Positions 1-59,810 of a stretch of 59,810 nucleotides of DNA are shown here, one piece after another. Below the pieces are notes generated by a model. It was given only the letters and a program-made list of their open reading frames with translations. It had not been told where the DNA came from and ran no database searches. A program made the position numbers and the translations under genes. The stretch is from Thelocarpon superellum (lineage: Eukaryota), in NCBI GenBank assembly GCA_026025795.1, contig JAPEUG010000067.1, positions 1-59,810 on the forward strand, given 5' to 3'. Position 1 is the stretch's first letter. The number at the start of each line of letters is the position of its first letter.

Positions 1-4
1 CGCA

Positions 5-2035
5 ATGGAAACCTTTCTCCGGCAATGGCGCCAGGACGCGCTGAATAAACACCAGGACGATGCGGCCATCTTCATCGGCGACAAGGTGTTGGCCCTGACG
101 AAGAACGACGAGGATGCCTTTTGGCTGGCACAAGTCCACTTCTCCACCGGCAACTACACTCGCGCCCAAGGCTTCCTGGCCCGACATGATCTGGTGGCGC
201 GCAGCTCGTCGTGTCGATACCTGTCGGCCCACTGCTACATCAAGCAGTCGCGCTACGACGAGGCGTTGACGGTCTTGGGCGACAAGAACCCCACCCATCT
301 GGTGTCGAACGCGGGTCACCGACGGCGCAAGCTGCAACACGCCGAGGGCAGTGGCCGGGGTGCGGCGTCGCGGGCGGGCAAGGCCGGGTCCAAATCCGGT
401 CGGCGCGAGTCCGGCGGCGAGCGGGGCGGCGACGACGCCGGGGAGATCAAGTTCGAAGCGGCCATGTGCTACCTCCGCGGCATCTGCTACGCCAAGCAGA
501 ACGCCTTCGACCGGGCCAAGGAGTGCTACAAGTGCGCGGTGATGATCGACGTGCACTGCTTCGAGGCCTTTGACCAGCTGATGCGGAACTCGCTGCTGCC
601 GCCCGACGAGGAGTGGGCCTTTCTCGACGGCCTGGACTTTGACGGCATCACGGTGGCGAGCGGCGACGCGTCGAGCAGCCAGGAGGCGGCCGACTTCACC
701 AAGATGCTGTACACCACGCGGCTGTCCAAGTACAAGAACCCGAGCGCCTTTGCCACAGCGACCGAGACCCTCTCGACCCACTACCACCTGGCCGCCAACG
801 CCGACCTTCTGCTGGCCAAGGCCGACCTCCTCTTCACCCAATGCCGCTTCCACGACGCCCTGGCGCTGACGTCGTCCATCCTCGACGAGGACAAGTACAA
901 CTTCAGCGTGTACCCGCTGCACCTGGCCTGCCTGCACGAGCTCAACGAGAAGAACGCGCTCTTCCTCGTCGCGCACGACCTGGCCGACCACCACCCGGAC
1001 GAGCCCAGCACCTGGCTGGCCGTGGGCGTGTACTACCTCACCATCGGCAAGGTGGCCGAGGCGCGGCGCTTCTTCTCCAAGGCGAGCATGATGGACCCGC
1101 ACTTTGGCCCGGCGTGGATCGGGTTCGCGCACACGTTTGCCGCCGAGGGCGAACACGACCAAGCCATCTCGGCCTACTCGACCGCTGCGCGGCTCTTCCA
1201 GGGCACGCATCTGCCCTCGCTCTTCCTCGGCATGCAGAATCTGCAGCTCAACAACATGACCCTGGCCGACGAGTACCTCAAGTCCGCCTTCGCCCTGTGC
1301 AAGACGGACCCACTGCTGCTCAACGAGCTCGGCGTGGTCTTCTACCACCAAGAGCACCTGCGCGGCGCCGTCGACATGTTCACGTCGGCCCTCGCGCTCG
1401 CGACGGCCATCGACTCCGCGCCGACAGCCTGGCTCGCGACGCGCGCCAACCTCGGCCACGCCTACCGCCGCCTCGGCATGTTCGCGGCCGCGCTGGCCGC
1501 GTTCGACGAGGTGCTCCGCCTCGGCGGCCGCGACGGGCCCATCTTCTGCGCCAAGGGCCTCGTGCTGCTCGAGATGGGCGGCCGCGGGCGCGCCGCCGAC
1601 GCCGTCACAGCCCTGCATCTCGCCCTGGCTGCCACGCCGCAGGATCCCGTGGCGACGGATCTGCTGGCCAAGGCGCTGGCGGAGAGCTCGCTGGATGACT
1701 CGTCCACCGGGGGCGTGGGGGGGTCTAGCTTTGCCTCGGTGTCTACTCGTACGCTGGAGTCTATTGGAGAGGGGGGGCTAGGTGGTAGAGGAGGAGGAGG
1801 AGCAGGGGGGGCGGGAGAAGACGGCATCGAAGCCCGGTTCGAAGAGAGTTTGAAGATGCGAAAGGTCAGGGCTGTGAATGCTGCCTCGGGCTCTGGCTCT
1901 GGCTCAAGGGGGGGGAGAAGGGGCGGCGGTCGAGGAGGCAGAGCAGGCCGTGAAGTCGGAGGAGACGTTGGAGAAGGAGCGGAAGAGGAGGGAGAAGACA
2001 GCATGATGGACGTAAGTACATATTACGGCTCGTGA
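5..2035 (+). CDS. CDC16: Anaphase-promoting complex subunit Cdc16/Cut9/APC6 (TPR protein)
   Basis: 676-aa ORF with the Cdc16-type N-terminus (LRQWRQDALNKHQ...AIFIGDK), TPR repeats, and FGPAWIGFAHTFAAEGEHDQAISAYSTAARLF. The C-terminal tail is Gly/Glu-rich and low-complexity. GTAAGT at ~2012 could be a terminal intron donor. Confidence 0.93.
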   Translation: METFLRQWRQDALNKHQDDAAIFIGDKVLALTKNDEDAFWLAQVHFSTGNYTRAQGFLARHDLVARSSSCRYLSAHCYIKQSRYDEALTVLGDKNPTHLVSNAGHRRRKLQHAEGSGRGAASRAGKAGSKSGRRESGGERGGDDAGEIKFEAAMCYLRGICYAKQNAFDRAKECYKCAVMIDVHCFEAFDQLMRNSLLPPDEEWAFLDGLDFDGITVASGDASSSQEAADFTKMLYTTRLSKYKNPSAFATATETLSTHYHLAANADLLLAKADLLFTQCRFHDALALTSSILDEDKYNFSVYPLHLACLHELNEKNALFLVAHDLADHHPDEPSTWLAVGVYYLTIGKVAEARRFFSKASMMDPHFGPAWIGFAHTFAAEGEHDQAISAYSTAARLFQGTHLPSLFLGMQNLQLNNMTLADEYLKSAFALCKTDPLLLNELGVVFYHQEHLRGAVDMFTSALALATAIDSAPTAWLATRANLGHAYRRLGMFAAALAAFDEVLRLGGRDGPIFCAKGLVLLEMGGRGRAADAVTALHLALAATPQDPVATDLLAKALAESSLDDSSTGGVGGSSFASVSTRTLESIGEGGLGGRGGGGAGGAGEDGIEARFEESLKMRKVRAVNAASGSGSGSRGGRRGGGRGGRAGREVGGDVGEGAEEEGEDSMMDVSTYYGS

Positions 2036-2482
2036 CGATGATGATATTATGATACCACCACATCCATCTACGCATGGCTATGAACAGGTACAGGCAGTGG
2101 CAAGAAGGAAGAGATGAAGAACATCAGATTAAATCAATAAATAGAATCATGAATCATGGCATGAAGATGAGGATAATGAATCGACCCCTTTCCCTTCCCG
2201 TGCCCATCCTCCCTTCCCGTCCATGCCATTCAACCGTCCATTCCAGATCGCTCCCCCTTTCCCCATGTCTAAGCATCGATAGAAACCGTAGATGAGTGGA
2301 TATCAAAAGAGCACAACGCCACGTAACGCCACGCCACGCCACGCCGCGCCGCGCCGTGCTAAGCATCTTCGTGAAATTTAAACAAAGTGGTATACAAGCA
2401 CGCGCGCACGCACGCACGAAGAATCAAACGGCAAAGAAACGCCACCTCCACGGCTCACTTTCCCGTGCTCATCACGCTCTCG

Positions 2483-5400
2483 TCACAGATACGGCATCCA
2501 AAGGGCATCGCTTTGGGCCAACGACACAGGGTTGACGGCCTTGGCGATCAGGTCGATGACGGTCTGGTTGGCCGGGAGGTTGCCAACGGGCGGCTTGGCA
2601 AGCGATGAGGCCTTCTTGACGATGATTTCCGAATTCGTCGACACCGTCTCGCGCAGCTGGTTCTCCTGCGTCGCCGACCGGTGCTGCTGCGTGAACCAGA
2701 AGATCATCTCGTCCCGCACAAAGATGCTGAGCGTCGCGTCGAGGTCAAAGGTCGGTTCCGTCAGACACCGCGCCAGCGCCATCATCGCGCACGAGAAGAT
2801 GCCCTCGAGCGCGAGCGGGCCCAGGAGCGTCTGCAGGTTGGGCGTCAGCCGGAACGGCACCGGCTCCGGGTTGTGGAAGAACGGCTTCCCCGCCGCGATG
2901 GCCGGGATGAGCTCCGAGCCCCAGCACTGGCCCGAGGCCCGCGAGATGGACAGCTTGTGGGGGTAGCGGTTGTTCATGTGCATGATGTACGTCATGAACG
3001 TCAGCGCCGCCAGCTGGTAGGAGAAGTGCCGGCGGAAGAGCCAGAAGCCGTCGAAGGAGGGGTGGATCGCGGTGAAGTAGGACAGGGCGAGCGTCGACGG
3101 GACCTGCGTCTGTTGGATGGCCGTGTACGCCTCCATGCGCAGCGAGCTGGCCTGTTCCGCCGCCTTGGGGCTCTTGAGGTCCGACAGCGCCCGCAGCTTC
3201 TCCATGGTGAAGAGCACGGGCTCGTCCTTGTTCATGCCGTGCCGCCGGCAATGGTCCTCGTACACGCCCTGCAGCGTCACGTACGACTCGTCGTCCTGCA
3301 CCAGCCGGATGTGCGGCGCCAGCGGCACCATCAGCGGCAGGTGGAAGGCGAGATTGCGCCGCCGGCTCTCCTTGCGCTTGACCAGCACGCCGTTGAAGAT
3401 GCGGAAGAGCTGCAGGATGCGCTCCTCGCGGCGGCAGTGCCGTGCCGCCGGATGCTGGATGGCAAAGGGGTGCACGCTGCCGTCGTGGCCGCGGATGCGC
3501 AGGCGCCGGTGGCACACCCCGATGCCGCGCACCAGCTCGATCTTGGGCAGGAAGCGCTCGATGCGGATGAAGTCGTGGTTCTTGTCGCGGTGCTGCAGGT
3601 ACTGGCCCGGCACCTCGACCTCGTCGAACTTCTGGAAGCGGAACTCGCTCAGGTGCGGGCTGTACTGCTCCAGGTTCTGCTGCGTCGGCCGCCGGTCCAG
3701 CTTCTCCTCGAACTTGTCGCGCCATCGCCGCAGCTTCTGGATGTACTCGTGCATCGTCGGCTTCCTCGTCACAAAGTCCGCCTCGAACGACTTGCGGATG
3801 TGCGCCGGCAAGATCGTCTCGGCGAAGCGCGTGATGTTGGCCTCCGTCGCGGGCGGGAGCTTCACGTCCTGCGCGTATGAGGTCGGCATTCGTCCGACAT
3901 ACTGTCGAGGGTCAGCCGTGGTCAGTTCGTCGCGCGTCCGCGCCTGGGCGGGGCGGCTCACCGATAAGCCATCGTTCAACAGCGCCACGATCAGCCGATA
4001 GGCGTCCTCGTCCGGCTGACACTTGAAGTGCTTCTGAATCTGGTCCACCATCGTCTCCATCGACAGCGCCAGCAACGGGAACGCCGTCTTCAGCACCGAC
4101 ATGATCTCTTCGGTGAATTCCCACGGGTACCGCTTGGTCGAAGCCGTCGCCATCGTCGAGGAGGCCGTGCCGGCGGGCGAGGAATGCGCGCCGCCGTTGG
4201 TCTCGAGCGTGGGCGAGGCGGCACCTATTCCTGCGTCAGTCGGCAGATCCACGGCGATCCATGGACGGGACGTACCTTTCTCCTCCTTCGTCGGCGCCGA
4301 CCCATTCGCCGTGCCCGGTCGCGGCGTCGGCGGCGAGGCCTGCTTGGTGGCCCCGGGTGATGCCTGCTTGGCGGCCTTTTGCATCTTCTCCTGCTTCTGC
4401 TCCTGCTGCTTCTTGATGGCGGCCATGTCTTCGCGCGTGGTGCGCAGCAGGAAGTAGAGGGCCTGCGGGTACGCCTTGGCGATCTTGAGGAGCACGGCGC
4501 GCGAGAGACGGGCCTCGCGGTGCGACAGCGACGTCAGCAGCTGTGGGATGAAGGTGATCCAGTACCACACCGGCGTCTCGCCCTTGAAGGCCTCAAAGGC
4601 CTCGGCGATAGACCCGGCGGCGTCGTCGAGGCTCAGCAGCCAGAGGATGCGGCCCAGCAGCTTGCGCGACTTGGCATTCTTGAACAGGCCGGCGGCCTCG
4701 AGGTAGCAGCTCACCGCGGCCGCGGCGTGCTGCGGCTCGGTCGGATGGGCGCGGTGGTTGGCGTCGTTGTAGCGGCCCCACTCGGCCCAGGCCTTGGGCA
4801 GCTTGATGTCGTAGAAGAGGGCGGTGCCAAAGGCCTCGTTGGCCTCGTCCGGCTGCTGCAGCTTGGCCAGGAACATGCCCTTGAGCGTGAAGAACTCGGC
4901 CTTTTGCTGCGCGCCAAAGTAGTTGAGGTTGGTGTTGTTGATGACGTCGAGCCCGTTGGTCAGCTCGTTGCGGTTCTGGTAGTGGCACTTGGCCTGCTCG
5001 CGCAGCTTGAGGAAGGCCTCCTGGATCTCGATGTTGGGCAGGGTGTAGATGCGGCTGAGCTGATTGATGCACACGTCGGGCAGCTGGTGCTTGCGCGCCA
5101 CGTGCGCGAAGCGATTGATGATCCACGCCGTCTCGTGGTAACCGCGGTACGCGAACGAGTTGCCCGTCGCCGTGCTCGGCGGCTGCGGCAGCAGCGTGAG
5201 ATAGGTGGTGTTGATCAGGTGGAAGATGTGCTGCCGCCACGTCACCAGGTCCTGCCACGCGTTGATGTCGTCCCACACGTTGGGCAGCCGGTCGCGCCAC
5301 GTCGCCAGCAGCAGCTTGAGCTCCTGCGACTTGCCGTCCAGGTTCTGCGGCGTCGTCGCCGCCAGGCTGGCGCAGATCAGGCTGGCGTCGTGCAGCTCCA

Positions 5401-8400
5401 CCAGCTGCTGGAAGTTCTGCAACAGCGGCACATGCGCCTGCGTCAGCGCCCGCGGCAGCTGGTGCCACTTGCGGATCGACAGCTGCACCGCCTCGTCCAC
5501 CACCCGGCTAAAGTCCGCCGTCGTCTCCGTCTTGGCGTGCAGCCGCAGCAGCGACAGGAAGGCCTGGAAGAAGGCCCGGCGGGGCGTCGGCGCATCCATG
5601 ACGCCCTTGACCAGCGACTCGAGCCAGTCGCGTTGGTCCGACCCCGTCCACATCTCCACCTGGCGCCACGCGCACTCGAGGAGCAGGTCGCTGAAGTTCT
5701 CGTGCTTGGCGAAGTCGAGCAGGATCTCCCACTGCTGCAACTTCTGCGCGCACCGCACCCAGTGATCCTCCCACAGCATGTACTCGCCTTGCGCGAACGG
5801 GATCGCCCCGCTCCGCGCCTTCATCTGCGCCGTCTCGTACAGGCCCTGAGCCTTGTCCCACACCCCCTGCTGCTCGTACGACAGCGCCGCGTTGGTCTCC
5901 ACAAACTGGCAGCGCCGCCGCCACGTACCGTAGAAGAGGTCGTCCTCCTGCAGGCCCGCGTACACCTCCACCAGCGCGTCCAGGGTGCTCTCCTGCACGC
6001 TCGGGCTCTGCGGCATCAACGGCGTGATCACCGCGTCCTCGAGCAGGTGCAGCGCCGTGTACCACGCGTCGTACGTTCGGCTCACGAATTTGACGACGTG
6101 CGGCGGCAGCTTGACCCGCGGCTGCGCCCGCGCCGCCCCCTCGAGCAGCGTCTGCACCACGTTGGGCCGCCGGTCGACCTGCCGCTGGTGGAAGTCCTTG
6201 GTCAACAGCGTCACCAGCCCGCGCTCGAGCTCGGCCCGGTCGTCCTTAGCCAGCGCGGACCAGGTGAGCGGGAAGAGATGGGTCCAGAGCGCGTGGGCCA
6301 GCGCGTCGTCCACGTGCTGCAACTGGCTCAGCGGCTCCAGCAGCTCGCGCACCCGCAGCTGGCTCAGCTCCGCCACAAACGCCGCGTGCGTGTGCACCCA
6401 TGCCTCGAGCGCGTCCTCGATCAGGAGACCGCTGGCACGTGCGTCCGCCTGGTAGGGCCGTAAGCCGCGCCCGAGCGGCACCGTGGTGATGTCGTCCGGG
6501 TGCAGGGCCGCAGGAGTGCCGAGGTCGATGGCGCCCAGCAGGAGCTGCGTGGCCTGGTGCAGCCAGTAGGAGTCCGCCAGCGTGTCCCAGTTCTGCGACG
6601 TCACGACGTAGTGCAGGCGCGCGCTCGCCGTCTGGCTCAGGCTGCGGTCGAAGATGAACATGAAGCGCTGCCGCATGGCCACGTCCTGGGCGCGCGTGCC
6701 CACGAGGAAGGCGTGCTCGAGCCGAACCGTCAGCTCGGTGCGGGTGATGTGCGGGTCCTCGTAGATGCGGATGACGAGATCGAGGAACTTGGTGAGCAGC
6801 TTCGGGTCCGGTCGGGTCTCGAAGGCGAGCATCTTATGCAGCACCGCCGTCTTCTCCTTGAGCGTGGGGTAGATGTCGGTGGAGTCAAATACCCAGCCTT
6901 CCACCAGGCTCAGGATGCGCAGACAGAGCTCCGTGCTCTGCGACTTCTCCACCAGCGACGCCAGCACGCTCAGGAAGGGCCGGCGCTGCTCGCCTAGCGT
7001 CGCCATGCGCATCGCGATGATCTCGATGGCCTTGAGGATGAGGTCCGTCTGGATCTCGAGTTCACGCGGGTCCAACGCCGTGGGGACGCCGGGCTCACCG
7101 GGCTTGGCCGCTGCACCCCCGGCCGCGCCAGTCGCTGTGGCGCTGGCCGCGGCCGCGGCCGCTGCTGCCGCGGGGGCCGGTCCAGGACCGCCGCCGGGAC
7201 CGTAGGCGGCAACGTGGTCCCGGGCCAACTTCTGCGACAGGGCCTTCATCAGGTTGGGGAGGTGCTCGTCCATCTGCCCGGGCCGACTCTGGGCCAAGGT
7301 CCAGAGGATGTTGATGCTGGCGACATGCTGGCCGGCGGACAGCGTCTCGGTCGCCACCGTGGACAGCAAGGTGATGAACTCCGACGTGGACGTCTCCGCG
7401 TCGGCGTCATCGTCGTCAGCGTGCTCCTCGGGGATGGCGTCGAGGATGCGCTTAATCAGGCCGCGGCCGGCACCGATGTCCTCGCCTGACGCCCGATGGA
7501 GCGCCTCCTGGATCTCAGGATTCTCGGATCGCAATGGTTTCTCCAGCAGCTTCGCGAGCTGGGAGATGTGCGCCAGCACCCAGTCGTCGGGCTTTCCGAG
7601 CACGAGGATGCGCACGACCTGGAGCGTATTGATGATGCTGGTCGTCATCTTCTCATCCGGCTTGTCCGTGCGCTCACTCGAGGCCAGGATGGGCTCGGTC
7701 AGCTTGGGGAAAAGGTCGAGGTCCAGTTCCGTCCAGTAGCCAGGCCCGAGGAGCTGCTCGAACAGCTGGAGCGCCTTTTGGACCATCTCGTGCGGCGGCG
7801 GCGACGGCGGTGTCGTCGCAGGACTCGCCGAGGAAGTGCCGGCGACCGGAGCGGGAAGGGCTTGCGCGGCCACGCCATCGGTCGAGCGGGGCGCGGGTAG
7901 GGTGAAGCGCTCGGGGATGGAGGTGATGAAGTGCACCAGGTACTTGATGAGCACCATCTTCAGCTGTGGCGGCAGCACGTATTCCCCCCGCTCGGCTGCC
8001 CCGCCACCGGTAGTGGCGACGCTGCGCGCCGATGGTGAGGCTGCCTCTGGCGCGCCCGTCACCGAGGACGCGCCATCGAGCTTGCGCTTCTTGGCTGAGG
8101 GCGACTCAGACGGATCTCGGGGGTTTGTGGCCGACGTCGGACCCGTGCCGGCACTCGGGCCCCCACCGGTCACTCGCCGCTCCTCCCACTGCCAGATGAG
8201 CCGCACCAGATTCAAGGCGAGCTTCTTGCTCTCGTTGGACGGGTTCGGGGACGGCGCAATCTTCTGCAGCGACTGCACGATGGTGGGGGCAAATTGCTCG
8301 CGCGCGTCGTAGAAGAGGGCGGGATGGCGAACCAGAAAATGAAAGATGCTGGTCAGCTGCGGGAGGTTGCCGTTCTCCTCGAGCAGAATGCGCTTCGGCC

Positions 8401-11400
8401 ACTTGGCCCAGACCATGACATTCCCGCCGCCGCCAGCCCCCGCCGCGCTGCCTCCGACGCGCTTGGGCAGCACGCCGGCGATGAGCTCGAGGGCCTGGGT
8501 CACGAGCGCCCGGCCTTCGTTCTGGTGGGCCTTGAGCAAGGCGACGTAAATCTGGATGATGATCTTGGCCGGACAATCGTAGTGCGCGATGAAGTAGGCG
8601 ATGACGACGTAGGCCGCGTGTTTGTTGATCACGTCCTCCAGCCGGATCGAGGTCCAACCGAACTTGATGACGTCTTTGCGCACCTCGGCGATGAGGGTCC
8701 GGTGATACTTGATCAGCAGCGCCGAGAGCTGCAGCAGCTCGAGGCGCGCGTGATCCACGCCCGGTTGGCCTGCCTCCTCGCTCAGATCGCTCAGATGCGC
8801 CTTCCAGACCTTGTTGTTGACGGCCTCGGTCATGCTGCGATCCATGACGCCCGCGCCTGCGCCCGCGCCGGGGCTGGCGTCGGCGCCACGCCGCGACTGT
8901 TGCTGGATGTCCATGGCAAAGATGGGGTTCACGAGATATCGAAAGGCAAAGGTCTTGGTGAGGGCCGACGTGCCGCGGGCCGAGGAGAGATCGAGACACC
9001 GCAGGATGATGCCACGTCGATAGTCGACCGCCTCACTGGTGATGATGAAGTCGTAGAGATAACGGTACAGCGCCGGCGTGTCTTGGAGCTCGTCTGCCGT
9101 GACGGCCTCGATCACTTCGAACAGCACGTCGACGTGCGCGGGCGGCGCCTGCGCCAAGTAGGCCGTCAGGATGTCCATCACCTGCTCGCCCGCCTGCTCG
9201 ACCGCGAGCCGTAGGGCCGGGGCCACGGCATTGCGCCGTCGCTGACCCTCGAGCCGGCGCCCGGCGGCGAGCACGTGCTGCCGCACCACCACCGCGCCCA
9301 CCAGCCAGGCCGCCGCCGCCGTCGTTGCGCCGTCCGCCGCCTTTTTGGGGGCCGCGTCGGACTCCGGGGCGTTCTCTTCAGTCTGCTCCTTCTCCGTCGT
9401 CGCCTCGGTCGTCGCTGCGAGCGTGGACTCCTCCTTCGCGGCCGGGAGGGCCGTGGGCGACGGGGCGGGAGGCGACGGCGACGGCGGGGGCGGGGTGCAC
9501 ACGAGCGCGTAGATCAGATGGAGGCCGTTGACGGCCGCCGCGTCCCGCTCGGCCTCATCGGTCCGCGCAAAGCCGGCCTTCACGAGGCCATCGACGTCGG
9601 CCATGACGACGTCGCGCAACGGCTCGCTGCCCGGTGCGGCCAGGAGCTGGGCGAGGAAGCGGCCGTAGCGCATCTCGGACAAGCGGGCGGCGAAGAAGGC
9701 CCACGTCTCTTGCGGATAGCGGGTGAGGTAGCGCAGCAGCGGGGCGCGGAACGGGCTGTCCTGAGTGCGCCGTAATTTGTCCTCGAGATCGAGCACCTTG
9801 TCGACGAGGCGCGGCATGAAGGTGATGGCGGCGGGAGGCAGCAGGTAGAAGACGTTGAGGATGGCGGTGACAATCTTCATCTGCGGGTGCTGCCCCACGA
9901 GGGTGAAGGAGATCTTCTGCAGCGTGGCGGCGTCGGCGAGCGTCTCCATGTGGTCGATGAGGCGCGTGCCGATCTCCACCTTGAAGTAGTTGGTCAGCAG
10001 CGTCAGCAGCCGGGCGAGACCGTCGAGGCCGGCCACGGTGAGGCGCTTGGGATCCTGCAGGTTCATGAGGATGGGCCGCAGGCCATTCTGGAGCAGGTCC
10101 TTGGGTAGCTTGTTGGTCACCGTGAGCACCTGCTTCAGGCCCTCGTTGGCGGCGTCGATGACCGCCGGCGATTTGGCGTAGAGCGACTTGAAGAAGACGG
10201 CGATGATGCGGGGCCGGCTCTGGTTCTGGGGCGCGTTGCCAAATTCGGCATTGCTCATGGCCATGCTCAGCAGGCGGATGCAGGCCACGCGCAGCTGCAC
10301 CAGCGCCTCGGCGGTGCGGTGCTCATGCGGCTTGCCGGCCAGGCTTTCGTCGTCGGCGTCGGCCAAGGCGAGCGCCTCCATCAGCAGGCGGTCGAGCGGG
10401 CCGCCAAAGGGGACAAGGTCGTGCTGCAGGCTGACGCAGAAGGCGATGGCGTCAATGCAGCCAATCTGCGTGGCGAATGGCAGCGCGCGCAGCGGCTTGT
10501 TGTAGATGGGCGAGAGCAAGCGGTCCTTGACCGGGCCTAGCAGCGTGTACACCGGCACGCCGCTCACCTCCGCCAGCAGGGCAAAGGCCCGTTGGGTCGC
10601 CGCACGGACGTTCGGGTTCATGTGCGCCAGCTCGTAGACGAGCACGCTGGCGAGCGTCGACAACCGACTCGACGGGCTGGCCAGCTCCGTCGTGGCGGCA
10701 TCGGCGCTGCGGGCCGGGGTGCCGCGCCGCAGCAGCAGCTCGAGCGTGTCCTGGGCCTGGCGGCGCGTCGTGGCCGGCAGATCGGGCGGCATGTCTTTGA
10801 TGACGTAGAGGAGGGCGCGCACAAATTCGAGCTGGCGATCGGCCAGCCAGGCGTCGCCGAGGTCAACGCGGGTGGCGACGAGGTGGATGCCACGGGCGCC
10901 ACCCGCCTTGGTGTACCACTCCTCCTCGTGGCAGCTGTGGGCGCAGGTCTTGGCCCAGTGCGCGAAGAAGGGGAGACGTGCGGCACGTTCCGGCGCGCCC
11001 AGGAGCACACCGGCCGCGGTGCGGACGGTCTCGAGGAGCGTCGCGGCCGCCTCGCGCACGTCCGATCGGTCCGAGGCGAGCGCGGCCACGAGGGCGTCGG
11101 CCAGCACGCGACCGTCGAGGGCGACGGGGCCCTCGCCGCGGTGCACGTCAAAGGGACGCTGGGCCTGTTGGCGTTGAGCCAGGGCGCGGGCAAGGTCGAG
11201 GAGGGCGACGTGCCGGACGACGTGCGCCATAAAGGTCGTAGCCTCCTCGGCCAGGGCCGGGACGGCCATGGCGAGACAGCCGGCCTGGAACAGCTGCTGT
11301 AGCGTCTCTTCCTGCGCGTCGCGCTTGGCAATGGCGCGGTCGCCGTCCTCCGTGTCGGCAGCGTCGTCCAGGGTGTCGGGGCCCGGGGGAGCGTCGGATT

Positions 11401-14400
11401 GGGCGCTGGCCAGCCAGTCGGTCGCCTGCAGGCGCACGCGCCGGGCCAGGTCATCGGGAGCGATGGCCGCGGTGGCGGGATCGCGGCCGAGGTGCAAGAT
11501 CAGCTGAGCCCGGAGCAGTCGCCAGGCCTGCTGCTTGTAAAAGGCGTCGGAGACGAGGGCGGCCGGGGTCTTGGGGATGTCCGTCAGCGTGGTCCGGGCG
11601 CGTTCGAGGCCCACGGTGGCGGGCCACGCGCGATCTTTGGCGGCGCCGACGAGGCGGACGTCGAAGCTGCAGCGGTCATCGGCATAGGTTTGGTAGGCCA
11701 GGCGTGGCGGCGCGGTGAGGAACTTGCGGTTGCGGCCGCCGAGCTTGCCGAGGATACGCATGGTGGTGTGGGCGTGAAAGTGTGGATAGGGGGCCGGGCG
11801 CAAGTGTTCCCACAGCGCCGTCATCAGGTCGGACATGACGGGGGCCATGATGGGGTCGAGGTAGTCGGCCGTCAGGTTGTCGACGCACAGCTCGAGCGTG
11901 CGCAGGCCCTGCCCAACCAGGTCGGAGCCGGCGCGCAGGGCGACGACGAGCGGGCGCATGAGGTAGCTCAGGTGCGGCAGCAGGTTGCTCAGCCGCGCGG
12001 GCACCGTCAGGCAGAGCTCGACGTAGAGGTCGCGTTCGGCGGGCTTGCGGGCGGCGCCCAGCAGGTGGTTGAGCGTCTCGAGCAGCATCTCGAGCAGGGG
12101 CAGCAGCTCCTTGTACAGCAGCTCGAAGCGGCCGCCGCCGATGCTGCGGAAGAGGGAGCGCAGCAACAGGAAATAATTGAGCGGCTCGGCGGCGGTGCGG
12201 GCCAGCGTGAGGCTCTGGGTGACGATGGTGGCGACGTGCGGCAGCAGGACCTGCTCGTTCTGCGCCGAGAAGAGGGTGACGGCCATGAAGGAGAGCTTAA
12301 AGAGGCGCAGCAGGATGGACGACGTCTTGACGTCCGCCGCGCCGACCTGCTCGATCCGGGCCATGAGGAAGGCGAGCAGCATGCCGGCGAAGGCGGGCGA
12401 CGTCGCCTCGCTGGCGAGGAAGAACTGCGGCACGTGCAGCAGGGCGGTGTGCTCAAACATCATGTCGTAGAGGCGCGGGATCTCGGCGTGAAAGACCTCG
12501 TGGAAGGTGGCGGGGTCGATGCAGTGGAAGACGGTGGCAAAGGTCTCGAGCAGCTCCTTCTCTTGCTTGCCGCTCGACACCATGTAGTGGTTGGCGAGGA
12601 ACTCGACGGGCGAGGCGTAGGTGGTCTCGGGCTTCGGCGGCTTCTCGAGGCGGTAGTAGCGGAAGACGTGGGCGCCCTCGCGGAAGAGCTTGGTGATGAC
12701 GTGCACCTCCTCGGCGTCGTAGCCGTACGACACCTCGTGCCAGTTGGGTGGCTGGTGGGCGGCTTCGACCGGCCGGGCCGGCGGGGGGTTGCACACCTTG
12801 AGCTGGTAGAACATGTTCTTGAGCCCGTTCATCAGGTTCTTGAAGAGGAACTTGTTGTCGGCGACGGGGTCGGCGCCGCGGTCGCGCGGCGCCGCCAGCT
12901 TGATGGGGGTGGCATGGAAGATGTCGATGGCGTCCCAGTCGGGAAGAGGTTCCTGGTCGGCCAAGTAGGGCTCGGGGGCGAGCTCGAGGGCGGAGGGTGC
13001 GGCGGCGGTGGCGGTGGTGACCTTGACGGCGTTGTCGTACTGCCGATTCATGGCGGCAAACTTGTCGGCGATGGCGTTCAGGATCATGATGAGGAAATGG
13101 CGGGCGTCGCGCTTGTCCTCGAGACGCGCGATACAGTCGGCCATGTTCAGGAGTAGCTTGGCGCTCATCGTCTGGAAGCTGGTGCCGGGGAAGTCGTCGT
13201 GCAGGTTCTTGGTGTAGACCTGGATGGTGCGACGGATCTGGTCCTTGTTGAGGGCATCGCGCACATGGTGGATGAGATCGGCCAGCATGCTGTAGGCCAG
13301 TGGGCGCATGGTCTCGTAGACGGTGAGGCCGTCGCCGATGAGAGTCTTCTCGTCGAGCAGGGCGTCGATCTGCTTGAGGAAGATCTTGCGGAAGTTGAAG
13401 TTGATGATGTGCCGGATGGCGACGAGCAGCTCCTTGCGGGCGCTCGAGCGCTCACGCGGGCAATCCTGCAGCAGGCGGACCACGATCTCGGGCAGGGTGG
13501 GGAGGAAGTCGGTCAGCTGCTGCGCGTAGACGCGCAAGAGGTAGGCGAGGAAGCTCATCGTCTTCACCTGGGCCATGATGAACTCGCCAAAGGCGGCGCG
13601 GTTTTTGATCTGGGGGCTGACGCCGGTGAAGACGCGGCCATGCTCCTTGGCCTCCTGGTGCGCACGCTCCTGTGGGCCCGCCTGCAGCATCAACACGGCC
13701 TTGATGAGGGGCACAAAGGCCTTGACGTTGCGGTGCACGCAGCTGCGGTGGGCCTGGAAGAGCGAAACGACGATGATGGGACACTCGGCTAAGACCTTGA
13801 AGGACTGCATGCCACGCAGCAGCTGGCGTGTCGTCTGTGGCTCCACCCCCCCCTCCGGCCCCGTGGCCATGGGTGAGCCGGGCCGGGGCGACTGGAAGTT
13901 CCCCGCCGGGCCGGGTGTCGATGGCACCACGTTGGCCGGGGCGGCGGCCGTGGTGGTGGCGGCGGCGGCGGCGGGGTTGTCAAAGGTATCATGGACGGCC
14001 TGGTCCATGGTCTGGAACATCTCCTGGATGAGGTCGAGGAAGGGCTGGACACGGTCGGCCAGGACCTTGGTCTGCTGCCGCTGGAGGTCCATGATGGTCT
14101 TCATGCACAGCACGGCATTGTCCTCGTTTTCCACCTGGACCAGGTCCATCAGGAGGTCGACGATCTCGGCGGCGTAGGGTTCCAAGGCCTCGGGCGGATT
14201 CATGGGCAGGCGGTGGAGGATCTCGAGGACGCAGTTGCGCAGGCGCTGCTCGGCCGAGGTGCTGAGGAAGACGGCGGGGCCATCTAAGAGTTTGAGGAAG
14301 ACGGGGACCATCTTCTTTAGAAAGGGGACATAGAGCTGGCCCGACGTCATATACTCGATGGAGTCGCGGAGCTCCGTTGCAATCTGAACCCGTAGCTTGA

Positions 14401-14549
14401 GCTCTGCGGGGAAGGCGATGAGTTAGCCATGATCCCGCTTCGTGGCGAGCGAGGATTGAGGATCGAGGAGTAACGTCCTTGGCGGGCTACTCACCAATGT
14501 GTGGGTCCGCCAAGCGGGCGGCGTAGACGTCGACATTGCGGTCCGCCAT
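2483..14549 (-). CDS. TRA1: Tra1/TRRAP, PIKK-family pseudokinase scaffold of SAGA/NuA4
   Basis: ORF of about 3950 aa with HEAT, FAT and PI3K-like regions and a FATC end ([12 protein letters not shown]). The kinase catalytic motifs are replaced (NNRYPHK, GSELIP). True start is ATG 14549 ([13 protein letters not shown]), followed by intron 14404-14494. Likely in-frame introns at 3902-3961 and 4225/4231-4275. Confidence 0.96.
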
Positions 14550-15120
14550 GGTGGTGAGGAGGATGTCCGCCCGGGGGGCAGAGCTCCGGGAAGGCGAACG
14601 GCGCCGGACGCGCTGGGACCGATCACGCCCGTCGGCCTACGACCATGGAGCAAGGACGGGGGTGGCGGTCGTGGGGGCGCATGGGCTCGAGGTCGGCCAC
14701 GGATGATGGACGGTGGGTTTGATGATTACCAGCAGTCGTGAGGGTGGGAACGAGCACCGACGTTGGGCAGTGGACGTCAGGACGTCCGCAGTTGCGAGGA
14801 ACCGTCGTAAGGGAAGAGGGTGACGGTGGTCGAATGATGAAGGTCGGCCGTTGAGATCAAACACACGAAAATTGCGACCGCGTAAGGATTGTAGGTAAGG
14901 AGAGTCTTGGTGGGTATCATTCCATCACCTCACATTCGACCGCCTTGCTTTCGTTTTTCCGCCGCCGTGCCGTGGGCACGCTGGTGTCGTCGTTTCGTCG
15001 TGTCTTGGTCTCTTCGCCTCTCACTTCTGCTCGCTGCTTCTGCCCTCTCCTCCGTATAACTTTCGACCGTGGGCGACGCGACCGACGCCAGGGAATCCCG
15101 CTTGACCCTGAAAACTGCCC

Positions 15121-15130
15121 ATCACGTGAT
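15121..15130. promoter_or_regulatory. Palindromic E-box ATCACGTGAT (Cbf1/bHLH-type site) in the TRA1-ADE6 divergent promoter
   Basis: Perfect 10-bp palindrome between head-to-head genes, with CCAAT at ~15232. Function is inferred only. Confidence 0.35.
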
Positions 15131-15341
15131 GTGTCTGGTCCGTTTGTCGCGCTAAGCGAGGCAGGCCAGCTTCCGTCCTACGCTTGTGCCATTGAGGACT
15201 AGCGAGGGGAACCACCATCAGTAACCAGTCACCAATCACGGTTGGTGTCACGCCAGGTTTCCATATTATGCTGCCAGGAGGGACGTGGGGCGCCCCACAG
15301 ATGCACACCTCACGCCTATGCGTATTTTGGCGATGAGGGGA

Positions 15342-15370
15342 CAGGGAGCGTGATCAGGGAGCGTGATCAG
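15342..15370 (+). repeat. 13-bp tandem duplication CAGGGAGCGTGAT x2 (+CAG) just upstream of the ADE6 start
   Basis: Directly visible perfect direct repeat. Confidence 0.85.
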
Positions 15371-15375
15371 TTGAC

Positions 15376-18300
15376 ATGCCACCAGCAATGGCTACGATGT
15401 CGAGGACACTGACGCTCCCAGGCCCCTGCTTCTATTCCGACTTCCGCGCCAAAGCGCTGGAGGAGGTGCTGGGGGCAGCGGCCGTCACGGGCATTTGGAT
15501 CCACTATGTCCGCCTCACCCAGCGCGCATCCGACGCCGACATCGCGGTGCTCCGACGACTGCTCACCTACGGCACCTCGCCTAATCCCAGCAACGCTCGT
15601 GACGAGATTCTGCTCCGCACCGTTGATGGAAGCAGTCACGACCTCCCCCCCAACACCAAGGCCTACTTTGTGACGCCCCGGCCCGGCACGATCTCGCCAT
15701 GGAGCACCAAAGCCACCAGCCTCGCGCAGGCATGCAATCTAGGCCAGGCCGTGTCACGGATCGAGTGGGGCCGACTCATCATCGTCACCTTCCCGCACGC
15801 TGTGGCCGATGAGGCGCTCCCCGGCGCCGACCAGCTCTACGACCGCATGTCCGAGGCCATCCGGCCAACGGCACCGAATGTGCAAGCCCTCTTCGCGGCC
15901 GATGACGCTGCACGTGCTCCGGACCAGGAGCCGCCCACGGACGACCTCCGTGCCCTCAACCAGATCTACGGCCTGAACCTGCCCGAGGTGGAGATGGACT
16001 ACCTGGCACACACCTTCAGCAGCACCGGTGCCGTCCCACGGGTCCCGACCCACGCCGAGCTGTACATGTTTGCCCAGATCAACTCAGAGCACTGCCGCCA
16101 CAAGACCTTCAACGCCGACTGGACCATCGACGGCGTGCGCCGGGGCGCGAGCATGTTTAGCCTGATCAAGGCCACGCACCAGCACCAGCCGGCCCACACC
16201 ATCAGCGCCTATGCGGACAACGCCGCCGTGTTGGAGGGCGCCCCCGCGAGCGTCTGGGCCCCCGGGCCCCCGGCGCCACGTGACGGCCATCGCCTCTGGG
16301 AGCAGACGGCGCCGGAGGTGGTGCACTACATCGCCAAGGTCGAGACGCACAACCATCCCACGGCCGTCTCGCCCTTTCCCGGTGCTGCCACGGGCTCCGG
16401 CGGGGAGATTCGCGACGAGGGAGCCGTCGGGCAAGGATCCAAGCCCAAGGCCGGCCTGGCCGGCTACAGCTTGTCGGACCTCTGCATCCCCAACCACGTG
16501 CGGGCGTGGGAGCATGACGTGGGACGGCCGCCTCACATCGCCAGTAGCCTCGACATCGTCCTGCAGGCGCCGCTCGGCAACGCGTATTACAATAACGAGT
16601 TTGGCCGGCCATGTACGACGGGCTACCTGCGGACCCTGTTGACCAACGTCGGCGGCGACGCGGCCGCGGCGGCCGAGTGGCGAGGCTATCACAAGCCCAT
16701 CATGATTGCTGGCGGTGTCGGCACCGTGCGGCCGGTCAATGCGTTGAAAGACCCCCGTCCCATCATCCCCGGCGCTTACGTGGTGGTGCTTGGAGGGCCG
16801 GCCATGCTCGTGGGCATGGGCGGCGCCGCCCTCTCCAGCGTGACGTCGGGCGACAGCGACCCCGAGCTGGACTACAGCAGCGTGCAGCGGGCCGACGCCG
16901 AGATGGAACGGCGGGCGCAGATGGTCATCGACGCCTGCGCCGCGCTGACGAACGTCAAGCGGAAGACGCGCAATCCCATCCAGCTGATCCACGACGTCGG
17001 CGCTGGAGGGCTCTCCGTGGCCATCCCGGAGTTGCTGCACGACGCCGGTCTAGGCGGCGACCTCGACCTGGGTCAGATCAGCCAGGCCGGTGGGCTGACG
17101 GCGCTACAGACATGGTGTTGCGAGGCACAGGAGCGATACGTGCTCATCGTCAATTACAGCGATCTGGCCACCTTCCGCGAGATCGCGGAGCGCGAGCGCT
17201 GCCCCTACTCCATCTGCGGCCGGACGGTGGGCGGGCGGGAGGAGAAGCGGCTCGTGGTGAATGACAGTCGCGACGGCGCCGCGCGACCGGTGGACCTCCC
17301 GCTCTCGGTCCTGTTCGGCAAGCCGCCCAAGATGGCGCCCGTCGTGACGTCCCGCGCCCTGCGGCTCCCCGCCTTCGACCGCGGGCTCACCAGCTATCTC
17401 CCGCAGACGCCGACGGACGGGCTCTTCGCCGAGGCTGTGGAGCGGGTTCTGACCCTCCCGGCCGTGGGGTCCAAGTCCTTCCTCATCACGATCGGGGACC
17501 GGACCGTGGGCGGGCTGACGGTGCGCGACCAGATGGTGGGACCGTGGCAGGTTCCGGTGGCAGACGTGTCGGTGACGGCGACGGCGCTGCAGCTCGGCAT
17601 CCAGACGGGCGAAGCCATGGCGGTGGGCGAGCGGCCGACATTGGCCTTGATCTCATCGGCGGCGTCGGCGCGCATGGCGGCGGCCGAGGCCTTGACCAAC
17701 CTGGCCGCGGCAGACCTCAAGGACGGACTGGAGCGGGTGCGGCTGTCGGCCAACTGGATGTCCGCCAGCCGCCATCCGGGCGAGGCGGCGGCGCTGTACC
17801 AGGCCGTCGAGGCGCTCAGCGGCATGAGCCGGGAGATCGGGGTCAGCATCCCTGTGGGCAAGGACTCCATGTCCATGTCCATGGCGTGGAAGGACGAGGC
17901 CGGGTCGGCGCAGCGCGTCACGGCGCCCATGTCCGTGGTCGTGTCGGCGTTTGGCCTGGTCCGGCAGATTCGACAGACGTGGACGCCGACGCTCCGCCGG
18001 CTCGAGGACGTGGGCGAGACGGTGTTGCTCTACGTCGATCTGGCGCAGGGGCAGCGCGCGCTGGGCGGGTCGGCGCTGGCGCAGGTGTTTGGACAGGTGG
18101 GCGACGACGCACCCGACGTGCGCGAGCCCGGCATCCTCCGCGATTTCTTCGACGCCATCGGGCAGCTGCACGAGGCCGGCATCGTGCTGGCCTACCATGA
18201 CCGATCTGATGGCGGGCTCTTCACCACGCTGGTGGAGATGATGTTCGCGGGACGATGTGGGCTCGAGATCTCCCTGGACGACCTGGTGCGCACGGGGCAG

Positions 18301-19590
18301 GCGGCGGACCTCCTCGAGACGATGTTCCACGAGGAATTGGGCGGCGTGTTCCAGGTGCGCAAAGGCGACGAAACGAACTTCCACCGCTGCTTCGCCACGT
18401 GCGGGCCTCCGGCAGGCCTCATCCGACGCATCGGGCACGTCCCACCGAGCAACAAGCAGGACCTGAGCATGTATCGCGGACACACGACGGTGTATCGCGA
18501 GAGCCGGGCACAGCTGCAGTCGCGATGGGCCCACACGTCCTACGTGCTGCAGCGCATGCGCGACAGCCCCGCCTGCGCCGACGCGGAGTACGGTCTCATT
18601 CGGCACGACGGCGATCCGGGGCTTTCCTACCACCTGACCTTCAACCCGGCGCGGATGCTGATGCCGCAGGGCAGAAGCGCGCTGGCCTCGTCCTGGCCCA
18701 CCAGCGTCCCCTCGTTCCTCCGCCGGCCCGAGCCCCGCGTCGCCATCCTCCGCGAACAAGGCAGCAACGGGCACGCGGAGCTCGCGTTCGCCTTCTGGAC
18801 CGCGGGCTTCGACGTCGTGGACGTGCACATGACGGACCTCCTGTCCGGGCGGGTCGACCTCTCGGGTTTCCGCGGTCTCGCAGCCTGCGGCGGCTTCGCC
18901 TTCGGGGACGTGCTCGGGGCCGGACAAGGCTGGGCCATGAGCGTGCTCGAGAACACGCGGCTCCGCGACGGGTTCCGCACCTTCTTCGAGCGACAGGACA
19001 CCTTCACGCTCGGCGTCTGCAACGGATGCCAATTCCTCTCCAAGATCAAGGCCCTCATCCCCGGCACCGCCACCTGGCCGTCGTGGAAGCAGAATCTCAG
19101 CGAGCAGTACGAGAGTCGGCTGTGCATGGTGGAGATTCAAGACGCCCCTCCTCCCCCGACCACTCCCACTCCCACTCCCCCCTCCTCTACCACCGCTCCC
19201 TCCTCCTCGGCAGATCAACCCTCTCCCTCCAGCAGGCGCAGCGTCTTCTTCACCGGTCTGCACGGCACACGGCTCCCGATCGCCGTCGCGCACGGCGAAG
19301 GGCGCGCGAGCCACGCTCCGCCGGCGGGGGTGACGAGCCTGCGGTACGTCGACCCCGGCAGCAAGCGACCGACGACGCAGTATCCGTACAATCCGAACGG
19401 GTCGCCCGACGGCGTCGCGGGCGTTCAGAGCGCCGACGGCCGCGTGCTGGCCATGATGCCGCATCCCGAACGCGCGGTGCTGGCCGACTCCATCTCGTGG
19501 GTCAGCGAGGCCGAGCGAGCAAGGTGGGGAGCGAGGGGCACGGGGCCGTGGATTCGTCTTTTTGATAGTGCCCGTGCATGGGTTGGTTGA
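15376..19590 (+). CDS. ADE6: Phosphoribosylformylglycinamidine synthase (large PurL-type FGAM synthase)
   Basis: 1404-aa uninterrupted ORF with motifs [42 protein letters not shown], glutaminase GVCNGCQ and MMPHPER. The start may be one of the downstream ATGs a few codons in. Confidence 0.96.
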
Positions 19591-19769
19591 GCCTTCTTCC
19601 ATCCTGACGTTCCTTTACCTGTTTGTTCTTCCTGCGCTGTGCTGCTCCCTTCTGGTGACTTTACTTTGCCTGCTTGCATTTATAGATGGTCAGGTTCAAG
19701 AACTAGCTAGATGAAACCGCTCGCCGCGCTATGTACGTAACTTACCACTGCATGAGGGAAGAAAGAAGT

Positions 19770-21515
19770 CTACGAGGACCGCCGTTTCTCGCCCATGTAG
19801 TATTCGTCGGGCCGCACCTCGTCCAGCAGCATGTCGGAGGTGCCGGCGTGCGCGGTCGGTTTCCCGTCGGTGTAGGGGCTTTCCTGAGGGTGGGGGTAGG
19901 CGCCCCCTCCGCTCTGGCCCAGCAGCGTGGCTCGTTCGCGCTCCATGTCCACTCCGCTGCTGCCGCTTCCTCCAGCCCAAGGCGAGGCCATCTTGCGGCC
20001 CCAGAACATGGTCTCGTCCATCTCCGGCCACTCGTCGACGAGATCGACGAGGGTTTGGATGTGGCCGTAGGTGGCGGGCTGGGGCCCCGGGGGCCGCCAA
20101 AAGGCACAGGCCGTGACGCCGAAGGCGAGCGCGAGGCCGCCCACGCAGAGGTAGAAGATCTGCGGCGGCCGCATGACCATGCCGACGCTGAAGTAGGCCG
20201 ACACGGCCAGGCCGAAGATCCAGTGCAGCACGGGCTTGAACAGGAACAGGGCCAGCGCGGGCGCGGAGAGGAAGAGCATGTGCAGCGCGTTCATGGGTTT
20301 CCGCGACAAGCCGAAGGCGCGGGAGAACAGGCCCGGCTTGCGCTTGCCGGCCAGTCGCCAGGTTTGCTCGTCGCGGATGACGTTGATGAGGAGCTCGGCG
20401 CAGTGCAGGCTGAGGGTCATGAAGGTCTGCAGGAGGCACATGAGCGCAAAGGCCCAGCAGAAGCTAGCGAGCGAGACGTAGGGCCGGGCGGTGTCCTGCC
20501 ATGCGAATTGGCCGATGGGGTCCCAGGGGATGGCGAGCGTCATGGTGCCGGAGGTGTCGCCGCTCTGGTCTTGCTGCGCGACTCGAAGGTCGATGGAGGT
20601 GGGCACGAAGGGGAAGAAGGACCAGGACGTCCCGTTGTACATCCCGTTGACCAGGCGCGAGTGGCGGATCACGGCCACCAGCACAACGCCCCAGGCCAGG
20701 GTCAGGACGACGGTGCCCCAGAGCGCGTAGAAGACGTAGCGCACCTCCTTGTGCGCGTGGAACGAGGACGGTTGGCGCGTCCGCGGCGCGACGGGCATGG
20801 GTGCCTGGTCTTGGTCGTGCACGCTCCGCAGACACCGGCCCGGCGCGGGCCGGACGGTGCCGGCCGCGACACACGCCGCCGCCGTGTCCAGCGGGTTGGG
20901 ACTCCACGTGGGACAGTCCAGGGCCGTGCGGAGCGCCAAGGTGGTGATGATGCACTGGCCGATGATGCCGATGCCCAGGGTGATCATGGCAAAGCCACAC
21001 ACGAACGTCGTGGAGCCCTTGGGGAGGAGACCGCCGACCGCGTCGTAGTTGTAGTGCACGGGCAGATCGCCGATGAAGAGGAGGGAGGTCGAGGCATAGG
21101 ACATGATGATGCAGAACAGCATGAGCACGTTGCAGTACCACGCGTTGGCGCGCGAGGAGTGGGCGCTGGTGAACAGGCGCAGGTTGGAGTTGAAGGCTAG
21201 ACGGCCCTCGCGCTGCAGCGCCCATCGCAGCGAGGTGGCGTGAATGTAGCCCAGCGTCTCGTTGATGATCGTGACCACCACATTGAGCAGCAGCGGCACC
21301 ACCTCTCGCGCATACCCGTTCAGATTGAGGTACGCCCCCGAGCGCACCTGGGCCATCCACACGGCCACCGCGAGCTCCACCACGCCCGCCACCCAACACA
21401 ACATGAGCCCGATGCGGGCCAGCGCCCGCGTGCGTTTTGACGCATCAAAATACACGCCCGCGCCCGCGCCCGCGCCCGCGCCCTCGTACGCCTCCCCGGG
21501 CGCGAGAACATACAT
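19770..21515 (-). CDS. Uncharacterised multi-pass membrane protein
   Basis: ORF of about 580 aa with strong GC3 codon bias and 8 or more hydrophobic segments. The start codon (21515 or 21587) is uncertain. Confidence 0.8.
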   Translation of the reverse strand: MYVLAPGEAYEGAGAGAGAGVYFDASKRTRALARIGLMLCWVAGVVELAVAVWMAQVRSGAYLNLNGYAREVVPLLLNVVVTIINETLGYIHATSLRWALQREGRLAFNSNLRLFTSAHSSRANAWYCNVLMLFCIIMSYASTSLLFIGDLPVHYNYDAVGGLLPKGSTTFVCGFAMITLGIGIIGQCIITTLALRTALDCPTWSPNPLDTAAACVAAGTVRPAPGRCLRSVHDQDQAPMPVAPRTRQPSSFHAHKEVRYVFYALWGTVVLTLAWGVVLVAVIRHSRLVNGMYNGTSWSFFPFVPTSIDLRVAQQDQSGDTSGTMTLAIPWDPIGQFAWQDTARPYVSLASFCWAFALMCLLQTFMTLSLHCAELLINVIRDEQTWRLAGKRKPGLFSRAFGLSRKPMNALHMLFLSAPALALFLFKPVLHWIFGLAVSAYFSVGMVMRPPQIFYLCVGGLALAFGVTACAFWRPPGPQPATYGHIQTLVDLVDEWPEMDETMFWGRKMASPWAGGSGSSGVDMERERATLLGQSGGGAYPHPQESPYTDGKPTAHAGTSDMLLDEVRPDEYYMGEKRRSS

Positions 21516-22772
21516 GGTGCCGACTCGAGGGAAGATCAGGCGGCGAGGGGGAGTAGATGTCAGGTGTTGATGAGGATGCGTAAACACGCCCGGGGACTCC
21601 TCCGCTTTTCAATCGCGCCTTGAGGCTGGGGCGAGCCGTGCGTGTGGCCCCCAACGCCCGTTGGGAGAGCCCCCGGAGACCCCTGCGCGTCACGGGATTG
21701 GCCTATGACTGCAGCTGTGTGACGGCGAAGAGCTCCCGACTGTCACTTCGCGAGCCTCCCGCGGGACTAGTGGTGGAATAGCGGGCCTCCGCCTCGGCTG
21801 CGCCGCACTTCCAGGCGATGCTCCATGGCTTGGGGTCCCGCGGGCCTCGCTAACGCCGGAACTCAGGGCGATGGCTGGTGCTAGTCGTTCGCTAGGGCTG
21901 ACAGGGCGCATGCGAGATCGCTACCTGTAACGCGCCAGGGCGTCGTGGCGTCGCTAAACGTGCGGCTCATTACAGCGACCGTGCTGGTCGGGTGGTCTCG
22001 GCGTTTTCGAGTTGGAAGGTTGGTCTTTTTCCTTTTGGCTCTTGGATCTCAATGGACGAGTAGCTATTCTGAACATAAGGTACTGGACTACGCAAGACAG
22101 ACAGGCGGAGTCGAATGCGGGATGCTCGCGTCAGACTTATGTCGAGCTGAGTTGGTCTTCTGATGACGAAACGCTGAGCTCACTGGGTCTCGGAGGGTGC
22201 CGCAACCTTATCTGAAAGACCCTCTGTGCGTCCTGACACCATGACGCTAAAGCTGAGACAAACAGAACTGCGAGGTCCCAGCCTGCGGAGTGTGAGATGG
22301 ATGCATGCATGCATCGATAAGAAGCGCCAATGAAGAAGCGCCCGATGTATGGATGCATCGATGAAGAAGCGCCTGTGAGGTACTGTGGAGGCTCCATATG
22401 GGAGCTCGAGGCTTCTGAGTAAGCTGCCTCACATGACCCACAATAGCTGTATATTAGAACAACGGATAGCTTCCGTAGAATAAACCACCCATCTCCAGTG
22501 AAATAACCGGGGTGCGTCAGTACCGATCAGTAGGAACATGCACGCTGTGACGAGATCCGTCGGGATTTCTCGGGATGCGGGTCGCAGGACGAGTACGAGT
22601 ACAGACTGCTCCACGGCTTCCTGCATCAACAAGAGCAACCACACAATGCCATCGGCGCCATTGAAGCATCTACCTCAATCATCCGTCCTCACTCACTGGT
22701 CACATGCTCATCGTCACTACAAAGGGTACATTCATAAGCCACCGCATGGGGTTCTTGGCTTCCTACGTCTTC

Positions 22773-25611
22773 TTACGTCTTCTCCCCCCACTCCAGCCGC
22801 TCCGCCAACATGGTCCATCTCGTCCCGTCATCCGTCGCCGCACGTGCTACGCCGCGCAATCCCACCGTGACGAAGCCGCACAGTCTTGCAAATTGCCGCC
22901 TCATCTGCCGAAGTCGCTCGAGGGAAAGCGGCTGGTGGAGAGGACGGTGGCTCGGATCGGCCTGGTCGTCATCAGCGTCATCGGACGAGTCCGAGCCTTC
23001 CGACGACGCCCGGGCCCGTCGTGAGGGGCGGCGGTCGGGCGATGAGCGCCGGTGGGCGTGCGAGACCGAGATGGACCGATTGGACACGTCAAAGACGTGC
23101 GCCCCCGCGTGCCTGCGCTGCGTACGCGGCATATCCGACAGGAGGATGGCGAGATCCAGCAGCGAGATGACGGCATTATGGAGGGGCCCGACCGGCTTGG
23201 AAAGCAGACATTGCCGCTCGAGTCGTAGCACGTATTCTCGATGGACCTTGATCATCGAGTCCACCTCGGCGGCCGCCGCCATGGCGCGCCGCATCGCTTG
23301 TGCCGCGGCGGCAAGCACCACTTCCGTCAGATAGGTGTACAAGGTGCTGGCGAACCAGAGCAGACGATGGCGGATGGAGAAGAAGAGCGCCGCTTCCGGT
23401 CTATCTTGCGGGCCGTCGAGCAGGCGCAGCCGCTCCAGCATCGAGCGGGCGCGCCGCACCTGGAGAAGAAAGGTGAAGATGCGTTGGTACACGTCCTGCG
23501 AGGCCGCGGTGAGAATGTTCCGCATCGGCCAGGGAAGCTGTGCCTGTTAACCCTGCTCGTCTCCACCCGTCGCCCCACGCTTACCCTGTAGTCGAGCACG
23601 ATCGTCTGTAGCACCTGCACCGATCGCCGGTGCTCGCGCAGATCCCCCTGGCTTCCCGGCACCGATCGCACCGTCACCCGCTCCGCGTCGACGCATCCGA
23701 GAGAGCCGAAGATGGTCTGGAAGAGCTCCGTCGTCAAAAATCGATCATGCCACGTATCTTGGCCCCGATCGAGCTTGTCGAAGAGGACCGTCGCCATCGA
23801 TCCCGACCGGTGGCCGTCGGCAAACAGATACAGGTGCTCGAGCGCGTCCAGCGACCGCCACAGCCCACCGTCGGCACACAGCTGCTGGCGAAGCGTGGCC
23901 GACGCCGTGTGATGTTGCTTGGCGATCCACGCATCGAATGCCACGTTGAACATCTCCGCAAAGGGTGCCAAGCTCGACAGAGCATCCGTCGGGCACAGGG
24001 ACTGCAGATCCAGCGACGCTTCGGGCGCACAATAGCTCGGTGCCCGCGAGCGCGCCGCGTCGAGATGCTGGAGAAAAACGAGGCTCTTGCCGGTCGTCAC
24101 GATCTGATCCGCGGCTGCGTAGATGAAGCGTGGCGCATACAAGCGGCCGGCGTCGTCGGACCGCAGCGTAAACCACTCATGCCACAAGACGTCCCGATGG
24201 GCATCGTCCACGGCAGCAGTCTGGTGGATGAACATGCCGCAGTCACGCGGTCGAAGGACGCCCTCGCGCATCCATTGCCGGACGGGCTTGGCGTAGGTCT
24301 GAAAGCACTCGAAGAAGAGCTGGGTCATGAAGGCGAATTCGGCCTGGTCCCCCGTCGCCTGGCTGATACAGCAGCGGTCAAAGAGCCGCTCGAGCCAGTT
24401 GAAGTCCTGCAGCTGGGGCTCCACGCTGCGCTGAATTTCCAGGCCGAGCTGTGCCACGGCCCGCAACGGCCGGACCGCGGACTGGAGACGGGCGTGCACC
24501 TCCATCAGGCTGACGATGGTGTCGGGTGCTGGCGTCAGGAAGGTTTGATGCATCTCGGTCAGGGCCCGGTCGAAGTGACGCAGCCGCTTCTCCACCGCCG
24601 CCTGTACCGTTTGCATCGTTGGCGTCTGACCCGTCCTCGCTCTCGTCATCTGGCGAAGCGTCTCGATGGCGGTACCGTCGTCGGCAAACGACATGAGGAC
24701 GTGCCTCGCCGTCTCGGGTGACACATGCGCCAGCTCGTAGTCATCGTTCACCAGGATCCGGGCATCCGCGGTGCGGCGGTACAGCGACGTCGGGACGCCA
24801 GAGAGCATGAACAGCACTTCGCGGATCGCCTGGATCTCTGCCACCGCGGGCTCGCAATGAGCGTCCGGCGGTTGCCTCCAGAACTGCGCGGTCTGGAGGT
24901 CCGCGAGCGAAAGCTCGTTATCAGAGATGGTGCAAGCCTCGGCTCGGGTCATGGCGTCGTCATCGACCGAGACCGGGTGACCGTCAGGGGCGAGGCTTGC
25001 ATCGTCCAGGCCGCTCAGAACTGACCCCTCCTCGTCGGACGAGTCGGCGGCATGGTCGATGTTGTCCCAGACGCCCGGTTCAGTCAAGGGATCATCCGCG
25101 ACGATCTGGTCCCAAGTCAAGGACGGCGAGTTGCTGGCTCGCCGCACGGCCTGCACCTCCCCCAGGGTCGACTTGGCCGCCGGCTGGTCTGACAGCTGGA
25201 GCAACAAGGCCAGGATCTCCGGGGTCCATTTCGACGCCACCCTAGACAGCTCGTCCCGGCGTGCACGGAGGGCCGTGGCCAGATCATCTCGGTTGAGAAT
25301 GTGCAGCTTCTCCTCGAGCCCGTCCAATTGGTCGGCGATATCGAAGTGATTGGTGCGGCCGTAGGGGTGATGATTCAATTTCTGGACGGCCGACTCCTTG
25401 AGCGAGGCAAGATGGCGGCCATGACGCTGGCAGTGGTTAGCCCGAGACCACTCCAGTACAGTGTGGGGTGTGAGTCTCCCATTGTCCAGACATCTGGGCA
25501 TTGTAAAGTGCGAGTTCCCGGACTTGAAGACCAACTTACCTTGTCGAGGTTCCCCACAATTTGCTCTACGAGAGCATCGATCAGGATGCCAGTTCTGGCG
25601 GTGTGAGACAT
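22773..25611 (-). CDS. Gamma-tubulin complex component, Spc97/Spc98 family (GCP5-like)
   Basis: ORFs 23327-25651 and 22773-23525 are joined by intron 23538-23584 (DYR|LPWPMRNI). Motifs RTNHFDIADQLDGLEEK, WTPEILALLLQLSDQP, IREVLFMLSG and YQRIFTFLLQVRRA. Probable exon 1 MSHTART... (25540-25611) with an intron at ~25427-25539. Confidence 0.85.
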
Positions 25612-26082
25612 GCCTCTGGACTGGTCGGGCCCGCATACCACTCGTCGCCATTGTCAGCTGCTAGCTGTAGTATCAGTTGGCAGTTGACCTTGCGTGCCAG
25701 CACCCATCCAGGCCGCGGTGGGGGACGTGACGGGAGTTCCCCGGTTCGCGTGTTGACCACGGTTGCGGCCAGCGGCCAGTCGCGCATAAAGTTGCCGGAC
25801 GCCAATCGCGCAGTAGAGCCCGTGAGCCAAGAAGGTCGGTTCAGTCGTCGTCAGCCCGGCACCTGAACTCTGTCCGCCGGCCGAACGATGTAGTAATCGC
25901 CAAAAAATCATAGATGCCAGAATTTCCCATTACCCCTTAGGGCCTACAGCACTCTCCCTCTTGCTTCTCCTCTTTCTCTTCCTCTTCCAATTCCTCTCCA
26001 TGTGATCACACTGCCTCTCAGACCATAACGGCGCGCGTCTGGTCATGACCGTGGGTGGCTCGTGGAGCACAGGGTCGTCATC

Positions 26083-27490
26083 ATGGCCGTCCCCAGATCC
26101 ATTCGCATCCTCGGCGTCCTCTCCGTCGGCCTCTTCCTCTACCTCCTGACCCTCATCTTCCGCGCCCCGGCCCTGGTAACTCGGCCAGCCACGACGGGCC
26201 GGTTACAGGAAATGACGCGAGATCCCAACTTAGACCGTGCGTGTCGCTCGTCTGGTCTCGTCCGGCAGCGTGTCGTGACCAGCGCTGACGATGCATCATA
26301 GTGACGGGCGAACCTGAGGGGCCCTTGTATCGATCGGACGAATACGCGGCCAACAACCCCAATGCGCCGCGGATCAATGCCACGCTGCTCGCGCTGGTGC
26401 GCAATGAAGAGCTTGATGGCATGCTGCAGTCCATGACGGAGTTGGAGAAGACGTGGAACCACAAATTCAATTACCCCTGGACTTTCTTCAACGACGTCGA
26501 ATTCTCCGCCGAGTTCAAGCGACGCACCCAGGCCGCCACCAACGCGGTCTGCAACTATCGTACGTCTCCTCCTTTGCCTTGCCCTGTCCGTCCCCCTTCG
26601 CCTTTCCTCCGCTGATCACCAGCGCGCTAGATGTGATCCCGCGCGAGCACTGGGACTTCCCCAGCTGGATCAACAAGGACCTGTACGAGGAGTCGGCGCA
26701 GCTGCTCAAGGAGCAGGATGTGCAGTACTGGGACAATCCCTCCTACCACCAGATGTGCCGGTGGAACAGCGGCATGTTCTACCGCCACCCGGCGCTCAAG
26801 AACGTCCGGTGGTACTGGCGAGTGGAGCCCAAGGTGCACTTCTTCTGCGACGTCGACTACGACGTCTTCCGGTGGATGGAGGACCACAACAAGACCTACG
26901 GCTTCACCATCAACATCTACGACAGCCCGCCCAGCATTCCCACGCTGTGGCCCGAGACGGAGAAATTCCTGGCCTCCCACCCGGAATACCTGCACCCCAA
27001 CAACGCGATGGACTGGCTGACCGACGCCTCGCGGCCTGATCATCACGCCCAGGCGCACGGCTACTCGACCTGCCACTTCTGGAGCAACTTCGAGATTGGC
27101 GACATGGACTTCTGGCGCGGCCAGGCGTACGAGGATTACTTCAATCATCTCGACCGCGCCGGGGGCTTCTTCTACGAGCGCTGGGGCGACGCGCCCGTGC
27201 ATAGCATCGCCTTGGGCTTGTTCGCAGACGCCAGCAAGATTCACTGGTAGGAGAAGTTTCCACGCTCTGGCACCCCCTCCCATCCTCCATCCCAGTGTGC
27301 CGTGGCTGATCTCGCCGCCCTTGGCTGGCACAGGTTCCGCGACATCGGCTACAACCACATCCCCTTCATCAACTGCCCCAACTCGCCCAAATGCCGCGGC
27401 TGCACCGCCGGCAAGTCGTACGACGGCGAGGCCTTTCTGCAGAAGGAGGACTGTCGCGCCACATACTTCCGCATCATCGGCACCGGCTGA
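26083..27490 (+). CDS. Glycosyltransferase family 15 (KRE2/KTR-type alpha-1,2-mannosyltransferase)
   Basis: Type II N-terminal anchor. Motifs NATLLALVRNEEL, SYHQMCRWNSG, YWRVEP, CHFWSNFEI, GGFFYERWGDAPVHSI. Introns 26237-26301, 26560-26630, 27247-27333. Confidence 0.93.
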
Positions 27491-28089
27491 GCCGCAAACC
27501 TTTGAAGCCGTTGTGCATCTCCTCTTGTTACCTGTCCTATCGGCGCTCGAGCTTTTCACTTGTTCGTGTCCTTGTTCATTTCCATCTTTTGGTGGGAAGC
27601 ATGGAATCCCTGACGGCCATGCCGTGATGTATTCTACCGCTGTCGTTACCTCTCTTCCCCTCTCCCGATATCTGGCGATGTAGACAGCGGGCAAGGTCGA
27701 CGGGTAATTGTATCGCAGCGTTTGTGTATTGTCAAGGATCTATGAGAGAGCCCACAATGGGCTAATGCAGGCTCGTCCTGGCAATGGGAGGGAACACATC
27801 GAATCCAGCAGGAGTGGGATCGGATCGGAACCTCGTAGGCTTGGTCCAAATTGACTCGCGCTCGATAGTCGACAGTATCGGCGAGGTGAAGTTGGTGTTG
27901 GTATTGGTGTTGATGGTGGTACACGACCTGTTCTTTTCTCTTCCCCATGCTTCCACCCAACGTCTATCACAGAATCACACAGGCTCTCTCTCCCCCCCGC
28001 TCTCTCTCTCTCACCCTTCGCCGGGAATATGTCGCTTCTACTCGCTTTGCTGCACTCCATCCATCCCGTCCGTCCCCACTGTATTCATT

Positions 28090-28732
28090 TCAAGATTGTT
28101 CCGGGTAGAGATCCTCTTTCAAAATGACGCCCAATTCCTCCCGTAGGTCTTTGAGGTCCCGCACATATTCGTCATATTGGCCTTTGTTCTCGACCTTGGC
28201 TTTGATACCTAGACGCAGTCAGGATCGAAGAGATGGAGGGACACGGCCGGAGATGAAAATTCGCTCGCACCTTCGAAAATCCGCACCGCGGTCGGGAAGT
28301 CGTTCACTCGTCTCGCGGCTCGTAGTGCAGCAGTGATGACCGAGGGTGAGGGAACCAGGTCGTACGCAAAAGCGTTGTTCAGGTTGCGCTGCAATTCAAA
28401 GACGTCCTGAACGCCATCGAATTCTTTCTCGTATCTGCTCGTCACAAGGTTCGGTGGTCAGCCGGTCATGCTCAGATCGACCCGACCGAGGGCGGAGGAT
28501 GCCATTGAGAGGCCACGCACCTCGCACTGAATTCCTCAAAGCTCTCCTCGTGATGAGCGTCGTGGTCGCTCCGCCGCCTGACGCCGGTGCTGAAGCTGCC
28601 GCATCCGCCAAGGGCGAGGACGGATCCTGAGGCCGACGACGCGAGCGGGAAGCGTCGCAGCACGTATGACGACCGGAAGAAGGGGGTCGAGGCGGGCCGC
28701 ACGGCCAGGCGGAGCATCGACGTGGACGACAT
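28090..28732 (-). CDS. COX6: Cytochrome c oxidase subunit Va (yeast Cox6 orthologue), mitochondrial precursor
   Basis: Arg/Ser-rich presequence, then HEESFEEFSAR|YEKEFDGVQDVFELQRNLNNAFAYDLVPSP...ALRAARRVNDFPTAVRIFEG|IKAKVEN. Exons 28521-28732, 28271-28434, 28090-28208. Confidence 0.94.
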
Positions 28733-29908
28733 GGGGGAATGCCGCGATGGCCAATGGACAAAGGATTGGGATCGGAGCTGGGATGAACACAGCGACGGTG
28801 ATGATGGTGGTCGCGGTCGTGTTCGGTACGTACTCGTCTTCTGCCGGCCACCTCAGTAGGACTGTTACTGATTGCTTCTCTGGTTCTCTGGTACGAGGGA
28901 TTGTGTGGCACGACAGACGAGGCCGGCTAGTCCGCTTGTGGTCAGATTCAGGATGCTACTGCGCCGGGCTGGGCAACTTCTCGGTCGCGGACGACTGGCC
29001 ACTCGCTGCGGTGCGTGCCTCTCCCTACTCGTACTCGTATCGTAGAGGTCTTTGCAGTCGCGAGCCAACGGGCACGAGTACGCGTCTGAGTGGGAACCAG
29101 GCCGACCGCTGCTCGCTCACGCCGCACCACTGCCTTTACTACCATGATCCGACCGTGGGTAAGGAGTACAGTCGGTCCACGATCCTTCACGCACTGCCTG
29201 CTGCCCTGATGCCACCACATGTTCGGAAAACGTAGAGGATCCAATGGTGCATGAATATTGGGCGGTGGTTGTAAACGAGGGTTGCGCTTCAATCAATCGA
29301 TACGAATTAATCCGATGTGCAGACGCACAACCGCGGCGTCCGCCCATCCCGTGGGCCGCAGTCGTAGACAGCGTGTGTGAGCCGGGATGAATGGCCAGTG
29401 AAGTGCTGGCGCTGCCCGTTTGCCCGTTTGCCCGTTTGCCATTTGCCCGGCCCTGGACTTCCCTCTGGCGGGCTCCACTGGCGGGCGAGACCGGCCCAGC
29501 CCGAGCTCCCTCGGCACAGATTTTAGTTGACTTTGTTACGACGGACGGATTACTGAGAGCAAAGATTCCACGCCGACCGCCCGACCAACCCGCCAGGCCC
29601 CTTTCTCACCATCGCCCGTCCGTTTTGGTCGCTCGAGCTTTTTTCCTGGCCTCGGTGAGAATTCGCAGCGGACGACCACGTCGCTCGTCCGCCATCCACC
29701 ACGCTGACGGTGCGCGTGTATAGCGTGTGCAATCCCTCGGGGCCCGTCGCCATCCATCTTCCCTTCGTCCGCTCCTTTTTCCGCGATCGCCTTTTAGTCG
29801 GCCCGTCGACGCGACGCCTCGCCTTTCCCGCGGTGCTGGATTTTGCGACCGTCGCGTCGCCGCCGCAGCGTCGCCTCGCGCCCCCTCGACTGCACCGCTC
29901 GCCGCGCC

Positions 29909-31177
29909 ATGTCCGTCACCATGCTCGACGACGTTTGGTCGTCGGCCTCCGCGCCCACGCTCGATCAGCCCTTTGGCGTCCGACTCTGGCCCATCTTCGA
30001 CACTGTCTTCACCAAGGTCATGGGCTTCCACCCGCAAGACTTCCGCTTTGTGCAAGGACAGACGCCCATTTCGACCCTGGCCGCCAGCGTGACGGCCTGC
30101 CTCCTCTACTACGGCATCATCCTGGGCGGGCGCGAGCTGATGCGCGATCGCAAGCCCTTGCGACTCAATGGCCTCTTCATCCTGCACAATTTCATCTTAA
30201 CCTCCATCAGCTTCATCCTGCTCGTCCTCTTCCTCGAGCAGCTCATCCCGACCGTGGTGCGCCACGGCATCTTCTATGCCATCTGCGACCGGCAGGGCGG
30301 CTGGACCAAAGAATTGGTCATGTTGTATTATGTGCGGCCCCCCCGGCGGACGAGGAGGGCGAGGAAGCTTGGCGAGAGACATGGGACATGGCTGACGGGC
30401 GTAGTTGAACTATCTCACCAAATACTTGGAATTCGTCGACACGGGTTTCTTGGTGCTGAAGAAGAAGCCGCTGAGTGAGTGGCGCCCGTCGGAGGTGGGG
30501 CGGGGGGCGTGCGGCCGCGACTGACGTGCACACCAGCCTTTCTGCACTGCTACCATCACGGGGCCACGGCGATGCTGTGTTACACGCAGCTCATCGGTCT
30601 GACCTCGGTATCGTGGGTGCCCATCACCCTGAACCTGCTGGTGCATGTGGTCATGTACTGGTACTACTTCCAAAATGCCCGCGGCATCCGCATCTGGTGG
30701 AAGGAGTGGATCACGCGCCTGCAGATCGCCCAATTCGTGATTGACTTGGGTGCGTTCGCCTCCCCTCTCTCCGCACGCCCGGTGTGTGGGCCGACGGCTG
30801 ATGGCGCTGCAGTCTTCGTCTACTTTGCCTCGTACACCTACTTCACCTCGACCTACTTCCCCTGGCTGCCCAACGCCGGCAGCTGTGCGGGCGAGGAGTT
30901 TGCCGCGTTTGCCGGCATTGGCATCTTGAGCTCCTACCTCCTTCTCTTCATCTCCTTCTACATCGCCACCTACAAGAAGGCCGACAAGGGCGTCCCGGGC
31001 ACGGCCAAGAAGGCAGCCAAGGACCTAAAGAACACCCAGGTGCCGACGCTCGGCGACACGGCCGAGATGGCGAGCAATGGCCATGCCATGAACGGCGCCA
31101 CCGCGTCTGCCAAGGCCAATGGTTACGGCCCCGGCCACAGCAACGGCGGACCGACGACACGATCGCGCAAGGCATAG
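29909..31177 (+). CDS. Fatty acid elongase, GNS1/SUR4 (ELO) family
   Basis: Motifs [24 protein letters not shown] (HxxHH), [32 protein letters not shown]. Introns 30332-30404, 30475-30536, 30750-30812. Confidence 0.94.
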
Positions 31178-31853
31178 CGGCGATTGTGCAAGCCGTAGCA
31201 GAACGAGCGTCGCTGACCTCTACCCACCACAACCCCGACAACCACGCATACGCGAGCTCAAGCTCACAAGAGCGCCCCGAGTGTTCCTTCCCTTCTTGTA
31301 CACTCTTCCCTTGTACCGGTGCTCCAGGTGCTCTCCTATTCTTAATGGATGTTCCTTCCACATGAAACGAGGATCTGGCGTTCGCTCTCCCATCGCAATA
31401 GACAATGAGATTCGGTGGTGCAACGGAGCGTCTCGCTTCCTCGTGGTGACCACGTGAGCGTCATGTGTCGTCTTTGGCGGTCGGAATGACCGGGTTGACC
31501 TTTGTGGATCTGAAGTATCGTATTTCTTCTCCATCTTTCTTGTCAATCGGTCGCAGCCGTTGCGTAGATTGGCGGGTGGATCGGAGCTTCCAGACACTAG
31601 CTCGGCGCGGAGGCCATCGACGAGAGCATCATGCATTCGTGCAGTCTGGATGAGCGAGGTCACCGAGGGTGCAGCGACTCGGGTGTCTTGGCGCGGCGAG
31701 CCATGGGAGCAGGCGAAGAGCCTAAATGAGGCCTGCGGCTCGCCATTGGTGGGTGGACCAGGCCCATGTCGAATCGGCATGAACGCTTTCCAGTCGATCG
31801 GCGTCGGCCATGTCGCGGCGTCGGATGGCGCCGCAACGTTTCGTCTCGCCGGC

Positions 31854-31907
31854 CAGGTGCGAGGTGCGGTGCGAGGTGCGAGGTGCGAGGTGCGAGGTGC
31901 GAGGTGC
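31854..31907 (+). repeat. Heptamer tandem repeat (GAGGTGC)n, about 7 units with one interruption
   Basis: Directly visible in intergenic DNA. Confidence 0.85.
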
Positions 31908-32771
31908 GTGTTGCCCTGCAGGCGAGGGCGACGAATCCTGGCGAGATCGCCGGCGCCTGGTCACGTCTCGTCTCGTCGCGCGTCGTTTCACGGGCGCAGC
32001 CAGTCAGCGAGCCCGAGGGCGGAATCCAGGTAAATCCAGGTAGATTTGAATTTAGGTAGATTGATCAATCTCACGACGCCTAACCACTTGCATGTGCCCC
32101 CGTGCGATCGATCTGTTCCTCCATCGCCATCACGCCCGCCCTCCGTCTCACACGACCGATCCGGGAGTGAGACCGTCGACCGGCAGACATGGCGGATCCT
32201 CGGGCTAAGGTCATGTCTCTGCGCCCCCATTCGCTACGGCGAGCGCCGCGCCCTCGGATCGCTCCCGGGGGTTTCGTCGTGCTCTCGCCGGGTCCCCGAG
32301 GCAGAGGCAGAGGCAATTCCCGGGGGCCTGTCAGCGCTTTCCAATGCCTCATGCTTCATCGCCGACCGCACCGCACGGGCGCGCTCGGCATTGATCTGTC
32401 GGAGAATGACCGCCGTCGATTGACCTGGACCAGGCGTGACTGGCGTGGGCACGTATAAGTGGTCAGGCTCTCTCCTCCCACTGTCTCTTCCGCTCTTGCT
32501 CGTCGTGTGATCCCCATGACGTGGTGGATGTCAGGGTAGAACTTTGTCCTACCAGTCTTCCCATCACGGCATCTCATTCGTTCGCCGTCCCTCTTTCCCA
32601 TCGGGGCTTCCGATGGGTCGTCGGTATATTTGCGCCACGGCTCTTCTTCCTTCGCTCCCGTCCGACGCCTCGCCTGCTTCCCTCTTCTCCCTTCCTTTTT
32701 CCCTCTCTCTCTCTCTCTCCTCTCCTCTCTGAACCTCCGTCCTTCCGGAGCTTGAGACGACAACGCCCACG

Positions 32772-34331
32772 ATGCCACTCCTTCCCAAGAGCGCGTCGCC
32801 CATCACCGCGATCAACACCAACGCTGTCGCAGGCTGGCTGTCCAATGGACCGATGACGGCGAGTGGCGAGGCGCCCAAGACGCTCCAACTGCCGACCAAG
32901 GCGACGACCTGGCCACAACGGGAGGGTTCGAACGAAGCGCCCCCGTCCCTGCGCTCGACGGAGGAGCGCTACTTGTCCGACGAGGATGGTGCGTCAAGCG
33001 CGGATGGATCGACCTGTGGATCGGTGGATGAATCCCAATCCAATCCTCATCGCCACCGCCATCGCCGTCGCCGCGTGAATGATGTGTCCCGTGACGAGAT
33101 CGAGGCGGCCGTGATCGAGTCCGTGTCCAAGATCTTGCGCTTCCACAAACCCACGCAGAGACCGAAGATGATCAACCTCACGCGGGTCCTCCCACCCTCG
33201 CTCCGCATCGGATATCATCCGGCGACGGGCAAGCAGATGACCCGTGCCAACCGTCCATCGTCCTGCATCCTCGTCGACCGTCGCTCTTCTCCCGTCCTGC
33301 TCTCGGAGCAATTCAGTCCTCGACACAGCAGTTATGAGCCGGGCACGCCTACTACGCCTCGGATGCTCGGTCCGCTGTTGTCGTTGTCATCTCCATCCTC
33401 CTCTGCTGCGGCTCCCACATCTGCTCCTGCCCCGCCCATGAGCAGCACCACCCCGGCAACGACCACCAAGACAACCGTCCTAGTCATCTCGCGGCCCCCA
33501 AGTCGTCTCGTTCGAAAATCCTCGGTCCCTTCGCCTCGAACGCCTCGGTCTCTCCATGCATCGTACGCTTCAAATGCGTCTATCTCGAGCTTCGGCCCCT
33601 CTCCACGCGCTCCCTTGACCTCGAAAATCACCCCGCCATCCAAAAGCTCACACGCCTGGCCTCTCCCTTCGCCCTCGCCTACCTCGTCATCTTCTTCGAC
33701 GTCTGTCTCACCCACCCAATCGCCTCTTTCCACAAGTCCCCCCCCAACACGCTCCATTTCTACCACCGCCGCCGCCAAGACCAGCACCACCTCAAACTAT
33801 CATGCCCCCTCGCAATCCTCCTTTTCCTTCTCATCGTCCTCCACGTCCGCCTCCACGCCCTCCTCTTTCTCCTCCTCTTCGTCCTACCCTCACCCTTCTC
33901 CTCCCCGTTCTTACTCCATTCACAAGAACCCCTCCCGTTTCGTCGCCGTACCGTCCATACCGCGATCCCACCCCTCCTCTGCCCGAACTCCAGCGCCGCC
34001 ACTTCGACCAATGGCAGTCGCGACGAAAGGACAACCGACGTCTGTCACGCCACTACCCGGAATGGCGGCTCCCGTGACTGGAGGGGAGGGGATAGGAAGA
34101 CCATTCAGGAGGTTCGGACACGGACGACCGCGTAGACCGACAACCGCGACATCGACGACCCCAGCCGCGACGAAGCAAACGCAGATGCAGGTACAGGGAC
34201 AGGTACAAGTGCAGTATTATCGCGGCGTGCCTTCTTCTTCTTCTTCTTCTTCTTCTGCTTCTCGTCATCATCCTCATTCTCACAACATCCCTGCTCGAGA
34301 TGTCTCCGTCCACACGGGGGGTTACATTTGA
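32772..34331 (+). CDS. Hypothetical Ser/Pro/Thr-rich, probably disordered protein
   Basis: 519-aa ORF preceded by TATAAG (~32454) and a long pyrimidine-rich leader, and followed by AT-rich 3' sequence. No recognisable domain. Contains a (TCT)n tract near 34232-34255. Confidence 0.6.
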   Translation: MPLLPKSASPITAINTNAVAGWLSNGPMTASGEAPKTLQLPTKATTWPQREGSNEAPPSLRSTEERYLSDEDGASSADGSTCGSVDESQSNPHRHRHRRRRVNDVSRDEIEAAVIESVSKILRFHKPTQRPKMINLTRVLPPSLRIGYHPATGKQMTRANRPSSCILVDRRSSPVLLSEQFSPRHSSYEPGTPTTPRMLGPLLSLSSPSSSAAAPTSAPAPPMSSTTPATTTKTTVLVISRPPSRLVRKSSVPSPRTPRSLHASYASNASISSFGPSPRAPLTSKITPPSKSSHAWPLPSPSPTSSSSSTSVSPTQSPLSTSPPPTRSISTTAAAKTSTTSNYHAPSQSSFSFSSSSTSASTPSSFSSSSSYPHPSPPRSYSIHKNPSRFVAVPSIPRSHPSSARTPAPPLRPMAVATKGQPTSVTPLPGMAAPVTGGEGIGRPFRRFGHGRPRRPTTATSTTPAATKQTQMQVQGQVQVQYYRGVPSSSSSSSSASRHHPHSHNIPARDVSVHTGGYI

Positions 34332-34720
34332 GACTGAGACTGAGTGATTACTTTTCCCTCTTGTTTGGGTTCCTCTTCCTTCCTGGAGAAAGCATGCTAG
34401 TGAAAGCCCAACTTCAAATTCAAATCACTCAATTAGAATAATTCATATACAATCACAAGTCTATCAGACGTGGAAAAAAGAAGGGATATAGCAGGAATTA
34501 AATAATCGGATTTAATTCCTTCGCCGGACTTTCTTTTTTTCGGTGGAAGCACGACTTCCACTATAAAGTGAGTGGATGAATTCCGACTCGGGATTCCCCC
34601 TCTTGGTCTCTCTTGATCAATCGCTACTACCGTGAGCTCTTTCCCTACCGCCCACCCTCTCTGTCTCTCTTACAGCCTCAATCTGAACCTGAAGCACCAC
34701 CACCTCCGCGCTCAGCCACA

Positions 34721-37175
34721 TCATCGCATGCTTCGGCCCGATCCTACCGACCCAGTCCGCGAATGCTCCTTGCCCGTCGCCGACGACGCCGTGCCCCTTC
34801 GTTCTCGCCCTCCTCCTCCTCCTCCTCCTCCACCCCCCCCACCTCCCCCGCTTCCTTGTACGCCGCCTCCTGCACCCGGCCCGGCACTATTGACTTCGTC
34901 CTGCAGCTTCAGCGCATCTAATCGCTTCTGACTGTCTTGCGTCAGGGGATCGATCCCGTCGTCGAGCCGGGACGGCGCAGCCGCGGTCATGGGCGGCACT
35001 TTGTTGGTCAAGGACGTGCCGGGCCTCGATGACGCCATCGTCCCCTGACGTCGTCGCGCCTGCTCCTCGATTACCTCCCACTTGTTCTTCCGGTTCAGCT
35101 GGCGCTCCTCTGCCGTGTTCTGCATCTCCGTGTAGTCGTGCGAGCACTCGTCGAAGAGCTGCGGGTTGATCTCCATGAAGAGCTTCATCGCGTTGAACAC
35201 CATGCCGTGGATCGTGCTGCCCTCATCAGTCCACAGTCGCCGCACCACGCCGGACCCCTCCTCACTCACCGGTTCCAGTGACCCTTGGAATTCTCGTACA
35301 ATGGGGCAAACATGATGGGCAAGATGGTGACGACGTTGTCGCTGACCAGGTTGCAAAAGTACTCGTTGTTCCAGAAGTACAGCGCCCGTTCCGCCACCTG
35401 GAAATGAGGACTGGCGACGGATTTGGCCAGCTGGTTGAAAAGCGGCTCCTGCACCTTGGCGAACTCTTGCGGGTCCATGACTTCGAAGATGTCCTCCACC
35501 TCGTTCAGGTACATGACCTCCTTGGTGCTGTTGACCTTTGGCCAGTATCGCAACAGTCCCAAAACCACCTATCACGCATGAGCGACGGTCCTCGTCTCCC
35601 GCCGATGCACGCTTACCTCTTCGGTCAAGGCCGCATCCTTCTCCAAGAACTGCACGATGCAGTATGCCAGCTGCGGGTGGTACATGCTGAGGCTCTTGAC
35701 CTTATGCATCGGCAGCAGCACGCGCGTCAGGAAGAGCTTGTGCTCCTCCTTCAGCGGCAGGGCAAAGCCGTTGATGATGGACCCGAGAATCTCCAACAGC
35801 TCGGCGATGCCGTTGAAGCGTTCCGTCTCGTAGACGAATTGGAAGAAGACGTTGTTGATGGACCGACGGATGTAGGAGCGGAGATTGAGGAATTTGCCGT
35901 AGATGCGATGCAGCGTCGTCTTGAGAAAGTCCCGTTCCCGCGGATCTTCCGAGTCGAAGAGCTCGAGCAACTACGTGGCGTTAGCCGTACTCGGGTCCAC
36001 GCGGCGCCGCCGCCATGCCTACCTGCAACACGAACTGATGGTCGATGAATTGCTTGGCGATGTTGGTGTTGAAGTCTTGGCTTTCGATGAAGCGCAGGAA
36101 GAACTCGTACACCACCTGGATGTGGGGCCACGCCACCTCCAGCACCGGCTCGTCCTCCTCGGGATCAAAGGCTTCGCCCTGCGGATTTATCGGCGGCGGG
36201 ATGGGCCGGAAGAGGTTCTTGCTAAACATGTCGACGACGCGCGGATACATGGGTTCCGTGATCACCTGCCGGTTGTTCGCCACGTAGTCCAACAGCTCGT
36301 GCAGCGCCAGGCGTTTGATCTCCTTGGACTTCATGTCTCCGCTGGCGTCGTTGAAGTCGAAGATGACGTTGCACTGGTCGATCTTCTGCATGAAGAGCTC
36401 CTGCCGCCGGTTGGGCGGCACCTCGTGGAAGCCCGGCAGCTTCTCGAGCTCGCGCAGCGGCGAGATGTCGAAGCGGGAGGAGTGCTGTCGTTTCGGCGTG
36501 CGGATACCCTCGGGCACGTCCTTGGGCGTCGTCTGCAGCCGGTCGAACAGCAGCGACTTTTGCCCGGCCTTGGGCGGCGCCAGATCGTGCGGCATCGTCT
36601 CGGCCGCGCCCGGCGGAGGGATGTGCGGCGCGCTCGGGCTGATGACGACGCTGGGCGCGATCTGCGTGCCCTGGCGCGTCGGCGTGCCCGGCGAGGCCAA
36701 GCCGCCGAGGTTGTGCATGCCGCCGTATGCATGTTGTTGCGGCGACAGCATCGGCGGGTTGGCGGCCATGGGATTGAGCGCGCTGGGATGCGGGCCATGG
36801 CTCGCCGGCGCGTGGCTGGCCCCGCCCGGTCCGTTCTCACCTTGAGGGAGTGGCTTGTTCCTCACGTCATTGACGGTCGAGGTCGACGAGGTCGGCGTGC
36901 CATGATTCGAGCTGGCGGGCGACTGGGCGCGGCCCGACGGACCGCCGGAGGAGGACTGCGAGGGCGAGGAGGTGCCGGAGTTGGACTCCTTCTTCTTCGA
37001 GGACTTGTTGGAGTCTTTGGCGCGCGAGAGCTGCTCGTGCTATGCATGTCAGCGCGCGGTCGGTGAGCGAGAGGCCCAGGCCGCGGCCCAGGCACGGCGG
37101 TGAGGGGGCACGGGGAGAGGGCGTGGCTGGAGACAGGGAGCGGGGTCTTACAACGCGCTGTCGAAAGCCCCTCAT
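34721..37175 (-). CDS. RTS1: Protein phosphatase 2A regulatory subunit B'/B56
   Basis: Start MRGFRQRV at 37175. Motifs [81 protein letters not shown]. Four introns at approximately 37040-37151, 35971-36021, 35569-35616 and 35217-35269. Confidence 0.95.
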
Positions 37176-38356
37176 GGTGAAGGTCCGGCGCCGCGCATGC
37201 GCGACCACCAAGCTGGTTGAAGTCGCGGCCGGCCTGCAGGCACACTCCGAGGGACCACCGCGCCGGAGTACGAGCGAGCGAGAGACAGAGAGGCACACGC
37301 GTCCGCCGCGGTCGGGAGTGACGGAGGTTCGGGTGGTTGGAGGCCGAAAGGTCTCGCTCAGCGCGTGCCGCGCGGAGATGAGATGCAGCCCGTGGCTTGA
37401 AGGGGGCTCATCAAGGGAAGGCGGCTGCTTCACGCACGCGACGAATCAACGATGGACGACGGGTGAGAGACGATGGATGATGATGACGAGGGAGGCTGCA
37501 GCCGATGCCGGCACCGCTCGACATCCAGGATGCCTGCGTGACGCAAGGTCTGGGGCGCCGTCGTCGGGGTCCGGATGCAGGTCCGGATGCTCGGTCTGCT
37601 CCACGAGGCTCACACACTCCGACCGGTTCGACGTTGATGCTTAAGCGACGGGGGCAAGTTGGGGCCGCCTCGACACGACACCGTCACGCTGTCTGCGGCT
37701 GCGGGGCGAGGACCAATCGGCAGCCGGATGGCGGGTGAGGTGCATTGGTCGACCGAAGGATCAAAGGAGGGAGATGCCACCGACGTAAAGAGAGATGGGT
37801 CTTAGTGCGGAGCGGTGGTGGTGGTGGTGCCGATGAACTTCAAGACGACGGACCCACGAGAGCGACGACTGCCATCGACTCCAGGCGGACCTTCGGCACC
37901 TCTCCTGACGCTGTACGGCGGTGCGAGTTGGATTTCTTCGGATGTTGTCTCATGGAACGACAGTTGTGGCCCTCACGTGATCTTCTCCGCCAATTTACCT
38001 GGACTTGCGTTGTCTTCGCGTCGGTTCAAGAACGGGCGCCCCGTCCGGCTGGGTAGCAGGTGGGTCGCAGGTAGGTAGGAGCCATGGAGTCACTACGGCG
38101 TACGCGGAACGTGCCTTCATGAAGCCCTCCCGCGCTCCCTTGAGCCTGTCACTTCGCCTAACACGATTCATTTGTCTATCCTTTCCCCCGCCTAAAGTTC
38201 CCTAGGCGAAGACTGAAGGATCACGACGTACCCTTCCATGCATCCACCTTCTCCTGTGACCCACACTGGCTACGTAAACAATTGGATGAACGTTGTAAGG
38301 TCAGTCGCATTGAGCTCGCGGAGGGAAGAATACATACCCTCGATCGAGATGGTGAG

Positions 38357-40376
38357 ATGACGTCACATGTCAACGGGCGTGGTGGGGGAAGTGAAGCCCC
38401 CTGGTATCGCATCCCCCGCAAGACGATTGTAAACGTGGAACACCCGGGCATCGTGCACAGTCTCGAAAAGACGATCAAGACGTTAGGGGGACCTCAAAGT
38501 CTAAAAGAGGTCTGTACTCGGGCTATTCATCCGTCATCATGTGCTCGTGAGGGAGCTGACCTGCATCCGATAGCTGGTCAGTGAACGGAACGAAGCTCCC
38601 GCGGCCAGCTTATATCTACGACCAGACGATCACACCAACCATCCCATCACCGCCGACCCCGTCCGATCCGAGGATGTGCTGTTGAGAGTAACGCTGTCCA
38701 AAAGAACCGGTCGTAAGCGGAAGAGAGGATCGGCGGAACCATATCAGCCCGATGAGTCCATCAGACGTGCCCGCAAAGATGCCCAGTATTATCTCCGAAG
38801 CATGCGAGACTGCCCATCAAGCTACCGCGTGGAAACGGTGGGCGCGGTCCAACGCACGTATCGATTTCGAGGTACCTCACTGGACTGCGAGCATTGTTGC
38901 TTATCCCACCCTGATCATTCGCTAGCGCTCTCGGACTTCCAGCACAGCACGGAGAACAGTCCGTTCATGAACAAGATGAGAGACACGTTGCTCCAGTACG
39001 ATTATCCCAAGCTTAAGAACTTCCGACTGGATCCCAGTCGAGGAGTGAAGTCCCCAGAAGATTTGATTCCACCACCGACGATCACGCCACAGACGGTGCC
39101 GTTCAACTATTCGTAAGGACCCAATGCCTTCCATCTGAGAAAAAACCCCTGGCTTACCATCCACAGATACCTGCAGAACCCCGCGGTCAAGTTCGCGCTC
39201 GACGCCACGGGTAAGGCGGTGCTTACCAACCTGTCCACGGCGCAGAAGATCTTGACCGTCATGGTGACGCATGACGACGCCGAGATTCCCACCACGTACA
39301 ACCCCCAACTACCCGATCTCAGAACGCAAGACCCCAAGGTGCAACGCACCGTGCACCGCGTGGAGGAGCTGATGCAGGAACGGCCGATCTGGACGCGACG
39401 AGCCCTCGGTAACCAGCTGGACGACAACACGGAGACGATCAACAAGGCCTCCTTCCAGTACGTTGGCTACATGTTTCGCTCCGGGCCGTGGCGCGAAGCG
39501 CTGGTACGGTTTGGCGTTGACCCGCGCACCGATGCGAAGTACCGGATCTACCAGACCATGATGTTCCAGATCTCCACCAAGGACGCGGAGCGGGGCCAGA
39601 CGAAGTGGGAGGAGGAACGCACGAAATACCGCCGGAGCAAGAGAGGCAAGATGCGCGAGATGACGAGCCACATCTTCGACGGGAAGGGCATCTGTCTCGA
39701 CGGCAAAGTGTGGCAAGTATGCGACATCACGGACCCGATACTGGCGCACCTGCTGGCAACGACCAATCTGCGCCCGGAGTGCGACACGCGCTACGACGGC
39801 TGGTACCAGAACGGCACGTGGGCGAAAGTGAAGACGATTATGAAGGAGAAGGTGAAGGCGCTGATCGGCGGCCGTCAGACGTCGACCGTCGACCTGGCCA
39901 AGCTCCTGCAGCTGCCGGACATCATCAACGATGCGACGCGCGACCAGACCGTCCTGCCGCGTGGCGCCAACGCCCGCGAAATCGAAATGGCCACGGAAAT
40001 CCGCGTCAAGGCCAGCCACGGTATGAGCCAGGCCCAGATCCACGCGCCGCGTCACGGTCCGGCGAGTCGCGCCAGGTGGCGGCCGGGCGGGCCCGGTGAC
40101 GTGGGCGGGGAAAGCCCGGGTGCACATCTGCCAGATGCGGCGGCCGCTGGGCGTCATGAGGCGCGAGTCGAGGAAGCGATGGAGGCGTTCGGACGGGCCG
40201 GCATGGACGTAGAGGACGTGAGTGAGGACGACGAGGAAGATGAAGACGAAGAGGATGAAGACGAAGACGACGACGACGACGATGTCGATGAAGGAGTCCA
40301 TGACGGAGGGATGGAGATAGAGGATGGCGAAGATGATGGCGAGGACGTGGACGGAGATGACGACGATCAGACTTGA
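38357..40376 (+). CDS. TFC1: RNA polymerase III transcription factor TFIIIC subunit 5 (tau95/Tfc1/Sfc1)
   Basis: Motifs VEHPGIV, KTLGG, LYLRPDD, FR|ALSDFQ, ERPIWTRRAL, YMFRSGPWR, FGVDPR, YRIYQT, plus an acidic tail. Introns 38510-38573, 38872-38925, 39113-39166. Confidence 0.88.
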
Positions 40377-40723
40377 GTCCTGCTGCGAGGCTCATGCGCC
40401 ATTACTTTTTAGATGGGAACATATGACCTACGTGCAGCAGCATCTGACCCTTGATTACCCGCGGAGGTTCTCCGTCTCGCAGTCAAGTCTCGGTACAGGC
40501 AAAGCAGAATTAGCATTGCTACGCCAGGATACGCCGACCGCGTTGTCCCATCCCGTCCTTATCCTAGCACAACAGACAGGGATTATGTACAGACAAGAGC
40601 ATTCAGTCACAGGCGGGTAGGAATGTAGGAGGCCGAGTGCTGAGGGGAGGGTAGGGCAGGGATAGGGGTGATCAAGGACGATGCTCATAGGGGGTAGGAG
40701 ACGGTGAGAAGGATGGAGCAGCT

Positions 40724-42132
40724 TCACATTATCAAGACGTCCGCCTTTCTCTTCTCGCTTCCGCTGCCTTCCACGGTCGGCGTGTCTGCGTCGCCATCCG
40801 CGCTGCCACTCTCCCAGATCTCAATGTCCGCTGAGTCGTCGGCCTTGCCGCCGAATTTCTTCAGGGTTGAAGAGACAGCCAAAGGCCATTCAGGGCACGG
40901 GTGGCTCTCAGCCTCGGCCTTCGGGCTGTTCTGCGCCGCGGACGTGAACGGATTGGTGCGGGGCGCCGGGAGCTGAGGCGCCTGAAAGCCCTTGCACTTC
41001 TCCGCGCTGGGGGCCGTGACGAGCAGGAACGAAGACGAGTCATCGTGGAAGTCGGACGGAGGCAGGTCGGCCAAAGGGGCGCGGTACGGCGCGAAAGGGT
41101 TTGTGGCACGCTTGGTCTGCCGGACGCGGCGGGTCTTGGTCGGGACGTCGCCAGCGCTGGACGCTGGGGGAGACATGGACACGGTCTCGGTGGAGGTGGG
41201 GACGGCCTCGGTCGACACCTGGGCGGGAGGGATGTTCTCCTTGCCACGGTCGTGCATCTCCCGACGGCGCCCCTCGTCATCGGAGATGTCCAGGGCACTC
41301 GTCGAGAACTCCATGATGTTGGTGAGCGTGTCCTCGAGCGTGTCCTCGTGGATGTCGAAGAACCAGTTGCGTGGCATGGAGGACTCGTCTACGGCGGGGA
41401 GGGGGTCGGCGTTGCCGAGCATCGCAGCCACGCGGGACCCAGCGCTCGTTCCACTGACGGTGGCACTGAGCGCGGCATCGAGGGACAAGGGGCTGGCATC
41501 GCGGAGACTGGCAGGGGGGTCGATGCGAGTGAAGGGTGACGCGGTCCGACGTCCCGTGAGGATCCCGATGCTCTTACTCTTCGGGGAACGGCCGGCCGCC
41601 GGAGTCACCTTGCGAGCCGGCTCACGCTTCGGGATGGGGCAGCTGCTAGGCGTCTGGGCCTTGTGCAGCCGGGACACGGGGACACGGGTGGCACGCTTGA
41701 CCGTGGACGAGGGCTTGATCGGATTGCGCAGGTCATCCGGCGAGGGCGGAGCATCGGTCAAGATGAACTTGGCACTCTTGGTTGGCGTGGTGAGATTGAC
41801 CTTGGAGGCCGAAGCACCATACAGGCCAATGGTATTCTTGGCACGCTTGGACGAGCCAAACATGGAGGGATCAACGTTCTCCGAGTCCTCGTCCGCAAAG
41901 GCCGCGTGTGAGTGACGACGCTTGGTCGACGAGGCGCCTTCCGCTTTCAATCCTGTGGAAAGAGGTCAGATCACGTCACGTCCAGGTGGCATAGAGCGAT
42001 CACGACGATCCCCAAGCCGGCGAGCCTCCTACCATTCTGACGGTTCTTCATGTTTTGGATATTCTGCAGACGACCACCATCGAGACTACCGAAGGGCTGT
42101 CGAGCGACCGACAGAGGAGCCATCGTTGCCAT
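40724..42132 (-). CDS. Hypothetical disordered protein (442 aa) with ABBA, KEN and D-box motifs; candidate Acm1-like APC/C regulator
   Basis: Exon 1 (42033-42132, MATMAPLSVARQPF...KNRQNG), intron 41953-42032 and exon 2 (40724-41952) join in frame. Contains FDIHED, KENIPP, RAPLADL and many SP/TP sites. Confidence refers to the gene model; the function is inference. Confidence 0.82.
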
Positions 42133-42443
42133 GTTCCCGATCGCTGGCCACCGTGCGTAGGTGAAGAGGAGGGATGTATTCGATGGTTGGCGGTATGGCT
42201 CTTTGAAGGTGAGAAGGACCAGACCACAACACACAACACACAGTACGCAATGCACAACACACGGTTGCCGGACAGACGACGCTCTCCACGCTCAGGACGA
42301 CGAGAGGAGCAACACGACGGCCGTCAGAAGAGTGAGGGGCCGGGAGGGTTAATATGAGGCTGCCGACGCAGAGGGAGGGTTGGCACTGGCACAAACCGGA
42401 AACTTATCACCGTTGCAGCTCATGCGTGGACCAGGATGGGCCG

Positions 42444-42922
42444 CGCGAAATGAGGAGCAGCCGGGCGGCATTGGGAGGCGGACCACGGTAGCATAGTACG
42501 CGATGAAGCGTGTCCGTGTGGCGATAGATCCAATGGCAGACGTGCATTACACTCCAAGACCCTTTTCTCTACGTCCTCGGTAGGCTACGCCGCGGTCGGG
42601 TGGGAGAGGGGCAGGCTTCCGAGCAGCAGCCCGCAGGCGTCGCGGCGTGTCTTGGACGCGATGTGCGCGAAAGGGGACGCGATGAATGGTCGAGCGTGGC
42701 TAGCGGAGTGGCCAAGCGGTAGGACGGAGCATGGGAAGCGGTGAGGTGCAGCCTTGGGGCCAAAGTCAAATGGCCCGTCTGAGCACCCGCCTGCCCCAGC
42801 CTGACCCCGTCGACCAGGCGGAGCCGGCGGCGCTGCGTGCCAGGCAAAGCCCGCGCTGCAAGGGTGCAAGGCACGACGTGATGCACTGCCGATCGAGGCC
42901 GCGGATAGGCCAATTCACGCGT
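42444..42922. promoter_or_regulatory. SCB/MCB-like G1/S elements upstream of the 40724-42132 gene
   Basis: CGCGAAA at 42444-42450 and 42666-42672, ACGCGA at ~42498, ~42656 and ~42677, ACGCGT at ~42917. The GC-rich background weakens significance. Confidence 0.4.
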
Positions 42923-44090
42923 CATCTCCCGGGAGGCCACGGCGGGCTTGGGGCGAGTTGGGAACACGGAGATGCCTGGTCCGGTTAGCTGCCTCATCGC
43001 TTCCTCTCCACGCGCCCTCCTTCCCACCAATGCCGACAAGATGACGGACTGCAACATCGACGAAACGACGCAATGGGTTCTCTGCTCGCGCTGAGGCTGG
43101 CCTTATCACGAGAGCATTGTCGGAGAGCTGTCACAGCGCGAGGTGAGGGATTTGCATGAAACGGACGACGGCGATAAATTCTATTCACATGGAGGTCAAT
43201 ACCGTTGACTACACGAGGATACCGTCTTACTACGACTACTCACGGAACCTCGAACCTCGTCAGTGGTCGACACGAGGCCCCTACAAGAACGCCAAAGACT
43301 CGGCCTCTTAGCGTACGTCATGGAGCATGCGGTGGTTCCTCTTCATCGGTTGCTGCACCGCGTACGATTCTTCACGAGATGCTTCATGAGCTGTAGTCTT
43401 TACTTGCGCTTTGCTGGTGAGGTGGACGGGCATTTATCAGTGGGAGGATGGGATAATCCTCTAGCTGTCCCCCGACTCGGGCCGATCCCGGAGAACCCTT
43501 TAGCGTCAGGCGAAAAACGGGCAACAATGCCTTGAATGTGTTGTGCCGGCGACGTATGCAGATTCCTGGTCCAAGTCTATCGTAATCTCGAGCCAATAAT
43601 GTAGAATCTTGAGCATGCTGATCCTGATAGATGGAATCCCTCATCGGCGGCGATGACCCAAGGATCGCACCCAGCGCCGAGGAAACACGTAGCCTTCACA
43701 ATTCCTCCATCCCATATCTCCACCGCCATTTGAACTTCAAGAGCCACAGCTTGAACGAAGGGACGTGGGCCTGAGCGGCTTTTGCCCAGACCACGGACTC
43801 GGTAGATGTTTGTAGCGGCGACGTACTGGGTACGAGTACCGCCCAGGCTGGGTGCCACATGCGGACGACGCGTGACGCGAGTTGACGGCCCCACCGCGGC
43901 GCGTCGTATCTCCCAGGAGCGAATTCAATCTCGGCCTCGAACAATACTCGCACGACTCGCACCGTTCCAGAAGGCATGCAGCTAATGGAGGACTCCTCAA
44001 GCCCGTATCCATGGACAGGTCCTCATATCCAATCCTTTCCCAACCACGGCGTGCTCCCCGAACGACCCGAGGTTGCGTCTGGCTCCAACC

Positions 44091-45074
44091 ATGTCCGAGC
44101 TACCCCTCATCTTAGTCATTGGCTCCTTGAACATCGACCTCATCACCCGCACCTCTCGACTTCCCCGGCCAGGCGAAACCCTGACCGCCCGCTCCTTTGC
44201 CACCGGATGTGGGGGCAAGGGCGCCAACCAGGCGGTGGCCTGCGCCCGGCTCTCGACCCACGGACCAGACCCGGCGGGGTCAGGTCCGGGTCGAGTCTCC
44301 AAGATTGCCCGGGTCAAGATGATAGGCATGGTGGGCGAGGATGAATTCGGCCCCTCCTTGATTGACGCGCTGCGGCGAGACGGCGTCGATGTCACAGACA
44401 TCCAGCTCCTAGGCGCCACCAAGACCGGCGTGGCGTGCGTCATCGTGGAGGATGACACGGGCGAGAACCGGATCATGATCTCGCCCAATGCGAACGCGCG
44501 CGTGAGACCGGAGCAGTTCCATGCGCTTCCGGCGCCGCTCCCTGCCCTCATCGTCTTGCAGCTGGAGATCCCCGTGGAGACGGTGATGCAGATCTTGTGC
44601 GTGGCACGCGATCGGGGCGTCGCGGTGCTGCTGAGCCCCGCCCCCGCGCGGCCCCTGTCTCCTGAGGTCTATCCGGCGGTGACGCACCTGATCCTTAATC
44701 AATCCGAAGCGGCGACCTTGTCAGGCAAGGCTGAGGGCGAGCTGAACCAGAGCGGGGCTCTAGACGACGTCGCAGACCAGTTCCTCGCCTGGGGTGTTCA
44801 GCACGTCGTCGTCACCCTGGGAGCAAAGGGCGCGTTTTACGCCTCGTCGCGCACCCGGGGGCTGGCACCGGTGCCGCCAGCCGACGCCGTGGATACGACG
44901 GGCGCCGGTGACACCTTTGTGGGCGCGTACGCCGTCCAAGCGGTTACGTCTACGCCCGCGACCTTCGACATGGCTAACGCCGTCACCTTTGCCAATCGAG
45001 CCGCGGCAAAAAGTGTCGAGCGGCATGGCGCACAGGACGCCATCCCTTGGCTCTCCGAGGTTGAGCGAGAATGA
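44091..45074 (+). CDS. RBK1: Ribokinase (PfkB family)
   Basis: Motifs VIGSLNIDL, GGKGANQAVACARL, GENRIMI, LQLEIP, VVVTLGAKGA, DTTGAGDTFVG. Intronless, ATG at 44091. Confidence 0.92.
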   Translation: MSELPLILVIGSLNIDLITRTSRLPRPGETLTARSFATGCGGKGANQAVACARLSTHGPDPAGSGPGRVSKIARVKMIGMVGEDEFGPSLIDALRRDGVDVTDIQLLGATKTGVACVIVEDDTGENRIMISPNANARVRPEQFHALPAPLPALIVLQLEIPVETVMQILCVARDRGVAVLLSPAPARPLSPEVYPAVTHLILNQSEAATLSGKAEGELNQSGALDDVADQFLAWGVQHVVVTLGAKGAFYASSRTRGLAPVPPADAVDTTGAGDTFVGAYAVQAVTSTPATFDMANAVTFANRAAAKSVERHGAQDAIPWLSEVERE

Positions 45075-45252
45075 CCTTGCACGGAGCTGCAGACGTCGTG
45101 GATGCAACGGCAGGTAGTAAACATGTGATGACCTGACGGCGTGGAATGCCCGATGACCCAGCGCCCCAATCCCTTTGACCCACGACGCGTATGTACAGAT
45201 GGGATAACAACAACAAGCACGCCTCTCCACCATCGTCGTCCCTATATTTCTC

Positions 45253-46890
45253 TCAGAGCAGGCCTTGTTTCTGGAGACTGTCGCCAGTGATTAGCGTACC
45301 GCCAACCACCACGGCAGGAGAGGATGACTCACTCATAGTAGACCTTTTCTGGCATGACATTCCCGTCGGCGTCTTCCATCTGGACGACGTTTTCCGTCGA
45401 CGACTTCTCTTTCTTCTGGTCGCGCTGGATCTTATCCCACAGCTTGAGGGCATCCTCGATCTGCGTGATCTCTCGGAAAAGGGTGGTGTTGGTGATGCCG
45501 AGACACTTCAGGCCATAGATGTGACGCGCCTCGTTGAAGTGCTTGTCGAACGCCCGTCGGCCCATGTAGACGAAGTTGCCGCAGATCTCGCACGTCAGCT
45601 CCACCCCGAGCCCGTGCAGCTTGTACAGCCAGTAGGGGATGGGCTTGCCGTCCCACGCCAGCGGCAGCTTCAGCGGATTGTAGATCTTTTCGTCGCCCTC
45701 CGAGTCCGACTCGTCCTCGCCGCCGGGAGCTGTGGGCTCGGTCGACTCGGCGAACAGCGTGTCGAGCTCCATCTGCCGTTCTCGTTCCGTCATGCCCTGC
45801 TTTCGCTCGACGTTGACCCGCGTGTCGCTCTTCTGTTGCTGCATGGCGCCGGCCATGCGTCGCACGCGATACTCGCGCTCCGCTACGGCCCGCTCTTTCA
45901 GCCGCAGCTGCGCCTTGGCCTTTCCGGCGCTCGCGCCACTGGTGCCTCCGTTCGCTGCGCCGTTGGCCGGGCATTTGCCTGCAGCCCGGGCCTCGACCGC
46001 GCGCAGATGTTTCTTGCCACTCAGGTGATTGCGGTACACGTTCTCGTTCTGGAACGCCTTCTCGCAGTCCGCGCACCAGATTCCGTCCCCGCTCTCGTCC
46101 ATGGCCTTGCGCTCCGCTTGGCCCTGCGAGGTGCTGTCGTCCCCCCAACCAGGGACCTCGTTCGCGTCCCACGCGGCGACGAAGTCGGTATCGATGCTGG
46201 CGAAGAGTTTGTCCAGAGCCTCGAGCGGCCGGGTCCGTCGCAGAAACCCTTCCAGATATGTGGCCAGCGCGCCGACGTAATTGAAATATTGATCCGTCGT
46301 CTTGTCCGTTCGCCGAATGGGGCATTGAGGAGGGGTGAAGATGTCAAAGGTGTCTAGGTATTGGAGGTAGGTCAAGCGCTTGACCCCGGCCAGGTTTAGG
46401 TAGTCCTCGTGCAACGTCGTGAGATCGAGGAACCGTCCGTACGCCTCTTCGCCCGTGAACATGTTGTCGATCTCGGCCGCGGCGAGGTCACTGTCCCCCG
46501 GCACCTTCTTCCGGTATGCTCGCTCCAGGTTTTCCACCGGTTCGTTGGGATAGCGGCGATGGAAGTCTTTGATCTCGTCCAGCTGCTTGTAAAACTCGTC
46601 AAACGGATCGCCCGTCGAGATGGCCTGAATCTCCTGCCGCCGCACGCCATCGGTGTCGTTGTAGATCTCGAGGAGCCGCTTCGACTGGTCTTGGATCCGC
46701 GTCAAGAAGCCCGAAATCTGGTGGTCACGGCTTAATCGATCGCGCAGCTGCGGCCAATCCTGTCAGTAGATCCGGTGGCGTTGCGGACCGCGGAGCTCAC
46801 CTGTCGAGGATCGTCGGCCACACGGTCACTGATGCCCTGCTCCAGCCTCTCCAGGTCCTCATGCAGAAATCTCTGCTCTTCGAGCAACAT
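45253..46890 (-). CDS. PRP9: U2 snRNP splicing factor SF3a60/Prp9/Sap61
   Basis: Start MLLEEQRFLHEDLERLEQ. Motifs FTGEEAYGRFLDL, IYNPLKLPLAWDGKPIPYWLYKLHGL, zinc finger CEICGN, end VYYD|LQKQGLL. Introns 46748-46800 and ~45278-45333. Confidence 0.95.
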
Positions 46891-47205
46891 CTTGTCGAGC
46901 TTTGATCTAGTGGATGCTGTTGGACGACCTGCTCGTCTTCTCTCCGTGTGTCACGGTGATAGCTTGACGTTGCTGGTAGCTGCGATCAAAAGTTCGGGTG
47001 GACTGGAGGAAGCGAGTGTGACGGTTGTTCGACCAATGAGAGGCCACGATTAAATCATTTTCTCTCGACTGGCGAACACAACCACTCGCCCTCCCTTACC
47101 CGCACAAGACCTATCATCCGCTCCATCCCATCCCACCCCACTCCACCCCAACAGAAATCTTGACCTTGCGGTATCGCACCATTTGGCTCAGAAGCAGTAG
47201 TCACA

Positions 47206-48801
47206 ATGGCAGAAGGCATCGATCGAAGAGCCGAGGGTGAGTCCGCTCGGCACCTTTCACGACTCTTTCTCCTCTCCGATACTGATGAACGGCGCAGAGA
47301 AGATGGAGTTCTCCACCTCCAAGGAGGTCACCGTGTCCGTATCTTCCCAACCGCTAGCCATATGTTCGTGTACTGACTTGTGAATCTAGTGCTCCGACGT
47401 GTAAGGTCACACTGCCTGATGAAGATACGCTGATGCTCACCATTCGCAGTCGAGGCGATGCAGCTCAAAGGTACGGGCATCCGTCACACCTTATGGGCTG
47501 ACCATTGACGACGATGCAGAAAACCTACTTCGCGGCATCTACGCATACGGATATGAATCGCCGTCCGCGGTCCAGTCTCGGGCCATCGTTCAGATCTGCA
47601 AGGGTCGTGATACCATCTCGCAAGCTCAGTCGGGTACGGGTAAGACGGCGACCTTCTCGATCAGTATCCTCCAAGTGATCGACACGGCCGTGAGAGAGAC
47701 GCAAGGTTTGTCAATTTCCCCAGGTGTCGATGACATGCTGGCTCACGATCCCGCTCCCGCTCCCGCTAGCTCTGGTACTTTCGCCCACCCGTGAATTGGC
47801 CACCCAGATCCAATCCGTCATCATGGCGCTGGGTGACTACATGAACGTGCAATGCCATGCGTGCATCGGAGGAACCAACGTGGGCGAGGACATTCGCAAG
47901 CTCGACTACGGTCAACACGTCGTGTCGGGGACGCCCGGTCGAGTGGCGGACATGATTCGGCGCCGGAATCTCCGGACTCGACATATCAAGATGCTGGTGC
48001 TGGACGAAGCCGACGAGCTGCTCAACCGAGGATTTCGCGAGCAGATCTACGACGTGTACCGCTATCTTCCCCCGGCCACGCAGGTGGTAGTCGTATCGGC
48101 CACGCTTCCCTACGATGTCCTGGATATGACGACCAAATTCATGACGGACCCCGTGCGGATCCTGGTCAAGCGTGACGAGTTGACGCTCGAGGGCCTGAAG
48201 CAGTACTTCATCGCGGTCGAGAAGGAAGAGTGGAAATTCGACACGCTGTGCGATCTCTACGACACGCTCACCATCACCCAGGCCGTCATCTTCTGCAACA
48301 CGCGGAGGAAGGTGGACTGGCTGACGGATAAGATGCGCGAAGCCAATTTCACCGTGTCGTCGATGCACGGCGAGATGCCGCAGAAGGAGCGGGATAGCAT
48401 CATGCAGGACTTCCGCCAAGGCAACTCGCGCGTCTTGATCTCGACGGATGTCTGGGCCCGTGGCATCGACGTGCAGCAGGTCTCGCTGGTGATCAACTAC
48501 GACCTCCCCAGCAACCGTGAGAACTACATCCACCGCATCGGCCGGAGTGGTCGCTTCGGACGGAAAGGCGTGGCCATCAATTTTGTCACGAGCGAAGACG
48601 TGAGGATCCTGCGGGACATTGAATGTACGTCTTCCCTGGTTGGTGACCCGCGTGGCCACATGGCTAATAGCCTTTAGTGTACTACTCTACCCAGATTGAC
48701 GAGATGCCGATGAACGGTAGGTTCTCCCACAACGAGCGCGTCAGACTTTCAGGTCTTCAGCAAGGACTAATGCTGGTCTAGTGGCGGATCTACTCTCCTG
48801 A
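47206..48801 (+). CDS. FAL1: DEAD-box helicase Fal1/eIF4AIII
   Basis: Motifs [36 protein letters not shown] and [10 protein letters not shown]. Eight exons: 47206-47236, 47298-47334, 47390-47400, 47450-47470, 47520-47705, 47770-48624, 48678-48716, 48782-48801. Confidence 0.95.
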
Positions 48802-49145
48802 TCTCGGCGCGGATCGAGATGCCCGGAAGACAGACAACGAGGATGAAATGGGCTCCAGAGGGATAGGATGACCCACGCTCGGGGACGTCACGAGCCGGTC
48901 ATACGTGGAGGAGGGGGGTCCGATGTCGGCGGGAGTGAGTAAAGCTCTTGGTACAGCCTGTCACGTGTATAGCGCTGACTGGTGGATGACTAGGATGACC
49001 GCAATGGGAGAAACTCTCTCAACAAGACATGTACCTATCATTTCCACACACATGACCTCTATGAATGAAGATTGAAGACCAACAATCCGTCCCGTGCGCC
49101 GAATTCTGCCGCATGCTCGTAGTCTCCGACCCAACCATCTCCATT

Positions 49146-49178
<33 letters not shown>
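49146..49178 (+). repeat. (GCCGTC)n hexamer microsatellite just downstream of the MCM5 stop
   Basis: About 5 perfect units directly visible. Confidence 0.85.
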
Positions 49179-49198
49179 ATCCGCCACCAGTCACCATA

Positions 49199-51575
49199 TC
49201 ATACACCACTCCGATAGACCTGGGCGCCCTGATTCCGAATCTGCACGGTATCGCGGCGCTGCAGGATGACCAAGGCACGATTGAGGGCCATTTCACTGAA
49301 GCCCTTGGCGGTGACGAACTCGCGCTTGAGGGTAGCGAGGCTCGTGCTCCATCCGATGGGTAGACGTCGACGGAGCTCCTCCTCCACCTTGCCCGTCTCC
49401 TCCATCAACTCCTTGTTGCTGCCGCCCGCGCCGCCCTCGCCCTGCGTGACGGCGTCCATGGTGCTGGCGAGGAAGAGGCGGATGGCCTCGTCGACGTGCG
49501 CTTCCGTCGCGACGGGCGACAGCGACAGCTTGGCCAGCGACTCCGTGATGCGGATGATGGCTTCGAGCTGGCGCACCGTGATGGGGATCGACGAGCGCGC
49601 GTTCGCGGAGATCTCGGCGCTGTGGACCTGTCGCCGGATGGAGACGAAGTGGGACGAGAGCTTCTCCGCCGCTTCAGCCGAGAGACGGGGTGCGCATTTC
49701 CTGGAGGCGGAGGAGGGGGGTTAGTCGAGGAAGAGGGAAAGCACGGAAAGCAGAGAGAGGGCAGAGAGGGAGAGGTGGGGGCGGGGGGAAGCCACATACT
49801 GCTTGCAGTAGCTGATGTAGCGTTTCATCTTCTCAATGGAAATCTCGGCCTCGACCTGCTCTTCCAGGCCGCGGCCGCCCATCTGGATGCCCATGACGTG
49901 GCGGGCGATGCGCTCGTCGCGGCCGCGCTCATGCTCGTCGCGCACGATGAAGATCATGTCGAAGCGCGAGAGGATGGTGGTCTGGAAGTCGATGTTCTCG
50001 CCGGGGGTCTTGAGGTCGTCGTACCGCCCGAAGATGGGATTGGCCGCGGCCAGGACGGAGGTGCGCGCGTTCAGGATGGTGGTGATGCCGGCCTTGGCGA
50101 TGGAGATGGTCTGCTGCTCCATGGCCTCGTGGATGGCCACGCGGTCCTCGTCGCGCATCTTGTCGAACTCGTCGATGCACACCACGCCGCCGTCGGCCAG
50201 CACCATCGCACCGCCCTCGAGGTAGAATTCGCGCGTCGACGCGTCGCGCTGCACCGACGCCGTCAGACCCGCCGCGGACGAGCCCTTGCCGGAGGTGTAG
50301 ATGGCGATGGGCGCCACTTTCTCCACGAACTTCAGCAGCTGTGATTTGGCCGTGCCCGGGTCGCCGAGCAGGAGCACGTTGATGTCGCCGCGCAGCTTCA
50401 TGCCGTCCGGCAGGATCTTCTTGGAGCCGCCGAGGAGCAGGCAGGCGATGGCTTTCTTGATGTCATCGTTGCCGTAGATGGACGGCGCGATGCAGCTGGC
50501 AAACACCTTGTACAGATCCGGGCGTCGGCTCATCTCGAGGAATTCCTGCTCCTCCTCCTCGCTGAAGATGGCCTGGCCCTTGGCCGTGTGATCGACGTCG
50601 CTGCCGATGCCGACGGCGCGGAGGTACGGGTTGCGAATGGCCACGGCCGAGGTGGACGACGACTTGGACCCCTTGGATTGGTAGATGGAGAAGACGCCCA
50701 TCACCGTACATCGGGACCCCGGCACCACGCGACCCGTCAGGTAGCGTTCGGCTGAGACGAGGATGTGGCGCGGCAGCTCGCCCACGGGCACCTGATCCGG
50801 CGCCTCCTGCAGCTTCAAGACCTGCTGGTCGACGAACTGACTCTTCTCGTGCACGACGAAGTAGGGGTCCAGCGGACACGGGTCCGTCCTTTCGTCCTCC
50901 CTTTTCTTCCGCCCGCAGACGCGCGGGATGGTGATGCCGGTAAAGCCTCCGGCGATGTGCAGCTCCTCGGTGTGCTGGCAGTTGCGGCATTGGAGGTTCA
51001 GCACGGTGGCCTTGGAGGACAAAGTCGACGCACCGATGACGATGCCTGGGATGCGCACCAGGCTGGAGATGTTGGTGGCGTTGAGATCGCGGATGGAGAT
51101 GTGCGAGACGCTGGAGTGGAGCAGCAGCTGGTGCTCGGGCAGGACCACCTTGGCCTCCGAGGGGTAGACGATCTTTCTCGTACACAGCTGCAGCGCCGCC
51201 TCGAACTAGTCCTGGTCAGCGTCACGCCATCTGCCGTCGATGGCCAGCACCCCGCCTACCAGGGGAATGATCTCGGCAGGTTCGGTGGTCAGTCGATGGG
51301 CCAAGTCCTCGTTGAATGAGATCAGGTGCGCGATGTCGACGTCGCAGGAGTAGTGCTTGATGAGCACGTTCTCGCGGATTTGGTCGCTACGCATCCATTA
51401 GCTTCCGCCAGACGCTCGTGGCCACTGTGCCGTCTCACCGGTAGATGAAGGCATTGTCGAGGCGAAAGTCGAGGATGAAGTCCGCCAGCTGTTGCTTGAT
51501 CCGGCCACGCGTCTCCTCGTTGGGGTCGTAGTCCGGGGCAAGCACGCTCAGCGAATACACCGATTGACGATCCAT
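49199..51575 (-). CDS. MCM5: DNA replication licensing helicase subunit Mcm5
   Basis: Start [10 protein letters not shown]. Motifs [17 protein letters not shown], Walker [10 protein letters not shown], Walker B IDEFDKM, arginine finger [22 protein letters not shown]. Three introns at approximately 51387-51438, 51207-51259 and 49701-49798. Confidence 0.96.
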
Positions 51576-51674
51576 GATGCACGATCTGGGCGCGGGACGC
51601 GACGAGAATGCAGTCTGGCGATGGTGTTGCTCTTCGTTCTGGACGGGGGACCGGCGACACGGTCGCGACCGGGC

Positions 51675-51703
51675 GACGCGACGCGTCTTGAGGGGCGCGT
51701 AAA
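51675..51703. promoter_or_regulatory. MCB-like cluster upstream of MCM5
   Basis: GACGCGACGCGTC (ACGCGT at 51681-51686) and TTTACGCGCC on the minus strand, 100-130 bp upstream of the ATG of a replication gene. Confidence 0.5.
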
Positions 51704-51819
51704 GTGGTTCTAGCTGTACCGCTGGCTGCGGGTATTTTGGAGACCTGCCCTGGGGGTGTCGTGCCGAGGCCACCATGCTCGCCCTGCTACTCGTACTCGT
51801 GCGCACCGTAACATACTCA

Positions 51820-51909
51820 TGTAGGAATCAGAGCTGAATTGCTAATCTACGCGTAGTCGGGAGAGTGATAGGAGTGGGCACGTGACCAGATCACGTGTGC
51901 GCTCCTACA
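51820..51909 (-). mobile_element. 90-bp TG...CA element, copy 1 (very short solo LTR or MITE-like)
   Basis: Termini TGTAGGA...TCCTACA, flanks CTCA/CTCG. Its reverse complement matches 56708-56797 at 85 of 90 positions. Confidence 0.8.
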
Positions 51910-52431
51910 CTCGGATGCTACTTCGTACACGCAGGCAAGTTAGCGAGCAACCGTTCCTCCCGAGAGGATTAGCCACGTCTATGCTCGCTGGAGAGGTTCG
52001 TGCTTAACTGGAACGGAGATGTGGCGGTGCGCTAAGATGGTACGAAGTCTGAAAGACCCTCTGCTCTTGTAGGCTGGTAAAGGAGCATCTTGGTACTGTG
52101 ATGGTGTGGCGCAATTGTCCACCCGTCTTTATTCGTCATCCACCATCCATTGACGGTCCGAGTACACAGGACCGATGCACTATTCCCTGTAGCCGCACTT
52201 TTGATCGCATCTGGGCCTGCTTGGTAGATGGCAACATCCCGTGCCCTGGCGTGCCTCCCCATCAGTCACCATCGACTGCGTGAGGCCGGTGCACCGGATC
52301 CACCAGATACACCCCCAACAAAGTCGTCATGTCATCTCGTCTGCCATGGTGTTGAATGTTAGAGGAGAAGAAGCCCAGTCGCCCAGCCTTAGGCTCTCGT
52401 GAGCCTTTGCACCACCTCTCAATGCGCCGTG

Positions 52432-55400
52432 ATGTCGTCGCCCCGGCCGGTGCCCGACAGCCCCATCTCGCCGTGGACGACGCCTCGGATCGGTCAATCC
52501 GGCTTCCCTCTCCGAGATGACGCGCGATCCGGGACGTCCAGCGGCCGGGTCAAGCTCCCACGAGCTCTGACGAGCGGCTCTGTCAGCTCTGTGGGCGGCG
52601 CCCTTGACCCCTCCCTTCGAGATGGGCAGAGCTCCATCTTCGAGTCTGGGCAGAATGGTGAGCGCCCTCGATGATCCTCCCGACGGCCTTCTGCCTCAGC
52701 TCGGCGTTCGAACACGGCTGACACACAGGGCCCGTAGCCATCTCAACCTTACTACAGCCTCCCATCGTCCGCACGGGACTCCTCCCTCACACCGCGGCGA
52801 CAACCTCCGGCGCGCAGAGGGCACCGTCAAGCCGAGATATTCCCCCGGTCACCCTGACCAACATCCCCCATGTCGAGGCCTCGTCCTTCAGATCCTATCT
52901 CGACCAGGTGGGCTCGCTCTACGATGCCTTTCAGCGCGCCAAGGAAGAACGGGGTGACGGCGCCTCGTTGCTCTTCCGACGAGACCGATCGAGTCGAACA
53001 CATGATGACGCGACCAACACGCCGGACCGCGGGCCACGAAAGTCACAGTCGCACGCGCCTCGACCACCGTCGTCGAGATCTAACTCCGCATCGTCAATGG
53101 TTGCGACAGCATTAGAGGGATCGGCCCGGCGGAGCAGCGTGGGTGGAGGGGCCAGCCGGCGACAGGGCCATGTCGCCACCCCGCTCTCGACCATTCCCAA
53201 CGTCTACTTCGAGCAAGACTTCCATCTCGAAAATCCACGAACATTCGACGTCGTGAGCGAGCGGTCGGATGTCGTCCCTCCGGCCCCGGGGACACGCCCG
53301 GATGAGAAAGGTGCAGCAAACGGCTCGGCCACGGCGCCGGAGAGCGGCGGGCGGAAGGCGCTGGCGACCAACGCCATCCTCCAGGAGAAGCTGTCGTGGT
53401 ACATGGATACGGTTGAGGTGCATCTGATCTCATCCATCTCGACGGCGTCAACCTCGTTCTTCGCCGCCCTGGGCTCGCTCCGCGAGCTGCATGGCGAGGC
53501 GGCCCAGTCCGTGACCAAGATCAAGCGTTTACGCCAGGACCTGGCTCGGCTCGACCAGGACATGGCCGTGGGCGGACTGAGGGTCGTGAGCATGCGCCGG
53601 CGGCGAGAAAACCTCGGCCAGCTGGGCGAGGCGGTGGATCAGCTGCATCGCGTCGCGGACGAGGTCGCGCGCTGCCATGGCCTCGTCGAGCGTGGTGAGG
53701 GCGAGTCGGCCCTGGACGGGATCGAAGCCGTGGAGACGCTCATGGCGGGGGGAGCCACCGTCGTCTCGCCCACCGACGGGAGCCAGGCGTCGGCCGGCCT
53801 CAGCACGCTCCGCGATCTACGCAACACCAAGGCGTTAAACGGCGTCCCCGACACGCTCGACCTATTGCGCGCACAAGTGGGCAAGACGTTCGAGGCCCGC
53901 TTCCTCGAGACGCTGCTGGGTGACCTGCGTCGCCACGTGGCCGACGTGCCCCCGCAGGAGACGCTGCGGCGCTGGGGCACAACGGCGCAGCGATGGCGCG
54001 GCGACCCGACCCGTACGGCCTCGGCCCCGCCCGCGTACATGAACCTGGAAGACACGGTGCGGGCTCGTCTCTCGTCGCACCTGCGCGGCCTGAATCGGTC
54101 GCATCACACCATGCCGGCCACGACGGCCTACCGCGACGCCGTGCTGCGCGAGGTCAAGAGCCTCATCCGCCGCCATCTCCCCAGCTCAACCGAGGACGAC
54201 ACCGAGTCCATGACCTCCGTCTCCACGCGCGGCGGCCGTCCGTTGAGCCAGCAAGAAAAGTCGTCCATCCTGGCCCGCAACCTGCGTGACCTCGACGCCG
54301 ACGCGGCCGAAGACCTGTTTGCACGCATCTACTCGGGCGCGAGTGAGGCCTTTCGCCGCGTCGGCGTGCAGGTCAAGGTCTTGCTGGATGTCACCAGCGG
54401 CTTGGCGAGCCCGACGGCGGCCGGCACGCCGCGCTCCGCGGCCCGCTCGACCACGACGTCACCGCTGGATGGCTACCTGGCGGCCGGAAACGCGGCGGCG
54501 CTGACGTCGCAGGCGCAGGCGCAGCTCCAGGAGGAGATGCACCGGGTGCTGGATATGTCCAGCCTGCTCGGCCAGGCCGTGGACATTGCGCACACGCAGA
54601 TCACCAAGCTCCTCAAGGTACGTTCGGAGCAGACGGCCCGGCTCTCGCTGTCTTGCTTCCTCCGCTACTTCGCCCTGAACCGGCTCTTCGCCGATGAATG
54701 TGAAGCGGTGTCGGGCCGAGGCGGCTCGGCCTTGAAGACGGTGGTCAATGGGCACATCAAGCAGTTTGTGGCGCACCTGGGCGAGACGGAGCGCCAACGC
54801 CTGGCCCAGGTCATGGACGCCGATCTCTGGGACGCCAAGGATTTCGCCGAGGCCGAGCAACAGGTGCTGTCGCGCATCGCCGCCGCGACCACGGGCGACG
54901 ATGAGGCCTGGACCCGTGACACGCGCGTCTGGGAGAGCGAGGAGACGCAGGTGGACGAGGTCAATGGCGTGACGACCAACGGTAATGGCAACGGCAAGGA
55001 AAAGGTGCGCAGCGCGGTGCTGGACGAGCAGAAGTTCATCCTGCCCACCTCGGCCATGGCCGTCTTGCGTGGGGTCGAGCAGTTTGAGCATCTCATCAGC
55101 GGCATCCCCAGCATGACGCCGGACGTCGCGACCAACCTGCTCGAGTACCTCAAGCTCTTCAATTCGCGCTCGTGTCAGCTGATCCTGGGGGCGGGCGCGA
55201 CCCGGAGCGCGGGGCTCAAGAACATCACGACCAAACATCTCGCGTTGGCGTCGCAGGCCTTGAGCTTCATCATCGCCCTCACGCCCTACCTCCGCGAGTT
55301 TGTGCGCCGCCACGCCCCCAGCGCGAGCGGGCTGATGGCCGAGTTCGACAAGGTGAAGCGCCTATATCAGGAGCACCAGTCCGGCATCCACGACAAGCTG

Positions 55401-55975
55401 GTCGAGATCATGAGCGGTCGCGCGGCCACGCACGTCACGGCGATGAGGAAGATTGCGTGGGACGATGCCAGCGCGGAGAGGCCGACGGTCAATGCCTACA
55501 TGGAGACCTTGACCAAGGAGACCAGCACGCTCCACCGGGTGCTGAGCAAACATCTCCCGGACGTGTCGGTGCAGATGATCATGACCCCCGTCTTCCACAA
55601 CTACCGGGAGCAGTGGGGCAAGGCATTCCAGGAGGCGCCGCTACGCACGCCGTCGGGAAAGGAGAGGTACGCCGTGACGAGGAACCTTCTCCGAGCGTTG
55701 CTGACGAGTCCCGCGAACTTAGGATGCTGCGGGATGTGGAACATTTCCAGTCTCGGATGAGCAAGTTGGAGGGCGCTGGCGATCTTGGCACCACCCTCAT
55801 CGGGATCGTCCAGGACCGCGTCGTCGTGGCGGACGACACCGCCCCAGTCCAGGAAGCGGTCTCGGCTGCTTCACCGGAGTCCAAGGCCACGATTACGGAG
55901 GTGACGGAGACCTCATCGGAACCGGCCGCGACGGGAACGGAGACGGACCGGAGAGAGGCACCACCGACCTCCTGA
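52432..55975 (+). CDS. VPS54: GARP complex subunit Vps54
   Basis: Motifs ISTLLQPPIVRTG, F..ENPRTFDVV, LQEKLSWYMDTVEVHL, FFAALGSL, FNSRSCQLILGAGATRSAGLKNITTKHLALASQ. Introns ~52658-52737 and 55667-55722. Confidence 0.94.
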
Positions 55976-56707
55976 GCGTCGAGGGACATCTTTTGCGCGC
56001 GCCACATCCTACACCTTGGTCTGGGCCTGCATTCCGCGGGATGGAGCACACGTCGCATGGTAGCGGGCGTCTCACTCTAATTGATACCATCCTACATTCC
56101 TGCCATTTGGCTCGAGCCTTAGCCTGTTGACATACCTCGTTGCACATTAGTCCTCCTCCCTCGCACGTTGGCCATTACGTGTGACCGCTACCATCTAGGT
56201 AGATGAAGGCTAAATGATAGACGGTGGAAGCTCCCCGGTGGTAATCGCCGGTGTGCTCCTCATGCGACTGGAGCCGTCCGCGACACCCGGGGGGGCTCCC
56301 GCGTGACTCGAAATATTGACGATGCGGTTGGATAGTGGGGGCTCTCCCAGACATATGAACTCGCCAACGGGTATGAGGGAGCACGAGGATGTAAGCTGAC
56401 GAGCTCGACCTCGCGTGGACGATGTGTGGTTCCACGTACGAAGTGCGTCGCCCTTGCTCTAGTATTGCACGCCACCTGCCAGCACCCACAGACAGGCCGC
56501 AGTTGGCGTATCACGAGTGACTGCGAGTACAGGCTCTCGTGGCGTCGGGTGGTAGCTTGCTACAGCATCCAGACTGCGAGCGGCGGCTTTGGAACAGGTG
56601 GCCTCGATCAGGTTGGCCATGTGGGATGCCGTCGCTGCTGGCGCTAGCCGTCGTCTCGAGGCTCGGAGGGCTCCATGTAGTTCCGGCGGTACGAAGTAAT
56701 TCACCTA

Positions 56708-56797
56708 TGTAGGAGCGCGCACGTGACCTGATCACGTGCCCACTCCTATTACTATCCCGACTACGCGTAGATTAGCAATTCAGCTCTGATTCCTACA
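56708..56797 (+). mobile_element. 90-bp TG...CA element, copy 2 (inverted relative to copy 1)
   Basis: Termini TGTAGGA...TCCTACA with a perfect 4-bp flanking duplication CCTA (56704-56707 and 56798-56801). Confidence 0.82.
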
Positions 56798-57831
56798 CCT
56801 AGCACAAAGCGTTTCCACACCAAGTGGAGAAACACCCCAATGGCGCAGAGGAAGGTCGTACGCTGGGAGAGACGGGCGGGGTGTAGCGGCATGATCACCA
56901 TCCCCAGCAGTCCTCGTAGCGATGGCCGGGGGCCCCCATGATCTCCACCTTGACCAGCATTCGAGGGAGCACTTCCATAGAGTTTCGTGTTCTTTTGACG
57001 TGCGACTGGCGCAAGTATCTACCGTCTTCTTATGGATCCATGCTCGTCCATGCATCTCTTTCCCCGCGTGTCTCATCAAAGTGCCTTATCTTGTGCATCC
57101 ATGCATCCATCACTCGCGCGGACAGCCGTCCAACGTGCAGAACACCACGCCGCACCTCGCCGCCCGCGTGCCGCGCAAGATCCACCGCCGTTCGTTCGCC
57201 GCTCTTAAAGCTGCGATCCATCATTAGCTCCGTTGCCGGAGATCTTCCCGTGCTTCATTGCTCTCCGGTGCCCACTCGGCCTGGCCCGTCCCTCTGGTTG
57301 GGTCAAGGCACGCAGGAGCTCTTGCCCCCATCGTCACATCGTCGCCTGTGCCATCGGAACCGACAGGGCTCAAGACGGCGTGGTGCCGCTAGGCAACCCC
57401 GCGCTCTGGGACATGCAGATGGTCCAGGCTCCAGCTACCGCCGTGCCTGCCCAGCGGGCCGGGAGTCGTTTGCCGCGACCTCCTGAACTAGGGCACTTGC
57501 AGGAGCTCGTCAATCGAGGATCCCATCACCTTCGTTGTCAGACGCCACAATCCAATTAGCGGTGTCCACGCATTTACCTTGGGGCCGGGCGCTGCGGTAC
57601 CCTGGACCATCTGCTGTCGGTTGACTCCGGCCGACATGGCGTCTCCATCCTCATCGGGCTCACGGGTGGCGGCTGGCCTTTTCGGAGAGCTCCGTCCACG
57701 GCTCCAAGATGAAGCAGAGGCTGGTGATCCAGCAGCGACTTTGTCATCGACACCGACATCGACAGCGACGAGGGACAGCGCTTCGTGACTCCCAACTGTT
57801 CTGAATTGCCTCGACCACTCGCGCTAAGGAG

Positions 57832-59267
57832 ATGGGGATCATCAATGCCGTGGCCGTCATCGCTGCTCGCCAGATCCCGCCGCTCACTCCGGGCACGCCA
57901 ACGCTGGCACCTCCCTCTAGGGTGACGACCGACTTCACATCGCCGTCGGCCCTGGCCGACCGCATCCTGCAGGTCAATGTCGCCTGCGTCGTCCTGGCCG
58001 TCATCTTCCTCACCCTGCGGCTGTTCACGCGCATCCGCATCACGCGCAGCGTCGTGATCGACGGCTATACCGCCATCATCGCGCTCATGTTCATCTTCGG
58101 CTTCCGCCGGCTGGCTCTCGAATGCCGCGCCGTGGGTATGGGCCGGCACCTCTGGGTTGTCGAGGCGAGCGCCTTCTATCGCGGCCGGTTCTTCATGGCA
58201 AGTGTCCGCGACGCGCGCATGCTCTCTTTTGTCTAACGCCCATCCGTCACGGTTAGGTGGATACTATCGCGGAGGCCTTCTACTACGCCGCCATCTCTGC
58301 ATCAAGACGTCAATCCTGCTCCTTACACCTCCGCATCTTCATCACGGGCCAAAAGATGAAGATCTTCATCTACGTCTTCATTGCTATTCTCGTCATCTAC
58401 AACGCGCTCGGCGCCTTGCTGAATCTGCTCACACGTGGGAATGAGGTGGATGCCTATTGGCGGGTGAACATCGACTTCAGCCACACCTGCCTCGACATAT
58501 ATCACATCCATTTCAGCATGCGATGTTTCAACGTGATAACCGACGTCATGCTCGTGCTGATGCCCTCCCTTACGTCGTGTGATTGAAAGTACCTCTGAAG
58601 CAGAGATTCGCCATCGTCGGTGTCTTTCTGACCGGTCTCCTGTATGTCTTCGCCTCCTCTCGCCATCTCTGCCTGATCGAGACCGACTTGCGTCGCAGGG
58701 CGGTGGTGGCGTCCATAGTCACACTGTACCATACCATCTCTCAGGGCAACTACGTCCCGGACATTACCTCTTATTTCTCCGAGGTGATTCTATGTCTCGC
58801 TCCCGCTCCGCCAAAGTCCCACATCCCCGCGACCGACATGACCGCCGCGTCTCCCGACTAACGACGTCCTCAGCACCATCGAGCTGTACATTGCCTTCTT
58901 CTGCAGCTGCATGCCGGCCTTCAAGCAGCTCATCCAACGCATCGTCCCCATGGTCAAGAGCTCGTTCGGTTCGGGAGACAGCCCGTCCAAGGAGCGCTCC
59001 ATCACCGCCAGTCTTCCGCCGAGGAGGCCGGTCCGACGAGAAGACCAAGAAGCCCAAGACAGACATCGACACCCGTCTCACCGACGCCAGCAATCTTGAG
59101 CTGGGCAACTCTCGCGAGAAGGCGCAGGCGGGGGCGAGCGTCGACGACAAACCCTCGCACACCGAGAGCACCAACCCGACACTGGGCCCGGAGCGCAGAC
59201 CACAACCTCGCATCAGATTGTCGAGACGCAGAAGGTTGATGTTGAGCCACCCCCGGGCGGCAATTGA
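57832..59267 (+). pseudogene. Disrupted PTH11-like (fungal rhodopsin-domain) integral membrane protein
   Basis: Family motifs LRLFTR, GMGRHLW, KTSILLL..RIF, NVITDVMLVLMP, FLTG and IELYIAFFCSCMPAFK are spread over different frames. Frameshifts near 58296-58326 and ~58563, and an in-frame TGA at 58580-58582. The 3' end is approximate. Confidence 0.75.
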
Positions 59268-59810
59268 GTTACTCCTTTGCTTTTGACGATGATGAGGATG
59301 GGGTTGGGCAAAAAGGAACGGGCCAAGGTTTGGGAAAGGACAGCGAGGCGCCTTTGATATGATAGATGCCGATGTATGGTAGACGTAACAAGTACTGAAT
59401 ACTGTCACAACCGATGGACACTGGGCCAGTGGCCTGCACAGGGGACCTTTTGTTGACCCTCAGACCGGACCGACTGAACTCCAAATCTGTAGCGGTCTCG
59501 ACGCAAGAGCCATTCGACGCCATCCTCGTCTTCATCGACGAGTGTTCGTGGATGGGTTGATTCATTCCAGGCGGTCAGTCGCGAATCAGGTCGACGCGAC
59601 TGGTTCGTCCGATGATGTGGATGGCGGTGGTCAGAGCCTCGCCGAGGTCGGCGTTGCTGGCTCCTTCTCCGTACAACTTCCATCTCATGTGGTTGATGAG
59701 TCGTGCCTCATTTGTCAATTCCGTGTGTTCGACCAACTCCTCGTCGATGGACATCAAGGTGTGTACCATGTCCTCGAAGTTTGCGCAACATCCAAGAGTC
59801 CGAACTGGCC

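What the first reader, a model, noticed from the sequence alone, without database searches (positions are those of the whole stretch)
40724..42132. Candidate Acm1-like APC/C-Cdh1 pseudosubstrate inhibitor hidden in a 'hypothetical' protein
Seen in sequence: a domain-less, SP/TP-rich 442-aa protein contains, in order, WFFDIHEDT (FDIHED at 41342-41359, fitting the ABBA consensus Fx[ILV][FHY]x[DE]), a KEN box 39 residues later (KENIPP, KEN at 41234-41242) and a D-box RAPLADLPPSDF (41048-41083). It also has CDK-consensus sites such as TPTK. Established knowledge: S. cerevisiae Acm1 inhibits Cdh1 through an ABBA-KEN-D-box triad. From memory its motifs are FMLYEE, KEN and RIALKDLSVDEF, with similar ABBA-KEN spacing and the same RxxLxDLxxxxF pattern. 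Acm1 is usually described as confined to budding yeasts. Inference: this is a diverged orthologue or analogue that would give filamentous ascomycetes an unrecognised APC/C inhibitor. The KEN to D-box spacer is longer here (about 50 aa).
Basis: partly seen in the sequence, partly recalled or inferred. Interest (0 to 1): 0.85.

Follow-up and report, generated by a model that had tools for sequence, protein, structure and literature searches.

The report
Fungal disordered protein with APC/C-docking cassette
A disordered protein found across filamentous ascomycetes carries, in fixed order and spacing, the three short motifs that dock onto the activator subunit of the cell-cycle ubiquitin ligase APC/C, so it is probably a regulator or priority target of that ligase, but whether it inhibits it as yeast Acm1 does has not been tested.

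Summary
The minus-strand, two-exon gene 40724-42132 encodes a 442-aa protein with no Pfam domain. The window is a Thelocarpon superellum contig, and NCBI calls the protein hypothetical.

The protein belongs to a large Pezizomycotina family: 516 representatives at E<=1e-3. Of 376 fetched members of 330 aa or more, 368 keep ABBA, then KEN, then D-box in that order. ABBA-to-KEN spacing is 35-45 residues; in Acm1 it is about 37. AlphaFold2 places a helix directly after the ABBA motif, as in Acm1.

Docking on Cdh1 or Cdc20 is therefore well supported. Orthology to Acm1 is not: a family profile found no Acm1 chain in the PDB. Conservation is also not confined to the triad, because five other islands are equally conserved. 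Sequence cannot separate an inhibitor from an ordinary substrate.

One serious rival stays open. A Pezizomycotina securin family is in print, and I could not compare it with this family. No Cdh1, Cdc20 or separase sequence could be obtained, so no complex was predicted.

Verdict: partly supported, and a promising testable candidate.

The parts
40724..42132 (-). Whole gene: CDS of 442 aa including the stop codon, two exons
   Evidence: The 100%-identical NCBI record P0003 is.
42033..42132 (-). Exon 1 (33 codons plus 1 base), encoding MATMAPLSVARQPFGSLDGGRLQNIQNMKNRQN
   Evidence: The junction ..NRQN-G-L.. matches homologues.
41953..42032 (-). Intron, 80 nt, gt..ag
   Evidence: Read. Reading frames before and after are joined as in the 439-aa NCBI protein.
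42076..42102 (-). N-terminal D-box-like motif RQPFGSLDG (family consensus RQPFAPLD), followed by a predicted helix
   Evidence: Found in 235 of 376 members; many gene models lack exon 1. Helix at residues 16-29. Phe instead of Leu at P4, so degron status is inferred, not shown.
41867..41884 (-). SENVDP, a degenerate KEN-type motif (xENxxP). E, N, D and P are invariant in 25 of 25.
   Evidence: Found in 339 of 376 members. Mean conservation 0.86. He 2013 shows that the NEN sequence of Acm1 binds the KEN site.
41573..41590 (-). RSPKSK: an invariant proline-directed Ser in a basic stretch (candidate CDK site and nuclear localisation signal)
   Evidence: S153 and P154 are invariant. GRSP is present in 342 of 376. 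Mean conservation 0.86. The function is inferred.
41459..41485 (-). SLDAALSAT (family consensus PFSIDAALSGT), an invariant island with no known partner
   Evidence: S, D, A, A, L, G and T are invariant or nearly so. Mean conservation 0.91. Short helix at residues 188-192.
41339..41365 (-). WFFDIHEDT, containing the ABBA (A-motif) match FDIHED at 41342-41359
   Evidence: Mean conservation 0.88.
41303..41338 (-). Predicted alpha-helix directly after the ABBA motif (LEDTLTNIMEFS)
   Evidence: AF2 helix at residues 236-247, in the best-scored part of the model: the 10-residue blocks over residues 221-250 average pLDDT 74, 83 and 70. In Acm1 the A motif (61-70) is followed by a helix up to residue 80.
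41225..41242 (-). KENIPP, a canonical KEN box (KENxPP)
   Evidence: G, K, E, N, P and P are invariant. Mean conservation 0.98. Position table.
41048..41083 (-). RAPLADLPPSDF: D-box P1-P7 plus the conserved extension [DE][FY]Y
   Evidence: P3 is P or A in 361 of 368; P6 is E or D in 337 of 368; P9 is never Asn.
40808..40828 (-). DIEIWES, a C-terminal conserved island (Trp nearly invariant). It is the candidate securin-type pseudosubstrate under the rival reading.
   Evidence: W410. Found in 334 of 376. The Glu of DIE is present in only 14 of 25 rows and is Lys in C. thermophilum.

Best explanation
This is a Pezizomycotina-wide, intrinsically disordered cell-cycle protein that docks onto the WD40 propeller of an APC/C coactivator (Cdh1/CdhA and/or Cdc20). 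Docking uses a central cassette: ABBA motif, short helix, acidic/Ser stretch, KEN box, then an extended D-box. The geometry resembles the Cdh1-inhibitory region of Acm1, and all three degron sites on one coactivator would be occupied at once. The most likely consequence is competitive, pseudosubstrate-type inhibition or buffering of APC/C-coactivator. The N-terminal D-box-like and xENxxP motifs would provide the protein's own later destruction. The invariant basic RSP site would provide CDK and localisation control.

Shown: the motifs, their order, their spacing, their family-wide conservation, and the predicted helix.

Inferred: binding to the coactivator, which coactivator is bound, inhibition rather than degradation, and the roles of the N-terminal and central islands.
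For: - Triad conservation. 25 of 25 diverse homologues and 368 of 376 fetched members of 330 aa or more keep the triad in order. Of the 8 misses, the two I inspected, CHGG_10777 and P0125, lack or scramble the ABBA region in their gene models.
- Spacing. ABBA to KEN is 35-45 residues (median 42). KEN to D-box is 24-75. In Acm1, F61 lies about 37 residues before the KEN box, and a 13-residue linker already spans KEN to D-box on one Cdh1.
- Residue-level conservation. For ABBA: F (fixed by the search pattern; invariant in the unselected 25-row alignment), I in 364 of 368, H or Y in 367 of 368, E in 350, D in 358. These are the positions He 2013 shows contacting Cdh1 (F61, Y64, E65, E66). KEN-x-P-P is invariant. 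The D-box is R-x-[PA]-L-[GAS]-[ED]-[ML], matching the P3, P6 and P7 preferences explained.
- D-box P9 is never Asn (0 of 368) and is Ala or Val in 284. Acm1 has the rare Val at P9, whereas Asn is the preferred residue at P9 of D boxes.
- AF2 puts a helix directly after the ABBA motif, in the best-scored part of an otherwise disordered model.
- Lys density in the cassette is half that elsewhere: 0.030 against 0.062. This is weak support.
- An N-terminal D-box-like motif parallels Acm1's DB1, which is highly conserved in Acm1 orthologues.
- No Emi1, Acm1 or Rca1 homologue is known in A. nidulans, so the niche is unfilled.
Against: - No detectable homology to Acm1. The protein is twice as long.
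- Five further islands are as conserved as the triad, so the protein has at least one other partner and possibly another main function.
- ABBA, KEN and D-box also occur together in true substrates such as cyclin A and Clb5.
- In A. nidulans, deletion of pucA is lethal. The authors take this as evidence that no other sufficient mechanism inactivates CdhA. No Eurotiomycete appears among the named hits listed, but only the best 120 of each search are listed.
- No binding test of any kind could be run.
- The census is weighted towards Sordariomycetes, because of how searches were aimed.
Confidence: 0.45

Rival explanations
1. It is an ordinary, high-priority APC/C substrate. The ABBA-KEN-D-box cassette gives early or efficient degradation, as in cyclin A or Clb5. 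The real function lies in the other conserved islands (GRSPKSK..SPFTRIDPP..PFSIDAALSGT, and the C-terminal WES motif), which bind an unknown partner.
For: Conservation is not confined to the triad: islands at residues 151-195 score 0.86-0.91, against 0.88, 0.98 and 0.74 for the triad. ABBA motifs serve substrates as well as inhibitors. Acm1 itself becomes a substrate when its motifs are altered. The A. nidulans genetics argues against a strong redundant Cdh1 inhibitor.
Against: The cassette reproduces Acm1's order and ABBA-KEN spacing, and its D-box has a non-Asn P9. Lys density is reduced in the cassette. A separate N-terminal degron-like pair exists that could serve for degradation.
Confidence: 0.3
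2. It is the Pezizomycotina securin, an inhibitor and chaperone of separase. KEN and the D-box would be its degrons, and DIEIWES (or the FDIHEDT patch) would be the pseudosubstrate for the separase active site. In that case it would already be known from C. thermophilum and C. globosum.
For: - A Pezizomycotina securin family anchored on C. globosum XP_001225358.1 is in print. It is described as having KEN and D boxes plus an almost invariant Glu in a conserved patch (Cromer 2019 figure legend and text). I could not check whether this is the same family.
- The first named neighbour in the ESM Atlas is an Ascomycota cluster in which 55% of members carry PF04856 Securin. The score is 0.76, which is a lead only.
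- The order KEN, D-box, x-I-E-I-W resembles the general securin layout. The human pseudosubstrate is EIEKFFP.
Against: - 0 of 25 members hit PF04856 even at E<=10.
- The Glu of DIE is present in only 14 of 25 rows and is Lys in C. thermophilum CTHT_0050460.
- Only about 27 residues follow the motif, whereas the separase-interacting segment of securins begins with the pseudosubstrate and runs on along separase.
- The canonical degrons lie in the middle of the protein, not at the N-terminus.
- None of the named hits is called securin.
- A conserved ABBA motif with fixed spacing to KEN is, to my recollection, not a securin feature.
Confidence: 0.12
3. The conserved islands serve other partners. 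WfFDIHED may be a PP2A-B56 LxxIxE-type docking site. Alternatively, the protein may be the uncharacterised Pezizomycotina family that weakly matches the Sororin C-terminal model.
For: In 213 (Phe) plus 43 (Met) plus 18 (Cys) of 368 members, the residue before the ABBA Phe, together with I at +2 and E at +4, fits [LFMCI]xxIxE (consensus recalled), and acidic residues follow. One search reports an unnamed Pezizomycotina family (Pyrenophora XP_001941430.1) as the weak best hit of a Sororin C-terminal HMM.
Against: The LxxIxE key position is the least conserved residue of the island, whereas the ABBA positions are invariant. The Sororin domain needs a basic stretch, a linker and a Phe-rich C-terminal motif, which are not seen here. 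In Pleosporales members the C-terminal island is degenerate.
Confidence: 0.05

Closest known systems
Acm1 (S. cerevisiae APC/C-Cdh1 modulator 1)
   Same: The same order of modules: N-terminal D-box-type motif, CDK-type sites, A/ABBA motif followed by a helix, KEN box, D-box. ABBA-KEN spacing is about 37 residues in Acm1 and 35-45 here. The D-box has good P1-P7 positions and a non-Asn P9.
   Different: No detectable sequence homology. About 440 aa here; I recall about 209 aa for Acm1, and mentions a fragment 59-209. The KEN-to-D-box linker is 24-75 residues rather than 15. Five extra invariant islands are present. The 14-3-3 site and K motif of Acm1 were not identified. Binding to Cdh1 and inhibition are untested.
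Mes1 (S. pombe) and other KEN plus D-box pseudosubstrate inhibitors
   Same: KEN and D-box arranged so as to occupy both degron receptors of a coactivator (Conclusions passage of He 2013).
   Different: No ABBA motif is mentioned for Mes1 in the passages I read. No Mes1 sequence was available for comparison.
Securins (Pds1, Cut2, PTTG1, the C. thermophilum / C. globosum securin)
   Same: A disordered protein with KEN and D-box and an x-I-E-x-hydrophobic patch. Families of this kind diverge so fast that they are recognisable only within a clade.
   Different: The degrons are central rather than N-terminal. The candidate pseudosubstrate sits about 27 residues from the C-terminus and its Glu is not conserved. 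No PF04856 hit. Identity with the published Pezizomycotina securin could not be checked.
ABBA-bearing substrates and checkpoint proteins (cyclin A, Clb5, Bub1, BubR1/Mad3)
   Same: Use of an ABBA motif together with KEN and D-box to bind Cdc20 or Cdh1.
   Different: Those proteins carry folded domains (cyclin box, TPR, kinase). This protein has none.

Membership tests
Acm1 family | Detectable sequence homology to S. cerevisiae Acm1 | tested here: not met
   A profile of 25 family members searched against all PDB chains at E<=10 gave only one chance hit (NADH dehydrogenase subunit, E 1.4) and no Acm1 chain.
Acm1 family | A/ABBA motif followed by an alpha-helix | tested here: met
   FDIHED and the family consensus. 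AF2 helix at residues 236-247 directly after it. Acm1 has its A motif at 61-70 and a helix up to residue 80.
Acm1 family | KEN box about 35-40 residues downstream of the A motif, then a D-box on the same chain | tested here: met
   39 residues in the window; 35-45 in 368 members; the D-box follows 24-75 residues after KEN. K98 is inferred from P103 being the Pro of KENxxP.
Acm1 family | N-terminal D-box (DB1) used by Cdc20 to destroy the inhibitor | tested here: inconclusive
   RQPF[AG]x[LV] is conserved at residues 8-16 but has Phe at P4. It is present in 235 of 376 members, and many gene models lack exon 1.
Acm1 family | Binds the Cdh1 WD40 domain and inhibits APC/C-Cdh1 without being efficiently ubiquitinated | not testable with these tools
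   No Cdh1 or Cdc20 sequence could be obtained.
Acm1 family | Phospho-dependent 14-3-3 site (pT161) and K motif | not tested
   A consensus RRRxxSSP in the family could fit RxxpSxP (pattern recalled), but the window protein has RRTASPF. No test was run.
Securin | Pfam PF04856, or identity with the published Pezizomycotina securin (C. globosum XP_001225358.1) | tested here: inconclusive
   PF04856 was hit by 0 of 25 members. The family's C. globosum member is CHGG_10777.
Securin | A pseudosubstrate patch with a near-invariant Glu that begins a long C-terminal separase-interacting segment | tested here: not met
   DIEIWES lies 27 residues from the C-terminus. The Glu is present in 14 of 25 rows and is Lys in C. 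thermophilum.
Securin | KEN and D-box degrons in the N-terminal region | tested here: inconclusive
   The canonical KEN and D-box are at residues 268 and 321 of 439. Only degenerate forms (RQPF.., SENVDP) are N-terminal.
Sororin | At the C-terminus: a basic stretch, a polar linker, then a conserved Phe-rich motif | tested here: not met
   Definition. The C-terminal island here (xIEIWESGSA) has no preceding basic stretch and is degenerate in Pleosporales.

The most novel reading that the evidence does not exclude
Filamentous ascomycetes possess an unrecognised, clade-wide pseudosubstrate inhibitor of APC/C-Cdh1 (and perhaps APC/C-Cdc20). It would be built like Acm1 (ABBA, helix, KEN, D-box) but would not be detectably homologous to it. 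It would couple an inhibitory cassette to separate N-terminal degrons and to a second invariant module (GRSPKSK..SPFTRIDPP..PFSIDAALSGT) for CDK or localisation control or for another partner. It would fill the gap noted for A. nidulans, where no Emi1, Acm1 or Rca1 homologue is known.
Probability: 0.4. Interest if true: 0.75.

Novelty: new variant of a known kind. Interest (0 to 1): 0.6.

Why it matters
APC/C-Cdh1 must be switched off for S phase. Animals use Emi1, flies use Rca1 and budding yeast uses Acm1. For filamentous fungi, the Oakley laboratory states that none of these has an obvious homologue in A. nidulans.

This candidate is single-gene, conserved across the subphylum, and has a precisely spaced ABBA-KEN-D-box cassette. 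That makes the question directly testable in N. crassa (GE21DRAFT_6885), in C. thermophilum (CTHT_0050460, convenient for biochemistry), or in other laboratory models.

It would also be a second, independent example of the Acm1 architecture. That bears on whether such cassettes are ancient or arise repeatedly from short motifs.

If it instead proves to be the securin or a plain substrate, the family still gets its first functional annotation, and the spurious UniRef label 'Thymidylate kinase' is corrected.

Tried and rejected
- Pfam on the protein and on 25 homologues: nothing meaningful.
- PDB profile search at E<=10: one chance hit; no Acm1, securin or Mad3 chain.
- ESM Atlas, whole protein: the family's own unnamed clusters, then a Securin-bearing cluster at 0.76, which is a lead only. 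Atlas on residues 215-340, named clusters only: no usable hit.
- AF2: mean pLDDT 50 and pTM 0.21. This is too low for a fold search, so none was run.
- Identity with the published Pezizomycotina securin, attempted several ways:
  - Lin 2016, Luo and Tong 2017 and Boland 2017 are not held.
  - The supplement text of Cromer 2019 has no match for the species or KEN.
  - A literature search for CTHT_0050460, CHGG_10777 and XP_001225358 found only Cromer 2019.
  - I tried to map XP_001225358 to a CHGG tag by accession numbering. The one pair found in print (XP_001222293 = CHGG_06198) contradicts the constant offset I recalled, so this route is inconclusive and I dropped it.
- Two 'securin' hits in fungal papers were the word 'securing'.
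- Di Fiore 2015, Burton 2011 and Enquist-Newman 2008 are not held.
- Motif strings (FDIHED, GKENIPP and others) in the paper library: only false matches on 'dihedral'.
- MluI cell-cycle boxes: 15 in the window against 21 expected. Two lie upstream of the gene (42917, 43868), which is not significant.
- B56 docking test: the window's B56 gene is split over several exons, and no single exon covers the binding groove, so no complex job was sent.
- Complex prediction was not used at all, for lack of a Cdh1, Cdc20 or separase sequence.
- The careful tree did not finish. The quick tree served only to choose sequences.
Full report
**1. What is there**

The finding lies in a minus-strand gene. Exon 1 (42132-42033) and exon 2 (41952-40724) are separated by an 80-nt gt..ag intron, and together they encode 442 aa. 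A 100%-identical record exists: 'MAG: hypothetical protein M1838_005388 [Thelocarpon superellum]', 439 aa, on a contig of 59810 bases, which is the window itself. That record starts at the second ATG. Homologues begin MAT.AP.., which favours the first ATG. T. superellum belongs to Pezizomycotina, order Thelocarpales.

Pfam finds nothing at E<=10. The gene's neighbours are ordinary housekeeping genes: TFIIIC tau95 downstream, a PfkB kinase upstream, and also Tra1, FGAM synthase, GCP5, Prp9, a DEAD helicase, an MCM protein, Vps54, a B56 subunit and an APC/C TPR subunit.

**2. More than chance?**

Shuffling the protein 20000 times gave the three motifs in the right order once. A reader scanning a whole genome could still meet that by luck, so conservation decides the matter.

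The protein has 324 relatives at E<=1e-3 in the 90%-clustered database. An exhaustive search from a Colletotrichum member found 516 representatives at E<=1e-3, of which 368 are at E<=1e-10. All named hits are Pezizomycotina: Lecanoromycetes and allied lichen lineages, Geoglossomycetes, Leotiomycetes, Dothideomycetes and Sordariomycetes, including N. crassa, C. globosum CHGG_10777 and C. thermophilum CTHT_0050460.

In an alignment of 25 diverse members, each has exactly one strict ABBA match and one KEN, 39-44 residues apart. 23 have RxxL at the aligned D-box, and the other two have Met at P4.

For a wider census I took all 424 fetched family proteins and dropped 48 that are shorter than 330 aa. 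Of the remaining 376, 368 carry ABBA, then KEN, then D-box in that order. ABBA-KEN spacing is 35-45 residues (median 42) and KEN-D-box spacing is 24-75 (median 33). Of the eight misses, the two I inspected have broken gene models: CHGG_10777 lacks the ABBA region, and P0125 is scrambled there. This sample is rich in Sordariomycetes because of how searches were aimed.

**3. Anatomy**

Conservation comes in islands separated by variable linkers (mean fraction of the commonest residue, against 0.48 for the whole protein):

| Island | Conservation |
|---|---|
| RQPFAxLD plus a predicted helix (N-terminus) | 0.65 |
| SENVDP | 0.86 |
| GRSPKSK | 0.86 |
| SPFTRIDPP | 0.87 |
| PFSIDAALSGT | 0.91 |
| WFFDIHEDT | 0.88 |
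| LDISDDE | 0.92 |
| GKENIPP | 0.98 |
| RxPLGDL | 0.74 |
| DF[YH] extension | 0.66 |
| xIEIWES | 0.69 |
| Linkers, for comparison | 0.27-0.40 |

AlphaFold2 with the 25-sequence alignment gives a disordered chain (mean pLDDT 50). It has four short helices, at residues 16-29, 188-192, 236-247 and 257-263. The best-scored segment is the ABBA motif and the helix that follows it: the 10-residue blocks over residues 221-250 average pLDDT 74, 83 and 70.

**4. Why the triad looks like a coactivator-docking cassette**

He et al. 2013 (passages read) describe the Acm1-Cdh1 structure as follows.
- It is followed by a helix up to residue 80.
- The KEN box comes next, with the Pro of KENxxP at residue 103.
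- DB3 starts at R119. Its A121 (P3), D124 (P6) and L125 (P7) explain the D-box preferences for A/P/S, D/E and V/I/L at those positions.
- P9 is Val, which is rare; Asn is preferred there.

The family conserves those same positions.
- ABBA: F; I in 364 of 368; H or Y in 367; E in 350; D in 358. The F is fixed by the search pattern in that census, but it is invariant in the unselected 25-row alignment.
- KEN: KEN-x-P-P is invariant.
- D-box: R-x-[P 278 / A 83]-L-[G/A/S]-[E 216 / D 121]-[M/L]. P9 is never Asn, and is Ala or Val in 284 of 368.

The ABBA-KEN distance (35-45) brackets Acm1's value of about 37. That value is my inference: K98 from P103. The KEN-D-box linker is always longer than the 13 residues that suffice to bridge the two sites on one Cdh1.

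However, the 'DEF' tail after Acm1's D-box comes from recall only.

**5. What the evidence does not show**

- A profile of the family finds no Acm1 chain in the PDB at E<=10. Orthology to Acm1 is therefore unsupported, and analogy or extreme divergence cannot be told apart.
- Conservation is not confined to the triad. The block from 151 to 195 is as conserved as the ABBA motif and has no explanation. A basic RSP site suggests a CDK-regulated nuclear localisation signal, but that is inference.
- ABBA, KEN and D-box together also mark true substrates.
- Halved Lys density in the cassette (0.030 against 0.062) and the non-Asn P9 lean towards a pseudosubstrate, but only weakly.
- The A. nidulans work argues that no other sufficient mechanism inactivates CdhA, because deletion of pucA is lethal. 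I saw no Eurotiomycete among the listed named hits, but only the best 120 of each search are listed.

**6. The securin question**

Cromer et al. 2019 state that a C. thermophilum securin was experimentally probed. They describe a Pezizomycotina-wide securin family anchored on C. globosum XP_001225358.1, with KEN and D boxes and an almost invariant Glu patch (figure legend and text passages). The Atlas's first named neighbour of this protein is an Ascomycota cluster in which 55% of members carry Pfam Securin. The score is 0.76, a lead only. The order KEN, D-box, x-I-E-I-W resembles that layout.

Against this reading:
- No member hits PF04856 (0 of 25).
- The Glu of DIE is present in only 14 of 25 rows and is Lys in the C. 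thermophilum member.
- Only about 27 residues follow the motif. In securins the separase-interacting segment starts at the pseudosubstrate and runs on along the enzyme.
- The canonical degrons are central, not N-terminal.

I could not make the decisive comparison. The primary paper is not held. The one XP/CHGG pair found in print shows that accession numbers cannot be converted to locus tags by an offset. I therefore keep securin as an open rival at about 0.12.

**7. Verdict**

The mechanism-level reading, that a cassette engages all three degron receptors of an APC/C coactivator, is well supported by sequence evidence alone. I put coactivator docking at roughly 0.8.

The specific claim of an Acm1-like inhibitor is the best single explanation (0.45) but is untested. 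An ordinary substrate with another function (0.30) and securin (0.12) remain.

No paper in the searched library mentions the family's locus tags or motifs. Sources label the family 'hypothetical' or, spuriously, 'Thymidylate kinase'.

Noticed in passing
window 2-2035 (+): An APC/C TPR subunit gene (ANAPC3 domain plus TPR repeats) runs off the left end of the contig, about 39 kb from the finding. There is no sign of a functional link, and it is probably coincidence.
   Followed up: no
window 34721-37039 (-): A PP2A B56 regulatory-subunit gene split over at least three exons. Profile positions 1-143 and 360-413 lie in separate ORFs. The ABBA island of the finding also fits an LxxIxE-type B56 docking pattern in most family members.
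   Followed up: partly
window 51507-51854: Three ACGCGT (MluI cell-cycle box) sites cluster just upstream of the minus-strand MCM gene (49721-51205), as expected for a G1/S gene. The window as a whole has fewer such sites than chance predicts (15 against 21).
   Followed up: no
family-wide: UniRef and some NCBI records label this domain-less family 'Thymidylate kinase'. No kinase domain is present (Pfam finds none), so the label looks like a propagated annotation error.
   Followed up: partly
window 42121-42132 (-): The NCBI model starts at the second ATG (439 aa). Homologues starting MAT.AP support the first ATG (442 aa).
   Followed up: yes
P0395 (C. globosum CHGG_10777), P0125: The public gene models of some members lack or scramble the N-terminus and the ABBA region, probably through mis-called introns. 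This could hide the family's motifs from anyone using those records.
   Followed up: partly
window 41339-41341 (-) (Thr after FDIHED) and family: The Thr following the ABBA motif is nearly invariant (T in 352 and S in 15 of 368). Pro follows it in 258 of 368, though not in this window, where it is Leu. This may be a proline-directed phospho-switch next to the docking motif.
   Followed up: no
window 41459-41590 (-): The block GRSPKSKRxGILSRRRxxSSPFTRIDPP...PFSIDAALSGT is as conserved as the degron triad (0.86-0.91) and matches no motif class I could name. It is an unexplained second module.
   Followed up: partly
window 2483-14422 (-): A single uninterrupted ORF of 3979 codons encodes a Tra1-type protein (Tra1 ring, FAT, PI3K-like and FATC domains). 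This is a very long intron-free stretch for this genome.
   Followed up: no
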